Sequence record: LR756508.1
Length of the DNA: 64,000 bases
Direction: 5' to 3' (one strand)
A program made the translations under genes and the position numbers. Below are positions 1-64,000 of the stretch, piece by piece (the stretch's first letter is position 1; the number at the start of each line of letters is the position of its first letter). A model generated the notes under the pieces. That model worked only from the letters and a program-made list of their open reading frames with translations, did no database searches and was not told the DNA's origin.

Positions 1-224
1 AGGAAAGCTGGTCTTGGAAAGTATGTCGAGGAAACCCGTCTACCTGGAGTTCATGGCGTCTCCCAGGGAAGTTCTGCAAGCTCCGATCTATTGGAGTTCA
101 AGAGCTTTCATGTAGCTCGCGGAGTGGAAGTCACTGCAAGCTCAAACTTCTGCTAAGAACGCGAGAAAGATGCTTTGGAGATCTTGGAGCAGAATCTCCT
201 CGCTTTAGCGAGGGGAGACGTCAA
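1..224 (+). mobile_element. Partial non-autonomous IS200/IS605-type element (omegaRNA-like region plus right end), truncated by the window start
   Basis: Ends in GAAT-ctcctcgctttagcgaggggag-acg-TCAA, matching the IS608-type GAAT guide/TCAA cleavage pairing. Closely similar to about 40327-40541. Confidence 0.75.
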
Positions 225-260
225 TGGATAGGATGATTAAATAAAGAAGAGAACAAAAAA

Positions 261-1139
261 GTGTCGCTTACTAATCAAAAGTCTTCGAAGAGTATCCGAG
301 GCCAAAAGTTCGAAAGTTCAACTGGTACTCTTTCAAAAGTCATTTTGAGACTCGGATTTGTTTTTGGCGATCATGGAACTGTTGAATATATGTTTCCTGA
401 TCATCAAGGTTCTGATAAAGTTTATGACGCTAACAAATTCTTCAGAGTTATAGAAAACGGAAGACGGTTCAAAGCCTGGGTCAAATCCAACGAGAAGTCT
501 GCTAAAGAAGAGTTTGAAGAAAACGGCATAAAATACAATCAAAAAGCAAAACAGTTTGATAAAACAAATGTAGGTATCCTGCTTCCTGTGTTTCGTGGAG
601 AAATGAATGTCAGGCGAGGAGTGTTGTGGCATGAAGAGGCAGGAACAGATGTATCCTCTATTTGTGATGTGATGCCATCAATAAAGTCTTTTGTCTTAAA
701 CCAGCTTAAAAAGAAAGGTAGCATGAAGAGCAAAAAAAGAGACCGTTACAAAAAAGACGTCAAAGAAAAGAAAATTAGAGAAATAGTAAGGAGTGAGATT
801 AAAAAGCACTTGAACGAAGCTGATGATGTAGAAAACATTAATAATAAAGTTCATGAGTTTTGGAAAGAACTCACTGTTTTTAATACTAAGATTGCTGAAA
901 ACTATTTTCAAGATATTGCTACCGATTTAGATAAGATGCAGACGACTTGGGATAAATCTGGAAGGGTTAAAAAAGAGTGGATGCAACTCAAACAAGAATT
1001 CAATTCTTTTATCGAGGGTGTTAACCGTTACAAATCATTTTTTAAAGAGACCATGGACAGCCAGTCCATATCAAAGGTAGAAGATACAGAAGATGGATAC
1101 TATCGTGTAGAACGAGGTGGCGACTACCATGAAATGTAG
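261..1139 (+). CDS. Hypothetical protein with an internal copy of the leader motif (VKEKKIREIVRSEIKKHLNE)
   Basis: 292 aa ORF with GTG start; internal motif at nt 759-818. Confidence 0.7.
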   Translation: MSLTNQKSSKSIRGQKFESSTGTLSKVILRLGFVFGDHGTVEYMFPDHQGSDKVYDANKFFRVIENGRRFKAWVKSNEKSAKEEFEENGIKYNQKAKQFDKTNVGILLPVFRGEMNVRRGVLWHEEAGTDVSSICDVMPSIKSFVLNQLKKKGSMKSKKRDRYKKDVKEKKIREIVRSEIKKHLNEADDVENINNKVHEFWKELTVFNTKIAENYFQDIATDLDKMQTTWDKSGRVKKEWMQLKQEFNSFIEGVNRYKSFFKETMDSQSISKVEDTEDGYYRVERGGDYHEM

Positions 1140-1160
1140 TTTAAGACTAACTTAAACCAC

Positions 1161-1180
1161 TACTAAAGTCGACTTTAGTA
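1161..1180. promoter_or_regulatory. Perfect 20-bp palindrome TACTAAAGTCGACTTTAGTA
   Basis: Directly visible, intergenic, 20 nt upstream of the ATG at 1200; function unknown. Confidence 0.45.
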
Positions 1181-1199
1181 ATTCACAGTGAAAGATAAT

Positions 1200-1526
1200 A
1201 TGCAACTTTCCGAAGAAGAGCTTAGAAATATTGTAAGAGAAGAAGCAATTTACGGGGTCAAAGAAAAAGAGATTCTTGACTATTTGGAGGAAGAAATCTT
1301 GTCAATGTATGAGGACTATTCAACCGAGCGAAGCGGTGATCTTCTTCTCGTCAATGACGAAAAAGGAGAAACGTTTGAGATTGCGGTGAAAAAAGCTCTT
1401 GATGTGAACCCAACAGTAGAAGTTCGTTACAGTAAACTGGAAGACTCTAAGTATGCCAGTAGAAAAACGTTCTACCTAAGTCAAGTTGATGAGTTGAAGC
1501 ACACGTTGAAACACCGCCAGTTTTAA
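1200..1526 (+). CDS. Leader-bearing small protein (MQLSEEELRNIVREE)
   Basis: ORF 1188-1526; ATG at 1200 preferred because it starts the shared motif. Confidence 0.75.
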   Translation: MQLSEEELRNIVREEAIYGVKEKEILDYLEEEILSMYEDYSTERSGDLLLVNDEKGETFEIAVKKALDVNPTVEVRYSKLEDSKYASRKTFYLSQVDELKHTLKHRQF

Positions 1527-1558
1527 GCATTTAAAACTTTTTCTAAAAGAGATATCAC

Positions 1559-1828
1559 ATGAGGCTGAATAAAGAAATTATTAGGGGAGTAGTTGAGGAA
1601 GAACTTGCTGAAGTTAAACTTAGAAAGAAAGTAAGAGAGAAAGCTAAAGATATAATCAAGGAAAAAGAAAGAAGAAAAGCTGCTTCTCAGGCTCTTAATG
1701 GGATCCAGTCTAAAATCAAAGAGCAGAAGAAGAATATTCCAGATGAGTTTAAAGACTCTCTTGGTTCAGAACTTGATAAATTGAGTGAGAAAATTCAACA
1801 GTTGATGGGAGACTATAACCTAGAATAA
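1559..1828 (+). CDS. Leader-bearing small coiled-coil protein (MRLNKEIIRGVVEEELAE)
   Basis: 89 aa ORF with a variant of the shared motif. Confidence 0.7.
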   Translation: MRLNKEIIRGVVEEELAEVKLRKKVREKAKDIIKEKERRKAASQALNGIQSKIKEQKKNIPDEFKDSLGSELDKLSEKIQQLMGDYNLE

Positions 1829-1838
1829 AAAGAGTTAA

Positions 1839-3252
1839 TGAATGTCCAATAAATCCTGCGGCTTTAGCCGCAGGATGAATTGAACCACTTCTACATACAA
1901 CTAAGTTTTGTTTTTAGAATTTTCTTTTAAATCACATGAAACTGACGAAAACGTTGAAATTTAAGCTTGAAGACCTTTCAGGCCACGACAGGTACATTTT
2001 GAGTCAAACCCAGCTTCAGTTTCGGAAGTCCGTCAATTTCTATCTTCATCAAGTTGGAAATAGAGGTTCGACAAACGTAACTGATTACAAAGATGAGTAC
2101 GAGAAAGCGAGAGACATATTTCAACTAAATTCAGCTTTGATTCAGCAGTCGAAAAGGTTTGCGATAAACCAGTACAAGTCTTACAAGAACAACGAAAATA
2201 ATAAGAGCTTTCCACATTTTGAGTCTTTCGTTGACGTTCGGTATGATAACAGAACAATAACTTTCAAAGAAGAAAACGAAGAAACTTACGAGTTAAAAGT
2301 CACATTAGCTACAACCCAGAGCCGAGTTGAGGCCACGCTTCAAGGAGGCGAGTACTGTTTCGAGGAGTTTCAAGCTGGAGACTTTCAAGATGCTAGACTT
2401 TTTCGACAGGGTGGGGAATATTATCTGAACGTTCATATTCAAAGAGAAGCCGAAATTTCGAGAGCCAAAGAGTCTGAGTTCTACATCGGAATCGATCTTG
2501 GAGTTAACAACTTGGCGACGATTGCAGTTCAAAACAGGGATGGCGAGGTCGTTGAAACCAGGTTCTTCGACGGGTCTTATGTAAGCGAGAAGAAACGAAG
2601 ATTCAACGCCAAGCGCCGAGAATACATGCGAAAAGGTTTGTGGTCGAAGCTTCAAGAGACTCGCGGAAAGGAGAAGCGTTTTATCAAGGATGTTAACCAC
2701 AAAATCTCGAAATACGTCAAAGACTTATGCGAAAAATATGAAGACTCGACGGTTGTCATGGAGAACCTTGATGGCATTCGCAAGAGCATGAACTTTAGTT
2801 CTAAACAGAACAGAAGACTACACAACTGGAGCTTCGCGCAGCTTCAAGAGTTCATAATTTACAAAGCTCACGAAGCTGGAAGCTCCTACCGCAGAGTTCC
2901 ACCATTCAACACTTCTCAAGTTTGTGGGAGTTGCTTCAACTCCATTGATCGAAGTTCGAGAAACAAAGTTGTTGGAACTTGTGAAACCTGCAAGAAAGAG
3001 GTGTTGAACGTGGATCTCAACGCAGCAGTGAATATAATTCAACGTTTGTGGTATTACATAACTCGTGATTCTCACGAGAGCACTATACCAGAAACTGAGC
3101 TACGTGAATTTAGCTCGGAGGACTTGGAACCCACGTCCCATCAAGGAAGCGCCGACGGCAAAGCCGACACCGCTGCGGTTGATGCTACGCATCAACTCGT
3201 GTCGTCATTGAGTTTGAGCTTGCCTTGAAGCCTCCGTCTGGGGGTCATTCAC
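1839..3252 (+). mobile_element. IS200/IS605-family element carrying tnpB only (copy 1)
   Basis: Left end TTAA|tgaatgtccaat-AAAT-cctgcggctttagccgcagg hairpin; right end GAAG-cctccgtctggggg-tcat-TCAC; no tnpA. Confidence 0.85.
1936..3228 (+). CDS. tnpB: RNA-guided endonuclease TnpB
   Basis: RuvC-I YIGIDLGVNNLA, RuvC-II VVMENL, Zn finger CGSC..CETC, RuvC-III VDLNAAVNI; all catalytic residues are present. Confidence 0.93.
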   Translation: MKLTKTLKFKLEDLSGHDRYILSQTQLQFRKSVNFYLHQVGNRGSTNVTDYKDEYEKARDIFQLNSALIQQSKRFAINQYKSYKNNENNKSFPHFESFVDVRYDNRTITFKEENEETYELKVTLATTQSRVEATLQGGEYCFEEFQAGDFQDARLFRQGGEYYLNVHIQREAEISRAKESEFYIGIDLGVNNLATIAVQNRDGEVVETRFFDGSYVSEKKRRFNAKRREYMRKGLWSKLQETRGKEKRFIKDVNHKISKYVKDLCEKYEDSTVVMENLDGIRKSMNFSSKQNRRLHNWSFAQLQEFIIYKAHEAGSSYRRVPPFNTSQVCGSCFNSIDRSSRNKVVGTCETCKKEVLNVDLNAAVNIIQRLWYYITRDSHESTIPETELREFSSEDLEPTSHQGSADGKADTAAVDATHQLVSSLSLSLP

Positions 3253-3253
3253 A

Positions 3254-3634
3254 ATGAAAATAAAAGAAAAGAAGTTGAGGAAAATTATCAATGAAGAAAT
3301 TCATGCTGTTTTAGAGAATAGTAATGACTGTTACTGGCGGAGCATTTCAAAAGACACTTCTGATAGTTCTTCAAATACCCTGACCGTAAAAGCAGAGCGT
3401 ATTGATATTCTTGAAGACGTCCTAAAAAGAGATGATTTGAACTCTTTGCTTGAAAAAATAAAAGCTGGAAAGAGAGGCGCTTACTATCGGGTTGAATTAA
3501 CAGAAGAAGAATCCGAAAAGATTGCAAGTGCAATCAAAAGTTACTTGGATTACGATTTTGCTAATTTGAGTTATGCAGACCAGAGGGCACTGGAATCTAT
3601 CTTAAACAATTTGCCGTATTTGATGCGATACTAA
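3254..3634 (+). CDS. Leader-bearing small protein (MKIKEKKLRKIINEEIHAVLE)
   Basis: 126 aa ORF with the shared N-terminal motif. Confidence 0.78.
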   Translation: MKIKEKKLRKIINEEIHAVLENSNDCYWRSISKDTSDSSSNTLTVKAERIDILEDVLKRDDLNSLLEKIKAGKRGAYYRVELTEEESEKIASAIKSYLDYDFANLSYADQRALESILNNLPYLMRY

Positions 3635-3654
3635 AACTTAAAGACAGAAAAAAT

Positions 3655-3951
3655 ATGAGATTAACTGAAAGACGTCTGAAAAAAATTGTAAAAGAAGAAA
3701 TAGATAAAGTTCTTCAAGAGGGAAGTTTTAGCGAAGTAGAAGTAGCTCTTACTGCTCCAACTGAAGCCGATTATGAATTGGAGCGAGTTGAGCGCGGATA
3801 CACAATACATGAAGCGTTTCATCACCTTAAAAAATGGGCAGAGGATAATGGTTATTCAGTTGAGTTGACTGGCGATGGAACTTCCGTCTGGGATTATACT
3901 TTTAGTAAAAATGGATCTGAGCAGTTTCTCACGGTTCTTCACGGAAGGTAA
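3655..3951 (+). CDS. Leader-bearing small protein (MRLTERRLKKIVKEEIDKVLQE)
   Basis: 98 aa ORF with the shared motif. Confidence 0.78.
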   Translation: MRLTERRLKKIVKEEIDKVLQEGSFSEVEVALTAPTEADYELERVERGYTIHEAFHHLKKWAEDNGYSVELTGDGTSVWDYTFSKNGSEQFLTVLHGR

Positions 3952-3968
3952 ATTAAAGAGACTATAGT

Positions 3969-4265
3969 ATGGGTAATTCTATTCGAAAAGTTGTTAGGGA
4001 AGAAATCAAAAAAATGTTAAATGAACAAGAGCAAGACCTACCAGATTCAGTAGAGAGTTTTATCGGAACGTTTTCTGGTCTAGAAGTCAATGACGTTAAT
4101 ACTTATAATTTACTTCAATCTGGAAGCTCCAAAAATCTCTACGAGATTTATGTGGAGCCTGGAAGCCAGCTTGAGGTTCCAGTAAAAGATATTAAGGGAA
4201 TTTTTGAAATCGAGAAAGTAGCAAAGTATGGAGGTGAATTTTATATCTCCTTCTGGGGGCCTTAA
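3969..4265 (+). CDS. Leader-bearing small protein (MGNSIRKVVREEIKKMLNE)
   Basis: 98 aa ORF with the shared motif. Confidence 0.78.
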   Translation: MGNSIRKVVREEIKKMLNEQEQDLPDSVESFIGTFSGLEVNDVNTYNLLQSGSSKNLYEIYVEPGSQLEVPVKDIKGIFEIEKVAKYGGEFYISFWGP

Positions 4266-4290
4266 TAATTAAAAAGGTGTATGACATCGA

Positions 4291-4743
4291 ATGAAACTTA
4301 CCCAGACAAAACTCCAGAAATTAATTAAAGAAGAACTGAAAGAAGTTTTCAGTTCAGGAGAGAGGAAAAGCGTAGTCAAAAAACTGATCTCTTTTCTTAA
4401 ATCGGGTGGCCTTCAAGTAAGCACTTCACGTCATTCTCGTGGCCTTTTTGAGGTTGGGCCGAGTGGGTTTCGGGTCGTAATTGAAGACCTAAAAGACGGG
4501 ACGAATAGGTCGGAAACTGGAGTTGTAGCCAAGTTTCCATCGCTTCAAAGTCGCATGGGGAAAGAGAAAAGAACAATTTGGGCTGGCGATTTAAAGACTT
4601 TAGCCAAGAAAATAAAAAAATATTATAATGAGTTCAAGTCTGAGCACGAGGTGAGTGATAATCAATTTGAGGATTGGATTGATGTTCAAGTTCAGCAGTC
4701 CTCAGGAACTGTAAGAAAACCGGTTAACAAACAGAGCCTTTAA
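4291..4743 (+). CDS. Leader-bearing protein (MKLTQTKLQKLIKEELKE)
   Basis: 150 aa ORF with the shared motif. Confidence 0.78.
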   Translation: MKLTQTKLQKLIKEELKEVFSSGERKSVVKKLISFLKSGGLQVSTSRHSRGLFEVGPSGFRVVIEDLKDGTNRSETGVVAKFPSLQSRMGKEKRTIWAGDLKTLAKKIKKYYNEFKSEHEVSDNQFEDWIDVQVQQSSGTVRKPVNKQSL

Positions 4744-4856
4744 ATCGTAGTTGGTTTCAGGCTGGGATAAAACAACGAGTGATTTTTCAGCTTAAACTTC
4801 GAGTGGAGATAGATATATATTTTCGAGCTAAAAAAATAAAAATTAAGAAACCTATT

Positions 4857-5108
4857 ATGAAAATTTCTGAAAAGAAGCTAAGAGATATTGTAAGAGAAGA
4901 GATTCGGAACGTTGTAGGTGAAGATAGCGAAAAAAAACGCGTCGATGAACTAAACTCATTTCGAGAAGATAGGATGAGAGCATATCTTCAGAAAAATCCC
5001 GATATGTCTGAAAAGTTCCAGAGTAGTGGAATGGATATGAAAACGTTCTGGGACGTTCACGTTCATGGCAATGCTCGGAGAGAGCGCGAGTATAGTCACG
5101 CACTTTAA
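4857..5108 (+). CDS. Leader-bearing small protein (MKISEKKLRDIVREEIRNVVGE)
   Basis: Internal ATG at 4857 of ORF 4779-5108 begins the shared motif. Confidence 0.75.
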   Translation: MKISEKKLRDIVREEIRNVVGEDSEKKRVDELNSFREDRMRAYLQKNPDMSEKFQSSGMDMKTFWDVHVHGNARREREYSHAL

Positions 5109-5160
5109 GAGTCTTTGTATCTTCATTTTCTTTATAACTTAAAAAAATAACACTAATACT

Positions 5161-5451
5161 GTGTCTGAAATTGATTCTAAGGAAGAGTTTGAGCAGGAGA
5201 TTGAATCCGAAAAAATTCTTATCGACTATTATGCTCCATGGTGTTCGCCTTGCAGGCAGATGGAGCCTGTCGTTGAAGATTTGTCCGAAGATAAAAACGT
5301 AAAGAAAGTAAATATTGATGAACTTCCAGGTGTGGCTGAGAGCCAGGGGGTAATGGCATTACCAACTTTTGCAGTTTATGAAAATGGAGAAGAAGTTGAT
5401 CGAAAAACTGGCGCTATAAGCAAGACGAAAATTGAGAGTTTGTACGAATAG
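5161..5451 (+). CDS. trxA: Thioredoxin
   Basis: LIDYYAPWCSPCRQMEP (WCxxC), then VNIDE..GVMALPTF cis-Pro motif. Confidence 0.9.
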   Translation: MSEIDSKEEFEQEIESEKILIDYYAPWCSPCRQMEPVVEDLSEDKNVKKVNIDELPGVAESQGVMALPTFAVYENGEEVDRKTGAISKTKIESLYE

Positions 5452-5463
5452 TTCAGAACTATA

Positions 5464-5871
5464 GTGGACGATAACCAAAGGCTTCATAAAATTATAATAC
5501 AAGAGGCTCGCAAGCTTCTAGAAAAAAGAGATAAAAATCTCAAATCAATAGCTTATGATTTGGCAGAAGAGATGGGGCTTCGGAAAGCTTACTATGGGGC
5601 CATGAAAACTTTTGATGGAACGGTCGGAGATGTTGAAGTTTCAATTGAGTATCATGGCTCCGGAGACAGTCTAACAGTTTATGGTTCTCCAAAGAGTGAG
5701 CTTCCATCAGACGATAATACAGTTCGTTTAATGTTCAAGTCTAAAGGAGAGTATAAAGCTAATCTAAAAGACGGAAAAGACCTGGGCAGCTTCAGTTATT
5801 CATCTCCATCGAATTTGAAAAATAAATTGAAAGATCTTGTAAACCAGAACACAAGAATACTGCCAGAATGA
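5464..5871 (+). CDS. Leader-bearing protein (QRLHKIIIQEARKLLE)
   Basis: 135 aa ORF with a variant of the motif. Confidence 0.7.
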   Translation: MDDNQRLHKIIIQEARKLLEKRDKNLKSIAYDLAEEMGLRKAYYGAMKTFDGTVGDVEVSIEYHGSGDSLTVYGSPKSELPSDDNTVRLMFKSKGEYKANLKDGKDLGSFSYSSPSNLKNKLKDLVNQNTRILPE

Positions 5872-5923
5872 AGATGATTTTTTAGCCTTTTCAATTATTT
5901 TTTTTTTTAGATGAGCAATCAAA

Positions 5924-6676
5924 GTGAGCGTAAGATTTAAACAGCTACTTTTTGAGGTATCTTCGGCAAATGTAGTAGCTACCTCTCTAAAAAAAGAGTT
6001 GACTCCCCATCTATTTCCAAAACGCTCATATGAGATGGACGCACTGAGTGAGATGGAGGATTTTGACTATGAGGATTATGTTGATTTCATGTGGAAAGAT
6101 ATAATTGATATAGGAAGTAGATCTATAAAACTTAGAATTAGAAATTACAGCAGACTGCCAGAATTTGAGAGTTTAAAAGGAAGGTCAGATAGAAAATACA
6201 AGGAGACTGCAGTAGGTTACTTCAATGATATAGTAAAAGAAAATGGCTGGCATGTAAGTAGCGTAAATAAAAGAAAAGAATTAAAAGTAGTCTTTCGTAA
6301 AAATGAGGGGGAGCGAGTTGAGGTTGAAGGTCCTCTATATCATGTGACTTACAAAGATGCAGTTGATAAAATCCTGCAGAACGGTTTGAAGCCGAAAGAA
6401 GGAAAAAATACGTCTTTTCTCTATCCAGAGCGAATTTACCTATTTACCGAGTACAACGAGAGTTTGTTTGAGAGATTTGTTATTGAGAAGTCAAATACAA
6501 ATGTTTCTCCCCAAAAAAGAATGGCAGGTGGAATAGCGAAACCACCTTATTCCATCCTTAAAGTCGAGGATGTTAAAGACTACACGTTTTATAAGGATAA
6601 CGACATAAAAAACTCGGTGTGGACAAATCAAAGCATTCCGGATAACAAAATAGAGCACTTAAAGACGAAAGATTAA
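5924..6676 (+). CDS. ADP-ribosyltransferase-fold (Tpt1/KptA/DarT-like HxT) protein with short leader
   Basis: LYHVTYKDAVDKILQNGLKP..RIYLF motif; N-terminus MSVRFKQLLFE. Confidence 0.65.
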   Translation: MSVRFKQLLFEVSSANVVATSLKKELTPHLFPKRSYEMDALSEMEDFDYEDYVDFMWKDIIDIGSRSIKLRIRNYSRLPEFESLKGRSDRKYKETAVGYFNDIVKENGWHVSSVNKRKELKVVFRKNEGERVEVEGPLYHVTYKDAVDKILQNGLKPKEGKNTSFLYPERIYLFTEYNESLFERFVIEKSNTNVSPQKRMAGGIAKPPYSILKVEDVKDYTFYKDNDIKNSVWTNQSIPDNKIEHLKTKD

Positions 6677-7404
6677 TGTATAGACTAACGAAGATCCTGA
6701 GAGAAGAGGTAGCTCCAGCCGAAATCGAAGAGCTTGACGGTATTGGTGAGGTAAAGTCTTACCTGAATGAGCTGAATATAGAATACGACACCGAAAACGT
6801 GAATCAAAGTGAGGTAATGGTTGTTGGAGATCCGAAAAAATATATCGTAGAGTTTGATGGAAAGTTTCCCGTCGTTTCGGAGATTGAACGGTTTCTAAAA
6901 GAAAAAAGTCGACCAGGAGATTTCTACGAGTTCACAGGCGTAGATTTTAGAGAATATTACACTAATTTATTCTGGGATAACGTCGGAAAAATTTCCGAGT
7001 TCAATGAACTTTACCACGCTACTAAGGAACAACATGCAGATAGTATTCTGAAAAACGGGTTAGAAGCCAGAAAAGAATCGCGCATTCCGATGAGCAGAAT
7101 TCATCGGCCCGCAGTCTTCACAGTCAAGGACCTCGGGTATCTCGCCGATGAGACGTATGGCTCGGCGGTGATAGTAATTGATACGATGAAAATGAAAAAA
7201 GATAGCTTTACTCCAGATGTTGGAAGAGAAAAAGATTTTGAAAGAAAAGATATGGCAGCCTACCTAATTGATGAGTTAAACCTATATATTCCTGTTGAGC
7301 AGATAGTTCAGGCAGGAAAGAGAGGAACTGGAAGCTGGCGAGGCACAGTTGCTATCTATTCTGACGTCCCGCCTAAATATATTACTCAATTTGATGGAAG
7401 TTGA
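6676..7404 (+). CDS. ADP-ribosyltransferase-fold (HxT) protein with short leader
   Basis: LYHATKEQHADSILKNGLEAR..AVFTV..YGSAVIVID; N-terminus MYRLTKILREE. Confidence 0.65.
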   Translation: MYRLTKILREEVAPAEIEELDGIGEVKSYLNELNIEYDTENVNQSEVMVVGDPKKYIVEFDGKFPVVSEIERFLKEKSRPGDFYEFTGVDFREYYTNLFWDNVGKISEFNELYHATKEQHADSILKNGLEARKESRIPMSRIHRPAVFTVKDLGYLADETYGSAVIVIDTMKMKKDSFTPDVGREKDFERKDMAAYLIDELNLYIPVEQIVQAGKRGTGSWRGTVAIYSDVPPKYITQFDGS

Positions 7405-7442
7405 GTCTCACAAAATACTCTAAAGAAACTTAAAGACACAAG

Positions 7443-8267
7443 ATGGAAAACGCAAAGCATTATACTAGGATCGTTCAAAAGTTAAGAAGTTTTTTCTTAG
7501 AAAGAGATTTTGTTGAAGTTCCTGTCCAGTCGCAGGTAAAAATATTATCAGCCTGCGATGATCCAGAGACAATTATGACGACAGAGCTTGGTAGAAACAA
7601 GTGGCCACTACCTCAAACAGGTCAAATGCATCTTGAAGATTATTTTCTTAGCTATCCTGAAGAGGAGGGGTTTTTCTGTATCACTACGTCTTATAGAGAT
7701 GAACCGAACCCGATAGATGGTTGGCACGATAAGATTTTCCCTATTTTTGAGTTTGAAACTCATGGAAATATGGGAGATTTGATTGAGCTTGAATTCGAGC
7801 TAATGGATTACTTAGGTTTTAATGCTGAACCAAAAACAGTCGATTATGAGGACCTCTGCAAGATGTATGACACGAATTTGATTGGACCAGAGCACGAAAA
7901 AGAAATTCCGTATGCATTCTCTAATGTAGCGGCGATAAAGAATTTTCCTACTCGGTCTCATCCGTTTTTTAACGTTCGAAGAAAACCATTAGACTCTAAC
8001 AATTACAAAAAAGTTGACTTAATTTTACGTGGGAGAGAAACTATTGGATCAGCAGAAAGAGCAGTTAACGTCGAGCAGATGAGAGGAGATTTTTCTAAAT
8101 TTAAAGATGGGAAGTATGAACAATTTCTTACCAGAGAGTTTGGTGAACTGCGTGTGATGGAGGAACTCGAAAATTATCTTTCACACGACTTCATTGAGAG
8201 ATGCAGTGGAAGCATTGGAATAACAAGACTTCAACAAGGACTCATAGAAGAGGGAACTCTTGGGTAA
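7443..8267 (+). CDS. Class IIb aminoacyl-tRNA-synthetase-like stand-alone catalytic domain (AsnA2/EpmA-like)
   Basis: LPQTGQMHLE, motif 2 SYRDE..H..F..FEFE, KVDLILRGRETIGSAER, motif 3 GSIGITRL; no anticodon-binding domain. Confidence 0.75.
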   Translation: MENAKHYTRIVQKLRSFFLERDFVEVPVQSQVKILSACDDPETIMTTELGRNKWPLPQTGQMHLEDYFLSYPEEEGFFCITTSYRDEPNPIDGWHDKIFPIFEFETHGNMGDLIELEFELMDYLGFNAEPKTVDYEDLCKMYDTNLIGPEHEKEIPYAFSNVAAIKNFPTRSHPFFNVRRKPLDSNNYKKVDLILRGRETIGSAERAVNVEQMRGDFSKFKDGKYEQFLTREFGELRVMEELENYLSHDFIERCSGSIGITRLQQGLIEEGTLG

Positions 8268-8331
8268 GATTTAGTTTTTATATTTAAACTTGTAACCCAT
8301 CAAAATAACCAATAACTAAATTTTAAATATC

Positions 8332-8742
8332 ATGAGACTTTCAGAAAGAAAATTGCGAAGAATTGTTAAAGAAGAAATAAGCAGAGTTCTTAGAGAAGAT
8401 ATTGATACATCAATTCGCGCTGATGAGCCGTACGGTGTTGATGCTAAAGGAGGATATACCGTGTCCGTTACTGGAGGACCGGAAGCCGGTCGCTTGTATC
8501 TTGAAGTTGGACGGGGTAAGGTAGAAGATAAAGTAGAGCTTAGTGATACGGATGCTCTTAAACTCTCTACTGAGATTGAACGTATAGTTGGTGGTAGCGC
8601 TGGTGATCACAGAACCGTTAATGGCATTGAACTAGAAAGGAGCAGAGATGGCGTCTTCTTGCACCTTCCTAATGCTAGTGTATCTATGGATGTTTCTGCT
8701 GCGAAAAGACTTGCTGACCTCCTACATTCAAAGGCTGCCTAA
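8332..8742 (+). CDS. Leader-bearing protein (MRLSERKLRRIVKEEISRVLRE)
   Basis: 136 aa ORF with the shared motif. Confidence 0.8.
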   Translation: MRLSERKLRRIVKEEISRVLREDIDTSIRADEPYGVDAKGGYTVSVTGGPEAGRLYLEVGRGKVEDKVELSDTDALKLSTEIERIVGGSAGDHRTVNGIELERSRDGVFLHLPNASVSMDVSAAKRLADLLHSKAA

Positions 8743-8806
8743 AACACTTAAAAAAAAAAAAAAGACGAAAAACTAAATAAACTTTAAGATAAAAAAATGA
8801 AACACC

Positions 8807-9316
8807 ATGACTCTATCCGAAAGAAAGTTAAGAAGGATAGTCAAAGAGGAAATCAACAGAGTTTTAATGGAAGGCTGGGAAGATGAAACTGATAACCGTA
8901 GAGCAATAGGTTCAAAAGATACAGGGTCAGCAGTTACAGACAGGGAAGCGTATGATATTTCTAGGCAGTTTAGTTCTGCTTTCAATAAGCTAGATACGCT
9001 GCTGTATGATAAAAATAATAGACATTACGTAAAATCGAGCTCCGAACTAAAGAGAATGAAAAGTAAGATTCTCCGGGTTGCTAAGAAAGTTATTAATGGA
9101 GCGGAGAGTGCTCTTCGTGATGTGAAAAAGGCTGACGAAGGCCACTACCAGACGGAAGAAATCCGCGGAATGTTAGAAAAAATTATTGACAAAACCACGG
9201 ATTTGACTGGTTCACTTAAAGACAAATCTGGCGGTGATCCTCACGAAGCTGCAAGAGCAGTGCGGGCTAGCCATCAACACTACGACGAAATGAGCGGACC
9301 CGAATACTATAAATAA
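8807..9316 (+). CDS. Leader-bearing protein (MTLSERKLRRIVKEEINRVLME)
   Basis: 169 aa ORF with the shared motif. Confidence 0.8.
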   Translation: MTLSERKLRRIVKEEINRVLMEGWEDETDNRRAIGSKDTGSAVTDREAYDISRQFSSAFNKLDTLLYDKNNRHYVKSSSELKRMKSKILRVAKKVINGAESALRDVKKADEGHYQTEEIRGMLEKIIDKTTDLTGSLKDKSGGDPHEAARAVRASHQHYDEMSGPEYYK

Positions 9317-9338
9317 TTACGATAAGTGATGGGTCTGT

Positions 9339-12164
9339 TTAACTTTCTTCAAGAAGTTCTTTAATAAGACCTTTGGTTATATCACTTTCTTTTTCCAATT
9401 CGTTTAAGCCCTCCTCAGTAAGCGATTTTCCTGCGTTTACTTTGCTGGTTACTTTTCTTTTCTTTTCTATCAGCCTGTGAACTTTTTCATCAATAGTATC
9501 GTTTGCGAGAAGGTAATAAATATTCACGGCCTCCTCTTGTGATAACCTGTGTGCCCTCGCCTCCGCTTGATCAACTGCTGCCGGAGACCATGGAAGTTCA
9601 ATAAATGCGACGTGAGAAGCTGCCGTTAATGTAATTCCTTCACCTCCTGCAGCTATGTTTAGGATAATAAGCTGTTCGTTGGGGTCATTTTGAAACTTCT
9701 CGACAATCTCTTGCCTGTCTTCAGAGGGAACCTCCCCAGTTATTTTCAAACAGCCATATTTTTCTTCGATGGCATCGCAGACTGCCGTGTGGTGAGCAAA
9801 GAGTATAAGTTTTTCCTCGGACTTGAGGAAGTTATCAATCCAGTTCGTAATGGGTTTCAATTTTCCTTTGGCAGTTACTTTTCTAAGCTCCGCAAGTTTT
9901 ACCAAGTGTTCGGCCCCGATTGCCTTCGACATAGCCCTCGTAGCCCTCTGTTCTTTGAGCTTTTCTTTTTGGAAGTCGGGGAGGTTCTCAATTTTTTCTT
10001 GAAATTCTTCGTCCTCCAGTGCTTTATCACGGAAGTATTGGACGATGTTGTTTTCAACCTTCCTATACTCACTTCGGTTTTCAATATCAAACTTGACGAC
10101 TTTTCTGCTTTTCTCAGGAAGTTGATCGAGTACGTCTTCTTTGTTTCTGCGAATGTAGCAAGTCGAGATTAGTTTTTCGTGGAGCTCTTCGAGGTTTGAG
10201 GCTCCTGAAATATCCCAGCCCCAGTTATTGCGGTGTGCAGAGCAGAATCTGTTAACATACTCAAACCAGCCGCCAAACTCCTCTTCGAAGACGTCAAGAA
10301 TCTTCAGTTGAGAGATAAGCTCGGAAGGGCGGTTTGTGATGGGAGTTCCAGAAAGAAGAAGCTTGTATGGAACGTCTTCTGATATCTCTTTGAAGTTCTG
10401 CGCCCTAAGACTGTCCTCATTTTTGAGATAGTGGCTCTCGTCAGCCACAATCATTTCCCAGTCTTTATCAAGAAGAGTGTCTTTGTATTTTCTTAGAAGC
10501 GCGTAGTTTATAATAATAACTCTTCTTCGAAATGTTGGGTCGTCGTCGCTTGCGTTGATAATGTTGACAGATCTCTTGCTTGGAAGCCAGTCTTCAACTT
10601 CGTTTTTCCAGTTTTCTTTTAAGGAAGCGGGACAGACAATAAGAGCAGGATACTTTTCTAAGTGTTCTAACGCTCCGAGGGTCTCAATTGTGTTGTGGGT
10701 AAGAACAAAACCATCGGTTGCGTAGAGATTATCCTCCGTCTCAACTGATATGCACTGGACTTCTTCTCTTCCCACTTTTTCTATGGATCTAATGCTTCTT
10801 GAAGGTTCTCTGTTTTGAGGGTTTTTCAGTTTTTCTTTTTTTCTTTTTAACTTGAATGGTTCTATTTCGGATGGAAGCCTAGCATAGAGTCTATATGATC
10901 TTTTTCCTTCTCTTTTTTCTCCATTATGGGTATATTTTGTAACTCTATTCGACATTCTTGCCGTTCCTCCAAGTGACCATATGATTTCTTGGACGTCTTT
11001 AGCGAGCCTCTGAGAAGTTGATGTGTATTGGAACGCAGAGCCCGAAGGAGTTCCATCAGTGTCTAGAAGGCCCTGCAGTATTTCTACTCTCGTTTCAACA
11101 TTATTGAGCTTGTATTTTTTTGGAATAAATTTTTTATCGCTGATCTTATTTTTGAGTCCAAGGTCTCTTATTTTTCGGAAGATTTGATTTTTATAGGTGG
11201 TAGTAGTAACTGAGTAATCATAATCTTTCCAGGACTTACAGCTTTTAATTCTTACGTTTTTTGGTGTCCTGTTCCTGATTTCAGAAATTAAGTCGTCGTC
11301 TTTTGATGAAATTTTTAAATTGTTTTTAGATATCGAGCCGTCTCCAAGAATAGACCCAAGAACATATGGATCTACTGGAACATCTTTTTTCTTATAATTA
11401 ACAGGTTGGGAAATAATAGGAATAAACCATTTTCGATTTCCCATTGTATCTCTTAAATCATTTCTTAATTCTTTTGTTTTCTTAATTCTATGTCCACCGT
11501 TTCTAAATTTCTGATTTAAACGTTGAACTTGCCATAAATGATCTCCACTACATTTGACTGAAGTATCACTAAACTTTATTTCATAGACCTCTTTTTTTCC
11601 TCGTGGATACACTCCTGTAACTTCAGTTGATTTTCCATTGGAGCCTATTATCTCATTTCCAACTTCTATATCTTTCATCTTCTTCCACCCCGAGAGTGTG
11701 GCAAGTTTAGAACTTAGAGGCCCCGCCTTGCCGACCCCCATATGATCACCAATCAAGACCTTTTTATTTTCCTCCACGTATTCAACAGCCACCCGCTGAA
11801 ACGGATAAAGTGATTTTCCCCGCTTCAGCCCATAAACTTTATTAAGATCAGGCTCTTCTTTCGTAGCAAGTTCTTTATTCTTTTCGTACTTGTCGTACTT
11901 TTTTTGTGCCTTTTGTTTCACCGCACCTACCAGCTCTTTAACACTATCTTTCTTAATGGTTAAGTCGTACTTTTGACAGAAAGAGAGAAACTCGACCAGG
12001 TTTCTTTCATTTAGTTTTAGATGCCAGACTTCATTCGTATCATCGAACTGCCTGCCTGTTATATCTTTAACGTCTTCAAGAACTCCCCAGTCAAACTTGA
12101 AGTCAATTTCGAGTTCGTGTTTGTCGAAATCTGATACAGAGATCTCTATATTTTTAGAGGCCAT
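9339..12164 (-). CDS. SNF2/SWI2-family helicase containing an intein
   Basis: LYPFQ Q-motif, GDHMGVGK-[intein]-T Walker A, LIVCPASL, IVADESHYLKN, LLLSGTP, AGGEGITLTAA, QAEARAHRLSQ. Confidence 0.92.
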   Translation of the reverse strand: MASKNIEISVSDFDKHELEIDFKFDWGVLEDVKDITGRQFDDTNEVWHLKLNERNLVEFLSFCQKYDLTIKKDSVKELVGAVKQKAQKKYDKYEKNKELATKEEPDLNKVYGLKRGKSLYPFQRVAVEYVEENKKVLIGDHMGVGKAGPLSSKLATLSGWKKMKDIEVGNEIIGSNGKSTEVTGVYPRGKKEVYEIKFSDTSVKCSGDHLWQVQRLNQKFRNGGHRIKKTKELRNDLRDTMGNRKWFIPIISQPVNYKKKDVPVDPYVLGSILGDGSISKNNLKISSKDDDLISEIRNRTPKNVRIKSCKSWKDYDYSVTTTTYKNQIFRKIRDLGLKNKISDKKFIPKKYKLNNVETRVEILQGLLDTDGTPSGSAFQYTSTSQRLAKDVQEIIWSLGGTARMSNRVTKYTHNGEKREGKRSYRLYARLPSEIEPFKLKRKKEKLKNPQNREPSRSIRSIEKVGREEVQCISVETEDNLYATDGFVLTHNTIETLGALEHLEKYPALIVCPASLKENWKNEVEDWLPSKRSVNIINASDDDPTFRRRVIIINYALLRKYKDTLLDKDWEMIVADESHYLKNEDSLRAQNFKEISEDVPYKLLLSGTPITNRPSELISQLKILDVFEEEFGGWFEYVNRFCSAHRNNWGWDISGASNLEELHEKLISTCYIRRNKEDVLDQLPEKSRKVVKFDIENRSEYRKVENNIVQYFRDKALEDEEFQEKIENLPDFQKEKLKEQRATRAMSKAIGAEHLVKLAELRKVTAKGKLKPITNWIDNFLKSEEKLILFAHHTAVCDAIEEKYGCLKITGEVPSEDRQEIVEKFQNDPNEQLIILNIAAGGEGITLTAASHVAFIELPWSPAAVDQAEARAHRLSQEEAVNIYYLLANDTIDEKVHRLIEKKRKVTSKVNAGKSLTEEGLNELEKESDITKGLIKELLEES
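10692..11726 (-). mobile_element. Class 3 intein (345 aa) with LAGLIDADG homing endonuclease, inserted in Walker A
   Basis: Starts AGPL (Ala1) and ends VLTHN|T. WCT triplet present (HLW in block B, VQCI in block F, THN in block G). LAGLIDADG motifs PYVLGSILGDGSI and LQGLLDTDGT. Confidence 0.88.
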
Positions 12165-12298
12165 AAAATTTAATGGTGATTAGATGTTCCTATGTCTAAC
12201 ACAACTATACATATTGAGAAAAAGCTTCTGAGCTGGGTAAAAAAGATGATCATATTCTATTTATCGCTGAGTTTGCCATAAATTCTCCTTCTCTTTAC

Positions 12299-13717
12299 TA
12301 AGAGTTCAAGAAAGCCTCCGGCTTTAGCCGCAGGATGAATTGAACCGCTACTACTTATTAATAAGTGCTTTCATTGGAATTTTTGTTAAATCAAATGAGG
12401 CTGACGAAAACGCTTAAATTTAAACTCAAAGGTTTAACTGAGCACGAAAAGTACGTTTTAAACCAGACGAGACGTCAGTTTCGAAAGTCTGTCAACTTTT
12501 ATCTATATCAGATTCAAAAGAAGTGCTCCACGACACGAACCGACTATAAAGAAGAATATCAGGAGGCCAGAGACTTATTCCAACTGAACTCAGCTCTGGT
12601 ACAGCAGTCAGAAGCTTTTGCTATAAACCAGTACAAATCTTTTAGAAATAACGAAAATAACGACTGGTTCCCACATTTCAGTTCTTTCGTTGACGTTCGT
12701 TATGATAATAGAACCATAAGCTTCAAAGATAAGAACGAAGAAACAAGCGAAATTGAAGTTTCGCTCGCTACAACACAGAGCCGAGTTGAAGCCACGCTTC
12801 AAGGTGGCAAGTATTGTTTCGAAGAGTTTCAGGCTGGTGAGTTTTGCGATGCCAGGTTGCGACGTCAAGACGGCGATTGGTACCTGAAGATTCACGTCAA
12901 GCGTGAAGCTGAAATCCAAAACGCCCGAGAAGCTGAGTATTACATCGGCCTTGACCTGGGTGTCAACAACCTGGCGACAATTGCAGTTCAAAACAGGGAA
13001 GGCGAGGTCGTCGAGACAAAGTTTTTCGATGGTTCATACGTAAGCGAGAAAAAACGAAGATTCAACGCCAAACGACGTGAATACATGCGAAAAGGCTTGT
13101 GGTCGAAGCTTAAACAAACGAAGGGGAAAGAGAAACGCTTTATCAAAGACGTCAACCACAAGATCTCGAAATACATCAAAGATTTATGTGAGAAATACAA
13201 GAACTCAACGGTTGTCATGGAGAACTTGGATGGCATCCGACAGGGCATGAACTTTAACTCAAAACAAAATAGAAGACTTCATAATTGGAGTTTCGGACAG
13301 CTTCAAGAGTATATCATCTACAAAGCTCATGAGGCTGGAAGCTCCTACCGTCGAGTTCCACCCTTTAACACCTCCAAGGTTTGCGGGAGCTGCTTCGATC
13401 TTATTGATCGAAGCTCGGAAAATAAGATTGTTGGAGCTTGTGAAACCTGCAAGCAAGAGGTGTTGAACGTGGATCTCAACGCAGCAGTCAACATCGTTCA
13501 ACGTTTGTGGTATTACATAACTCAAGACTTTCTTGAGGACACTGCATCACAAACTGAGCTATGTGAATTTAGCTCGGAGGGTTCAAGCTTTGAACCCCAT
13601 CAAGGAAGCTTTGACGGCAGAGTCGACACCGCTGCGGTTGATTCGAAAAATCAGCTCGTGTCGTCATTGAGCTTGAGCTTGTCTTGAAGCCCCCGTCCTT
13701 GGACGGGGGTCATTCAC
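12299..13717 (+). mobile_element. IS200/IS605-family element carrying tnpB only (copy 2)
   Basis: TTAC|taagagttcaag-AAAG-cctccggctttagccgcagg left end; GAAG-cccccgtccttggacggggg-tcat-TCAC right end. Confidence 0.88.
12395..13687 (+). CDS. tnpB: RNA-guided endonuclease TnpB, close paralog of 1936-3228
   Basis: Same RuvC D/E/D and CGSC..CETC motifs; ATG at 12395 (MRLTKTLKFKL) aligns with the start of copy 1. Confidence 0.93.
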   Translation: MRLTKTLKFKLKGLTEHEKYVLNQTRRQFRKSVNFYLYQIQKKCSTTRTDYKEEYQEARDLFQLNSALVQQSEAFAINQYKSFRNNENNDWFPHFSSFVDVRYDNRTISFKDKNEETSEIEVSLATTQSRVEATLQGGKYCFEEFQAGEFCDARLRRQDGDWYLKIHVKREAEIQNAREAEYYIGLDLGVNNLATIAVQNREGEVVETKFFDGSYVSEKKRRFNAKRREYMRKGLWSKLKQTKGKEKRFIKDVNHKISKYIKDLCEKYKNSTVVMENLDGIRQGMNFNSKQNRRLHNWSFGQLQEYIIYKAHEAGSSYRRVPPFNTSKVCGSCFDLIDRSSENKIVGACETCKQEVLNVDLNAAVNIVQRLWYYITQDFLEDTASQTELCEFSSEGSSFEPHQGSFDGRVDTAAVDSKNQLVSSLSLSLS

Positions 13718-13739
13718 AAATCCTCTAAAAAGAGCTAGA

Positions 13740-14975
13740 ATGGCTAAAAAAATAAAATTCAATCCAGACCATCCAGATTTTGAAGATGAAGCTGCGGGTA
13801 ATACTCCTTTTGGCATATACGATAATGATCCTCAGTTTTTAAGGGATGCTCCCAAGGTAAGAGACTGGGTTGCGAGAAGACTTGGCTGGCCTGAAGTTGA
13901 TATCGAGATTAACGAGGAGGATATTTATGCAGCATTTGAAGAGGCAGTGATGGAGTACTCGAAACTTGTTAATGAGTATAATATTATCGATGATCTTTAC
14001 TCTGTAATTGGACAGCCGACCGATCAAGACTTGACGGCAAAGTATGTAAATGCCTCGCGAGTGCCATTTATGGTGAAAATGGCAACAGACTATGGTTCTG
14101 AGGTTGGGGCAGGGGGAGATGTTCATCTTCGAAAAGATTTTATTGAGATTGGGCCGAATCCCGAAAATCTAAATATAGATATGAGAAGGCCATACACTCA
14201 AGATGGCCAGACGTATGATCTGGTGGCCTACATGAAAGATAAGCTCGATACCGAGCGGAATGTAGTTATCAAGGACGTATATCATCACAGGCCGCCAAAG
14301 TGGAGCCTTTATCACTATCACGACAGTTTCGTGACTGGCTTTTTCGGCACGAATATGGCTCAAGCTTATGGGTACGATACGTCAAGCTACTATCTAATGT
14401 ATCCAGTGAATGAGACTCTCTTGAGAACCCAAGCACTTGAGTTTGATGATAAGATTAGAAGGTCTCATTACTCGTTTGAGTTAATAGGAGGAAGAGTTAA
14501 GATTCATCCAGTTCCAAAAGTAAAACAGAGGATGTGGTTTGAATATATGTTCGAGGATGAACTTCGTGGTGGGTCCTCTGAGGGACAGACTCCTACGGTT
14601 ACGAATGGAGTAACTGATGACGAAGGCGCGTTAATTAGCGATATTTCTAACATTCCATATGAAAACCTGCCCTATTTTCACCTTAATGATCACGCCAAAA
14701 GATGGATACTAAGGTATACGCTGGGGATTTCTATGCACAAGCTGGGAGTAGTAAGAAGTAAATACAGCGATATTCCTTCCCCAATTGATAACTTTAGCCT
14801 GGATGGAGATGAGCTACGAAGCGAGGGAGAAGAAATGATGCAGCAGCTCATAGACTCTCTTGAAGAAACGTTAGAGAAACTTTCTAAACAGAATATGCTA
14901 GAGCGTGCCAACCAGGAAGCAAATCAGCTACAAAATTATCTCGCTAAAATTCCGATGAAAATATACACTGGATAA
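13740..14975 (+). CDS. Neck protein (T4 gp13-like)
   Basis: VARRLGWPEVDIEINEE, YTLGISMHKLGVVRSKYSDIP, LDGDELRSEG..LEE, IPMKIYTG; first gene of the neck-sheath block. Confidence 0.8.
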   Translation: MAKKIKFNPDHPDFEDEAAGNTPFGIYDNDPQFLRDAPKVRDWVARRLGWPEVDIEINEEDIYAAFEEAVMEYSKLVNEYNIIDDLYSVIGQPTDQDLTAKYVNASRVPFMVKMATDYGSEVGAGGDVHLRKDFIEIGPNPENLNIDMRRPYTQDGQTYDLVAYMKDKLDTERNVVIKDVYHHRPPKWSLYHYHDSFVTGFFGTNMAQAYGYDTSSYYLMYPVNETLLRTQALEFDDKIRRSHYSFELIGGRVKIHPVPKVKQRMWFEYMFEDELRGGSSEGQTPTVTNGVTDDEGALISDISNIPYENLPYFHLNDHAKRWILRYTLGISMHKLGVVRSKYSDIPSPIDNFSLDGDELRSEGEEMMQQLIDSLEETLEKLSKQNMLERANQEANQLQNYLAKIPMKIYTG

Positions 14976-14985
14976 ATGAGATCTT

Positions 14986-15543
14986 GTGATGGCAGATGAT
15001 AATGGGCAGAGAATAGGAGAAGGGTTTTACATTGGAGATAATGACTTTGAGTTTTTTCAAAGTGTTAATCAGGAATTTATCGAGGAAATTGTCGAAGTTC
15101 CAGTTGGATACTTTAGGGTCTGCCCGTCCAAAACTGAAGTGAATATTTATGGAGAAAGCAAAGAGGGACGGAAACTTTACGAAAAACCTGTTAAGCTTTA
15201 TGCGATTATAAATCCCGAAGACCAGCAGACAGATCAAGGCGAGTTTACGTTTGACGTGGACCGAGACGTGACGTTCGGATTTCAGCGGGAGAGACTTAAA
15301 GACTTTGACTTGTATCCTCAACGAGGCGATCTCATTGAGTTTGATAACGATTATTATGAAATCGATGACGTAGTGGATAACCAGCTTCTTGGAAGCCAGT
15401 GGTTTTACAGGCACTCGGTTGTTGTTAACACTCACGTTGCTCGCCCGACGAATATTTCACTTGTTGACCCCGAGACGCTTGATGTGGTTGATACGATTAA
15501 CGAGGTCGATAATTCTTTTCCAAACAAAGATGATGAATCTTAA
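14986..15543 (+). CDS. Neck/head-completion protein (T4 gp14-like)
   Basis: NIYGES, LYPQRGDLIEFDNDYYEIDDV; synteny after the gp13-like gene. Confidence 0.72.
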   Translation: MMADDNGQRIGEGFYIGDNDFEFFQSVNQEFIEEIVEVPVGYFRVCPSKTEVNIYGESKEGRKLYEKPVKLYAIINPEDQQTDQGEFTFDVDRDVTFGFQRERLKDFDLYPQRGDLIEFDNDYYEIDDVVDNQLLGSQWFYRHSVVVNTHVARPTNISLVDPETLDVVDTINEVDNSFPNKDDES

Positions 15544-16460
15544 TGCGAGACTCTTTTGGAAAAAGAAATAGAGAAGACCCACAGTCTCCAGAAACAGAGG
15601 AGATAGAAGAAAACTCGTTGGACCGCCGAGTTGACCCCGAAAAGGTGAACGTTCCATTTCAGAACAACTTCGACAAAAGACAGATCAACCGAGCGTTCCA
15701 AAGAGACAAGAGGGATAACGACGACGAAAGAAACCCGATCTCAATTGGCCTTGAAGATATTGATAAAGCAATTGAGTATCAGTTCGAAAACAACTTCAAT
15801 TTTCACGTTTCCCAAAACGACGGAAGCGTGCAGGTTCCTATTATTTACGACTCAAGGGAAAGATGGGAGTGGGCGAGGAGAAACCAGGACCTCCGAACTG
15901 TTCACGATAAAGTGATATTCCCTTTAATCACATTCGAAAGAACTTCTGTATCCAGAGACAGCGATAGAGAAAACGCAAATACGTTAACGCAGAGAGTTTT
16001 AAACAGAAATGGAGCGAGCGAAGGAGTTTATCTGGCTTCAACGAGATATTCGAAAAGAAATCGATACGATAACTTTGTAGCTTTAAACAACAGGACTCCA
16101 CAGAGAAACTTTTATATTGTTTCATCTCCAAATTACGTGGAGGTGTCCTACGATTTTACGATTTTTACAGAGTACATGTATCAACTAAACTCGATTACAG
16201 AAGAAATCTCATATCTTTCTAACGAATACTGGGGGAATCCTGATAATAATCTTTTTAAAGTTTTTATTGATAATCTTGACTTAGACGTTCAGATCGAAAA
16301 CGAAGTAAGATATGCCACAGGTACTTTTAGTGCTAACGTCAAAGGCTACCTACTTCCAGAAGACGTCGCAGACGTAGCTACTAACAAGAAGGTTTATAGC
16401 ATTTCTGAAGTTCAATTTGAAGAAACGACTATTCAAGGCGATGAAATAGACAATATCTAA
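15543..16460 (+). CDS. Tail terminator/sheath stabiliser (T4 gp15-like)
   Basis: VQVPIIYDSRERW, FPLITFERTSV, PNYVEVSYDFTIFT, NVKGYLLP; lies between neck and sheath genes. Confidence 0.72.
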   Translation: MRDSFGKRNREDPQSPETEEIEENSLDRRVDPEKVNVPFQNNFDKRQINRAFQRDKRDNDDERNPISIGLEDIDKAIEYQFENNFNFHVSQNDGSVQVPIIYDSRERWEWARRNQDLRTVHDKVIFPLITFERTSVSRDSDRENANTLTQRVLNRNGASEGVYLASTRYSKRNRYDNFVALNNRTPQRNFYIVSSPNYVEVSYDFTIFTEYMYQLNSITEEISYLSNEYWGNPDNNLFKVFIDNLDLDVQIENEVRYATGTFSANVKGYLLPEDVADVATNKKVYSISEVQFEETTIQGDEIDNI

Positions 16461-16462
16461 TT

Positions 16463-18937
16463 ATGCTTACTTTAAACGACGCGACGGGTGATCCAAAGGT
16501 TCAAGTCCGAGGAGATATTGAGTTTGTCGACCAGCCTATCCAAGACAGGACGAACGCACTTATAATAGGTCCAACAGAACAAGGACCTGCATTTGTCCCC
16601 AAAACTCTTAGAAACGAGAGTGAACTGAAAACCATCTTTGGAATAGGAGAAACCTATGTCACGCATGCGGCAAGAAAAGCGTTGGAGGACACGGACAGAA
16701 TTAAGGTCCAAAGAGTCATGCACGAACGGGGGTGGACGGGTGATCCCATAGTTTTGAAGATCGACGTATCTCGAATTAAACCAGTCTCTATAGCAAATCA
16801 AGGACCAGTAGTACCTAATGATGAAGTGGTAGCTGCTGTTCTTAACTTATCCGAGGAGTATAAATCAAAGGTAGATCTGGCGAATACGAAGCTACTAGCT
16901 CCACCGACCCAAATGTCTCCTAATGTGGGTGAGTTTATTTTAGAGTTGAATGATACTAATGGAAACAAGGTCCGCTCGCATAACCTTTCTTTTGACCCAG
17001 CATCACGAAAGTATATTAAGACGGTCGCAGATGAAGAAAACGAGCTGAACCTTTATCTTAATTTTAAGGACACTCAGCAGGAGTTGTTTGGACTGCAGGA
17101 TAATCTTGAAGTAACTCAAAGCTCTACTTTTCAGAACTCTCCGCAAAACTTTTCAAATCAGAAGTGGAAAGAGGCGAGAACGCCTTGGATCGTTTCCCAG
17201 ACAATTGGCGGAAATAAAAGATTTCCTCTTTTTCGTTTTGTATCAAGAGGTGCAGGACAAAGCGAAAACGAACGTTTTAAAATTTCAATTAATCAAATAG
17301 GAGATTTCAGGGAAGATAGCGAATATGGTTTTTTTACGGTTTTAGTGAGGGCTTTTAACGATAATGACTTCAACCAGGAAGTATTAGAACGGTTTGAAGA
17401 TGTTACATTAGATCCGAGTCACGACAGATTTATTGGGAATGTAATTGGAGACAAGTTTGATAGAGCAGAAGGCGGAAAAATCAAACACCGTGGAAGATAT
17501 GAAAATAAATCTGATTATATTCGTGTCGTTTTACACCCTGACAGAAAAAAGGCTGGAGTTGAAGCTCTTCCATATGGGTTTGAACCTTATTCTCCGCCCG
17601 TTAGTAAAGATTTTTTAGACTCAGATATATTTTTCCAAAATATAAAGTATAGAAATGAGCAGTCTGTTGGAAAAATAACAGAGTATATCACCCTCAACAG
17701 GCCAGAATCGGGAGGAAGAGATTTTGAAAAAAATATTCATTTGGGGTTTGATTTTCAGCGGGAAGAAAACATTAGCTGGTTAAACCCAGTTTCGGACTAT
17801 TTTGATACGTGTTTCTGTTACGACTTTTTTAATGACTCAGTCAATCATAATTGTGAAAATGTAAAGGATTATATTGAGAATAGCACGAACCAGTCAGATT
17901 TTCATTTAGAAGATGCTGCAACTCAATCAAATGACTACAGGCCAGACAGCATAGAAAAAAGAAAATTTACAATTGCACTTCAAGGTGGTTTTGATGGAGC
18001 AAATCCGTACCGAAAAAAAGCAAAAGACATGGAAATAACTAGTAAAAATGTCTGGGGGTTTGATCTTTCAAAACAAAACACAACTGATTACAAGTCTTAT
18101 AAAAATGCTCTGGATGTCATTGACGAAAGGGTAGGTGGTTTTAGTTATAACTTACTTAGCTTACCAGGATTAAATCTTGATGACCATGAGTTGCTTCTTT
18201 CGGAGGTAGACAGTATCGCAAGAAAGCGTGGGGACTTTTTTCATGTAGCCGACATAACAGGTTTTGGATCTACGGTACCCCAGGCGATTAACACGAGAAA
18301 CAGATACGACACAAATTATACGGCAGGCTATCTTGGATGGTTGAACGTTGAAGACACTGATCAATTTCACGATCTTGTCCCCGCTTCAGCAGTTTTACCT
18401 GCAGTTTACGTAAGAAGCGATAATATTGACGCCCCCTGGTTTGCTCCTTCAGGTTACAACAGGGGAGTGGTTGAGGATGTTCAGGACGTCAACATAAGGC
18501 GAGGCACCCGAGCAAGAGATGAGTTGTATAATGAGGACATAAATTCAATCTCTTATTTTAATCCAGATCAGATTATTGTATGGGGACAAAAAACGCTCTC
18601 AACCCAGGATTCTGACCTGCATAGAATTAATATTCGGAGACTGCTTATAACAATTAAAACTCAGACTGCTGAAATAGCCAATGAATATTTATTTGAGCAA
18701 CAGAGTCGAGCTACAAAACAAAATTTTGAGAGAAGACTGAGAAGTTATTTAGCAGAAGTGAGATCCAATCAGGGAGTTCAAAACTTCGATCTTTCCTTGA
18801 AGTTTGGAGGGCAGAATTCAAATGAAAAACTATCTCCTTATACGATAGAGGGAAAGATGAGAATAGTGCCGATAGGAGTGGTAGAATATATCCTCATTAA
18901 TTTTACGGTAAGAGAAAACCAGATTATTTTTCAGTGA
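16463..18937 (+). CDS. Tail sheath protein paralog 1 (gp18-like)
   Basis: IIGPTEQGPAFVP, LQGGFDG, APWFAPSGYNRG, VWGQKTL, RINIRRLLI. Confidence 0.85.
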   Translation: MLTLNDATGDPKVQVRGDIEFVDQPIQDRTNALIIGPTEQGPAFVPKTLRNESELKTIFGIGETYVTHAARKALEDTDRIKVQRVMHERGWTGDPIVLKIDVSRIKPVSIANQGPVVPNDEVVAAVLNLSEEYKSKVDLANTKLLAPPTQMSPNVGEFILELNDTNGNKVRSHNLSFDPASRKYIKTVADEENELNLYLNFKDTQQELFGLQDNLEVTQSSTFQNSPQNFSNQKWKEARTPWIVSQTIGGNKRFPLFRFVSRGAGQSENERFKISINQIGDFREDSEYGFFTVLVRAFNDNDFNQEVLERFEDVTLDPSHDRFIGNVIGDKFDRAEGGKIKHRGRYENKSDYIRVVLHPDRKKAGVEALPYGFEPYSPPVSKDFLDSDIFFQNIKYRNEQSVGKITEYITLNRPESGGRDFEKNIHLGFDFQREENISWLNPVSDYFDTCFCYDFFNDSVNHNCENVKDYIENSTNQSDFHLEDAATQSNDYRPDSIEKRKFTIALQGGFDGANPYRKKAKDMEITSKNVWGFDLSKQNTTDYKSYKNALDVIDERVGGFSYNLLSLPGLNLDDHELLLSEVDSIARKRGDFFHVADITGFGSTVPQAINTRNRYDTNYTAGYLGWLNVEDTDQFHDLVPASAVLPAVYVRSDNIDAPWFAPSGYNRGVVEDVQDVNIRRGTRARDELYNEDINSISYFNPDQIIVWGQKTLSTQDSDLHRINIRRLLITIKTQTAEIANEYLFEQQSRATKQNFERRLRSYLAEVRSNQGVQNFDLSLKFGGQNSNEKLSPYTIEGKMRIVPIGVVEYILINFTVRENQIIFQ

Positions 18938-18954
18938 ACTAAAAAAGTGTAGTT

Positions 18955-19245
18955 ATGCCCGATAATATAAAAATGGATGAAAAGGATCTTCAGAAGCTTA
19001 ATGAGATCCAAAAAAGTTTTGACAAACTGACTTACGAGCTTGGCAAGACTCAGTTAAATATAATGCAGGCTCGCGAGCAGTTGGAAAATCATAAAGAAGA
19101 AAAAGACAGGATTCAAGAAGAAATGAACGAGCTAAGAAAAAAATATCAATCTGTTTCTCGGGAACTTCACAAAAAGTATGGTTCTGGAGTTTTTGATTCG
19201 GAGACGGGAGAATTAGTGCAGAGTCAAGACGAAATAACCTCGTAA
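18955..19245 (+). CDS. Small coiled-coil hypothetical protein
   Basis: 96 aa heptad-rich ORF ending KKYGSGVFDSETGE. Confidence 0.7.
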   Translation: MPDNIKMDEKDLQKLNEIQKSFDKLTYELGKTQLNIMQAREQLENHKEEKDRIQEEMNELRKKYQSVSRELHKKYGSGVFDSETGELVQSQDEITS

Positions 19246-19365
19246 ATGAATTTACAACAGGGTCTTTATATTTATCTGTGAAGTTTGGAAACATCTGAGT
19301 TTTGAGTTTGACCTATACTTATTAAATATCTCAAAAAGAGATTTTCGGGTATAGGTCTTATTTAT

Positions 19366-19739
19366 TAAATGTTCATGAAAGCCTGATGTTTTCGTCGCAG
19401 GATGAATGAACCGCTCTTATATCTAAACTTGAATTTTACGTAAGATTTTCTCCCTTTTGTGGGAGCTGCTTCAGCCTAAGCGGCTGTTGGAGCTTGTAAA
19501 ACCTGCAAGAAAGAACTTCAAGCGTGAAGTTCACATCAGCAGTTAACATCAAGTGTTTTTGGTATCAAAACCCGAGTTGACTCGGGAGTCCCTGTACCAG
19601 AAACCGAGCCACGTGAATCTGGCTCTGATCAAGGAAGCGTCGACGGCAAAGGTGACACTGCTGGAGCTTGAATTGTATTTAAGCTTGTGTCGCAGTTGAG
19701 CCTGAGTTTGCCTTGAAGCCCCCGACGGGGGTCGTTCAC
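19366..19739 (+). mobile_element. Non-autonomous derivative of the tnpB elements (left end, omegaRNA region and right end; no intact ORF)
   Basis: TTAT|taaatgttcatg-AAAG left end. The internal sequence aligns with the tnpB 3' ends (e.g. caaggaagcgtcgacggcaaag). Right end GAAG-cccccgacggggg-tcgt-TCAC. Confidence 0.82.
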
Positions 19740-19901
19740 GAGTACCGTCGAAATGGCGGGAGCACTCGAAAGTGTTTATGTCTGTTGGAGGATTCTTAAA
19801 ACTTCGTCTCGCTTCTATTAGGTTATCGAAGTTGATTTGTTGAAACAGAAAGTCTTTTCCGCGAGGAGGAAATCCTTCGGCTCATCGAGGGGAGTAGTTA
19901 G
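19740..19901 (+). mobile_element. Possible second omegaRNA/right-end remnant directly after the previous element
   Basis: Short GC hairpins at 19740-19775 and a right-end-like AAAT-ccttcggctcatcgagggg-agtag-TTAG. Confidence 0.4.
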
Positions 19902-19951
19902 ATAATCTCGAATGTCACTTAAAACACCTAAAAATCGTATAGAGAAATAAT

Positions 19952-22426
19952 ATGCCTGAAGAATTTGTAAGCCCCGGTGTTTTTACTGAGGAGAATGATC
20001 AAAGCTTTCTTCAACAGGGCGTTTCACAAATAAGTGGCGTATTCGTTGGTCCGACTCAGCGTGGTCCCGCATTTACACCTACGCTGGTTGAAAGCGTCGA
20101 TGAATATGAACGAATTTTTGGACTTGGAGACTTCTACACAGACTTTGCCGTCAAAAACTACCTTGAAGATGCAGGTTCTGCTTATGTAGTAAGACTTCTC
20201 GGAGAGGAAGGCCACACAAGTGAAACAATTGAACTGATCTTGGACGCCTCGTCAGCACCATTTTCTGGAGTAACCGACGACTTCTTGTTAGGTGTACTTG
20301 CACCTACACAAGCTATCGGAGATGATAAAGTTGTCACTGCCGATGTTTCAAACTCAAGAAATAGTGTTACCGATTTTGAATTGGACATTGGAATCGATAA
20401 TACTGGGAACGGAAATGCAGATAATACTGTAACATACGTTCTTTCTCTTAACCCTTCCGACCAGAATTACTTCCAAAAAGTATTCGGGACCTCCCCGCAA
20501 GGAGCGAGGGAAGTTTACGTTAAAGAAAACTACCCCGGACTGCACGAAGAAATTCTGGCGGAAGAGGGTGGTGGAGTAAGCCAGACCCTTCACGCTACTA
20601 CTCCTTCTGAAGACTTGATCCAGTTTGATGGCGAGCCATATAGCACAGCCGAAACCCCATGGATCAAATCTCAAGACCTTCTTCCAAACCAGCCAAATGT
20701 AACGGACCGAAGAAACCTTTTTAAGTTTGTTACTCTTTCCCATGGAAACGACGTGAACCGAAGGTTTAAGGTTGGAATTCGCGATGTAACACTTCCTGGA
20801 GATGTGCCGGGAACAGATTATGGAAACTTTGACGTTGTTGTTCGCGATATCGAAGATACCGACAGGAGGCCAGACATTCTTGAAATCTATAGCAACGTAA
20901 ATCTCAACCCGTCTTCTCCTCGATACCTGCCGAGAGTTATCGGAGATAGGTATACCGTGTTTACAGAAGAAGGGAAAGTCCAGAAGAAAGGAGACTGGCC
21001 GAATAACTCGGACTTGATTAGGGTAGAAATGAATCCTGATGTCGTTGACGCTAACGACGAAGGACTTAATGATCTTAGCAACTTGGTTCCATGGGGCTTT
21101 GGAGCTTACGAATTCCCGATTGAATATACAACTGCACCGTTCCACGGACTTCAAACCGTTACCAGCCAGGGAACGGTTGATAATTCCTCGCTTTATCCTC
21201 AGCGAGATCCAGGAAGCCCTGATCCTCCGTTTGACAACAGGACTTATCTTGGATTCGACTTTGATGCAGAGAGTAATCACAACTTCCTGGCTCCTGTTGG
21301 AAATAAAGATAATATTAGCCCAACCCTCGAAAATATGCTGGATGCGCTTGATACAGACTTTAGCATCGACGATGCTTATCCAGATGCATTTGGAGAATAC
21401 CAGGAAGACAATCAAGGCAACCGACTTTCAGGAACAGAAGAATCTGAGCGGAGATTTCTCGTAGGTTTCCAAGGAGGTTACGATGGAAAAGATCCTTCGA
21501 CTCCAATTGAGAAAGGCGAAGACATAACTGCTGGAAACACCCAGGGGTTTGACTGCTCAGGGCAGACTGCACCGGGTTCACAGGCGTATAACAAGGCGTT
21601 CGGTATTATGAGCAATACCGATCAATACGATATTAATCTTCTCGTAACGCCTGGAATTATTAAAAGCCTTCACTCCTCAGTCGTCGCCGATGGAATTGAT
21701 CTGGTTGAAGGTAGGCGAGATGCGTTCTATATTTTCGACTGCGTAGGAGTCGACGCGACCGTTTCGGAAGCAGCGAACTCAATCAATAACATTGACTCCA
21801 ATTACGCAGGAACGTATTATCCCTGGGTTCGGGCTATTGACAACAATACAAATAGGCTCAAGGACCTGCCGCCTTCCGTGGTGATGCCTCGCGTTTACGC
21901 CTTCAACGATCAGGTGGCAGCCGAGTGGTTTGCGCCTGCAGGATTGAACCGAGGTGGAATTCCGGAGGCTCGGGAGGCAGTGTCGAACCTCACGAAGGCA
22001 GAGCGAGATACGCTTTACGACGCTCGCGTAAACCCAATCGCCTCGTTCCCGGATGAAGGAATCGTCGCTTGGGGCCAGAAAACTACACAAGCCCTGCCGA
22101 GCGCACTTGATAGGATTAATGTTAGAAGGCTTCTTATTAGGGTTAAAAAGTTCATCGCTTCAGCCTCCAGGTTCCTCGTGTTCGAGCAAAACACTGCTCA
22201 AACTCGGGCGCAGTTTAGAAATATCGTTAATCCTTACCTGGACACGGTTCAGCAGAGGCAGGGGCTTTACGCCTTCAGGGTCAAAATGGACTCAGAAAAC
22301 AATCCTCCGGAGGTAATTGACAGAAATCAGCTTGTCGGCGAACTATTTTTACAGCCTAGTAGGGCAGCCGAATACGTCTCACTTACATTTAACATCCTCC
22401 CAACCGGAGCAACGTTCGGCGGCTAA
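19952..22426 (+). CDS. Major tail sheath protein paralog 2 (gp18-like)
   Basis: FVSPGVFTEENDQS, VFVGPTQRGPAF, AAEWFAPAGLNRGGI, WGQKT, DRINVRRLLI, ELFLQPSRAAEYV. Confidence 0.93.
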   Translation: MPEEFVSPGVFTEENDQSFLQQGVSQISGVFVGPTQRGPAFTPTLVESVDEYERIFGLGDFYTDFAVKNYLEDAGSAYVVRLLGEEGHTSETIELILDASSAPFSGVTDDFLLGVLAPTQAIGDDKVVTADVSNSRNSVTDFELDIGIDNTGNGNADNTVTYVLSLNPSDQNYFQKVFGTSPQGAREVYVKENYPGLHEEILAEEGGGVSQTLHATTPSEDLIQFDGEPYSTAETPWIKSQDLLPNQPNVTDRRNLFKFVTLSHGNDVNRRFKVGIRDVTLPGDVPGTDYGNFDVVVRDIEDTDRRPDILEIYSNVNLNPSSPRYLPRVIGDRYTVFTEEGKVQKKGDWPNNSDLIRVEMNPDVVDANDEGLNDLSNLVPWGFGAYEFPIEYTTAPFHGLQTVTSQGTVDNSSLYPQRDPGSPDPPFDNRTYLGFDFDAESNHNFLAPVGNKDNISPTLENMLDALDTDFSIDDAYPDAFGEYQEDNQGNRLSGTEESERRFLVGFQGGYDGKDPSTPIEKGEDITAGNTQGFDCSGQTAPGSQAYNKAFGIMSNTDQYDINLLVTPGIIKSLHSSVVADGIDLVEGRRDAFYIFDCVGVDATVSEAANSINNIDSNYAGTYYPWVRAIDNNTNRLKDLPPSVVMPRVYAFNDQVAAEWFAPAGLNRGGIPEAREAVSNLTKAERDTLYDARVNPIASFPDEGIVAWGQKTTQALPSALDRINVRRLLIRVKKFIASASRFLVFEQNTAQTRAQFRNIVNPYLDTVQQRQGLYAFRVKMDSENNPPEVIDRNQLVGELFLQPSRAAEYVSLTFNILPTGATFGG

Positions 22427-22474
22427 AGCAAATATGTAAAAGCTGCGAAAAATATTTGAACAAAAAAAGTAAAG

Positions 22475-22518
22475 AGTCCGTGTGCTACCTATGTGTAGCA
22501 CATGGACTTTTTTTTTTT
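22475..22518 (+). terminator. Rho-independent terminator after the sheath gene
   Basis: agtccgtgtgctac/gtagcacatggact stem followed by 11 T. Confidence 0.8.
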
Positions 22519-22537
22519 GGTTTAGCAACTCAAAGCT

Positions 22538-24307
22538 GTGGATTCAAATCTTTCAGACGACCAGATAAAAGAAATAGCAGAAGAGCACCCTTCGCACATC
22601 ACAATAAAGCTTAAAGCAGAAGACAGCGAGTTTTATAATCACATCGACCAAAAGTATGAGGCAGATAGATTCACAGAAAAACTCTATCAATATTTGTATG
22701 GAGAAGATGAAAAAACTTGTGACTTAGACGAATGTTCTAATACCTGTAACTTCCAAAGTTTTGGACTTGGATTTCAAAAGTATTGTTCATATGACTGTAG
22801 TGGAGCCGCTAAGAAAAACCGCGTAAAAAATGAGTGTGAGATATGCGAGAAAAACTTTGAAACTGTAGAATCAAGATCCCGCAGGTTTTGTAGTGAAGAG
22901 TGTAGAAGAAAATATAATAAGACTGAAGAGTGTAATAGAAAAAGAGTTGAGTCACATAAAAAAACAACACAAGAGAAGTATGGAGAAGATTTTTACTTCC
23001 AAACCGATGAGTTCAAAGAGAAAGCCAAAGAAACAAAGATAGAGAGATACGGTAAGAAGAATTATAAAAATGTTAAAAAGGCCAAAAAAACAAAAAAAGA
23101 AAGATATGGGGATCCAAACTACAACAATAAAGAAAAAATGCTTGAAACATTAAATCAGAGGTATGAGTCGAGAAACGGGCAGTTTATAGAAAACATTTCT
23201 CAAACACGTGAGTATAGAGAAACTCAGCGTCAAAATCAGATTGATGTTATTGACAAGAAACTTCCAAGTCATATTAGCAGGGGTTTTGGGGTTGAAGATT
23301 ATAATGGAGTCCGAAATTCCGAAGGAATGTTTTACTATAAATTTTTCTGCTCCAAGTGTGAGGAGACATTTATGGATAAATTTGATTATGGAAACTTCCC
23401 TTCCTGCCCGTCCTGCGATAGACCTTCGCAGGGAGTTTCTAAAATTGAAAATGAAGTTTGTGAATACGTAAAATCAATCTTACCAGACCAAACGGAAGTC
23501 TTTGAAAACGACAATGAACTTCTTGGCAGAAAAGAGATAGATATTTATGTTCCTGAAAAAAATGTCGCTATTGAATTCAATGGGATATACTGGCATAGCG
23601 AGAACGGCGGTGGAAAAGATAAAGATTATCACTTGAAAAAGACTGAAGCCTGCGAAGAAGCAGGCATTCAACTTATTCATATTTTCGAAAACGAGTGGAT
23701 TTTAAACAGAGATGTTGTCGAGAGAAAACTGGCCCATATTCTTAAAAGCTCTAGTGATGACGCAGTTCATGAAAGGAATTGCAGAGTTGAGACAATTACG
23801 AATGAAGAAGCCCAGGTATTTTTGGAAGAACATCACCTCCAAGGATCTTTTGAATGTACCTTTAACCTGGGACTATTTTTAGAGAATGAACTGGTCGGGG
23901 TTATGACATTTGAAAGATTTTTAACAGACAACTCCAACTCCTGGACGATAAAAAGATTTGCACTTTCAAAACGTGTTGAAGGTGCAGCAAAAAAACTGTT
24001 TACTGAATTCCGAAGAAGAAAAGGTCCTGATAAAGTTGTAATCCATCTAGATCGACGTCGGAGTTCAAAACTGGATAACGTTTATGATAATATTGGATTC
24101 GAACTAGAAATAACAGACCCAAACTATTATTATTTTAAGGAAAGCTCAGTTCAGCTTTACGATCAAAACAGTTTCAGAAAAGAAGTGCTAAACGAAAAAC
24201 TTGAAAACTTTGATTCTGACTTGACGGAATGGGAAAACATGCAGAGGCACGGTTATGACAGAATTTGGGACTGTGGACATTTGAAATACACTTGGACAAA
24301 AAATTAG
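22538..24307 (+). CDS. Zn-rich PD-(D/E)XK homing-endonuclease-like protein with C-terminal GNAT-like domain (paralog 1)
   Basis: CxxC/CSxxC clusters, KKTxxERYG repeats, EIDIYVPEKNVAIEFNGIYWHS, C-terminus LTEWENM..RIWDCG. Confidence 0.75.
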   Translation: MDSNLSDDQIKEIAEEHPSHITIKLKAEDSEFYNHIDQKYEADRFTEKLYQYLYGEDEKTCDLDECSNTCNFQSFGLGFQKYCSYDCSGAAKKNRVKNECEICEKNFETVESRSRRFCSEECRRKYNKTEECNRKRVESHKKTTQEKYGEDFYFQTDEFKEKAKETKIERYGKKNYKNVKKAKKTKKERYGDPNYNNKEKMLETLNQRYESRNGQFIENISQTREYRETQRQNQIDVIDKKLPSHISRGFGVEDYNGVRNSEGMFYYKFFCSKCEETFMDKFDYGNFPSCPSCDRPSQGVSKIENEVCEYVKSILPDQTEVFENDNELLGRKEIDIYVPEKNVAIEFNGIYWHSENGGGKDKDYHLKKTEACEEAGIQLIHIFENEWILNRDVVERKLAHILKSSSDDAVHERNCRVETITNEEAQVFLEEHHLQGSFECTFNLGLFLENELVGVMTFERFLTDNSNSWTIKRFALSKRVEGAAKKLFTEFRRRKGPDKVVIHLDRRRSSKLDNVYDNIGFELEITDPNYYYFKESSVQLYDQNSFRKEVLNEKLENFDSDLTEWENMQRHGYDRIWDCGHLKYTWTKN

Positions 24308-24312
24308 GTTTT

Positions 24313-26652
24313 ATGGATTTTAACTATTCAAAAGAAGACATAGAGAGAATAGCAGAAGAGTGTCCTTCACTCGTGACGAGAAAAATAAAAGCACATGATA
24401 AGAAACTATATGAGCATGTGAGCAAAAACTTTAAAGGAGAGAAATTCACAGAGAAGCTTTTCCGATTTATGTATGGCAATGAAGCTTCTGTGTGTGATAT
24501 GAGGGATTGCGAAAATACTGTAAGTTTTTTAAGTTTCACTAGAGGATTCAAAGAGTTTTGTTCACGATCATGTGGAGCCAGAAAAAAAGGTTCAAAAGAA
24601 AACATTAAATGTTCCTACTGCGAAAAAGAGATAGATGTGTATAAGTCTGAAGACAAAAAATACTGTTCTCATGAATGCTACATAAAACACAGAAATCAAA
24701 AAGATGATTTTGATGAGCAGTTGAGAAAAGCTAATAGGTTATTTTGGGATGATGATATTGATGGAGATGTTGATAAAAAAGACATTATGCCTAAAGAAGA
24801 TATTAAAAAAATTGCAGAAAAACATGAAACTCATTTGCTACGGAGAATTAAATCTGCCTCTCTTGAAACGAAAGCTTTTATCGATAACAATATTAGTGGA
24901 GAAACGTTTGTAGAGAAAGTATATCGATTTGTTTATAATGATATTACCGATGAGTGTGATATAGATGGCTGCGATAACACTTGCTCTTTTAAATCTTTTT
25001 CTGAAGGATATAAAGACTTCTGCTCAATAGATTGCGTCATTAAATCAAATGATTACTCGGCTATAAGAGATAAAGCTAAGTCTACGCTTCAAAAACGGTA
25101 TGGAGTCGACCATCCGGCTAAAATGGAAGATTATGAGGAAAAGGTAAAAAAGACGAAAGAAGAGCGATATGGTGATCCAAATTATAACAATATCGAGCAG
25201 ATGAAGAAGACTTGCCAAAACAAATATGGTGGCGTTGGTTTTGCCTCCGATAGACTAAAAGAAAAAGTGAGAGAGACATGTAGAGATGTATATGGTGATC
25301 CTGATTATAAAAACAGGAATAAAGCCATGAAGACTATTAGAGAAAGGTATGGTCAAAAAATTCCCCCTAAGGCTTTAGAAAAATTAAAAGAGAGGTTGGA
25401 AAAGGGTGAAGTTGGTTTTGGTTCAGATAATTATCTGAATTCAATACGCGAAAAATATGGGAGAGAAGATATTGAAAACATTTCGCAGGTTGAAGAGATT
25501 AAAAATAAAAAAAGGAGAAATCGTTTGAAGAAAAAATACAAAAAACTTTTCGAGAGCCCCAAATTTTCTGATAAGATAAAACCATTATTCTCCTTTGAAG
25601 ATTACGAAGGCGTTTACTTGGAAGATAATGAACAAACAACACCGAGATACCCATTCAAATGTAAAAAATGTGATACAGAGTTCGAGGACTATTTGAATTC
25701 TGGTCATGTTCCAAGATGTCCTGAGTGTGATCCGAAAATGTGTAAACGATCAAATGCAGAAGAAGAAATAACTGCTTTTATAGAGAAGATCTTACCAGAA
25801 GATCAAGAAGTAGTTAAAAACGATAAGTCGGTTCTAGACGGAAAAGAACTCGACATCTACACCCCTGGCAAAAATATAGCAATCGAGTATAACGGTTTAT
25901 ACTGGCACAGCGAGACCCAGGGAGGAAAAGACAGGTATTACCATTTAAACAAGACGGAAGAATGCGAAGACCAGGGAATCCAGCTTATTCACATTTTTGG
26001 AAACGAGTGGAGAGACAAACCTGATGTAATTAAAAGAAGGCTCCGTCACATTCTTGGATGCTCTAACCAAGATTCTATTTATGCCAGGAACTGCACAGTA
26101 AAAGAAATAGACAGGAAAGCGAAGTCCCGTTTCCTAAAAAAATATCACCTGCAGGGAGCAGGTGCTTCTCGCATAAAACTTGGGCTTTTTCACGGCGAGT
26201 TTTTTAACAGCGATTTGGTAGGTGTGATGACTTTTGGAACCCCAAGCGTTGCGCAGGGTCACAAGGAAAATAAAAGAAAACAGTGGGAAATGAAGCGTTT
26301 TGCCTTATCGAAACCTGTTGTGGGAGGAACGGGAAAGCTTTTTAAGCACTTTGTACGAAGCTACGATGCGCCGAGAGTGAAAACGTATGCCGATAGGCGT
26401 TGGAGCACGAAAATCGATAACGTGTATGAAAAGATTGGATTTGAGTATATTGGATCAAGCAATCCAAACTATTATTATTTTCACAAAGAAAATCCAATTT
26501 TGAAACACAGATTTAATTTTCGAAAAGACCAGTTGGACGACAAACTTAAAAACTTCGATCCAAACTTAACTGAATGGGAGAATATGCAGAGGCACGATTA
26601 CGACAGGATTTGGGACTGCGGCCACCTAAAATACATCTGGGAAGCTGACTAA
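24313..26652 (+). CDS. Same endonuclease family (paralog 2) with duplicated N-terminal Zn module
   Basis: ATG at 24313. Two copies of KEDI..IAE..GE.F.EK..RF.Y..C..C..F.SF..G.K.FCS..C; ELDIYTPGKNIAIEYNGLYWHS; YADRRWS. Confidence 0.75.
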   Translation: MDFNYSKEDIERIAEECPSLVTRKIKAHDKKLYEHVSKNFKGEKFTEKLFRFMYGNEASVCDMRDCENTVSFLSFTRGFKEFCSRSCGARKKGSKENIKCSYCEKEIDVYKSEDKKYCSHECYIKHRNQKDDFDEQLRKANRLFWDDDIDGDVDKKDIMPKEDIKKIAEKHETHLLRRIKSASLETKAFIDNNISGETFVEKVYRFVYNDITDECDIDGCDNTCSFKSFSEGYKDFCSIDCVIKSNDYSAIRDKAKSTLQKRYGVDHPAKMEDYEEKVKKTKEERYGDPNYNNIEQMKKTCQNKYGGVGFASDRLKEKVRETCRDVYGDPDYKNRNKAMKTIRERYGQKIPPKALEKLKERLEKGEVGFGSDNYLNSIREKYGREDIENISQVEEIKNKKRRNRLKKKYKKLFESPKFSDKIKPLFSFEDYEGVYLEDNEQTTPRYPFKCKKCDTEFEDYLNSGHVPRCPECDPKMCKRSNAEEEITAFIEKILPEDQEVVKNDKSVLDGKELDIYTPGKNIAIEYNGLYWHSETQGGKDRYYHLNKTEECEDQGIQLIHIFGNEWRDKPDVIKRRLRHILGCSNQDSIYARNCTVKEIDRKAKSRFLKKYHLQGAGASRIKLGLFHGEFFNSDLVGVMTFGTPSVAQGHKENKRKQWEMKRFALSKPVVGGTGKLFKHFVRSYDAPRVKTYADRRWSTKIDNVYEKIGFEYIGSSNPNYYYFHKENPILKHRFNFRKDQLDDKLKNFDPNLTEWENMQRHDYDRIWDCGHLKYIWEAD

Positions 26653-27179
26653 TGAGATTGAAAAAACTACTGGTTGAGTCAAATATCAAAAGTCTTAAAA
26701 AGAAAGTAAGCCAGGCAGATTTTGAATACCAGGTCAACATGTCTGGAAGAGACAATATTCAAGGCAAGCTAAATCGGACGTATCAACCCGAAACCATGCC
26801 TTCTCCAAACAAACCCGATAAAGGGCTGTGGACGGCTTTTCCTTATGTAAAAAATGGAAACCTTACAAATACGTGGAAAGCTTCCTCTCCCTCAAATCAG
26901 TTTGAGTACAACTACGAGTATTATCTAAAGGTAAGGGGAAATCCAAACGTTCTTGAGATCACTGAGAAGCACAAGTATGAGGACGTATACAACGAGTATG
27001 GAAAAAATGAAATGATGGGATTTTGGTTTTTGGATTATGAAAAGGTGGCAGAAGATTACGACTGCGTTTACGTTAGTAGAAGCGCCTTATCGGTTAAATC
27101 TCTCTGGGGATGGGACGTGCGTTCTGCCGTTTGGTTTGATACAAATTATTTGAGCTTGGTTTATACTAGAGAGATCTAA
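26652..27179 (+). CDS. Short-leader protein (MRLKKLLVE), possible ART fold
   Basis: KPDKGLWTA..W..YYLKV..VLEI..DYEKVAEDYDCV..LWGWDVRS pattern. Confidence 0.5.
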   Translation: MRLKKLLVESNIKSLKKKVSQADFEYQVNMSGRDNIQGKLNRTYQPETMPSPNKPDKGLWTAFPYVKNGNLTNTWKASSPSNQFEYNYEYYLKVRGNPNVLEITEKHKYEDVYNEYGKNEMMGFWFLDYEKVAEDYDCVYVSRSALSVKSLWGWDVRSAVWFDTNYLSLVYTREI

Positions 27180-27964
27180 TGGCCCAACTTAAAAAATTAT
27201 TGGTCGAGGAAAAGAAGTTAAACTTTTTTGAGAACGAACTAAACTCTGGCAACTGGTATTATCCGTCTCCCGATAAGCTGTTGTTTAGAGGTGAAGGGGG
27301 AATGGAAAATATTTGGGAGATAAAAGGGATAAGGAAAGATCGAGAACCGAGAGACACAAACCCTTTGATCCACGCGATAGTAGATGCTATAAATGAGGTA
27401 GAGCGCTACCGAGTTCCAAAAAGGAGCGAGGCTAAATTTGCTGGAGGATCGAATCGAGTAGATGACATGGAAGAATACGGAGATCTAACAGTTTGTTTTC
27501 CTGAAAAAAGTCAAAAAATATACTATCTTGAGGGAGACAGTTTTACGGATTTTATGTATGCCAATAAAAAATTGAAAGACATAACGTTTTTAAGTAATGA
27601 AGACATAGAGAATTTAAATGATGAATACCAGTACTTTAGTAATTTCTTTTATATTCTAAACCAGGTAAATGTAGATCTTAGCGTCCTCTATAATTTCATC
27701 AAAGAAACATATCGAGATACATTTAATCAAGCTAAGAAACTCTCTCAAACAATAAAATATGGTCCAGATATCAAATCTGCTGCTAAGTCAATGAAAAGAA
27801 TGTTTCAAATCATCGAGGATGAATACTATGAAAAGATTGATAGAGGTGTTAACCCGAATGCACATGAACATATTTTTGGCGGCGATCAATACCTTTCTAT
27901 AAAAAAGGAGGTTTTTGAAGAAAATTTCGAGTACGTTAAAGAAAATTGGAGGTTAAAAAGATAA
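27179..27964 (+). CDS. Short-leader protein (MAQLKKLLVEE), LFRG..REPRDT family, possible ART fold
   Basis: Paralog of 35584-36438: L[FY]RG, REPRDT, H, [VY]..FP motifs shared. Confidence 0.5.
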   Translation: MAQLKKLLVEEKKLNFFENELNSGNWYYPSPDKLLFRGEGGMENIWEIKGIRKDREPRDTNPLIHAIVDAINEVERYRVPKRSEAKFAGGSNRVDDMEEYGDLTVCFPEKSQKIYYLEGDSFTDFMYANKKLKDITFLSNEDIENLNDEYQYFSNFFYILNQVNVDLSVLYNFIKETYRDTFNQAKKLSQTIKYGPDIKSAAKSMKRMFQIIEDEYYEKIDRGVNPNAHEHIFGGDQYLSIKKEVFEENFEYVKENWRLKR

Positions 27965-27966
27965 AA

Positions 27967-28401
27967 ATGGTCAGGCTGTATAGAATACTAAAAGAGGTTA
28001 AAAAGCTTCCAGGTTATCTTTTTCACGTGACGGCTAAACAAAACCTGCCTAACATAAAGAAAGATGGATTAAAACCTGAACGGTCTGAGTCAAGCTCAGA
28101 TGGAGTATATTTAAGTAATGATGAATTTACTGCCGCAGATTATGCGAACATGCGGCCTTCCACCGACCACGTTCTTTTGAAAGTTGATACCTCCTATCTA
28201 AATAAAGAAAAGCTGTTTCCCGACGACTATGAACTCGTAGATTTTCTTGAGAGAAATGACTGGAAAGTTGGAGAAAAAAAGTATTACTCCGTCGAAAACG
28301 TGAGTTGGAAGGAAAGTCTAAAATACGTTAATCAGGTCATTTATAAAGATGTTATTCCATATGAAGCTATAGAAACTAAAAAGTCAAAATTCCTTCCATG
28401 A
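27967..28401 (+). CDS. ADP-ribosyltransferase-fold (HxT) protein with short leader MVRLYRILKE
   Basis: LFHVTAKQNLPNIKKDGLKP..GVYLSND..VLLKVD..IPYEAI; ATG at 27967. Confidence 0.68.
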   Translation: MVRLYRILKEVKKLPGYLFHVTAKQNLPNIKKDGLKPERSESSSDGVYLSNDEFTAADYANMRPSTDHVLLKVDTSYLNKEKLFPDDYELVDFLERNDWKVGEKKYYSVENVSWKESLKYVNQVIYKDVIPYEAIETKKSKFLP

Positions 28402-28414
28402 TAAGGGAATTTGA

Positions 28415-28951
28415 GTGAAAACTCCCTTTAGAGACTTTTTTCTTTTTTCTTTTTACATTTTTGTCCTTGTCTACATACTTCCCTTTCCTAGTTCGACCGA
28501 GGGTGAGAGTTACGCTGGTAGTCGGGACACAATAAACGTTAGGGTATCTGAAAAAGAAGCTTCTCAAATCTACAAGGTGCTCTGGGGGTATACAGACATT
28601 GAATTTGTAACGGGTGTGGTTGGAAGAAGGAACCTTCCTCTTTTGTTTGTGCACGGAAACAGGAATGGTAGCCTCTCAGTCTCGAAAGCGGTCCTGAGAA
28701 AAAAGTTAAAAACGTTAGATGTTGACAGGGTATTTATGGTTACTTGTTTTTTTGGGCGATACAAAAAAGGTGAAAGAGAGCTGGCTGGAGTTGAATTGAA
28801 CACTTTTTTTCAAAATCAAAATTATCCCGTAGTTGTTCGGATGAAAGAGCCAGTTAGTTCATTTTTCTTTTCATACAGGGAGCCCCAGATCATATCTTTG
28901 TTTCTTTCGATTCCAAAAACTACAAATAACGGCCCTGCGAGCGGTACTTAG
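28415..28951 (+). CDS. Hypothetical protein with N-terminal hydrophobic segment
   Basis: 178 aa ORF with GTG start; FFLFSFYIFVLVYILP stretch. Confidence 0.5.
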   Translation: MKTPFRDFFLFSFYIFVLVYILPFPSSTEGESYAGSRDTINVRVSEKEASQIYKVLWGYTDIEFVTGVVGRRNLPLLFVHGNRNGSLSVSKAVLRKKLKTLDVDRVFMVTCFFGRYKKGERELAGVELNTFFQNQNYPVVVRMKEPVSSFFFSYREPQIISLFLSIPKTTNNGPASGT

Positions 28952-28953
28952 TA

Positions 28954-29256
28954 TTGGTACATGTACCGAAGAATTCTCGCAGGAAGGTTAACCAAAGTGA
29001 GAAACCGATTATGAGTATGAGCGATAAAGAAGTGCGAGTTGTACGGAAGCACACAAAAGGACTTCCAAGACGCCTTTACGAACTCGTTCTTGAAAGGCTT
29101 GAAAAAGCTCTCAAAGACAGGCCGTTCTGGTTGAAGCTCGTTCATTTCCTTAAAGGAAATGCGAAGTGGATTGAAGAGACGGTCCGAGAGATTGTCGACA
29201 AAGTGAGAAGCGAGTTTGGCGACGAAGAGGGGTCTGAAGAAGAAGGAGGACAGTAA
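28954..29256 (+). CDS. Hypothetical protein
   Basis: 100 aa ORF with an acidic C-terminus; the true start may be later. Confidence 0.5.
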   Translation: MVHVPKNSRRKVNQSEKPIMSMSDKEVRVVRKHTKGLPRRLYELVLERLEKALKDRPFWLKLVHFLKGNAKWIEETVREIVDKVRSEFGDEEGSEEEGGQ

Positions 29257-29336
29257 AACGAAAATGAATCCCCTATGGGAGGTCTGGCTCGATGCCGGAC
29301 CTCCCAATTTTTTTCTCGAACCAAACGTGACATTCC

Positions 29337-29629
29337 ATGCCTAGAACTCTTTTTCCAGAGGATGACAAAAAAGATCTGGTTAAATCGAATCCAGAAGGTT
29401 CTGAGAGAAAAACGTTTATTATGACTATGACACGTTTGATGGAACTGTAACAAAAATATCGGAAAATGAAGCGGGTATTTTTGAGACGAATAATGGTAAC
29501 CTGTCTGGAACTACTGGAAACAACTCGGTTGTTACCGTTGGCGTAGACTCCAACAACGTGTATATTGAAAACCGAACTGCTTCTGATCCAAATACGATAA
29601 CATACACGAAATTGAATGCGAACGTGTAA
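29337..29629 (+). pseudogene. Cryptic frameshifted gene resembling a tail-fibre C-terminal beta domain
   Basis: MPRTLFPEDDKKDLVKSNPEGSE from 29337. In the -1 frame from about 29405: KNVYYDYDTFDGTVTKISENEAGIFETNNGNLSGTTGNNSVVTVGVDSNNVYIENRTASDPNTITYTKLNANV*. Absent from the ORF track because it has no in-frame start. Confidence 0.5.
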
Positions 29630-29757
29630 TCCGAGTCAAGAAAATATTGAGAAAGTATGAAGAAAACTGACTGGCCGTCTATGTATTGGTAGGAAACGAA
29701 GAAAAATGGTTACTTCGTGTTTTTCGAAACGAATGATAACAAATAGAGAGAAACCGA

Positions 29758-30246
29758 ATGGCTGTTCTCGAAGCAGATGAAATTTTCTACACGGAATTCG
29801 AGCCGAAGATGTCAAATCGTTTTGTGTTCCGTGTGGAAGGAATTCCAACGTTTTTGATCCGACAAGCCGACAGGCCGTCTTTTAGCTTCGGTGAAGTTGA
29901 GCTGCCTCACATTAATATCACCAGGAAGGTAAAAGGTAAGGTCAACCACGATACGGTGAGTCTTACCCTTTACGATCCTATCTCTCCAACTGGTTCACAG
30001 ATTGTTATGGAGTGGATTCGACAGCATCACGAATCAGTGACAGGAAGGGATGGATATGCAGATCTTTATAAAAAAGACGTCACCTACAACTCCCTTGATC
30101 CTGTAGGGGCTGAAATTGAGCAGTGGACTCTTAAAGGAGCGTTCGTTACTGACGTTGACTTTAGTGGTGGTGATTGGAGTGATGGTGATAGCGTCAAGAC
30201 CATAGATCTCACTTTAGCGTACAGTTATCCAGTGCAAGAATACTGA
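29758..30246 (+). CDS. Tail tube protein (T4 gp19-like)
   Basis: FEPKMSNRFVF, RPSFSFGEVELPHIN, LTLYDPI, LDPVGAEIEQWTLKGAFVTDVDF, LTLAYSY. Confidence 0.92.
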   Translation: MAVLEADEIFYTEFEPKMSNRFVFRVEGIPTFLIRQADRPSFSFGEVELPHINITRKVKGKVNHDTVSLTLYDPISPTGSQIVMEWIRQHHESVTGRDGYADLYKKDVTYNSLDPVGAEIEQWTLKGAFVTDVDFSGGDWSDGDSVKTIDLTLAYSYPVQEY

Positions 30247-30514
30247 TTTTCTGGGCTTGTTGGCTTAGATTTTTGCGGATTATGTCTTCTTGCGCCTAAA
30301 AATATGCTCTTTTTCTTACGAACGTGATCACTTCCGTTTATCAGGAGGAAACCGTCAACTTAAGCAGAATTCCTGTATACTACCCTTAAATTGGAAAGCG
30401 CGTCAGTATTTTTACTCAGTTTTCAAAAACAATTAGGCAAACTTTCTATTATAGACAACCATAAAAAGCTGTGGAATTTTGCCTATATTTTTTTAAAAAT
30501 AACGTTACATCTCC

Positions 30515-32035
30515 ATGGACTTGGAGTTACAAGAAGAAATCGAGAGTTTGGTCGAAGAGAACCCGAAGCACTTCTATTGGAAGATAAAGAGTAAACATAA
30601 CGAACTTTTTGAAGAAATCGAAAATCAGTATGAAGATAAAGACTCTTTTTCCGAGGGTCTTTATCTTTTTCTGTATGGGGACGAAAAAGAGAAGTGCAAT
30701 TTGAAGGGCTGCTCCAACCCCTGCGTTTTCAGATCGTTTACCGATGGATATCGGAGCTATTGCTCAAAAAAGTGTGGGTATAAAAGCCAGAAAAACAAAG
30801 AGACAAGGAAGTGTGAAGTCTGTGAGTCTGAATTTGAAGTGAGAGAGAGTAGATCTAAAAAACTTTGTTCCCGAGAGTGCTGGCGCGAATGGAACCGCAG
30901 GGAAGATGTTCAGAAAAAACGTGAGAGAGCCAGAAAAAACACACTTCAACAGAAGTATGGTAACGATACATACCGAAATGTCAAAAAAGCGAAGAACACA
31001 AAAGAAAAGCGGTATGGAAATCCAAATTACAACAACTTAGAGAAGATAAAGTCTACAATGGAAGAAAAGTATGGTGGGATGGGTTTTCAATCTGATCATA
31101 TTCTTCAAAAGGTAGGCTCAAGTCGTTTCCCTCCCAACCAGTCGAAGTTAGAAAAAGAGCTGCAGGAGTTCATTTCCTCAATCACAGACTTCGAAGTCAA
31201 AACAAACCATCGTGGGTTTTTAAAAGGAAACAGGGAGCTGGATGTTTTTATCCCAGAGAAAAATGTAGCTATCGAATTCAATGGAATCTACTGGCATAGC
31301 GAAAATGGAGGCGGGGAATGTGGCCGAAATTATCATTTAAAAAAAACCGAGGAGTGCGAAGACAAAAATATCCAACTTATTCACGTTTTCGAAAACGAGT
31401 GGGAGGAAAAGAAAGAGATAGTCAAAGAAAGGTTAAAATATATCCTTGGAGAGTACGACGGGAAAAGAGTTTATGGTAGAGACACCGAGGTAAAAGAAAT
31501 TGAAGCTAAGCGGAAGAACGAGTTTTTAAGCGAGCACCACCTTCAGGGAGAAGATCGGAGTAACGTGAAGCTCGGATTGTTTTATAAAGGCAGCCTCGTA
31601 TCAGTTATGACGTTTTCAGAAAGAAGAGTTTCTTTAGGCGGAAACCCTGAAGACAATAGCTGGGAGCTTTCTCGGTTTTGTATGTCTTGCTCTGTTGTGG
31701 GCGGCGCTTCAAAACTTTTTTCTCATTTCGTTGAAAACCAGAATCCAGAAAAGGTCGTAACCTATGCAGATCGTAGGTGGAGTTCTTTAGCGAGAGGCAC
31801 GTTTTACGAAAAAACTGGGTTCGACTTCGATGGATTTGTTCGGCCTTCGTATTTTTATTTTGAAGAAAACGACAAAACAAATCTAAAACACAGGTTCAGT
31901 TTTCGCAAAAACGTATTAGGCGAGAAGCTTAAGGACTTCGATCCAGACCTTACGGAGTGGGAGAACATGAAAATGAATGGTTTTGATAGGATTTGGGACT
32001 GCGGAAAACTGCGGTATGTTTGGAGCGAAAAGTAG
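30515..32035 (+). CDS. Endonuclease family paralog 3
   Basis: ELDVFIPEKNVAIEFNGIYWHS; WELSRFC; GGASKLF; YADRRWS; RIWDCG. Confidence 0.75.
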   Translation: MDLELQEEIESLVEENPKHFYWKIKSKHNELFEEIENQYEDKDSFSEGLYLFLYGDEKEKCNLKGCSNPCVFRSFTDGYRSYCSKKCGYKSQKNKETRKCEVCESEFEVRESRSKKLCSRECWREWNRREDVQKKRERARKNTLQQKYGNDTYRNVKKAKNTKEKRYGNPNYNNLEKIKSTMEEKYGGMGFQSDHILQKVGSSRFPPNQSKLEKELQEFISSITDFEVKTNHRGFLKGNRELDVFIPEKNVAIEFNGIYWHSENGGGECGRNYHLKKTEECEDKNIQLIHVFENEWEEKKEIVKERLKYILGEYDGKRVYGRDTEVKEIEAKRKNEFLSEHHLQGEDRSNVKLGLFYKGSLVSVMTFSERRVSLGGNPEDNSWELSRFCMSCSVVGGASKLFSHFVENQNPEKVVTYADRRWSSLARGTFYEKTGFDFDGFVRPSYFYFEENDKTNLKHRFSFRKNVLGEKLKDFDPDLTEWENMKMNGFDRIWDCGKLRYVWSEK

Positions 32036-32097
32036 TGAACCAAGGCCAGTTATACTATATTTAATATAGAGTTGAAGGGCTTAATTAATTTTATAGA

Positions 32098-32817
32098 ATG
32101 CCAATGCAAGAAAAACTTCGGTCTATTGTTAAAGAAGAACTCCAAAAACTTGCTGAGAGAGCTGGAGTTCACCCACACAGATTTCGTAAGATCCGAAAGC
32201 GGTTAGAGATGAAGCACGGCTTCGAAATCACCGACTGGGGCACAGCCGATAGAGGTCAGTATGTGGAGCTCGATGGAAGCCATCGGATTGAATTCTTTCT
32301 CCGTGGAAGCAACGCTGCGGAAATTATCGTTGATGGAGAGTCAATTGGAAGAACTCGCCTCAGTAGAATTACAGACGCTATTGAAAACGCCGTCGAATCA
32401 GGAACGGTATTGGACCCAGAATACCGCTCCGAGGAAAGTAAAATTAGAGAGATTATTCGTAGGGAGCTAAAAGAGTTTGACGTAGCTCAACTTCCTTCAG
32501 CGAACTCAGTAAGAGGTGGGTACAATAAAAAAGTAGAGAATAAAAAAGACTTGGACGAAGATCACCTTTCTGACGGAGACAAGAGAAGGCTCAACAGAAA
32601 ACTCCGAGAATTACTTCGAAGAGCAGAAGCCGTTGATGAATTTGTAGAGAAGTCTATGAATCTCTATGGCAGAAATGGAAAACATAGCCCAATGGTTCTT
32701 ACTACGTTGGATGACATGAAGTGCTTTAGCGACGTCCGTTCCCGACTTGACCGACTCGCAAATTACTTAAAGGACGAATATCCGAACTTCGAATGGACTT
32801 TTAAGGAATCAATTTAA
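32098..32817 (+). CDS. Protein with two leader copies (N-terminal and internal)
   Basis: QEKLRSIVKEELQKLAE at the start and EESKIREIIRRELKE at nt 32431-32475. Confidence 0.75.
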   Translation: MPMQEKLRSIVKEELQKLAERAGVHPHRFRKIRKRLEMKHGFEITDWGTADRGQYVELDGSHRIEFFLRGSNAAEIIVDGESIGRTRLSRITDAIENAVESGTVLDPEYRSEESKIREIIRRELKEFDVAQLPSANSVRGGYNKKVENKKDLDEDHLSDGDKRRLNRKLRELLRRAEAVDEFVEKSMNLYGRNGKHSPMVLTTLDDMKCFSDVRSRLDRLANYLKDEYPNFEWTFKESI

Positions 32818-32832
32818 ACTTGAGAAAATGAT

Positions 32833-33294
32833 ATGGAAAAAAGAATAGAAAAGTTTGTAGACTATATTCGAGATTATCTTCGAAGACAAGACGCTAACAG
32901 CACAAATAAAGGTAAAATTAATCGTTTGCTTAAAAATGAGTTTGGAAGTCAAGCTGTTCGCTCCCGAGATCCACAAAAAGTTGTTAACGTGCTAAAGAAG
33001 GATGGAATTTTAACTCACGACTCGGACTCCTTTGGAAGCTACGATTACTACGTTCATCTGAGCGAGCAGAACGGCCTCCGACAAATTGTTCGAGAGGAGC
33101 TAAAAAACATTCTATCCGAGCAGGGCCGAGGACATCTTCCTAGCCAAGCCCAGCAACACATTAAAGACGCTCAGTATAATCTCGATCAAGCGAAAGGGGA
33201 GCTTCTCGGAACCGATTTCGAAGACTCTCAAATCTACGACGACCTCGCAAAAGCAGACCGAATTCTCAAATCCTACATTGACCAAATGAGATAA
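32833..33294 (+). CDS. Protein with an internal leader copy
   Basis: GLRQIVREELKNILSE at nt 33073-33120. Confidence 0.72.
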   Translation: MEKRIEKFVDYIRDYLRRQDANSTNKGKINRLLKNEFGSQAVRSRDPQKVVNVLKKDGILTHDSDSFGSYDYYVHLSEQNGLRQIVREELKNILSEQGRGHLPSQAQQHIKDAQYNLDQAKGELLGTDFEDSQIYDDLAKADRILKSYIDQMR

Positions 33295-33297
33295 ATT

Positions 33298-33555
33298 ATG
33301 AGACTAAAAGAAAGCCAACTAAGAAACGTTATACGTCAGGAGATTCAAAACGCTTTGACCGAAGATGATGATGGAGCGCTAAACCCCTGCATGTACTGCG
33401 GCTCTTCTGCCGAAAGGGCCAGAGATTATGCGCGGTCGGGCAAAACCACGATGATGGTAAGGTGCTCGAACGTGAACGACTGTCCAAATTGGACGGCAGT
33501 TGGCGCAAAAACACGGAGCGAAGCAGGTCAAGCCTGGAATGAGCTTCACTCTTAA
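33298..33555 (+). CDS. Leader fused to a Lar/Ral-like restriction-alleviation Zn domain
   Basis: MRLKESQLRNVIRQEIQNALTE, then LNPCMYCG..VRC..C..EA..AWN, the Lar-family signature. Confidence 0.7.
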   Translation: MRLKESQLRNVIRQEIQNALTEDDDGALNPCMYCGSSAERARDYARSGKTTMMVRCSNVNDCPNWTAVGAKTRSEAGQAWNELHS

Positions 33556-33569
33556 TTTGAGATTTGAGC

Positions 33570-33812
33570 ATGAAAGTTTCTGCAGACACACTAAGAAAAA
33601 TAATTAAGGAGGAAACAAGAGACCTGCTTAACGAAAAAGACAAATTCGATGGGCAGTCTGGAAACACTCTTCGCGTAAAAAAGAGAGCTTATCGCCAGGG
33701 AAGTGGCGTTGGGGGGATAATGATAAGCATAGAAGATGGTGGCAGGCCAGTGTTTCTAACAACGGATCAAGCTGGGAAGCTGAAGAATGCTATTGAGATG
33801 AAAACAAATTAG
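33570..33812 (+). CDS. Leader-bearing small protein (MKVSADTLRKIIKEETRDLLNE)
   Basis: ATG at 33570 begins the shared motif. Confidence 0.75.
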   Translation: MKVSADTLRKIIKEETRDLLNEKDKFDGQSGNTLRVKKRAYRQGSGVGGIMISIEDGGRPVFLTTDQAGKLKNAIEMKTN

Positions 33813-33851
33813 ACTAACAAAGTTTTGAATTAATCAAAAAATTGATGTATT

Positions 33852-34025
33852 ATGAGGCTTACAGAAAACAGACTTAAAAAAATTGTGCAAGAGGAGCTTG
33901 CAGAGGTTCTTTTCGAAGATGATCCCTGCTGGGAGAATTATACTATGGTGGGAATGAAACAAAAAAATGGGAAACTGGTTCCTAACTGCGTTCCCGACGA
34001 TGACGTTGAAAATTATGAAGGCTAA
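33852..34025 (+). CDS. 57-aa leader-bearing miniprotein with CW..Y...G.K.K.G..VPNCVP module (not in the ORF track)
   Basis: Translated by hand: MRLTENRLKKIVQEELAEVLFEDDPCWENYTMVGMKQKNGKLVPNCVPDDDVENYEG*. Confidence 0.8.
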   Translation: MRLTENRLKKIVQEELAEVLFEDDPCWENYTMVGMKQKNGKLVPNCVPDDDVENYEG

Positions 34026-34077
34026 TCTAATAGTTAGCAGTTTGAAAAGACTGTTTTAATATAATAGGGAATCTCAT

Positions 34078-34647
34078 ATGAAGCTACAAAATATCTTATA
34101 TGAGTCTGAGATCGTAAAAGAAAAACACGATCTTTCTGGCGCACCAGAAGAATTTGAAGTTCCAGATGTTAGCTCTAGCGCTAACAAGTTTAAAAATCCA
34201 AACGAAGTTGATCTCGGAGCCGTGAACTTTCTGGATACTGGTCCAGAGGGATGGGAAGCAGATGCCAACTCAAAAACGGCGAGTGCAGTAACGCTCGTTG
34301 ACGTCAAGGACGCAAAAAAACTGGAGGGAAAAATGAGGGAAAACAGAAAGTGGCACAAAAGAGAAGGCGAATGGTGGTTTGGCAATTTTCCACTCAAGAG
34401 CGAGGATGAAAATGTAACAACCTGGCAAAAATTTGTGAATGACATAGCCGAAAATGGCCTGGACTGGCCTATTACTGTATCGGTAACAAAATGGGGTGAA
34501 GCATTTCTGAGAGAAGGAAACCATCGCCTGGCAGTTTATGATCTTCTCGATATTCAACAAATACCCACTCATATCTGGTGGTGGGGAAACGTCCAAGGAA
34601 CGAAGCGTGATCCAATGAAAGAATACTTCGAAAAGGCATTTGAGTAA
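34078..34647 (+). CDS. ParB/Sulfiredoxin-like N-terminal domain protein with short leader MKLQNILYE
   Basis: DIAENGLDWPITV..FLREGNHRLAVY..IP, the ParB/Srx GxxR motif. Confidence 0.7.
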   Translation: MKLQNILYESEIVKEKHDLSGAPEEFEVPDVSSSANKFKNPNEVDLGAVNFLDTGPEGWEADANSKTASAVTLVDVKDAKKLEGKMRENRKWHKREGEWWFGNFPLKSEDENVTTWQKFVNDIAENGLDWPITVSVTKWGEAFLREGNHRLAVYDLLDIQQIPTHIWWWGNVQGTKRDPMKEYFEKAFE

Positions 34648-34726
34648 GTTTTCTGTTCAAACTCGCCTCAAGGGCTTGATTCTATAGTCTAATTTGAAAA
34701 GTTCTCGGTCTCAAAAAACGTAGTGG

Positions 34727-35584
34727 ATGATGAAAAAAAATTCTTCAAAAAAGCTCCAAAGAATTATTCTGGAGGAGTTAAGAAAATATAATCGAGATCG
34801 AGAGCTACTAAGCGAGTCTGGATTTCAACCAAGAAGTTCCCTCAAAAACTTTCAAAGGCAACGCAAAGGGATGATGTCAAACCTCATGGGAGGCGGCCCG
34901 AGCAGACCATCTACTCCCATGGAACAAGACTTTGGATGGAACCCACCTGAAGTCGATGAGTTTGATGGAAAATACCAGCTTGCAGAGAGTAGCAGTTTCA
35001 CAAATGGAAAAAGTGTTATAACTGAAAACGAGTCTGGCGTCGAGTCGACCTCTGAAGCTCAAATTGTAATCAGCACAAGCGATGCGAAAAGCTGCAGGCG
35101 AGCAGAAAATCATAAAAATTTGTGGAGAATAGTTCAAGGAAAAGGCTGGTACTTCGGGAAATATCCGTTAAATGAACGCGAAGACGAAGAAGTTTACTCG
35201 TGGAGAAAAATAATAAATGAGTTGGCGGAAAATGGTCCAAAAAAGCCAATCGAAATCCACGTCTGGTATAACGGTGAAGCAAAACTTTATGAAAGTAAAT
35301 ACGGAGCTGCGGCCTACGACATGCTTGGAATTCCACAGGTTCCCGCTCACATCAAATGGTTTGGGGGATCAGGTGGAACCGAAAGAGACGAGTTAAAAGA
35401 ATATTACCAAAGAGCTTTCCTCCCTAAAAATGCCAATAGTTTAGATCAATATTTTGATGGCGTAGACGGAGTGAACTTCGTAAGTGATAAGAAAAGAGTG
35501 AACTGGGTTGATGGAGACTCCGAGGTTCCTACCAGCCCTGCCGAAGCTTTGAAGACAGGAAACTACAAGGAGGGAAATATCTAA
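34727..35584 (+). CDS. Tandem paralog of the previous gene with the catalytic motif lost; long leader
   Basis: Aligns over W[WY]FG.[FY]PL..W....[DE][IL]AENG...PI...GEA, but EGNHR is replaced by ESKYG; starts KKLQRIILEELRKY..LLSE. Confidence 0.65.
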   Translation: MMKKNSSKKLQRIILEELRKYNRDRELLSESGFQPRSSLKNFQRQRKGMMSNLMGGGPSRPSTPMEQDFGWNPPEVDEFDGKYQLAESSSFTNGKSVITENESGVESTSEAQIVISTSDAKSCRRAENHKNLWRIVQGKGWYFGKYPLNEREDEEVYSWRKIINELAENGPKKPIEIHVWYNGEAKLYESKYGAAAYDMLGIPQVPAHIKWFGGSGGTERDELKEYYQRAFLPKNANSLDQYFDGVDGVNFVSDKKRVNWVDGDSEVPTSPAEALKTGNYKEGNI

Positions 35585-36438
35585 TGGTAAAATTCAAGTC
35601 ACTTCTTTTTGAGTCAGATCGTTTTGATGACCTATCAAAACCTGAAAAAGATGAAAAAGTTGAAGACTTAAAAAACCAGTTGAATACTGGCAACTGGATT
35701 GTAAAGGAGCCACTTCTTTATCGGGGAAGAGAGTGGGATGGTTTAATGAAAGTAAAAGACTCCGAGCGCTACGAAAAAAGAGAGCCCAGAGACACCAAAC
35801 TGCACTACGATTATCTAATTCATCACTTCACAGTTAACTGTTATCCAAACCTTCCTGACAGAAGAAAAAGTCGCTTCGCTTTGACTCATTTCGGAGATAC
35901 AAACATTTTCGGCGATGAGACCTATGTAATTTTCCCTCATAAGGATGCTAAAATTGCTTACTCTTACATGGATCCTTATGATTTTATAGTTGACATGCCG
36001 AAAAGAAAACAGGGTTTCATAAAAGGGTTAAAACCTTTTTTTAAAGATGGCAAGGAAAAAACATCACTTTATAAGAAATACGAAGATCAGATTTCAAAAG
36101 AGGTTAAAAACCTTATGTCTGACCTTTATGACGTTTATAATGGCAGTGAAATGCCTCTTTCACGTTACGGATGTCCCGAAGAAATCCTTGAAATGCTGAA
36201 CAATGAGTTGGATAAATTCAACGGAGACGAGCCTGGAGAGATTCGAAAAGTTATTTCGGGACTTAGCAATCTGATATGGATTTTTGAATCTGTTGTTTTA
36301 GAATATTTCGAAATTTTTAATACTGGGTATCCAGAGAATAAAGATATGGGAGCGGGAGAGGTTCTATATCAAGGAAAGTACCTGCAGGTTCATCGAGACC
36401 TGTTTGTGTTCGCTAAAGAAGAAAACGAGATAACATAA
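35584..36438 (+). CDS. Short-leader protein (MVKFKSLLFE), LYRG..REPRDT family, possible ART fold
   Basis: Paralog of 27179-27964. Confidence 0.5.
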   Translation: MVKFKSLLFESDRFDDLSKPEKDEKVEDLKNQLNTGNWIVKEPLLYRGREWDGLMKVKDSERYEKREPRDTKLHYDYLIHHFTVNCYPNLPDRRKSRFALTHFGDTNIFGDETYVIFPHKDAKIAYSYMDPYDFIVDMPKRKQGFIKGLKPFFKDGKEKTSLYKKYEDQISKEVKNLMSDLYDVYNGSEMPLSRYGCPEEILEMLNNELDKFNGDEPGEIRKVISGLSNLIWIFESVVLEYFEIFNTGYPENKDMGAGEVLYQGKYLQVHRDLFVFAKEENEIT

Positions 36439-36469
36439 TTCAAAATTTTAACCAAGAAAGAGAAAATGA

Positions 36470-37075
36470 ATGGATTTTAATGTTTTAGCCAAAAATTTAT
36501 TCGTAGAGGTTCGGAAGCCAGACGTAGATTATAACGAGGAGTTTGTAGAAGATCAGCTTGATAAAGTTGTTGCAGTCCTGGAAGGAAAACAAGGGTCTTA
36601 TACAACTGCCCTGGCAAGAGAATACGATCAAGTAAACAATGAATATAAGGAACTAAAAGAAGAAAGAAAAGAACTACGTGGCGACTTGTTGGAGCACGCA
36701 GAGAGCCTTTTTGACGCGGAAGACGAGGTAGCTACAAGGATTATCGAAACTGTCGGTCTTACCCTACAGCTTGATAAGCCTGTTTCTTACGAGCGTGAAG
36801 ACTTCGATAAAGAGGGGTTTTTAAAGGAGCTAATGGATCTTGTGCCCGAGCTTGAGGAACAGATCGAGGAGCTAATCGAGAAGTATACAGAAGTCAAGCA
36901 GATTGAGCGGTCTTCGAGGGTAAGAGTAAAAGAGGAAGGAATGAAAGACAAAGTTCAGAAAGCCTGGAATAAAGTTTCCGATGTCCTTTACGGATTCTGG
37001 CAAAAAATTCGGCGCTGGGGTCAAAGCTATGATCGTCGACTGGAGAAAATTCGAGCCAAGTACCTTTCTTCCTAA
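36470..37075 (+). CDS. Coiled-coil hypothetical protein with short-leader variant (LAKNLFVE)
   Basis: 201 aa helical ORF. Confidence 0.65.
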   Translation: MDFNVLAKNLFVEVRKPDVDYNEEFVEDQLDKVVAVLEGKQGSYTTALAREYDQVNNEYKELKEERKELRGDLLEHAESLFDAEDEVATRIIETVGLTLQLDKPVSYEREDFDKEGFLKELMDLVPELEEQIEELIEKYTEVKQIERSSRVRVKEEGMKDKVQKAWNKVSDVLYGFWQKIRRWGQSYDRRLEKIRAKYLSS

Positions 37076-37148
37076 ATAATCTCAGGCAAGGTTAAAAACA
37101 GAAAGAGAAAGTCTGTCAAATCAGACTTTAAGATTTGAGACATTAATA

Positions 37149-38411
37149 ATGCAGAAACTGCAGGACTTACTTTTTGAGGCGGTTTCTCCACTTCTATATC
37201 ACGTTACCGATCTTGGAAGAGCAGTCAATATTTTAAAAGAAGATAAGTTCCGTCTAACGCCTGCTTTTGGAACTGGAAGTGACATGGAAAAACAAAAAGG
37301 CAAGCTTTACTTTCTTAGCACTTCGCGTATAAAGTATGGAGGATACACGAGAAGTCTATCAGACGAAGGATACGTGAATATGGAGCTAGATGGCCGAAAG
37401 TTAGGTCACAACTATCAATCTGTTAACGTTGATTACTGGGATGGAGAATTTAGAGATGTTGCCTGGCAGAAAGGAGACATGCAGCAGTTTTTAAGGTATG
37501 ATGAAAACGAAGAAAGAATTATCACCGACGACGCAGAAATTAAACCAGCCACAAAATATATTAAGTCGCTGCACGTAATAGTGGGAGAAGACGTCAAACA
37601 AAGAAAGAAAAAGAAATACAAGAAACTAGAAAAGTTAGCTAAGAAAAATAGAGTCGAAATACATTTCTACACAAATCCAAAGCACTGGAAAAGGCAGTGG
37701 GAAGAAAAAGCTGATAGTTCAGTTTCTGAAATGTTTGGAGAAATTGAAGGAGAGTATGAAGATGCTGGTACTCCGAGAGTTTATGGGACTCCGACTTATA
37801 TTACGGGTGCGGTAGAATTATTCAAAGCAGACAGCCTGGAAGACTTGCCTGAAGATGGGCAGGAAATGTTCAAAAAACTAAAGAATAGCACTCCTCATAA
37901 CTTTGAGAACGTTCTTAAGAACAAAATTCATAATAACAAGTCAAACCCGAAGGTTCTCGATGACATAAAGTTTCTGGCTGGAAAAATGAAGCAGGAAGGA
38001 AAAAACAGTATAAGTGGCCTTATTGAAATTCTTTCACAAGAGGTAAAAGAACTTCAAAAGCAAGACTTGGATGGGTTGAAAAGAAAATATGACAGTTTAG
38101 TTAAAGCTATTCTTGACTTCTATAACATAAAAGATAAACCTGAACCTTCGGAGAAGGACCTAAATAGAAAAGGGCACTTGGATGCTATAATCAAACACTT
38201 TTCTTTTGATAAGGGGAAGCCTAAAGAATGGGATAACCAGAGAACAAACAAAGCTCTGGAAGCTGTCAATGACATAGAAAGACTTCTTAGCGTTGGATTT
38301 TTTGATAATCTGCAGAAAGTTTTAGAGAAAGAAAACCGAGATCACGACCTGCTTAATTTCATTCATGAAGTCATTCAGCCAGTTGTGAGAAGGGTGATCG
38401 ATAATCTTTAA
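37149..38411 (+). CDS. ART-fold candidate (H-S-E type) with short leader MQKLQDLLFE and helical C-terminal half
   Basis: LLYHVT..NILKE..YFLSTSR..ELDG..ENEERI. Confidence 0.55.
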   Translation: MQKLQDLLFEAVSPLLYHVTDLGRAVNILKEDKFRLTPAFGTGSDMEKQKGKLYFLSTSRIKYGGYTRSLSDEGYVNMELDGRKLGHNYQSVNVDYWDGEFRDVAWQKGDMQQFLRYDENEERIITDDAEIKPATKYIKSLHVIVGEDVKQRKKKKYKKLEKLAKKNRVEIHFYTNPKHWKRQWEEKADSSVSEMFGEIEGEYEDAGTPRVYGTPTYITGAVELFKADSLEDLPEDGQEMFKKLKNSTPHNFENVLKNKIHNNKSNPKVLDDIKFLAGKMKQEGKNSISGLIEILSQEVKELQKQDLDGLKRKYDSLVKAILDFYNIKDKPEPSEKDLNRKGHLDAIIKHFSFDKGKPKEWDNQRTNKALEAVNDIERLLSVGFFDNLQKVLEKENRDHDLLNFIHEVIQPVVRRVIDNL

Positions 38412-38464
38412 TATGAAGCTTAAATTTTTTAAAGCAGTAGTTTTATAGTTTATCATATCTCAAA

Positions 38465-40198
38465 ATGGTCCCAAACCGAAAGCAGATCAAATTAATCATT
38501 GATCAAAACCCCTCGACTTTCTACTGGAAAATTAAGTCTAAATACCCTGATTTCTTTGAGAGTGTTAAAAATAGATCAACTGGCGAGAGTTTTTCCGAAA
38601 AACTTTACCTCGAATTAAACGAAAAAGGTCAAAGATTTTGTAACATTAAAGGCTGCTCTGGTATATGCGAATTTCAAACTATAAACCACGGGTATGATAA
38701 TTTTTGCTCTAAAAACTGTAGTAGTGAACACTGGTCAAATTCTCGTAGTAGGACTCAAAAATCTTTAGTCTGCGAAAAAGAGTTTGAGCTTCGAGAGTGT
38801 GAAAATCAAAAATTATGTTCCATTGAGTGCAGAAATGAGTGGCTTTCGAAAGAAGAAGTGGTTAAAAAAAGAGTTGAAAAGGCAGAAGAAACATTAAATG
38901 AAAAATATGGAGACTCAACTTTTAGAAATGTGGAAAAAATCAAAAAGACAAAAAAAGATCGTTATGGCGATTCTAACTATAACAACTTAGAAAAAATGAA
39001 AGCCACGAAAGAAAAGCGTCACGGCGATCCTTTTTATGCGAACCTTAAAGAAATGAGGAGAAAAAACAAAGAAAAGTACGGAAATAGACAGATATCAAAG
39101 ACAGAATATTATAGCAGTAAGAGAGAAAAAACAGACTTTAAAAAGTTTTTCAACAAACTGGTAAATTTAGACAGGTTATCAGATAAAGTTGAGCCTTTGT
39201 TTTCTCTCGATGAATATGAGGGAGTGCGTTACTACAAAGAATACGAATTTAAGTGTCTTGAATGTAATGCTAAATTCGAGGATCATTTAATGAGTGGCCA
39301 TGTTCCTCGATGTCCGAGCTGTTATCCAATCAAAGATTACTCCTCTAAAGCCGAAAAAGAGATATTTGAATATGTATCCAAGTTGTTAGACGTGGAGGTT
39401 CAGCGAAATGTAGAGAACGTTCTTGAACAAAAAGAACTGGATATATTTGTTCTTGAGAAAAATTTAGCTATTGAATTTAACGGTCTATACTGGCATTCGG
39501 AAAATGCTGGAGATAAAAGTAAAGAGTACCATCTACAAAAAACTAATCAGTGTGAAGAGAAAGAAATTCATTTAGTTCATATTTTTGAGGACGAATGGAT
39601 TGATAAACAGAATATTGTCAAGAACAGGTTGAAGCACCTCCTTGATAAAAATCATCAGAGGCTTTGTGGAAGAGACTGCAGTTTAAAAGAAGTAACTACC
39701 AAAAAGAAAAATGAATTTTTAAATCAGCATCATCTTCAAGGTCCAGTTAGCGACAAAGTTTGTTATGGACTCTATTATCAGAATGATCTCGTTTCTTTAA
39801 TGTCTTTTGGAAAGACGAGATATGACAACGGATGGGAAATTTATCGGTTTTGTAACTCAAACGTTTCGGTTGTAGGTGGAGCAAGTAAACTGCTTCATAA
39901 ATTTACTGAAGACTATAATCCTGATAGAATTGTAAGTTATGCTGATAGGCGGTGGTCTATGAAAGGAAATACATTTTATAACAAAATTGGATTCGAGTTT
40001 GAAAATGCTACTGATCCGAACTATTGGTATATGAAAGATTATCGCGAAAGAGAATATCGATTCAAGTATAGAAAAAGTCAGTTAGAGAATATATTAGAAG
40101 AGTTTGATTCAAGTTTGACCGAGTGGGAAAACATGCAGATGAATGGTTACGACCGAATTTGGGATTGTGGAAACTTGAAATTTGTGTGGAGGAAATGA
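38465..40198 (+). CDS. Endonuclease family paralog 4
   Basis: YEFKCLEC..GHVPRCPSC, ELDIFVLEKNLAIEFNGLYWHS, VSYADRRWS, RIWDCG. Confidence 0.75.
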   Translation: MVPNRKQIKLIIDQNPSTFYWKIKSKYPDFFESVKNRSTGESFSEKLYLELNEKGQRFCNIKGCSGICEFQTINHGYDNFCSKNCSSEHWSNSRSRTQKSLVCEKEFELRECENQKLCSIECRNEWLSKEEVVKKRVEKAEETLNEKYGDSTFRNVEKIKKTKKDRYGDSNYNNLEKMKATKEKRHGDPFYANLKEMRRKNKEKYGNRQISKTEYYSSKREKTDFKKFFNKLVNLDRLSDKVEPLFSLDEYEGVRYYKEYEFKCLECNAKFEDHLMSGHVPRCPSCYPIKDYSSKAEKEIFEYVSKLLDVEVQRNVENVLEQKELDIFVLEKNLAIEFNGLYWHSENAGDKSKEYHLQKTNQCEEKEIHLVHIFEDEWIDKQNIVKNRLKHLLDKNHQRLCGRDCSLKEVTTKKKNEFLNQHHLQGPVSDKVCYGLYYQNDLVSLMSFGKTRYDNGWEIYRFCNSNVSVVGGASKLLHKFTEDYNPDRIVSYADRRWSMKGNTFYNKIGFEFENATDPNYWYMKDYREREYRFKYRKSQLENILEEFDSSLTEWENMQMNGYDRIWDCGNLKFVWRK

Positions 40199-40223
40199 CT
40201 TTTTCTGCTTTTCGTATACTTAC

Positions 40224-40541
40224 ACATGACGTTCAAGAAAGCCTCTGTGGCTTTAACCGCAGGATAAATTGTACTAATAAGAACAATAAAATGAAGACAG
40301 AAAACGACCAGATACAGTGGCAAGAACGCTGGTTTTGGAAAGTATGTCGGGGAAACCCGTCTACCTGGAGTCCATGGCGTCTCCCAGGAAAGCTCGGCAA
40401 GCTCAAGCGAGTTCAAGAGTTTTCATGTAGCTCGCGGAGTGGAAACCTCTGCAGGTCAAGTTTCTGCTAAGAACGCGAGAAAGATTGTTTTGAAGATAAC
40501 CGAGACAAGAATCTCTTCCCTTTGGCGAAGAGAGGCGTCAA
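40224..40541 (+). mobile_element. Complete non-autonomous IS200/IS605-type element (no tnpA or tnpB), second copy of the 1-224 type
   Basis: TTAC|acatgacgttcaag-AAAG-cctctgtggctttaaccgcagg left end; GAAT-ctcttccctttggcgaagagag-gcg-TCAA right end. Confidence 0.8.
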
Positions 40542-40618
40542 CCTTTTGTATACTTAAAAAAGGAATGATTGAAGAGAAAACTGTTATTTTCTAAATCTAA
40601 ATTAAAAAGAACAACATA

Positions 40619-41383
40619 ATGCAAAATACAACTGTTATTGATTTGCCTTCCGAAGGTAGGTTTTATCCTTCAGAACACCCGCTTTCAAACGGCGAAATAG
40701 AAGTTCGTTATATGACCGCAGCAGATGAAGATATCTTGACAGATCAGAACTTACTTCGCAAAGGAAAGGCTCTGGACCGCCTCCTTGAAAATGTGATTGT
40801 AGAAGACGGGGTTACACTTGATGACTTGCTAGTAGGCGATAAAGGAGCTATTGTTCTTGCTACCCGAATCCTCGCTTATGGACCTAACTACGCTTACGAA
40901 ATTGATTGTCCGAGGTGCAACGAAACTCAAGAAGAAAGTGTTGATCTCCGAGAAATTGAATCAAAAGAACTTCCAGAAGACGTAGATGAGGGATCTCGCG
41001 AGTTTACATTCAATCTACCAGTCTCGGAAGAGACTGTAAAAATTGAACTTCTTACTCACCGAGAAAACCAGCAAATTCAAGAAGAACTAAGAAACACGAG
41101 AAGGGGGGCGAACAAGAAAAAGCTCGGTGGACCTTCTATTTCCAAAGGTGTTACGACCAGACTTAAGCACCTAATCAAAGAGGTGGATGGCGAATCAGAC
41201 AGGACGGAAATTAATAAATTTGTTGAGCAAATGCCTGCTCGCGATTCACATGAACTTCGCAAATTCGTGCGGGAAGTTAACCCAGATCTCGACCTTACAC
41301 AAAGCTTTCTATGCGACTGGTGTGGGCACGAGGAGGTGATGCGCATCCCGTTGGATGCGAACTTTCTATTCCCTACCGAGTGA
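40619..41383 (+). CDS. Baseplate hub assembly / tail assembly chaperone (T4 gp26-like)
   Basis: IDLPSEGRFYP, EVRYMTAADEDIL, ATRILAYG, CPRC..CDWC; upstream of the tape measure gene. Confidence 0.8.
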   Translation: MQNTTVIDLPSEGRFYPSEHPLSNGEIEVRYMTAADEDILTDQNLLRKGKALDRLLENVIVEDGVTLDDLLVGDKGAIVLATRILAYGPNYAYEIDCPRCNETQEESVDLREIESKELPEDVDEGSREFTFNLPVSEETVKIELLTHRENQQIQEELRNTRRGANKKKLGGPSISKGVTTRLKHLIKEVDGESDRTEINKFVEQMPARDSHELRKFVREVNPDLDLTQSFLCDWCGHEEVMRIPLDANFLFPTE

Positions 41384-41642
41384 TTATAGCGGAAAGCTGC
41401 AGCAGGAGATTCAGCAGCTTATCTATTATAGTAATGGTGGGTATTCCTGGTATAACGTTTATCACCACATGCCTGTCCACCACAGGAAATTTCACCTAAG
41501 AAAACTACAAGAAATAAAAGACGAAGAAGCCAAGCAGATAGAGCAACAAAAGAAAGGAAAAACTCCAGCAGGCGGGGGAGCGAAAGGCAGTCAGGACTTC
41601 AACATTCCATCTTCTGTTAAAGGTTCTATGCAGGACAGTTGA
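41355..41642 (+). CDS. Small ORF overlapping the chaperone in the +1 frame (gpT-like candidate)
   Basis: 95 aa, 29-nt overlap; GGYSWYNVYHHMPVHHRKFHLRKL. Confidence 0.6.
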   Translation: MRTFYSLPSDYSGKLQQEIQQLIYYSNGGYSWYNVYHHMPVHHRKFHLRKLQEIKDEEAKQIEQQKKGKTPAGGGAKGSQDFNIPSSVKGSMQDS

Positions 41643-41648
41643 TAATTC

Positions 41649-41668
41649 GGGAGTGCGGGAGCACTCCC
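41649..41668 (+). promoter_or_regulatory. 8-bp GC stem with GNRA loop (GGGAGTGC-GGGA-GCACTCCC)
   Basis: Perfect intergenic hairpin with no U-tract; TATAAT follows at 41674. Confidence 0.4.
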
Positions 41669-41693
41669 ATTCGTATAATAAGAGAGTTTTGAT

Positions 41694-41924
41694 ATGAGTG
41701 ATAAAAAGCAGCTTAAAGAAGGAAGAATCCGAAGATTTGTAGACTGGATTTTTTATAGCCTTTTAAACGGAATCAACGATTCTATTATCAATGCCCTACG
41801 GGATGACCCTGAAATTGACAAGGCTATCGAGGACTTCGAGGAGTCTCAGGAAGAACTTAAGTCAGCTCTTCGGGATATTGGCGAGAATCCGCAGAAATAT
41901 ATCGATGCGATGGACAAAAAATAA
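41694..41924 (+). CDS. Small hypothetical protein before the tape measure gene
   Basis: 76 aa helical ORF. Confidence 0.65.
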   Translation: MSDKKQLKEGRIRRFVDWIFYSLLNGINDSIINALRDDPEIDKAIEDFEESQEELKSALRDIGENPQKYIDAMDKK

Positions 41925-41949
41925 CTTGAACTTTTAACCGTGAACTTTA

Positions 41950-44900
41950 ATGGCAAATGGGGAAGAAGAAAATCAAGATCCATTTGGCGAAGATCCCTTT
42001 GGGGATCTTGAAGCCTCAATAACCGATTCTTTTAGTCGCCTCCAGCAGTCCATCGATGCGCACACAGATCAAATGAACGAAATGCAGGGAGGTGCTGCCG
42101 ATACTCTATTCTCTTCTGACTTTCTCAATTCTCTCAACGAAAACCTTTCAAGGGTAGCAGATAATCAAGAGCAGATTCTTCAGCAGCAGGAAGACTTAAA
42201 AACTGAGTATGAACAGCTAAATTCAAATCTTACTACAGTTAATACTTCTCTATCTGACCTGCAGGATAATATAAATAGCTTTTCCCTGCCGGGAACAAGT
42301 TTTGACTTCTCTCCAGTCCGTTCTTCAATTCAACGTCTGCAGTCTGTCTTTCAAGAAAGACTTCAAGTTCTGTCTCAAAAAATTGACGGCATATCAATGC
42401 CTAATGAAGTTGAGGCAGACTTTGATATAAACTTAGAATCCTTGCGTTCTCCTATACGAAGCCTGCAGTCTGTTTTTCAAGGTGGGTTTCAGGTTTTATC
42501 CCAAAAAATTGAGGACATCTCTATTCCAGAAGACTTGGAGGCCAATGTCGAATTTGACGAGAGTTCTGTAGTTTTAGCTATTGAAAACCTTAGAACATCT
42601 CTTAACAGAAAAACACAAGAATTCATAAATCGATTTGGAGACTTTGCAGAACTCGAAAACACTCTTGAGTTTTCTAATAATAATTTTGAACCTGTCATAT
42701 CCTCGATCAGAAGTCTCCAATCTGTAGTTCAAGGAGGATTTCAAAGTTTTTCTGAAAAACTTTCCGAGATTTCTTTTCCAACTGAAACTGAGACAAATAT
42801 ACACTTTAACGAAGACCGTCTCATTTCTGCTATTGAGAGCGTAAGAGCTACGTTTCGAAATGAGATTCAAAGACTTTCTGCAGACTTGAGTGGAGTATCC
42901 AACATTGAAAATGTTGAATCGGAAACTGACGTTGATTCAATCAGGTCCGCAGTCTCGGAAGGCGTAACTGAAGCCATGGTCAGAATCGAGCAGCAGAGGT
43001 TAATGCAGAGAGGGAGGAGTGAAAATCAGGCTAATGAGACTCAACGAACAACAACTCCCACTCCAGTCCAAACGAGCGTTTCTATTGGAGATATTTCAGT
43101 TCCAAACATAGGAACGGGAGGAATTCCACGAATTTCGAACCTTCTTTCTGGAAATGTAACCTTAAATCAAGAATTCCCCGAATTTCTTTCTGAACTTGAG
43201 GCCAGAAATAAAACGTTGTCCGAAGCTATAAGCGTTACTAACCGGGAGTTAACTGGCTTCCAGGGAAGCTTGTCTGATCTCATTGAGACTGGTGAAGACG
43301 TTGAAGAAATTGATCTTGGAGATGCTCTCGGAGGAAATCTTAAAAAGAACGTGGAAGGATATCAACAAGCTATTGATGGGTTGTTTGATAAATTTACGAA
43401 TGTGATCGGGGATCAAGGCGAAAAGCTAGTTTCAACTACAAGAAATATAATTAAAGAAACTGGCGAACAGCTTAGATTTGAGCAGATCCAACCCGATAAT
43501 CTTGTAGGGCTCGTTTCAAGAGACCTTGGTTATGAAGAGGTTTACGAGCAGCTTGAAACGATGGCTCAAAATATCGAAAACGAGTTTATTTCATCTGCCG
43601 CAAATATAGCTGCTGGAGTTGAAGATCAAGAAATGCTTCAAAAAATGAACCAGCAGATAGCTGGCTCGATGAACCAGATATTTGAGGTTTATCAGCAGCT
43701 TGAGCAGCAGGATCTGAACCGGATGGAAATTAAGCAAGGTCTTGTAACCGCTACTGAGCAGATTAAGGAGGAATCTCAAGAACTACGAGAAACAAACGAA
43801 CAGTTTGCCGATCAACAAGACGCAGTTCTCTCCCAGCTTGTAGAAAGCGTTGATCAAGTTGAAAAAATAAAACAAAAAAGAGAGGCTCAAAACGAGGTTT
43901 ATTCGCGTTACTTTGGAATGCTAGAGAGCGTCCAGGACAGATATGAGGATATGCAGACTCTGCTTTCTGGCATTGGAGAAATGATGAGTAGCCCAAAAAT
44001 GTGGGGACTTGCTGCTTTGAACGGGGCTCTGGCCCTTGGATATCAAATCTACGACCAGATATTGGATATTGATGAGAGCCTTCTTGGAGTCGCCGATAGC
44101 ACTGGATTAGTGCAGGAAAACTTATCGGAGGTAAGGAATGTTGTAATGGACATTCAAGGTCCTCTTATGGCAAGAGGTGCTACTCTAGAGCAGATTGCCC
44201 AGTCGGTGGGAATGATTAGATCTCAAATGCAGGGGGCAAACGTTACGACCGAGCGGCTAGGCATGAACACCGAAGAGCTTTCAAGTGCAATTGTCGACGT
44301 GGCAACTGGATTTAATGTTTCTAACGAGGCGGCAGCAGAAGTTCTCTCTACAATGCAGGTGATCACTGACGCTACGGGCTCTGCACTTGAGGATACATTG
44401 ATTATGACTCAGCAGCTTGCGACCCAGCGCGAAGTAGCTCCACAAGCTGTGTTTAGTGATATTCGAAATGCGTCCGAAGAAATAGCAGAATACGGAGAAA
44501 TAAATGCAAGAAATATAGCGAATGCCGCTGTTAGCGCAAGAGAACTTGGGACGAACTTAAACGAAGTTCTTGGTATAGCGAAAAACTTTAGAAATGATAT
44601 TGTGGGTTCTGTTCAGTCTCTCCAGCAGGCAGAGCTTATGCTCGGGCAGCGCATTCCCGCAGAAGAGCTTGTTAGTGCATCCTTTGAGTCTCCCGAGGCA
44701 TTTACACGGGAGCTACGAAATACGATAGAAAATCTTAACTTAGATCTGGATGGACCTCTTGCCACGTATAGACTACAATCTCTTTCCGATGCGTTTGGAG
44801 TTTCCGTGCAGAGACTGCGTGAGATGGCCGAATCCGCCGAGGCAGCGGAAAAAGCTCTTGAGTCGGTTCCTGCCGGAGAACGCTTCGGAGTTTTGAACGA

Positions 44901-46758
44901 TAAAATTTTGGCGAGCCAGACTAGGTTCGAAGCAGTTACAAACAGAGTGACTGGTTTCGGAAAAGCACTTCTTAATCTTTTTGCGGAGCCAGTGATTAAC
45001 ACTATTGAGCCGATAATGAGCGAGTTATCACTCCTCCTTAGAAATATCATGGATCGGTTCGGGAACTTGACTGACCAGTATGAAAATGTAAAAAATAAAT
45101 CTCTTCAGGTTGGAGAAGCCTTTGGCGTCGTTCAAAATGAACTTAACAAATTTGGAGAAGGAGCGACGGGGACAAAGGCCAAAACTGCTAGCTTAGCAGA
45201 TACTGTAATAAGTTTTGCGGAGAGCGCTTACCATGCCGGTAAAACCTTAGTGGGTTTAACGGATGACATAGTAACAATTGTTGACGCAGTTACTCCACTT
45301 TTTGAGGCGGTTAATTCTGTAATTCAAACATTTGAAAGTCTCGGCGAGACTTTAGGAATTGGTGGGGGAACTGGTGTTATTGTTGGACTTGCTTCTCTCT
45401 ACGGTGGGTTTAAAGGTTTAAGTGCAATTGTGCGAGGCGGAGTGATTCCAGCAGTTAGCAGTTTCTTACCGTCTCTGGCCTCTATGGGTTCTTACCTTGA
45501 TGATGCAATACCCCTTACAACTAGGTTTAGCAGCACTTTATCTACCACCTCTTCTACAATGGGATCTGCCTCTAAAGCAGCAGGTACTGCTGGAAGTGCA
45601 TTAAGTGGATTAGGAACTCAGCTAGCATTAACTGCAGGTGCTGTGTACATCGCCTCCGAAGCTATGCAGAACTTTGCAGAACTTTCTTGGGGCGAAATTA
45701 CTAAAGGAATCTTTGGAATGGCCGGGGCACTTGGAACTATGACTTTGGCTTTACGAGGCATGAATACAGTCCTTTCTACCGTTAACTGGGCGACGATGGC
45801 CGCTGCGGGTGGAACAATGATTGCATTTGCCGGAGCAACGTGGATTTTAGCCGATGCAATGAAAGGATTTGCCGAGGCAGGATCTGAAGGACTCGGAGTC
45901 ATGGCTGGTGCGGTTGGTATATTAAGTGCATTTGGAGGCACCTTGACTGCCTTGATAGGGGGAACTGGAGGAATTGGAGCTGGAGCTGCTTTAGCTGCGG
46001 CGGGGGTTGTTGGTGCATTCGGCTTAGCACTTTATGGCGTGGCTGAAGCAGTAGAAACATTCGCAGACTCTGCAATGAAGATTGGAGATGCCGCCGAGCA
46101 GATCGGGAAACTTGAAAACACCGAAGAAATAGCCCGTAAAATTTCAACATTAACTGATGCTCTAAGCAGCATGTCTTCAATTTCTATAAGTAATATCTTT
46201 GCGGGGCTAGTAGGGGAAGGTGTAGCCGATCAAATTCAAATGATCGTTGAACTAGGCAGGCAGGCAGACCCCCTTGCTGAAGTCGCGAATTCTGTAAACC
46301 AGATAGCAGATGCGGCTGAGAGGCTTGCAGATGCTGAAATTTCAGGAACACTTTCACAGATTGAAGATGTAACGTCACAGTCGTTTGGAGAAGCGGCGGG
46401 TGGTGCAGTTCAAAGCATAACCTCTTACGTTTCGGATATCTTTTCGGGAGGGCAGCCTGAACCTACGGCAGCTCAACCAACTGATAATATGAATATTCAA
46501 ACTCAGGCGACAACTGGAGCAGTTAGTGTCGATCCTGCGCGAGATGAGGAAGAAACATCGAGGACTGCTGATAACCAGAGATTGACCGAAAACGTTCAAA
46601 ACCAAGAAGAAATGATTGGTTTACTTCAGCAAATAGCTCAAAATGAAAATGAACTTCTTAGTGCACTTAGAAATGGGGAGGTGGCAGTATATATGGATAG
46701 TGATGAAATAACAGATAAGGTTGCTAAACGATCAGCGCAGCGGAACTCAGTTAGATAA
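41950..46758 (+). CDS. Tail tape measure protein
   Basis: 1602 aa, helical Q/E-rich, followed by a Gly/Ala-rich hydrophobic region; canonical position after the chaperones. Confidence 0.85.
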   Translation: MANGEEENQDPFGEDPFGDLEASITDSFSRLQQSIDAHTDQMNEMQGGAADTLFSSDFLNSLNENLSRVADNQEQILQQQEDLKTEYEQLNSNLTTVNTSLSDLQDNINSFSLPGTSFDFSPVRSSIQRLQSVFQERLQVLSQKIDGISMPNEVEADFDINLESLRSPIRSLQSVFQGGFQVLSQKIEDISIPEDLEANVEFDESSVVLAIENLRTSLNRKTQEFINRFGDFAELENTLEFSNNNFEPVISSIRSLQSVVQGGFQSFSEKLSEISFPTETETNIHFNEDRLISAIESVRATFRNEIQRLSADLSGVSNIENVESETDVDSIRSAVSEGVTEAMVRIEQQRLMQRGRSENQANETQRTTTPTPVQTSVSIGDISVPNIGTGGIPRISNLLSGNVTLNQEFPEFLSELEARNKTLSEAISVTNRELTGFQGSLSDLIETGEDVEEIDLGDALGGNLKKNVEGYQQAIDGLFDKFTNVIGDQGEKLVSTTRNIIKETGEQLRFEQIQPDNLVGLVSRDLGYEEVYEQLETMAQNIENEFISSAANIAAGVEDQEMLQKMNQQIAGSMNQIFEVYQQLEQQDLNRMEIKQGLVTATEQIKEESQELRETNEQFADQQDAVLSQLVESVDQVEKIKQKREAQNEVYSRYFGMLESVQDRYEDMQTLLSGIGEMMSSPKMWGLAALNGALALGYQIYDQILDIDESLLGVADSTGLVQENLSEVRNVVMDIQGPLMARGATLEQIAQSVGMIRSQMQGANVTTERLGMNTEELSSAIVDVATGFNVSNEAAAEVLSTMQVITDATGSALEDTLIMTQQLATQREVAPQAVFSDIRNASEEIAEYGEINARNIANAAVSARELGTNLNEVLGIAKNFRNDIVGSVQSLQQAELMLGQRIPAEELVSASFESPEAFTRELRNTIENLNLDLDGPLATYRLQSLSDAFGVSVQRLREMAESAEAAEKALESVPAGERFGVLNDKILASQTRFEAVTNRVTGFGKALLNLFAEPVINTIEPIMSELSLLLRNIMDRFGNLTDQYENVKNKSLQVGEAFGVVQNELNKFGEGATGTKAKTASLADTVISFAESAYHAGKTLVGLTDDIVTIVDAVTPLFEAVNSVIQTFESLGETLGIGGGTGVIVGLASLYGGFKGLSAIVRGGVIPAVSSFLPSLASMGSYLDDAIPLTTRFSSTLSTTSSTMGSASKAAGTAGSALSGLGTQLALTAGAVYIASEAMQNFAELSWGEITKGIFGMAGALGTMTLALRGMNTVLSTVNWATMAAAGGTMIAFAGATWILADAMKGFAEAGSEGLGVMAGAVGILSAFGGTLTALIGGTGGIGAGAALAAAGVVGAFGLALYGVAEAVETFADSAMKIGDAAEQIGKLENTEEIARKISTLTDALSSMSSISISNIFAGLVGEGVADQIQMIVELGRQADPLAEVANSVNQIADAAERLADAEISGTLSQIEDVTSQSFGEAAGGAVQSITSYVSDIFSGGQPEPTAAQPTDNMNIQTQATTGAVSVDPARDEEETSRTADNQRLTENVQNQEEMIGLLQQIAQNENELLSALRNGEVAVYMDSDEITDKVAKRSAQRNSVR

Positions 46759-46763
46759 CAATT

Positions 46764-49700
46764 ATGGGTAAAATATTTGAAGACATTGATGACTTAGCGG
46801 AAGAAGGTGGGAAGTATGACATCCCTGAATCGAGTCCGCGTCAGCACGAGGCAGGTGAAAACGTTCAACCTGACCATAACCAGCCATATCAACACCAAGA
46901 GCAGGCTAGTCAAACGCCACAAGAGTCTCCAACATTTCAGCACGAAAAAAAGCAGGAAAGCCAGGTTCCTGAAAGCGCTGAACCCATCGAAAATTTTCCA
47001 GATCCCGAGGACCTGCAGTTACCAGACGCTCCAAATGAAGCAGAAAGGCCATCTAACCAGGAAAATAAAAATAAAGAAAAGATAGAACCATTTGACCATT
47101 TGAGTAGAGAAGAGAACGTCCCTGATAATGCTGAAAGATTTGATCACACGTCTGTGGCAGATCAAGGCGAGATAGAAAAAACGGAGCCCTATTCACACGT
47201 CCAGGATAAAAGTCTACAGCCTGATCAAGACCAGGAGTTTCAACATGAGGCGAGGTCTAATAGACCCGACTCAACTTCTTCGTATACTCACTCTGCCGAT
47301 GAAAGTCTTACGCCATCTGAAGATTCGCCATTTCAGCATGAAGATAAAAATCGGTTAAACGTTCCCGGTGAAGCTGAGACGAAAAGTCATAACTTTGATG
47401 ATAATTTAGAGCCAAGTGAAAACAACCCATTTTCGCACATTGAAGAAGAAAGTCGCGTTCCGAGCGAAAACCAGCCATTTGATCATACCGACGAGAAAAC
47501 TGATGTTCCCGAGCGCGATGAGCCGTTTCTTCACGAAAATAATGAAGAATTAAAGCCGGGTGGAGATGAAGCGTTTGATCATACTGGCGATGAAAAAGAA
47601 ATTCCGCCAAGTGATGAAACTTTCGATCACACTACTGGAAAAAGTGAAGTTCCGGCCCAAAATGAAACGTTTGATCAGCAGAGTGCAAATGAGCTAAACG
47701 TTCCCGAAGAAACTGAGACTTTTGATCATTCTGATGATGAAACTGATGTTTCAACGAGAAGTCAGGCTTTAAATCAGAGGGAAGTAAATGAAACAGAAGT
47801 GCCAGAAGAAGACGAGACCTTTGACCATACTGCCGAAGAAAGTGATATTCCGAGTGAAGATGAAGTCTTGAACCAGCAGAATGTAAATGAATTGGAGATT
47901 CCAAATGAAGATGATGTATTGAATCAGAAGGGTGCGAATGAGTCTGAGGTTCCAGGGGGCGACGAAGAATTTGAACATACTTCCCAAGAAAGTAGCGTTC
48001 CAACCGAGGATGAAGCGTTTGAACACGAAGCTAAAGAAGAAACCGTTCCAAGTGAAGAAGATGCCTATGACCATACAACTGGCAGGAGTGAAATACCTGG
48101 TGAGAGCGTGGAGTTTGATCATACTTCCGAAGCGAGCAACGTTCCTGAAAAAGATGAAGCTTACGAACACGAGGCAGAGTCAGAAATAGTTCCTGAAGAA
48201 GAGGAAGAGTTTGAACATCGCGAAGAAAATCAGTCAGAATTCCCTGCACTAAACGAAACTTTCCAGCACGAAGCTGATAGAGAATTGCAACCTGAAGGTG
48301 ATGAGGCTATCAGTCAAAGAGAACAAAATGAGTCTGAGGTTCCTGAAAAAAACGCAACCTTTGAACATGAGGAAAAGAATGAGTTGAGTGAGGTAACTGG
48401 AGGTCAAACATTTGAGCACAAATCAGATGAAGAAATAGTTCCTAGTGATGACGAAATTTTTGATCACGAGGCAGATCAAAATCTGCGGCCCGAAGATGAG
48501 GAAAGTTTTGCCCATGTAGAAGAAAATGAGCCTCAAACTCCTGTAGGCGGGACCGCTTTTGAGCATGAAGAGAGAAATGAACTGGAGGAAGTAGAAGACG
48601 ATGAAAGATACCAACATCAAGCTGATGAAGATTTGAGGCCAGAAGACGAAGAGACCTTCAGTCACAAAGAACAAAATGAGTCGGAAGTTCCAGATGAGGA
48701 TGCTTCTTTTGATCACGAAGAAGGAAATGAGGTAGAAGAAGTGCCAGAAGATGAGACATTTCAACATACAGAATCTAATGATTTGGAAGTACCTGGAAGT
48801 GATGATGTCTTCCCACAGCAAGAAAATAATGAGAGTCAGGTTCCTGATGAAGATCAACCCTTTCAACATATTGAAAGAAACGAGTCGGAAGTTCCCGGTA
48901 CAGGTGAGTTGATTGATCACGAAAGTGAGAACGATATAGAAGAAATAAAAGAAGACGAAGTTTTTTTGCAGAGGAACAGTAACGAGAGCCAAGTGCCAGA
49001 TGAAGACGAAGTGTTTTCTGCTGAGGAAGAAAATGAGTCTTCGGTTCCAGGTGAAGATGAGGTTTTTTCACAAACAGATAATAATGAGAGCCAAGTGCCA
49101 GATGAAGACGAAGTGTTTTCTGCTGAGGAAGAAAATGAGTCTACAGTGCCTGGAGAAGATGAGGTGCTCGATGCCACGGAGGAAAATGAGTCCATTATCC
49201 CTGAAGAGGCAGGAATATTTTCCACACAGGAAGAAAACGAGTCTTTAGTTCCTGAAGAAGATGAAGTGTTTTCTGCCCAGGAAGAAAATCGTTCAAAAGT
49301 GCCAGAAGAAAGTGAAGCATTTGCTACGGAAGAAGAAAATGAATCTGAAATTCCAGAGGAAGATGAAAGTTATGATCATGCAGAAGATAGGGACATACGG
49401 GAACCAGAAGAAGAGGTACCTGGACACGAGAGAGCGATAGAACTTAATAGAGAGGGATTAGTATTTGATAAAACTGCAAGTGGTGAGCAGATGAAACCAT
49501 TTGGGTTCGATGCTCCTGCTTCACAGGCGCAGACTGACACCACGGACTTTCTTCAAAAAAATGCAGCTATTCGGACCGAGCAGTTTGATAGGTTATTTAA
49601 CATTGTTGATAATCCACCTTATATATTAATTAGGCCAGACTCCGATAGAGCTGATCAAAAATCTGGAGACAGCAGGGCATTCCCGAGAGGAGCTGCCATG

Positions 49701-51503
49701 CAAGACCAGCAGCGTTTAGCTGAATTTTTCTCTTCGCCGAAAGGAATTACGTTTTTAGCTAAACAGCAGGCGCTGCAGTACATGAATCCGAGAAAACGCA
49801 CGAGATTTTTAGATCCTACCTCACTGCAAGCTTCCGCACTTCCTGGAGTTCACAGGACAAGGCATGTAGATGCTTCAGAGTCGACACTTAGCACACTGAT
49901 AAGTCAAGCTGGTTTTGGATTTATTAAAAGCTCGAAATATAGCGATGAGATCGAGGACTCTACAACTGGAATCGTCTCGGATGAAGATGCAGGACGAGGA
50001 GATGGTTATCTTGTTTATCAAATCCCGAACTTAGATCAGCTTCAGCAGGATAGTGGAGAGTCTTTTGCTCAAAACGTCTCTAATATTATAGCTACGAGAA
50101 TTGAAAACGTGAGTTACAGGTATGATTCGAGTGATAGGATGGGCGCTCAACTTGAAAGAATAAAAGACGCTGCCCTCTCGCGACTTGGAATAGGTGGCGG
50201 TGACGTGGGTGGAAGATTTAAATATTTTCTCGGTACAAACCCAAACGACGGATTTTACACAAGAGATGGCGTTAGCCTAAAAAGAACGGGGAGAAGAGAG
50301 TTTTTGGACTATAACATGACAAACCCTTATGTTGAAAATACGGCTACTTTAAATTATCCAGTTGGGGGCGAAAGAATTACTCCTGAGTTTAGTTACGGCG
50401 ATGCATTTGAAAAGTTATCCCAAGAGCAGACGAGAAATCCCACAGGATTTTCTGGCCTCAGTGCTGGATTGGGTCCGCAGTTGAGCGGAGAACTGCGACA
50501 AAAGTTGGATGGCGCAAGCGAGGACATTCGGTCCTCAAAAAACGTCGCTAGAGCTTGGAATGCCGCAGATAATAATCCCGCGATAGCAGAATATGAGAAT
50601 CTTCCAAAACAGGCTGACCATCCAACAATAGGGACCGACGAGCCTGTGGGAGGAATGAGGACAAATGACGATGGCGACGAAGAATTTTTTCAAAATGAGC
50701 TTGAAGAAGAAACTCAGTTGAGTGAAAAAGATCACGGAAAAAAAGTGTTCTTATCAAGAGGAATTCCCTCCGGGCAGAACCAAAAAAGTTATGGAATGCC
50801 GAATTATGGAATTGAAGGGAAGAATGCAGATCTTATCGATGAGCTTCCTGTTATTGACTTGTCAGACGGTAACAATGAGTTGGCCAACACGTCGGGAGAT
50901 GATGGTTCTAAATTGAGTGATGTTTATAAAGACGACGAGTCCTCGGAAGAATATGAAGACCTGGTCCCAATGAAGCTGGTTGATAAAGAAAATGAAAAAC
51001 TTGTCGTTTTTCGGTCCTTTATTAATAGCATTCAAATGAATACTAGTGTAAGTTGGGACTCACAGAGGTATCTTGGAAGACCGGAGCTATTTCACATTTA
51101 TACAGGAGCTGACAGGGAGCTTACAATTGACTTCGAGGTTCATCCTTTTTCCCATGACGGACTGGTGGCCCAGTATGAAAAAATAAATTACCTTCAAGGC
51201 ATGGTTTATCCTTCAAAGTTCCAATTTCTTGGATCTGAGCAGGGAGGAAATACTGGAGCTTACATGGTTCCTCCATTCATGGAGATTACAGTAGGAGACT
51301 TGTATAGAAGAGTACCAGGATTTATCTCTGCTCTTAACATCACGCCCGAAGCCGACTCCACTTGGAGCTTGGTAAAAGGGGAAAAGCTCCCTGAGCATAT
51401 TGAGGTAAACGTAAGCTATACGATTATTGAAGAAGGGTTGCCAGTTACTGGACAAAAGTTTATTGACTCGGAAGCTATTGAGGCTCAAAATCCACAGATA
51501 TAA
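46764..51503 (+). CDS. Baseplate tube-initiator-like protein (gp48/gp54/CIS-tube-like C-terminus) with a very long acidic repeat N-terminus
   Basis: C-terminal VFRSFI..WDSQRYLGRPE..YTGADRELTIDF..PPFMEITVGDLYRRVPGFISALNIT..LPEHIEVNVSYTII; lies between the tape measure and LysM genes. Confidence 0.72.
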   Translation: MGKIFEDIDDLAEEGGKYDIPESSPRQHEAGENVQPDHNQPYQHQEQASQTPQESPTFQHEKKQESQVPESAEPIENFPDPEDLQLPDAPNEAERPSNQENKNKEKIEPFDHLSREENVPDNAERFDHTSVADQGEIEKTEPYSHVQDKSLQPDQDQEFQHEARSNRPDSTSSYTHSADESLTPSEDSPFQHEDKNRLNVPGEAETKSHNFDDNLEPSENNPFSHIEEESRVPSENQPFDHTDEKTDVPERDEPFLHENNEELKPGGDEAFDHTGDEKEIPPSDETFDHTTGKSEVPAQNETFDQQSANELNVPEETETFDHSDDETDVSTRSQALNQREVNETEVPEEDETFDHTAEESDIPSEDEVLNQQNVNELEIPNEDDVLNQKGANESEVPGGDEEFEHTSQESSVPTEDEAFEHEAKEETVPSEEDAYDHTTGRSEIPGESVEFDHTSEASNVPEKDEAYEHEAESEIVPEEEEEFEHREENQSEFPALNETFQHEADRELQPEGDEAISQREQNESEVPEKNATFEHEEKNELSEVTGGQTFEHKSDEEIVPSDDEIFDHEADQNLRPEDEESFAHVEENEPQTPVGGTAFEHEERNELEEVEDDERYQHQADEDLRPEDEETFSHKEQNESEVPDEDASFDHEEGNEVEEVPEDETFQHTESNDLEVPGSDDVFPQQENNESQVPDEDQPFQHIERNESEVPGTGELIDHESENDIEEIKEDEVFLQRNSNESQVPDEDEVFSAEEENESSVPGEDEVFSQTDNNESQVPDEDEVFSAEEENESTVPGEDEVLDATEENESIIPEEAGIFSTQEENESLVPEEDEVFSAQEENRSKVPEESEAFATEEENESEIPEEDESYDHAEDRDIREPEEEVPGHERAIELNREGLVFDKTASGEQMKPFGFDAPASQAQTDTTDFLQKNAAIRTEQFDRLFNIVDNPPYILIRPDSDRADQKSGDSRAFPRGAAMQDQQRLAEFFSSPKGITFLAKQQALQYMNPRKRTRFLDPTSLQASALPGVHRTRHVDASESTLSTLISQAGFGFIKSSKYSDEIEDSTTGIVSDEDAGRGDGYLVYQIPNLDQLQQDSGESFAQNVSNIIATRIENVSYRYDSSDRMGAQLERIKDAALSRLGIGGGDVGGRFKYFLGTNPNDGFYTRDGVSLKRTGRREFLDYNMTNPYVENTATLNYPVGGERITPEFSYGDAFEKLSQEQTRNPTGFSGLSAGLGPQLSGELRQKLDGASEDIRSSKNVARAWNAADNNPAIAEYENLPKQADHPTIGTDEPVGGMRTNDDGDEEFFQNELEEETQLSEKDHGKKVFLSRGIPSGQNQKSYGMPNYGIEGKNADLIDELPVIDLSDGNNELANTSGDDGSKLSDVYKDDESSEEYEDLVPMKLVDKENEKLVVFRSFINSIQMNTSVSWDSQRYLGRPELFHIYTGADRELTIDFEVHPFSHDGLVAQYEKINYLQGMVYPSKFQFLGSEQGGNTGAYMVPPFMEITVGDLYRRVPGFISALNITPEADSTWSLVKGEKLPEHIEVNVSYTIIEEGLPVTGQKFIDSEAIEAQNPQI
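46857..49403 (+). repeat. About 50 coding repeats of 14-18 aa, consensus VPxEDExF[DES][HQ]xxxNExx
   Basis: Counted by hand in the translation; includes an exact 57-nt duplication (48984-49040 = 49086-49142). Confidence 0.85.
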
Positions 51504-51513
51504 TTAAAAAAAC

Positions 51514-51822
51514 ATGGCAGAAAGATACAGGTATACTGATCCTAAAAAAGATGAAGATGGAAATAGAGTTTATAAGACGACTCTTTATCCAGATTTAAAC
51601 TCGAAAAATACTGATGATATATTTGTCGAGACTGAAACTGGAAGGCGGCTCGACAGATTAGCCGAGGAGTATTATAACGATCCAAAAGAATGGTGGGTTA
51701 TCGCCGAGGCAAATGACATAGGAAGAGGAAGCATGTATGTTGAGGCCGGGACCAGACTTCGAATTCCAACGAACCTTTCAAACGTGTATAACCAGCTTAG
51801 ACAGAAAAATACGGACAGGTAA
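51514..51822 (+). CDS. LysM/gp53-like baseplate protein
   Basis: RRLDRLAEEYYNDPKEWWVIAEAN..GTRLRIP. Confidence 0.85.
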   Translation: MAERYRYTDPKKDEDGNRVYKTTLYPDLNSKNTDDIFVETETGRRLDRLAEEYYNDPKEWWVIAEANDIGRGSMYVEAGTRLRIPTNLSNVYNQLRQKNTDR

Positions 51823-53987
51823 TGGCCGGATACTCTGATATTTATCGCACTATTCCTGGATGGGTTCAAGGCGAGCTTGACCGTAGAGCCAGTAGAGACT
51901 ACGTCCAGCAAACGAGAAGCGCCTGGGTACGGGCTACCTCTGGATTTGAAAATTCTAATGGAGAAAGAAAAATCCTCATGGGAGGTGATATTTCAAAAAA
52001 TAACGCACTCCAGTTTGGATTTTCTGAGCTATATGATGCTCCCAACGCCATACCACCGAAGAGGCCAGTTCCTGGAATAACGAGTATCGATATTACTGAG
52101 TCAAAACGAACGGCGGAAGGGACGATTAAATGGAAAGCGTGGTCATTGGACCAGTTGGAAGAGTTGCAGCCATTTTTTATGAATCCAGCTACCACAATGT
52201 TTATCGAGATTGGTTGGTCGGACATGGACCCATCTGTGGTCGTTGATCCTCTTGACACAGACACGATAGCACAGTTTTATAAAGGATTAGCGGAAGGTCC
52301 TGAAGGAAGCGATGAAACAAATAACAGAAATTACAAGGACCACCCACGGTTTTCCAGAATGAGGGATGGGAATGGGATGTACTTTATTTTTCCTGCAAAA
52401 ATCAGCGATTTTTCTTTTAATATGAATAATCAAGGCGGTTTTGATTGTTCAACTTCAGTTATCGCATTAGCTGAGGCGATGTATAAACTTTCGGTCGCAG
52501 CTAATAATTACCCGAGAGTTCATGCGCCAGACAAGAAAAACTCAAAAACAATATTAGAACGAATCCGAGATGATTTAGAGTTCGAAAACCCTGACGCTTC
52601 TGAGGCCAGGTCTACTGGATCGTCAAGATCGGGACAACGGGGCCTACGTCCAGGACCGCAGGGATCAGGCAGTGGAGGTGGGCAGGAGGAAATTACGGGG
52701 GGTAGCCCAGATACTCCGAAAGTACATGGAGGAGAAAATTATCCATCAAGCAGAAGACTTGGGCCAAATCATTATTATTCCTGGGCGCAGATTGAGAAAG
52801 TTTTTAATCAAGCTTTTCAACTTGCAAAAGATGGGGATGTAAATTCTGTGAGCTCTACCTGGAGAATTCATTCGGGAGATACCGAGGTTGCTTATTTCCG
52901 AGATGAGATTGGGTTAAAGAGCAGAGACTTGGATGTTTGTGTCGTCAATGCAGGAGAAGGAACTGGACAGTTGCCTCCAAAGTTTGATAAGCCAGAAAAT
53001 GCAGATGGCGCGAAGTTGGAGATGACGGACGGAAGGGCTGGCTGGCTTTATCATTTATATGTCTCTACGAAGTTATTTAAACAAGCCTTAAAAGTAAACA
53101 ATAAATACTACGAGGCCCTTAAGCACATGCTCGAAGAGTGCTCAAAAGCTTGTTATGGGATCTGGGATTTTGAGTTGACTGTCGAAAGAGAGCACAACTC
53201 AATGCAGGTTATAGATAGAAATCATTTATTTGCCAGAACTGCTAAAAAAGTAAGAGAAAACGATAGCAATTTTTATACATTCCAGGTGTTTAGTGAAAAC
53301 TCTCAAGTAAGAGACTTTACGCTATCGAGCGATCTTACCGATAAGTTCGTAAGTATTTTTGCTGCAAAAAACTTGAACGTACCGGATAAAAACAAACCCA
53401 TCGTCAACTCTCGTTCTGACGTTGAAGGGCAGTTTTTTCAGCGGTTTCAGGGAAGCGATAAGATCTGGCAAGGACTCAGAAAAATACAAGAAGCAAAAAG
53501 CGAAGAGCATACTTCAGTATTTGACGAGGTTAAAAGAGAGCAGAACGAAAAGAAGCTGGGGCTTTCTAATGCCCACTATGCTCCTTTAAATGTTCCAAAA
53601 GAAACGGAGCTTTCGCAGCTAAAAGATAAAAGAAAAGAAGAAAAAGCGGATTGGGGGGATGCCAGTTTTGATTCAATTTTTCCGGACGCCTGGGAGATTC
53701 TCGAAATCGAAAGGGATATAAATGCCGATCAGGACGAAGGGAGCGCTATTAATGCGAATGCACTAATAAATGTTGACGTAAGTGTTACTCTTAATGGCAT
53801 AGCGGGACTCCGAAGATATCAAGTTTTCAAAGTGGCTCACGTTCCAGAGTTCTATAGGGTTCATGGGTTTTTTGTTATTACTTCGGTTCGCCATTCAGTT
53901 CAAAATGACGATTGGGTTACAGAGGTAAAGGGTAAGTTTTACGTAGGAAACATGCTTAAGTTGAACATTGAAAACCCCGATGGTTAA
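51822..53987 (+). CDS. Baseplate hub protein (gp27/VgrG-like)
   Basis: PVPGITSIDI, IKWKAWSLDQLEEL..F..P..EIGW, C-terminal GIAG..F.V..V.H.V..W.T.V.G. Confidence 0.7.
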   Translation: MAGYSDIYRTIPGWVQGELDRRASRDYVQQTRSAWVRATSGFENSNGERKILMGGDISKNNALQFGFSELYDAPNAIPPKRPVPGITSIDITESKRTAEGTIKWKAWSLDQLEELQPFFMNPATTMFIEIGWSDMDPSVVVDPLDTDTIAQFYKGLAEGPEGSDETNNRNYKDHPRFSRMRDGNGMYFIFPAKISDFSFNMNNQGGFDCSTSVIALAEAMYKLSVAANNYPRVHAPDKKNSKTILERIRDDLEFENPDASEARSTGSSRSGQRGLRPGPQGSGSGGGQEEITGGSPDTPKVHGGENYPSSRRLGPNHYYSWAQIEKVFNQAFQLAKDGDVNSVSSTWRIHSGDTEVAYFRDEIGLKSRDLDVCVVNAGEGTGQLPPKFDKPENADGAKLEMTDGRAGWLYHLYVSTKLFKQALKVNNKYYEALKHMLEECSKACYGIWDFELTVEREHNSMQVIDRNHLFARTAKKVRENDSNFYTFQVFSENSQVRDFTLSSDLTDKFVSIFAAKNLNVPDKNKPIVNSRSDVEGQFFQRFQGSDKIWQGLRKIQEAKSEEHTSVFDEVKREQNEKKLGLSNAHYAPLNVPKETELSQLKDKRKEEKADWGDASFDSIFPDAWEILEIERDINADQDEGSAINANALINVDVSVTLNGIAGLRRYQVFKVAHVPEFYRVHGFFVITSVRHSVQNDDWVTEVKGKFYVGNMLKLNIENPDG

Positions 53988-54495
53988 AAAAGTGGCTTTA
54001 TCAAAGACTCAAAAGTTTAAACTGGCTTTTAACTTCACCGTTTCTAACACTCAAACGGCGGTTATCGAGGATTACTATGGAAATGTAGAAAATTATGGGA
54101 TTAACACTGGAGTTTTTGAAAACTTAGAAAACGTCATTAATTTTGAGTCTCTGTCAGAGGGAAAAGCAAAAGACCTCCATACAAAACTCGTCTGGGAAAA
54201 GTATAACCTCTATGAAATAAATGATGTTGAGGTCATGATTAAAGTTTATGACTTGTTTTTTACTTATGGAAGTGAAGTCGTTACTGATCTTGTAAGAGAC
54301 ATTCTTTTTGATTTAGCCAGGCCAACTCCAGAGTTTGGACAGGGTACATTTGGAAGAAAAGAGATAAAGTTGATAAACGACTTATTTGATCAAGGAAAAA
54401 TAGAGACGTTTTTGTCTCGTCTAATTCGAGATGCGAAAACCCGAACAACGAAAGTAGGAACTAAAAAAAGAATAGAAAAACTACCTACACTTTAA
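53980..54495 (+). CDS. Hypothetical protein
   Basis: ATG at 53980 overlaps the hub stop codon. Confidence 0.55.
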   Translation: MVKKVALSKTQKFKLAFNFTVSNTQTAVIEDYYGNVENYGINTGVFENLENVINFESLSEGKAKDLHTKLVWEKYNLYEINDVEVMIKVYDLFFTYGSEVVTDLVRDILFDLARPTPEFGQGTFGRKEIKLINDLFDQGKIETFLSRLIRDAKTRTTKVGTKKRIEKLPTL

Positions 54496-54498
54496 CCG

Positions 54499-54906
54499 AT
54501 GTTTTCTGACTATGTAACATCTAAAGGATCTACAAAAAGTGAGCATGGCCCAGAAGACCCCGAGCTGTTTACGCCTAAACCCACCGAATACGACTACGAG
54601 AGGGGGTATATCACTCGCTATTTTGCCCAGAAGAAGCGAGGAACAAAAAAAATCACCGAAATTAGCGAAAATCAGTTCGAGACTCACAAACTTAGTTATC
54701 GCGGCCTGAACAACAAACTTTATGAGGTATTCTCAATAGAGTGGGAAATCGCAGGGCCAGAAAATGATATCTATAAGGGAAAGGTGCCAGTTACTACAGG
54801 AGTGAAAACCACAAACTTAAATCTTTTAAAACTTGAAGAAGAGGAGCATCCTGGTATCATGAAGTATCTTGATGATCCTTTAGAGTTTTGGGAGGGAAAA
54901 ATGTAA
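54499..54906 (+). CDS. Hypothetical protein (baseplate-associated by position)
   Basis: PKPTEYDYERGYITRYFAQK; 135 aa. Confidence 0.6.
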   Translation: MFSDYVTSKGSTKSEHGPEDPELFTPKPTEYDYERGYITRYFAQKKRGTKKITEISENQFETHKLSYRGLNNKLYEVFSIEWEIAGPENDIYKGKVPVTTGVKTTNLNLLKLEEEEHPGIMKYLDDPLEFWEGKM

Positions 54907-54918
54907 ATAAATCAAAAA

Positions 54919-56277
54919 ATGGTTACAATTGTTGAGAGTGAAAAGGAACTGGAGGAGGTTGTAGGTCTACTAAGCAAGTCTCCTAAAAAACCAGTTCTAA
55001 TCCCATATTGGAACGACGGTAATAAGCACGTAAAAGAAGACTCGCTTCTTGCTTTAGTCATATCTTTTTCGCATGAGTCGTCCTTTTTCCTGCCTGTAAG
55101 GCATTCAGAGGTAAATTATACATTTGATGAATTTGAGGTTTTAGAAAAGACCAGCTTCTACTCTATTCGAAAAAAAGAGATTTTACAGGAGGAAAGACTT
55201 CAAGGCTTAGATCTTGATCTTACGGACATCGACCTCATGAAGTGGTTTCACTCTAATGATAAATTGGAAGCTGACTTTTTACCTCTCTATTTTAAAACAT
55301 TTCCCAGGTCTGGTCCAGAAGTCAAAAACTGCCATATTCCTGTTTATCAGTTTTGCGAAAAGTTAGATAACACACTTCCTACGTTGAGAAAACGGATTAG
55401 TGAGTTTGAAAACGTTGAAAAGAGTTCAGCGTTTGAAGAATATAATAGCGTCGTAATTAGCGTGTTTTCTAATGTTGAATCAAATGGACTCGCCGTCCAA
55501 AATGATCTCTTTGAAAACACGTTTGAAGAAAAAATAGATAGAGAATTTGAGGATTTAGTATACACTGATTACGATTTGTATACCTCTACTGGCAGACCTT
55601 CGAACTCCTCGTATAATATTAATTTTGCTGCGTTAGATCCTTCGAAAAACCAGAAAGATCCGTTTGTTTCTCGCTTTGAGAACGGAATTCTTCTTCAGTG
55701 CGATTATGACGCTTTTCACTTGAGGCTGATTGGAAACTTAATAGGCTACGATCTTCCAAATGAAAGTTTTCATAGCTATTTAGGCAAGAAATATTTTGAT
55801 AAGAATACACTTACCGACGAAGAATACGAGGACTCGAAGAAAATTACATTTCAGTTTTTGTATGGAAAGGATATCGAAGAAGCAAGAAATGTAAAATATT
55901 TCGATAAAACATTTGATTTTCGAGATAAACTCTGGAATGCTTTTAAAACTGAAAACCAATTGATTACGCCTGTCTATAAAAGAAAAATTCCGAGTAAAAA
56001 TATACCAGAGGTAAATCCTGGAAAAGCATTTTCTTATCTTATTCAAAGTTTTGAGACGGAATTTAATGTAAAGGTGATGAGGGACTTAATTGATCTTTTG
56101 GAGGATTATAGAACTGAGCTTGTGCTATATACTTATGATGCGTTCTTATTTGACTTCTGCTTAGAAGATGGAAAGAATCTTATAAAGAAAATTAAAAACC
56201 AAATGGAAAGAAAAAACATGAAAGTGAAAGCATCAATTGGAAAGTCGTATGGAAAGATGGATGACCTTGGTTTTTGA
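54919..56277 (+). CDS. Compact family A DNA polymerase-like protein
   Basis: TSTGRPSN, motif A CDYDAFHLRL, motif B SKKITFQFLYG, motif C LYTYDAFLFD. Confidence 0.75.
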   Translation: MVTIVESEKELEEVVGLLSKSPKKPVLIPYWNDGNKHVKEDSLLALVISFSHESSFFLPVRHSEVNYTFDEFEVLEKTSFYSIRKKEILQEERLQGLDLDLTDIDLMKWFHSNDKLEADFLPLYFKTFPRSGPEVKNCHIPVYQFCEKLDNTLPTLRKRISEFENVEKSSAFEEYNSVVISVFSNVESNGLAVQNDLFENTFEEKIDREFEDLVYTDYDLYTSTGRPSNSSYNINFAALDPSKNQKDPFVSRFENGILLQCDYDAFHLRLIGNLIGYDLPNESFHSYLGKKYFDKNTLTDEEYEDSKKITFQFLYGKDIEEARNVKYFDKTFDFRDKLWNAFKTENQLITPVYKRKIPSKNIPEVNPGKAFSYLIQSFETEFNVKVMRDLIDLLEDYRTELVLYTYDAFLFDFCLEDGKNLIKKIKNQMERKNMKVKASIGKSYGKMDDLGF

Positions 56278-56335
56278 AGATGTTGAGTTTTTCTCCTGTA
56301 CATATCAGTGGTTTCAATAACAGATTTGATGGAAA

Positions 56336-57412
56336 ATGGACGTAGATTTAAATAAAATACTTCTTGAATGGTCTTACAGGGTTGACAAGGGCTACCCGAG
56401 GATTACAAAAGAAGAAGACCTTCGGGTTCTAAATAATATTATTACCGAATGGTACGATAAAAAAATAGCCGATGCACTTCTTGAAAACATCGAAAGTTCT
56501 ATTTCGGAAGTTTCGCTCGGGTTAAATAATTCCTCGCTCCGACACGAAAACGAGCACAAAAAGTATACAAAAAGGCTAATAAAGAAGCTCAAGTCTGGAG
56601 GAACCCTCACACTTGAGCGAAAAGTTCAGTATACTGAAGAAAGCGAGGAAGATAGTAATGTAATCACGATTCCTGAAGGAGCGGAGGTAAAAGTTGATGT
56701 TAGCGACGATTTGATTGGAAAGCTCGTTGCTGGACTTCGCGGCGTTCTAAAGCACGGACCTGATTTTCCAGAAGAGAGTGAGAAAGCCCAGAAGGCACTT
56801 AAAAAAGCAGAAAAGGTCTTTACAAAAGACGACGGGTCATATAGAAGGATCATTCCCGTAAAGTATAAAGATTCAAAGGTTTTGATTAAACTAAGTGACG
56901 TGTCGAAAAGCACTGTTACAGACGAAGATGAAGGTCAAGATACGGATTTTTCCCCAAGTGAAGAGGAAGGTGGTGAAGATGAGAATCAGGGGGGAGACCA
57001 GCCTAAAGAAGATTCTGAAGGAGAAAAAAAGGTTTCAGAAAACGAAAACTCAAACGAAGACGAAGAATTTAGACTTCCAGATGGAGTAGTCGAGTATTTT
57101 GGCGACTCGTATTCAGATGGCCCAGAAAATCCTGATGTTATGGAAGAAGACGACGATGATCCATCGAAATATGTGGATCGTAGAGACGACGGCAAGGATG
57201 ACAAATATCCAGATAGAGGGTATAAAGAGTTTGATCCGAAAAGCGACGAAGAGGAAGAAGAAAGCGATGATGATTATCGGCACGATAAGGGCAGCGAAGA
57301 AAGCCCACCTCAAGACGAAGAGGCTGCTGAGCAGGATGCAGAAGAGACTACAGAAGAGTTGAATAGGATCGCAGAGAAACGTGAAGTTTATAAATTTAAT
57401 ATTAAAGTTTAG
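56336..57412 (+). CDS. Hypothetical protein with short-leader variant (LNKILLE) and acidic low-complexity C-terminus
   Basis: 358 aa ORF. Confidence 0.65.
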   Translation: MDVDLNKILLEWSYRVDKGYPRITKEEDLRVLNNIITEWYDKKIADALLENIESSISEVSLGLNNSSLRHENEHKKYTKRLIKKLKSGGTLTLERKVQYTEESEEDSNVITIPEGAEVKVDVSDDLIGKLVAGLRGVLKHGPDFPEESEKAQKALKKAEKVFTKDDGSYRRIIPVKYKDSKVLIKLSDVSKSTVTDEDEGQDTDFSPSEEEGGEDENQGGDQPKEDSEGEKKVSENENSNEDEEFRLPDGVVEYFGDSYSDGPENPDVMEEDDDDPSKYVDRRDDGKDDKYPDRGYKEFDPKSDEEEEESDDDYRHDKGSEESPPQDEEAAEQDAEETTEELNRIAEKREVYKFNIKV

Positions 57413-57423
57413 CGAGAAAACTC

Positions 57424-57738
57424 ATGAGACTGACAGAGTCTAAATTGAAAAAACTGGTTTTAAATGAACTTCAGCGATACCTGACCGAAGACGAAGCCAT
57501 TGATTCAAAATATCTGCGTGACCACCTCGATTATTTTATCGAAGGTGATTTTACCAATGAAGACGAGAAAAAATACTTGAAGTGGTTGAAAAGTTTAATT
57601 CAACAGTTGCATCCCGACGACGACCTAACAAAAGAAGATGTTTTTGAACTAACTCGCACCGACTTTCGTTTTCCGAACGAAGTTGTAGAAAAGGTCGACT
57701 ACTATACACTGATTAATCAGATCTGGAAACAAATTTAG
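57424..57738 (+). CDS. Leader-bearing small protein (MRLTESKLKKLVLNELQRYLTE)
   Basis: Isolated leader gene inside the replication block. Confidence 0.78.
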   Translation: MRLTESKLKKLVLNELQRYLTEDEAIDSKYLRDHLDYFIEGDFTNEDEKKYLKWLKSLIQQLHPDDDLTKEDVFELTRTDFRFPNEVVEKVDYYTLINQIWKQI

Positions 57739-57783
57739 TTACTTTTGTAGCAAGAATTTTAACGTTTAAATGAGAGAAACGCG

Positions 57784-58173
57784 GTGGAAACCCAACTACT
57801 TTGCACCTTTACCGAAAAAGACTCGGTGGATGAGACTCTTGAAAAAATTGAGGAGGCGTATGAGATTGCATTCGATAAAATTTTTGTCCTCCAAAATGAA
57901 GAAAAAGAAGACAAACTTTTTTGCACTTACAACATCGACACGAGTGTAAATAATTCTGTCCTTCCAAAAACAATCTCTATCCACCGTAAAAAGAAGACCA
58001 ACACGCTTTATACCATTAATGCTCTAAACGAGCTTATTAAAAACCTAAACGATGGGGTACTTGATAAGACCTACCAAATCCCGTGGGAAGATTACCAGAA
58101 CTCACTTCTTGTTACTCACAATGGCGATTATAAGCGAATTGACACCGAACTCTTCGATATTGTTGAAGTATAG
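57784..58173 (+). CDS. Hypothetical protein upstream of SSB
   Basis: QLLCTFT..TISIHRKKKTNTLYTINALN; 129 aa. Confidence 0.7.
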   Translation: METQLLCTFTEKDSVDETLEKIEEAYEIAFDKIFVLQNEEKEDKLFCTYNIDTSVNNSVLPKTISIHRKKKTNTLYTINALNELIKNLNDGVLDKTYQIPWEDYQNSLLVTHNGDYKRIDTELFDIVEV

Positions 58174-58313
58174 TTTTTTGTTAAGAACTGCTAAATCAAC
58201 TCTCATTCACACAATCCCCATAAAATCCGTAATACGTATTAGTGCGATTGATTGAGAAAATCAGAAAATTCCAAGTCTAAAACAACAACCAAAAAACAAG
58301 TTACGTTTATTTT

Positions 58314-59046
58314 ATGTCTATTAACATCGACAAAGTCAAGAAGAAGCTTAACAAAATGAAAAGCCAGAATAACGGCGGGGCGAGCCGCCTACAGGTTTAA
58401 TAAGGATTATCCGTTTATTGAGTTGTATTTTCATTACGACCTTCCGGGACGTTCTTTTCTTTCTCCTAAGTCTTTTGGAGATGCAGACCCAATTGTTGAA
58501 TTTGCCGATGAGCTAAAGAGGAAGGGTGGAGACGAAAATTATCAACTCGCTAAGAAGCTTGAGCCTACTCTTCGCATTTACGCTCCAATTGTTGAACGTG
58601 GCGTCGAGGACGAAGGCGTTAAGTTCTGGGGGTTTAGTAGAACGATTTATGAAGAGCTTCTCGGCTACCTCGCAGACGAAGAGTGGGGGAATTTCTTTGA
58701 TCTCGAAGAGGGACGCGACCTGAAAATTGATAGGACGCCAGCCGAAAAATCAGAAACAAATTTCCCTCAAACCGACGTTCGCCCTTCTCCTACGAAAACC
58801 CCACTGGCAGAATCCAAGGATGAGATGAAAGATATTCTCGATACTCAGGTCAAGGTCACGGAGATCTTTGACGTTCCTTCTTACGACGAGCTACAAGACC
58901 GTCTTGATGATTATCTTGAGCCTGACGAGGAAGAAAGCAGTAGTAGTAATGAATCTGCATCAGCCTCCGATGGTTTCGAGGACGAAGACGAAGGCGTAGA
59001 TGTGGATGAGGTAACGAACGAGTTCTCGGAAATTTTTGACGAGTAA
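58314..59046 (+). pseudogene. T4 gp32-like single-stranded DNA-binding protein, interrupted near the 5' end
   Basis: MSINIDKVKKKLNKMKSQNNGG.. stops at 58400. YRFNKDYPFIELYFHY..LSP.SFG..DPI..GVKFWGF..GRDLKI..acidic tail continues in the +1 frame. Confidence 0.7.
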
Positions 59047-59092
59047 GTTCTGAATTCATAGTAAGTTTTGCATTTTAAAATAAAAAGGTTAT

Positions 59093-60268
59093 ATGTCAGA
59101 GTCTGATCAGTTGGCTGAAACACTAGCCGATTCTCTAAACGACAATTCAGATCGGAAGATTGCCTATTTCATGGATGACGACGATTCGCCATCCGATGTA
59201 GACCAGTGGGTCTCAACTGGTTCTTCCGTTCTTGATCTCCTAATTTCAAATAAAACTAACGGGGGCGTTCCAGTTGGCCGCATCGTGGAACTATTTGGCT
59301 CCGAGGGAGCAGGAAAATCTCTATTAGCTTCTCATATTGTTGCTAATACCCAAAAAGAAGGTGGCATTTCGGTTTACATTGATACTGAAAACGCTCTCAA
59401 GTTTGATTTTCTTGAGACAATAGGTGTAGACAGGGAGAGCAAAAGTTTTATCTACGTTCCTGAAAATCGTCTTGAGAAGATTTTCGAGATTATGGAGGAT
59501 ATAATTGTCAAGGTAAAGAATAGTAGCGATGAAGATAGATTTATCACTATTGTTCTTGATTCTGTAGCAGGAGCTACTACCCAAAAAGAGTATGAAGCAG
59601 ATTATACGAAAGATGGGTATGCAACCGATAAAGCAATCATTTTCTCCAAGGCGCTCCGTAAAATCACAAATATGGTTGGACGAGAGAAAGTCTTGCTCGT
59701 TCTTACAAACCAGATTAGAGATAACGTAGGTGGCGGCCCATGGACGAAAGATTGGAGAACTCCTGGAGGTAATGCTATTCCACATCACACTTCCGTCCGA
59801 ATTCAAATGAAGGGGACGAAAAAGATTAAAGCCGCTGGCCCGAGAGGAAAGCAGATCGTTGGAGCCAAGCTCCGACCATTTATTCAAAAAAATCGCTTGG
59901 GTCCTCCGAAGCGTGGGTGTGAGTTTGACCTACTTTTTGATCGAGGTATTGACGATGTGGGTTCAATTTTAGCTGAATTAAAAAACATCGAAGCGGTTCA
60001 GCACAAGGGAGCAGGATGGTATAATCTTTACCTTCCCAATGATAACGGCGAATATGAAGAAAAATGGTCACATCCTGATGAAGAAGGTGATGATCCGTTT
60101 TCTTTTCGGGAAGATGATTTTCGGGAAGCTATGAAAAACGATGAGGCTTTTCGAGAGGTTGTTTTTGAAAATCTCCACCGAGGAATTATTGTCGACTATG
60201 ACGACAACTGGGCTGATACTTCAGAAACTGAGTATGTGGAGAACGGCGAGGAGACCGAAAAAGAATAA
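59093..60268 (+). CDS. recA: RecA/UvsX recombinase
   Basis: STGSSVLD, GRIVELFGSEGAGKS, YIDTENAL, IVLDSVA, LTNQIR, TPGGNAIPHHTSVRI, KNRLGPP. Confidence 0.92.
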   Translation: MSESDQLAETLADSLNDNSDRKIAYFMDDDDSPSDVDQWVSTGSSVLDLLISNKTNGGVPVGRIVELFGSEGAGKSLLASHIVANTQKEGGISVYIDTENALKFDFLETIGVDRESKSFIYVPENRLEKIFEIMEDIIVKVKNSSDEDRFITIVLDSVAGATTQKEYEADYTKDGYATDKAIIFSKALRKITNMVGREKVLLVLTNQIRDNVGGGPWTKDWRTPGGNAIPHHTSVRIQMKGTKKIKAAGPRGKQIVGAKLRPFIQKNRLGPPKRGCEFDLLFDRGIDDVGSILAELKNIEAVQHKGAGWYNLYLPNDNGEYEEKWSHPDEEGDDPFSFREDDFREAMKNDEAFREVVFENLHRGIIVDYDDNWADTSETEYVENGEETEKE

Positions 60269-60292
60269 AGATAAAAATAATGGTTGTTTTTT

Positions 60293-60325
60293 GGCCGGGG
60301 TCAGCTCTGACCTCGGTCTTTTTTT
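60293..60325 (+). terminator. Intrinsic terminator after recA
   Basis: ggccggggtcag-ctc-tgacctcggtc stem followed by 7 T. Confidence 0.7.
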
Positions 60326-60445
60326 ATCGATGCCCAACGTTTGTGTCATCCGATAAAGTATCGCGATTCTAAATTAAATAGGTTCTGTTTTCATCATACG
60401 TATGTTCACAATGAAGTCCAGTGAATCTAAAATAACAAATTCATT

Positions 60446-61498
60446 ATGAAGAAAGAAACATTTGATAAGATAAAAAAGTCGCTGGAGGAAAGAAAAAAGT
60501 CTCGCGAACAAGAAGAGAAAAATAGCAGAGTTCTTATTGTAGATGGCCTGAATCTCTTTCTTCGCTGCTTTGTTATGAGTCCCGCCATGAACAAAGATGG
60601 CACTCACATTGGAGGAATATCTGGTTCGTTAAAGTCAATGGGGAAGGCGATTCGTAAAATCGAGCCCACACGTTGTATTGTTGTGTTCGATGGAAAAGGT
60701 GGTTCACAAAGAAGACGAGACATCTATCCTGAGTATAAGAAAGGCCGAAAATCCAAAAGGAATCTGAATCGGCAGTATGAGGGTATGGAAGACCCCGATG
60801 AAGCAATGAATCGTGAAATTCACAAATTAGCCAGGTATTTAAAAGCTCTGCCGCTTACTGTCATCACCCTTGATAGAATTGAAGCAGACGACGTAATAGG
60901 GTATTTGACAAAGCAGGTTTTTGATGGGGAGGACGAAGAAACTTATATTATGTCTTCTGATAAAGATTTTCTGCAGCTTGTAGATGAAACTATAAAAGTC
61001 TGGGCTCCAAAGAAAGAAAAAATTTATGATGTCGAAAAGGTTGTTGAAGACCACGGATTTCCACCCGAAAACTACCTTTTGACGAGGCTTATAGAAGGCG
61101 ACTCTTCAGATAATATTGATGGGGTATATGGAATAGGAGAGAAAAAAATCGAGAAAAAGTTTGGTGATTTTTTGAAGTGTGAAAAATCTCGGAATGTAGA
61201 TGACCTGATCTCATATGCACAAGAAAACAAGGAAAAGTCGAGTACCTATAAACGACTTCTTGATAACAAAGACGTGCTTAGAAGAAATTGGAAGCTCATG
61301 CAGCTTAAAAAAGTAAATATCTCTGGAGGAAAAAAACTGCGCATAGAAGAACTTGTCGAAAAACCTTGTGGAAAACTGAACAGAACCAAGTTCCAAAAAC
61401 ATTTCATGGAAGATAAACTTTGGAGTGCATTTCCGTCTGTGAATACGTGGCTTACAGACACTTTTTCGAAGATAAATGATTATGCCGTTGAAGAGTAA
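60446..61498 (+). CDS. 5'-3' exonuclease / flap endonuclease (T4 RNase H / PolI N-terminal-like)
   Basis: VLIVDGLNLF, VVFDGKGG..RR..YP.YK..R, IEADDVIG, MSSDKDFLQLV, GDSSDNIDGVYGIGEK. Confidence 0.92.
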   Translation: MKKETFDKIKKSLEERKKSREQEEKNSRVLIVDGLNLFLRCFVMSPAMNKDGTHIGGISGSLKSMGKAIRKIEPTRCIVVFDGKGGSQRRRDIYPEYKKGRKSKRNLNRQYEGMEDPDEAMNREIHKLARYLKALPLTVITLDRIEADDVIGYLTKQVFDGEDEETYIMSSDKDFLQLVDETIKVWAPKKEKIYDVEKVVEDHGFPPENYLLTRLIEGDSSDNIDGVYGIGEKKIEKKFGDFLKCEKSRNVDDLISYAQENKEKSSTYKRLLDNKDVLRRNWKLMQLKKVNISGGKKLRIEELVEKPCGKLNRTKFQKHFMEDKLWSAFPSVNTWLTDTFSKINDYAVEE

Positions 61499-61520
61499 AC
61501 AATTCTAAAACGAAAGTGGT

Positions 61521-62984
61521 ATGGATCAAAAAATTGACACGTTAAGTCGATATGGAAAAGAATTTCAAGAAAAGACAATTGCACTTCTTATTACAGACAA
61601 GTCGTTTCTGGACCAAATCATCGATGCTCTTTCAATCAACTTCTACGATTCAGAAGCCAAAAAATGGATTGTAGAGAAGACGGTCGAGTATTACCAGGAG
61701 TATAAAAAGTCTCCAAGTCAGAGCTACTTCAAATCTGAGTTTCAGTCATTAGAGAGTCAGACGCTTCGCGTCTCGGTTTTAGATGAGTTGAGGAAAGCGT
61801 GGAATAAAAAAGATGATGAAGATTTAGAGTACGTGAAAGACGAGTTTCTCAACTTTGCTAAAAACCAGCGTGTAAAGCAGGCAATTTTGGATGCGGTCCC
61901 ACTTCTTAAAGAAGGAAACTACGAGAAAATTAAGCAGGAAGTTTCCGATGCTTTAAATTCAGGCGTCTCAAGAGATATAGGACATGTATATAAAAAAGAA
62001 ATAGAAAGCAGGCTGTCCGAGTCTTCAAGAAAAACAGTTCCTAGTGGCTGGAGAGTCATCAATGAAGTTATTGATGGAGGACTAGGACCTGGTGAGCTTG
62101 GTGTCGTCGTGGCACCGAGTGGCGCGGGAAAATCGTGGACGTTGTGCCACTTAGGTTTATCTGCAGTTAAGCAGGGATTTAACGTTTTGCATTATACTTT
62201 GGAGCTTGATGAAGATCAAACTGGCCTCCGCTACGATTCAATTCTGAGCGGATATTCTCCAACCGAGGTAAGAGAGCACAAAGAAGAACTGATGGAAGTG
62301 ATAGAAGGTTTAAATGGAAACCTAAACATTAAGCAGTTCCCAACAAAGTCTGCTTCCGTGCAAACTTTAAGTTCTCACTTTGAGAAAGTTCAAGCTATCG
62401 AGGGAAGGCCAGATGTAATTTTAGTTGACTATGCAGACCTGCTTTCAACTATTACAAAGAAAAATAAAAACAGCGAAAACACTTACCTGCAGATGGGGAA
62501 CATTTATACGCAGATCCGAAAAATGGCTGGCGAACTTCAAGTTCCAGTCTGGACCGTTTCACAGTCGAGAAGAGATTCTATCGATAAAGAAGTCATCCAA
62601 GCGGACATGATAGCTGACTCTTATAAAAAGATTATGATCTCCGATGTGGTTCTTTCACTCTCTAGAACCAAGTCGGATAAGTTATCGAACACAGCGAGAT
62701 TTCACTTCATTAAGAACCGTTTTGGTCAAGATGGCTTAACCTTCCCTTCGATTATGGATACAGAGAGTGGCACAATTGAGGTTTACGATCCCGAAAGCCA
62801 GTATGGAGCGGAGGTCAAAGATAAAATGAGCAAGTCAGAGGGACAAGCCGAGATGGAGGCCCTCCGAGACCAGTATAATGATTATAAGAAAAGGACCAAT
62901 GGCGAAGCAGATTCCCCTTCGACCTCGGTCGAAGATCTTTTAGAGAGCAAAAAAGAAGAAAAGAAAACAAACATTTCTGTTTAA
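61521..62984 (+). CDS. dnaB: Replicative DNA helicase (DnaB/T4 gp41-like)
   Basis: GGLGPGELGVVVAPSGAGKS, TLEL, VDYADLL, WTVSQSRR, IKNRFG. Confidence 0.9.
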   Translation: MDQKIDTLSRYGKEFQEKTIALLITDKSFLDQIIDALSINFYDSEAKKWIVEKTVEYYQEYKKSPSQSYFKSEFQSLESQTLRVSVLDELRKAWNKKDDEDLEYVKDEFLNFAKNQRVKQAILDAVPLLKEGNYEKIKQEVSDALNSGVSRDIGHVYKKEIESRLSESSRKTVPSGWRVINEVIDGGLGPGELGVVVAPSGAGKSWTLCHLGLSAVKQGFNVLHYTLELDEDQTGLRYDSILSGYSPTEVREHKEELMEVIEGLNGNLNIKQFPTKSASVQTLSSHFEKVQAIEGRPDVILVDYADLLSTITKKNKNSENTYLQMGNIYTQIRKMAGELQVPVWTVSQSRRDSIDKEVIQADMIADSYKKIMISDVVLSLSRTKSDKLSNTARFHFIKNRFGQDGLTFPSIMDTESGTIEVYDPESQYGAEVKDKMSKSEGQAEMEALRDQYNDYKKRTNGEADSPSTSVEDLLESKKEEKKTNISV

Positions 62985-63029
62985 CTTTCGAGTCTAATTT
63001 TTTGAACTTTTAAACCAGGAGCTAATAGA

Positions 63030-64000
63030 ATGAGTGATAGAGTAACGGAGTATTTTAATGGGTCATTTTTGCCGTCTGACGTCTGGAAAGAAAAGTACCA
63101 GCTTACCACAATAGACGGTGAACCGAAGGAGGAAACTCCCGAGGACATGCACAGGAGAATGGCCGAGCATTTTGGAAGAATTGAGGAAAGTTATAGGTCC
63201 GAGCGCACGTCGGTTTTGAAAAATAAACCCGAATTGCTTAGCAAGTATGGAAGGAGTAGGGATGAACTCTATGAAGATAAAGTTTTTGAGTTGTTCGATG
63301 AATTTGAGTATATTGTTCCTCAGGGGTCAATTATGTCCATGCTCGGGAATCCGTATCAAACCGGATCTCTGAGCAACTGTATTGTTCTTGACGATGTGAA
63401 GGATTCCTACGGTGCGATAATGTATGCTGATCAACAGCTTGCACAGCTTTTCAAGAGACGCTGCGGAGCCGGAATTGATGTATCGCGATTACGACCAGAA
63501 GGCGCTGGCGTCCGAAATGCCGCCAGAAGTTCAACTGGCGCTGTGAGCTTTATGCACAGGTTCAGTGACACAACAAATGAGGTTGCTCAGGATGGAAGAA
63601 GGGGGGCATTGATGCTAACGCTGGACTGCCGTCACCCGGACATGACTCGATTTGTAGAGGAAAAAGATGATCCGACAACCATGACCGGAGCGAATATCTC
63701 TGCTAAGTGGACCGATGATTTTCTTGAAGCTGTAGAAAATGATGAAAGTTATACGCTTCGGTTCCCCGTAGATGTTTCTCCCGATGAAGCTGATATTACC
63801 AAAGAGGTGAATGCACGAGAGCTCTTTAAGACTGCATCCGAAAATGCCCATATTCATGGCGGAGATCCAGGATGTCTGTATATTGGCCGAATGGAAAATT
63901 ATTCTACTGGCTGTGGATACCCTGATGTTCGCATCGTCTCAACTAACCCCTGCGGAGAAATCCCTATGTCTGAAGATGCTTGCAGATTGATTGCAATGAA
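63030..64000 (+). CDS. nrdJ: Ribonucleotide reductase, class II (NrdJ)-type, truncated by the window end (not in the ORF track)
   Basis: Translated by hand: VWKEKY, PQGSIM, SLSNC, RRCGAGID..LRP, VAQDGRRGALM, HPD, GANIS, DPG, STNPCGEIP. Confidence 0.85.
   Translation, partial: MSDRVTEYFNGSFLPSDVWKEKYQLTTIDGEPKEETPEDMHRRMAEHFGRIEESYRSERTSVLKNKPELLSKYGRSRDELYEDKVFELFDEFEYIVPQGSIMSMLGNPYQTGSLSNCIVLDDVKDSYGAIMYADQQLAQLFKRRCGAGIDVSRLRPEGAGVRNAARSSTGAVSFMHRFSDTTNEVAQDGRRGALMLTLDCRHPDMTRFVEEKDDPTTMTGANISAKWTDDFLEAVENDESYTLRFPVDVSPDEADITKEVNARELFKTASENAHIHGGDPGCLYIGRMENYSTGCGYPDVRIVSTNPCGEIPMSEDACRLIAM

What the first reader, a model, noticed from the sequence alone, without database searches (positions are those of the whole stretch)
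33298..33555. Lar-like anti-restriction domain fused to the leader
Seen: the leader is followed by PCMYCG..C..C..EA..AWN. Known: the Lar/Ral family alleviates type I restriction, and T4 IPI* is a packaged inhibitor of GmrSD. This is the clearest functional hint that leader cargos protect incoming DNA at the moment of entry (inference).
Basis: partly seen in the sequence, partly recalled or inferred. Interest (0 to 1): 0.65.

Follow-up and report, generated by a model that had tools for sequence, protein, structure and literature searches.

The report
Lar-like zinc ribbon with head-targeting leader
A small, well-conserved gene of a 484-kb uncultured T4-like phage joins a 22-residue leader, shared by about 30 of the phage's genes and looking like a capsid-targeting propeptide, to a distant relative of the Lar "restriction alleviation" zinc-ribbon domain. 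It may therefore be a protein carried in the phage head and injected with the DNA, but neither packaging nor anti-restriction activity has been shown.

Summary
Window 33298-33555 (+) is an 85-codon ORF: a 22-residue leader, then a four-Cys domain ending in E-A-x2-A-W-N.

The ORF is a real gene. Two syntenic orthologues give dN/dS of 0.09-0.16.

Lar is the best or only family hit in Pfam, NCBIfam and PHROGs (E 7e-3 to 3e-4), and the hits span the whole domain. All scores fall below the curated cut-offs. Language-model neighbours, an AlphaFold/BFVD fold search (23 of 25 functionally named top hits are Lar) and hhalign against E. coli Lar (P 0.009) agree. I read it as a divergent Lar-fold domain, not a certified family member.

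The leader occurs on about 30 ORFs of this genome. It usually ends in [LIVM]-x-E, the T4 gp21 cleavage motif. The genome has T4-type portal, S77 prohead protease and gp23 capsid genes. The same leader occurs in 67 IMG/VR stretches, and all five multi-leader contigs tested carry S77.

The likeliest reading is a T4-IP-like packaged, processed and injected protein.

Anti-restriction activity is inference only. The one characterised family member, Rac Lar (RalR), is also reported to be a DNase toxin. Packaging, cleavage and activity are all untested.

The parts
33298..33555 (+). Whole ORF: 85 codons plus a TAA stop. It encodes the leader followed by the Lar-like domain.
   Evidence: ORF listed. 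Two orthologues at 85% and 78% identity. dN/dS 0.09-0.16.
33298..33363 (+). N-terminal leader, residues 1-22: a predicted amphipathic helix shared by about 30 ORFs of the genome. Proposed to be a capsid-targeting propeptide.
   Evidence: The leader HMM scores this ORF at i-E 1.9e-8. AF2 predicts a helix at residues 3-21. dS for the leader is 1.4-1.7 against dN 0.06-0.17, so conservation is at the protein level, not the DNA level.
33355..33363 (+). L20-T21-E22, the putative cleavage site for the prohead protease. Cleavage after E22 would leave a 63-residue mature protein of 6.9 kDa and pI 5.6.
   Evidence: A [LIVM]-x-E ending at leader positions 19-26 is present in 16 of 22 leaders from this genome and 78 of 92 from IMG/VR. 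T4-type proteases cut after Glu (PMC5694885). Cleavage itself is inferred.
33364..33552 (+). Cargo, residues 23-85: a Lar-like zinc ribbon of three strands followed by a C-terminal helix.
   Evidence: TIGR03655 E 5.6e-4 on these residues alone. PF14354 matches residues 28-81 to profile positions 3-55 of 58. PHROG 599 hit. BFVD fold hits. hhalign against E. coli Lar. AF2 places strands at 38-43, 51-56 and 68-70 and a helix at 73-84.
33388..33402 (+). First zinc knuckle, C31-x2-C34-G35.
   Evidence: Read directly from the sequence. It aligns with C9-x2-C12-G13 of E. coli Lar. C34 and G35 are invariant in all four relatives; C31 is Arg in P0003.
33463..33483 (+). Second Cys pair, C56-x5-C62. Typical Lar proteins have C-x2-C here.
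   Evidence: Read directly from the sequence. Both Cys are invariant in the four relatives; P0004 has C-x4-C.
33520..33540 (+). C-terminal helix motif E75-A76-x2-A79-W80-N81.
   Evidence: Read directly from the sequence. It aligns with E-A-L-E-R-W-N of E. coli Lar. A76, W80 and N81 are invariant.
32098..32817 (+). Neighbouring leader-bearing ORF (239 aa) with two leader copies, at residues 4-24 and 112-134.
   Evidence: Leader HMM hits.
32833..33294 (+). Upstream ORF (153 aa) with an internal leader copy at residues 80-101. It lies in the same frame as the target ORF, separated by one stop and one codon.
   Evidence: The stop is kept in all three orthologous loci (TAA, TAA, TAG).
33570..33812 (+). 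Downstream leader-bearing ORF (80 aa).
   Evidence: The ORF is also present in L105 and L106.
33852..34025 (+). Downstream leader-bearing ORF (57 aa).
   Evidence: Its start is also seen at the ends of L105 and L106.

Best explanation
**Shown.**
- The gene is a real, selected 85-aa ORF in the structural (tail and head) half of a 484-kb T4-like phage.
- Its first 22 residues are a helical leader shared by about 30 otherwise unrelated small ORFs. The leader ends in L-T-E.
- The rest is a four-Cys zinc ribbon plus a C-terminal helix. Its best, and essentially only, relatives are Lar-family proteins.

**Inferred mechanism.**
- As with the T4 internal proteins, the leader binds the assembling prohead core.
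- The phage's gp21-type S77 protease then cuts after E22.
- The 63-residue mature zinc ribbon stays in the head with the DNA and enters the cell with it.
- There it acts before any phage gene is expressed. The likeliest action is interference with a host DNA-targeting defence. Restriction alleviation, as named for Lar, is the leading guess.

**My estimate for each step.**
- Real gene: about 0.97.
- Lar-fold homologue: about 0.8.
- Leader is a cleaved capsid-targeting propeptide: about 0.65.
- Activity is anti-restriction: about 0.3.
For: **Gene.** ORF. Orthologues with conserved synteny. dN/dS 0.09-0.16.

**Lar-like domain.**
- PF14354: E 7e-3, residues 28-81 matched to profile positions 3-55 of 58.
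- TIGR03655: the only hit, E 1.3e-3, and E 5.6e-4 on residues 23-85 alone.
- PHROG 599 'Lar-like': E 2.7e-4.
- Six-frame search of the record: E 0.0047.
- ESM Atlas: 22 of 30 nearest clusters belong to the PF14354 set, with score 0.91 and 177-185 shared features.
- AF2 model against BFVD: the top hit is 'Restriction alleviation protein Lar' at E 5e-4, and 23 of the 25 functionally named hits in the top 50 are Lar.
- hhalign against E. coli Lar: P 0.0094, with all motifs in register.

**Leader as a capsid-targeting sequence.**
- About 30 leader ORFs, all on the + strand.
- They cluster around the S77 protease (record 156480-158204), with other clusters at 186-195 kb and 218-220 kb.
- T4-type portal, protease and gp23 capsid genes are present.
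- The capsid protein's N-terminal region has several L-x-E sites.
- [LIVM]-x-E ends the leader in 16 of 22 leaders from this genome and 78 of 92 from IMG/VR.
- The same leader occurs in 67 IMG/VR stretches.
- All five multi-leader contigs tested carry Peptidase_S77.

**T4 precedent.** T4 packages diverse internal proteins that share only a capsid-targeting sequence, and one of them, IPI*, is an injected restriction inhibitor (PMC3012670; PMC9026906).
Against: - All Lar HMM scores are below the curated cut-offs: 17 against 28.6 bits, and 19-20 against 39.6.
- P0003 has no Lar hit. P0004 reaches only E 1.3.
- TnpB-type zinc ribbons in the same genome reach 15.5 bits on PF14354.
- The AF2 model is only moderately confident: pLDDT 71.5, and the other four models score 44-49.
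- One orthologue lacks the first Cys.
- The mature domain is mildly acidic (pI 5.6), whereas T4 internal proteins are basic.
- The gene sits in the tail module, not next to the protease.
- The leader has no sequence similarity to the T4 capsid-targeting sequence. It was not found in T4, P-SSM2, Syn9, S-PM2 or HTVC008M.
- There are no proteomic or RNA data; the only sequencing run that holds the locus is halite-metagenome DNA.
- Rac Lar (RalR) is also described as a DNase toxin (PMC4041452), so the fold does not by itself predict anti-restriction.
- The relative P0004 has no leader.
Confidence: 0.45

Rival explanations
1. The protein is packaged but is not an anti-defence factor. The zinc ribbon would be an internal head or core protein that binds the packaged DNA or the scaffold, helping condensation, assembly or ejection.
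For: - The leader family and T4-type head module are present.
- Many T4 core proteins, such as gp67, gp68 and IPIII, have assembly roles (PMC9026906).
- Zinc ribbons are generic nucleic-acid binders. The weak PDB neighbours are dsRNA-binding domains and the TFIIS zinc ribbon.
Against: - The domain is small, acidic (pI 5.6) and rare. Only one relative turned up outside the lineage among 1.84 billion representative proteins. That is unlike a core structural component.
- Its best family link is to Lar, not to any head protein.
Confidence: 0.2
2. The leader is not a capsid-targeting signal. It would be a shared N-terminal helix with another role, such as oligomerisation, localisation or binding a common partner. 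The Lar-like protein would then act in the cytoplasm after it is made, as Rac Lar does.
For: - There is no sequence similarity to the T4 capsid-targeting sequence.
- Some ORFs carry the motif internally or near the C-terminus.
- The gene lies in the tail module.
- There are no proteomic data.
Against: - The [LIVM]-x-E protease motif is conserved at the end of the leader.
- Leader genes cluster around the S77 protease.
- All five tested IMG/VR leader contigs encode S77, including 19-kb and 69-kb fragments.
- A shared leader joined to unrelated cargos is the T4 internal-protein design.
Confidence: 0.17
3. The cargo is a RalR-like nuclease or toxin. It would be delivered or expressed to damage host DNA and take over the host, rather than to block restriction.
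For: The founding family member, RalR, is reported to be a non-specific DNase and is annotated as such (PMC4041452; NF007260 hit for P0005).
Against: - The ORF does not hit the RalR equivalog model. Identity to RalR is only about 27% over 48 columns.
- A non-specific DNase stored next to the phage's own DNA would need an inhibition mechanism, and none is evident.
Confidence: 0.08
4. The Lar resemblance is generic. The domain would be an unrelated four-Cys zinc ribbon whose C-x2-C-G and A-W-N motifs converge on the Lar profile.
For: - All scores are below threshold.
- TnpB zinc ribbons with the same motif string score 15.5 bits.
- PF14354 gives weak hits (E up to 10) in all 14 control genomes.
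- The second Cys pair has an atypical C-x5-C spacing.
Against: - Three HMM libraries, the language-model neighbours, the fold search and hhalign all point to the same family and cover the whole domain.
- No hit to OrfB_Zn_ribbon or any other zinc-ribbon family appeared in Pfam at E up to 1.
Confidence: 0.15

Closest known systems
Rac prophage Lar (RalR) of E. coli K-12, and the Lar family (Pfam PF14354, NCBIfam TIGR03655, PHROG 599)
   Same: Both are domains of about 55 residues. The order of elements is the same: C-x2-C-G knuckle, strands, second Cys pair, then a helix with E-A-x3-W-N. Lar is the best family hit in three libraries, and the predicted fold is the same.
   Different: - Scores fall below all curated cut-offs.
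- The second Cys pair is spaced C-x5-C rather than C-x2-C.
- The Arg or Lys after W-N is replaced.
- The ORF carries a 22-residue leader that Lar proteins lack.
- The activity is unknown, and RalR itself is described both as a restriction alleviator and as a DNase toxin (PMC4041452).
T4 internal proteins (IPI, IPII, IPIII) with their capsid-targeting sequence; IPI* is an injected inhibitor of the GmrSD restriction enzyme
   Same: - A short N-terminal propeptide is shared by otherwise unrelated small proteins.
- The leader ends in the gp21-type [LI]-x-E motif.
- The genome has gp20, gp21 and gp23 homologues.
- The mature size (63 aa) is close to that of IPI* (76 aa) (PMC3012670; PMC9026906).
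   Different: - The leader is 22 residues, against 10-19 in T4, and is unrelated in sequence.
- There are about 30 cargo genes instead of about 3-5.
- The cargo fold is a zinc ribbon, not the IPI* fold.
- Packaging and cleavage have not been demonstrated here.
Phage P1 Dar proteins (DarA, DarB, Hdf)
   Same: They are a precedent for capsid-packaged, injected proteins that protect incoming DNA from type I restriction (PMC12810830, listed; otherwise established knowledge).
   Different: There is no sequence or fold relationship. Dar proteins are large and are incorporated by a different route.
Processed ejection proteins of giant phages (phiKZ, SPN3US)
   Same: Many head proteins carry N-terminal propeptides that a gp21-related protease removes after Glu (PMC5694885).
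   Different: Those proteases belong to family S80 and use an A/S/G-x-E motif. Their propeptides are not one shared leader. Here the protease is S77 and the motif is [LIVM]-x-E.

Membership tests
Lar family (Pfam PF14354 Lar_restr_allev; NCBIfam TIGR03655 anti_R_Lar) | HMM score at or above the curated cut-off | tested here: not met
   - PF14354: 17.0 bits against a cut-off of 28.6, E 7e-3.
- TIGR03655: 19.0 bits against 39.6 for the whole ORF, and 20.2 bits with E 5.6e-4 for residues 23-85.
- Lar is nevertheless the top or only family in each library.
- The E. coli Lar control scores 55.3 bits.
Lar family | N-terminal C-x2-C-G zinc knuckle | tested here: met
   C31-x2-C34-G35 aligns with C9-x2-C12-G13 of E. 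coli Lar. Exception: orthologue P0003 has Arg31.
Lar family | Second Cys pair after a beta hairpin (typically C-x2-C) | tested here: inconclusive
   C56 and C62 are invariant in the four relatives, but the spacing is C-x5-C (C-x4-C in P0004). Zinc binding was not testable.
Lar family | C-terminal helix with the E-A-x3-W-N-x-R motif | tested here: met
   E75-A76-x2-A79-W80-N81 lies in register with E-A-L-E-R-W-N of Lar. The basic residue that follows is replaced (E-L-H-S).
Lar family | Fold: three-stranded zinc ribbon plus a C-terminal helix | tested here: met
   The AF2 model has strands at 38-43, 51-56 and 68-70 and a helix at 73-84 (pLDDT 71.5). In BFVD the top hit is a Lar protein at E 5e-4, and 23 of 25 functionally named hits in the top 50 are Lar. 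No solved Lar structure exists for comparison.
Lar family | Alleviates type I restriction and enhances modification | not testable with these tools
   This needs a plating or methylation assay. Only Rac Lar has been tested, and it is also reported to be a DNase (PMC4041452).
T4-type capsid-targeted internal proteins | Short N-terminal propeptide shared by unrelated small proteins | tested here: met
   About 30 ORFs in the record carry the leader, 22 of them at i-E below 1e-3. None of the cargos scanned belongs to a known family.
T4-type capsid-targeted internal proteins | Propeptide ends in the prohead-protease motif ([LI]-x-E, cut after Glu) | tested here: met
   The target has L20-T21-E22. 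The motif is present in 16 of 22 leaders from this genome and 78 of 92 from IMG/VR. The capsid protein's N-terminal region has several L-x-E sites.
T4-type capsid-targeted internal proteins | Genome encodes a gp21-type (S77) protease with a T4-type portal and capsid | tested here: met
   - PF03420: 91.7 bits, interrupted by an intein.
- Portal_T4: E 7.7e-52.
- Gp23: E 3.8e-82.
T4-type capsid-targeted internal proteins | Sequence similarity to the T4 capsid-targeting sequence | tested here: not met
   The leader HMM finds nothing convincing in T4 (one partial match at E 0.0023) and nothing in four cultured T4-like marine phages.
T4-type capsid-targeted internal proteins | Processed protein present in the virion and ejected | not testable with these tools
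   The phage is uncultured. The only run holding the locus is halite-metagenome DNA.
   No Ral family appears among the Pfam hits at E up to 1.
TnpB / OrfB zinc ribbon | Match to the OrfB zinc-ribbon model, or similarity to the genome's own TnpB-like ORFs | tested here: not met
   There is no such Pfam hit at E up to 1. The domain HMM does not hit the three TnpB-like ORFs at E up to 10.

The most novel reading that the evidence does not exclude
A lineage of environmental T4-like phages, huge ones included, would use one undescribed leader of about 22 residues as a universal address tag. The tag would load dozens of different small proteins into the head for co-injection with the DNA. The consensus is M-K-L-T-E-x-K-L-R-x-I-I-K-E-E-I-x-K-L-x-E, cut by the S77 protease.

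This ORF would then be the first Lar-fold protein delivered ready-made with the DNA. That would remove the timing problem of Lar and Ral, which normally act only after they have been expressed. The leader would also let the injected proteome of uncultured phages be read straight from sequence.
Probability: 0.3. Interest if true: 0.75.

Novelty: new variant of a known kind. Interest (0 to 1): 0.5.

Why it matters
If the leader is a capsid-targeting propeptide, about 30 genes of this phage can be predicted from sequence alone to encode packaged, injected proteins. So can many genes in dozens of uncultured T4-like phages. This ORF is the only one of them with a family hint, which makes it the natural first test case.

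A pre-loaded Lar-type factor would extend the T4 IPI* and P1 Dar principle of injected anti-restriction proteins to a widespread but barely characterised zinc-ribbon family. It would also give that family a second experimentally tractable member.

If the reading is wrong, this is simply one more small zinc-ribbon ORF of unknown function.

Tried and rejected
- **Word-index protein search and full HMMER search of 1.84 billion representatives.** These found only the gene's own cluster and one leaderless relative, P0004. No bridge to bona fide Lar proteins could be built.
- **Attempts to collect diverse Lar sequences for a deep profile-profile test.**
  - E. coli Lar through the word search gave only relatives at 73% identity or more.
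  - IMG/VR gave 80 near-identical Rac copies.
  - Genome contigs gave 9 close copies.
  - PF14354 was found in 2 of 201 Gammaproteobacteria.
  - tblastn against phages gave 7 records.
  - Only a shallow hhalign was therefore possible.
- **PDB searches.** Neither sequence nor fold gave a significant match.
- **tblastn of the ORF against 50,697 phage records.** Only the record itself matched.
- **Lar-like cargos behind the leader in the IMG/VR leader loci.** None were found.
- **Leader alignment as a related-loci query.** A degenerate DNA pattern was used instead.
- **tblastn of an IMG/VR leader protein against cultured phages.** No match.
- **The peptide in the literature.** No match.
- **The leader as a DNA or RNA element.** Rejected, because its synonymous divergence is high.
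- **Read-through fusion with the upstream in-frame ORF.** Rejected, because the stop is conserved as TAA, TAA and TAG.
- **Origin from the genome's TnpB zinc ribbons.** Rejected.
- **Promoter and terminator scan of 31900-36600.** Counts are close to those of shuffled sequence, so it gives no usable information on the operon.
- It was rerun by reference.
- **Complex prediction was not used.** I make no claim about a specific binding partner.

Full report
**1. What is there**

The window is bases 186001-250000 of LR756508.1, an unannotated 484,177-bp 'uncultured phage' record. The only public run that holds the locus is halite-metagenome DNA.

At 33298-33555 (+) there is an 85-codon ORF.
- Residues 1-22 form the leader, which ends L20-T21-E22.
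- Residues 23-85 contain C31-x2-C34-G35, C56-x5-C62 and E75-A76-x2-A79-W80-N81.

**2. It is a real gene**

Two other metagenome contigs (L105 from JGI, L106 from ENA) carry orthologues at 78% and 85% identity. Both have the same neighbours on each side.

Pairwise dN/dS is 0.09-0.16 at dS 0.8-1.0. The leader is constrained as strongly as the domain, with dN 0.06-0.17 against dS 1.4-1.7. It is therefore conserved as protein, not as a DNA or RNA element.

The upstream ORF is in the same frame, one stop and one codon away. That stop is kept as TAA, TAA and TAG in the three loci, so the genes are separate.

**3. Is the cargo Lar-like?**

HMM evidence:

| Library and model | Query | E-value | Bits | Curated cut-off |
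|---|---|---|---|---|
| Pfam PF14354 | whole ORF; residues 28-81 match profile 3-55 of 58 | 7e-3 | 17.0 | 28.6 |
| NCBIfam TIGR03655 | whole ORF | 1.3e-3 | 19.0 | 39.6 |
| PHROG 599 'Lar-like' | whole ORF | 2.7e-4 | 22.1 | none |
| PF14354, six-frame over the 484-kb record | this ORF | 0.0047 | 16.6 | 28.6 |

TIGR03655 is the only NCBIfam hit.

Independent lines of evidence:
- 22 of the 30 nearest ESM Atlas clusters belong to the PF14354 set, with score 0.91 and 177-185 shared features.
- An AlphaFold2 model (pLDDT 71.5; helix 3-21, strands 38-43, 51-56 and 68-70, helix 73-84) was searched against BFVD. The top hit is 'Restriction alleviation protein Lar' at E 5e-4. Of the 25 functionally named hits in the top 50, 23 are Lar.
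- hhalign of the four-member family against an E. coli Lar alignment gives P 0.0094 over 48 columns. Both Cys pairs and the E-A..W-N helix are in register.

Evidence against:
- Every HMM score is below its curated cut-off.
- P0003, which has Arg for Cys31 through a TGC-to-CGC change, has no Lar hit. P0004 reaches only E 1.3.
- Three TnpB-like ORFs in the same genome reach up to 15.5 bits on PF14354 through their own zinc ribbon.
- No solved structure is related.
- An exhaustive HMMER search of 1.84 billion representatives found only one outside relative. This is P0004, 109 aa, E 5e-15, with no leader. The family is tiny and isolated.

Verdict: a divergent Lar-fold homologue at about 0.8 probability, not a certified family member.

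**4. What the Lar name is worth**

The family is named after Rac prophage Lar. RefSeq and NCBIfam now call that protein the endodeoxyribonuclease toxin RalR of a type I toxin-antitoxin pair (PMC4041452). Its original description was restriction alleviation and modification enhancement; the phage Rac-SA53 annotation still says so.

Other members are uncharacterised, and the literature search found only annotations. Lambda Ral is a different family and was not hit. The fold therefore suggests a DNA-related activity but does not establish anti-restriction.

**5. The leader**

A regex and then an HMM find the leader about 30 times in the record. Twenty-two distinct copies score i-E below 1e-3. All are on the + strand, and most sit at ORF starts.

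The copies fall in clusters:
- 151-162 kb
- 186-195 kb
- 218-220 kb, which contains this ORF
- single copies elsewhere

The first cluster surrounds a T4 gp21-type prohead protease (Peptidase_S77, 91.7 bits, interrupted by an intein with a LAGLIDADG endonuclease). That protease lies between a T4-type portal and a gp23-type major capsid protein (E 3.8e-82).

Prohead proteases of T4 and its giant-phage relatives cut after Glu (PMC5694885). Here a [LIVM]-x-E ends the leader in 16 of 22 copies from this genome. Further sites recur at leader positions 5 and 14. The capsid protein's N-terminal 62 residues also hold several L-x-E sites.

A degenerate DNA pattern for the leader found 67 stretches in IMG/VR, holding 131 leader domains, up to nine per locus. 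Of the distinct IMG/VR leaders, 78 of 92 end in [LIVM]-x-E. All five multi-leader contigs tested encode Peptidase_S77, including fragments of 19 kb and 69 kb.

The leader is absent from T4, P-SSM2, Syn9, S-PM2 and HTVC008M, from Pfam and PHROGs and from the searchable literature.

The design is that of the T4 internal proteins: one shared propeptide on many unrelated small cargos, removed by the prohead protease. T4's internal proteins share only a capsid-targeting sequence, and IPI* is an injected inhibitor of GmrSD (PMC3012670; PMC9026906).

**6. Mechanism proposed**

Shown:
- the two-part architecture
- its conservation
- the T4-type head machinery
- the motif at the junction

Inferred:
- The pro-protein enters the prohead core through the leader.
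- The S77 protease cuts after E22.
- The 63-residue mature zinc ribbon (6.9 kDa, pI 5.6) is retained and co-injected.
- It acts on a host DNA-directed defence.

I put the packaging step at about 0.65 and anti-restriction activity at about 0.3. The section Rival explanations sets out the rivals: a structural or DNA-binding internal protein, a non-targeting leader, a RalR-like nuclease, and a generic zinc ribbon.

**7. Novelty**

Both components are of known kinds. Their fusion, and this particular leader, appear to be undescribed. I rate the finding as a new variant of a known kind and of moderate interest. The leader system as a whole is the more interesting object. This ORF is its one cargo with a testable functional hint.

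**8. Limits**

- There are no expression or proteomic data.
- The alignments are shallow (4 sequences).
- The model is only moderately confident.
- The Lar comparison profile is narrow.

Noticed in passing
window 32098-32817 and 32833-33294; also window 261-1139, and record 151090-151602 and 152341-152838: Some ORFs carry the leader internally or twice. Examples are residues 4-24 plus 112-134, residues 80-101, and residues 173-195. This suggests polyprotein-like products that the protease cuts into several cargos, or recent fusions of leader-cargo cassettes.
   Followed up: partly
window 3254-5108, 8332-9316 and 57424-57738: There are further leader-bearing small ORFs in the window, at least eight. 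None of those scanned has a Pfam or PHROG family.
   Followed up: partly
window 22538-24307, 24265-26652, 30515-32035 and 38465-40198; record 158244-159944: Five large paralogues (506-795 aa) match PHROG 3339/559 ('homing endonuclease/HNH') at E down to 1e-134. The one checked in Pfam (window 30515-32035) has a weak Mom-like C-terminal hit. They are scattered through the tail and head modules.
   Followed up: no
window 16463-18937 and 19952-22426: Two tail-sheath paralogues of 824 aa each lie side by side.
   Followed up: no
window 34078-34647 and 34727-35584: Two adjacent ORFs share a conserved C-terminal domain, seen by eye in the translations. One copy contains a G-N-H-R motif reminiscent of ParB/Srx-type folds. 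Neither has a Pfam hit at E up to 0.01, and the 285-aa ORF has a weak leader-like stretch near its start.
   Followed up: no
record 156480-158204 (L004:6480-8201) and 145763-149923 (L003:45763-49920): The prohead protease gene is interrupted by an intein with a LAGLIDADG endonuclease. The T4-type portal gene (1386 aa) carries several Hint/intein segments and an HNH domain.
   Followed up: partly
record 118868-120097, 270126-271352 and 411322-412551 (outside the window): Three TnpB-like paralogues of about 408 aa. Their zinc ribbon has the same C-x2-C-G ... C-x2-C ... A-W-N string and scores up to 15.5 bits on the Lar Pfam model. This is a caution for any sub-threshold Lar call.
   Followed up: partly
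record 42469-42642 (L001): A second Lar-like stretch below threshold (PF14354 E 0.0076, profile positions 6-54 of 58). It has no leader and no obvious ATG start, and may be a non-packaged Lar-like gene in the same phage.
   Followed up: partly
L101 (Logan SRR18572986 contig), 856-2153: The leaderless relative P0004 sits among other small Cys-rich ORFs. One is a 206-aa protein whose N-terminus has C-x2-C-G ... C-x-C ... V-W-N, so it is also Lar-like.
   Followed up: no
L120-L186 (IMG/VR): The leader occurs in 67 stretches from many samples, up to nine copies per locus. Its consensus there is tighter than in this genome.
   Followed up: partly
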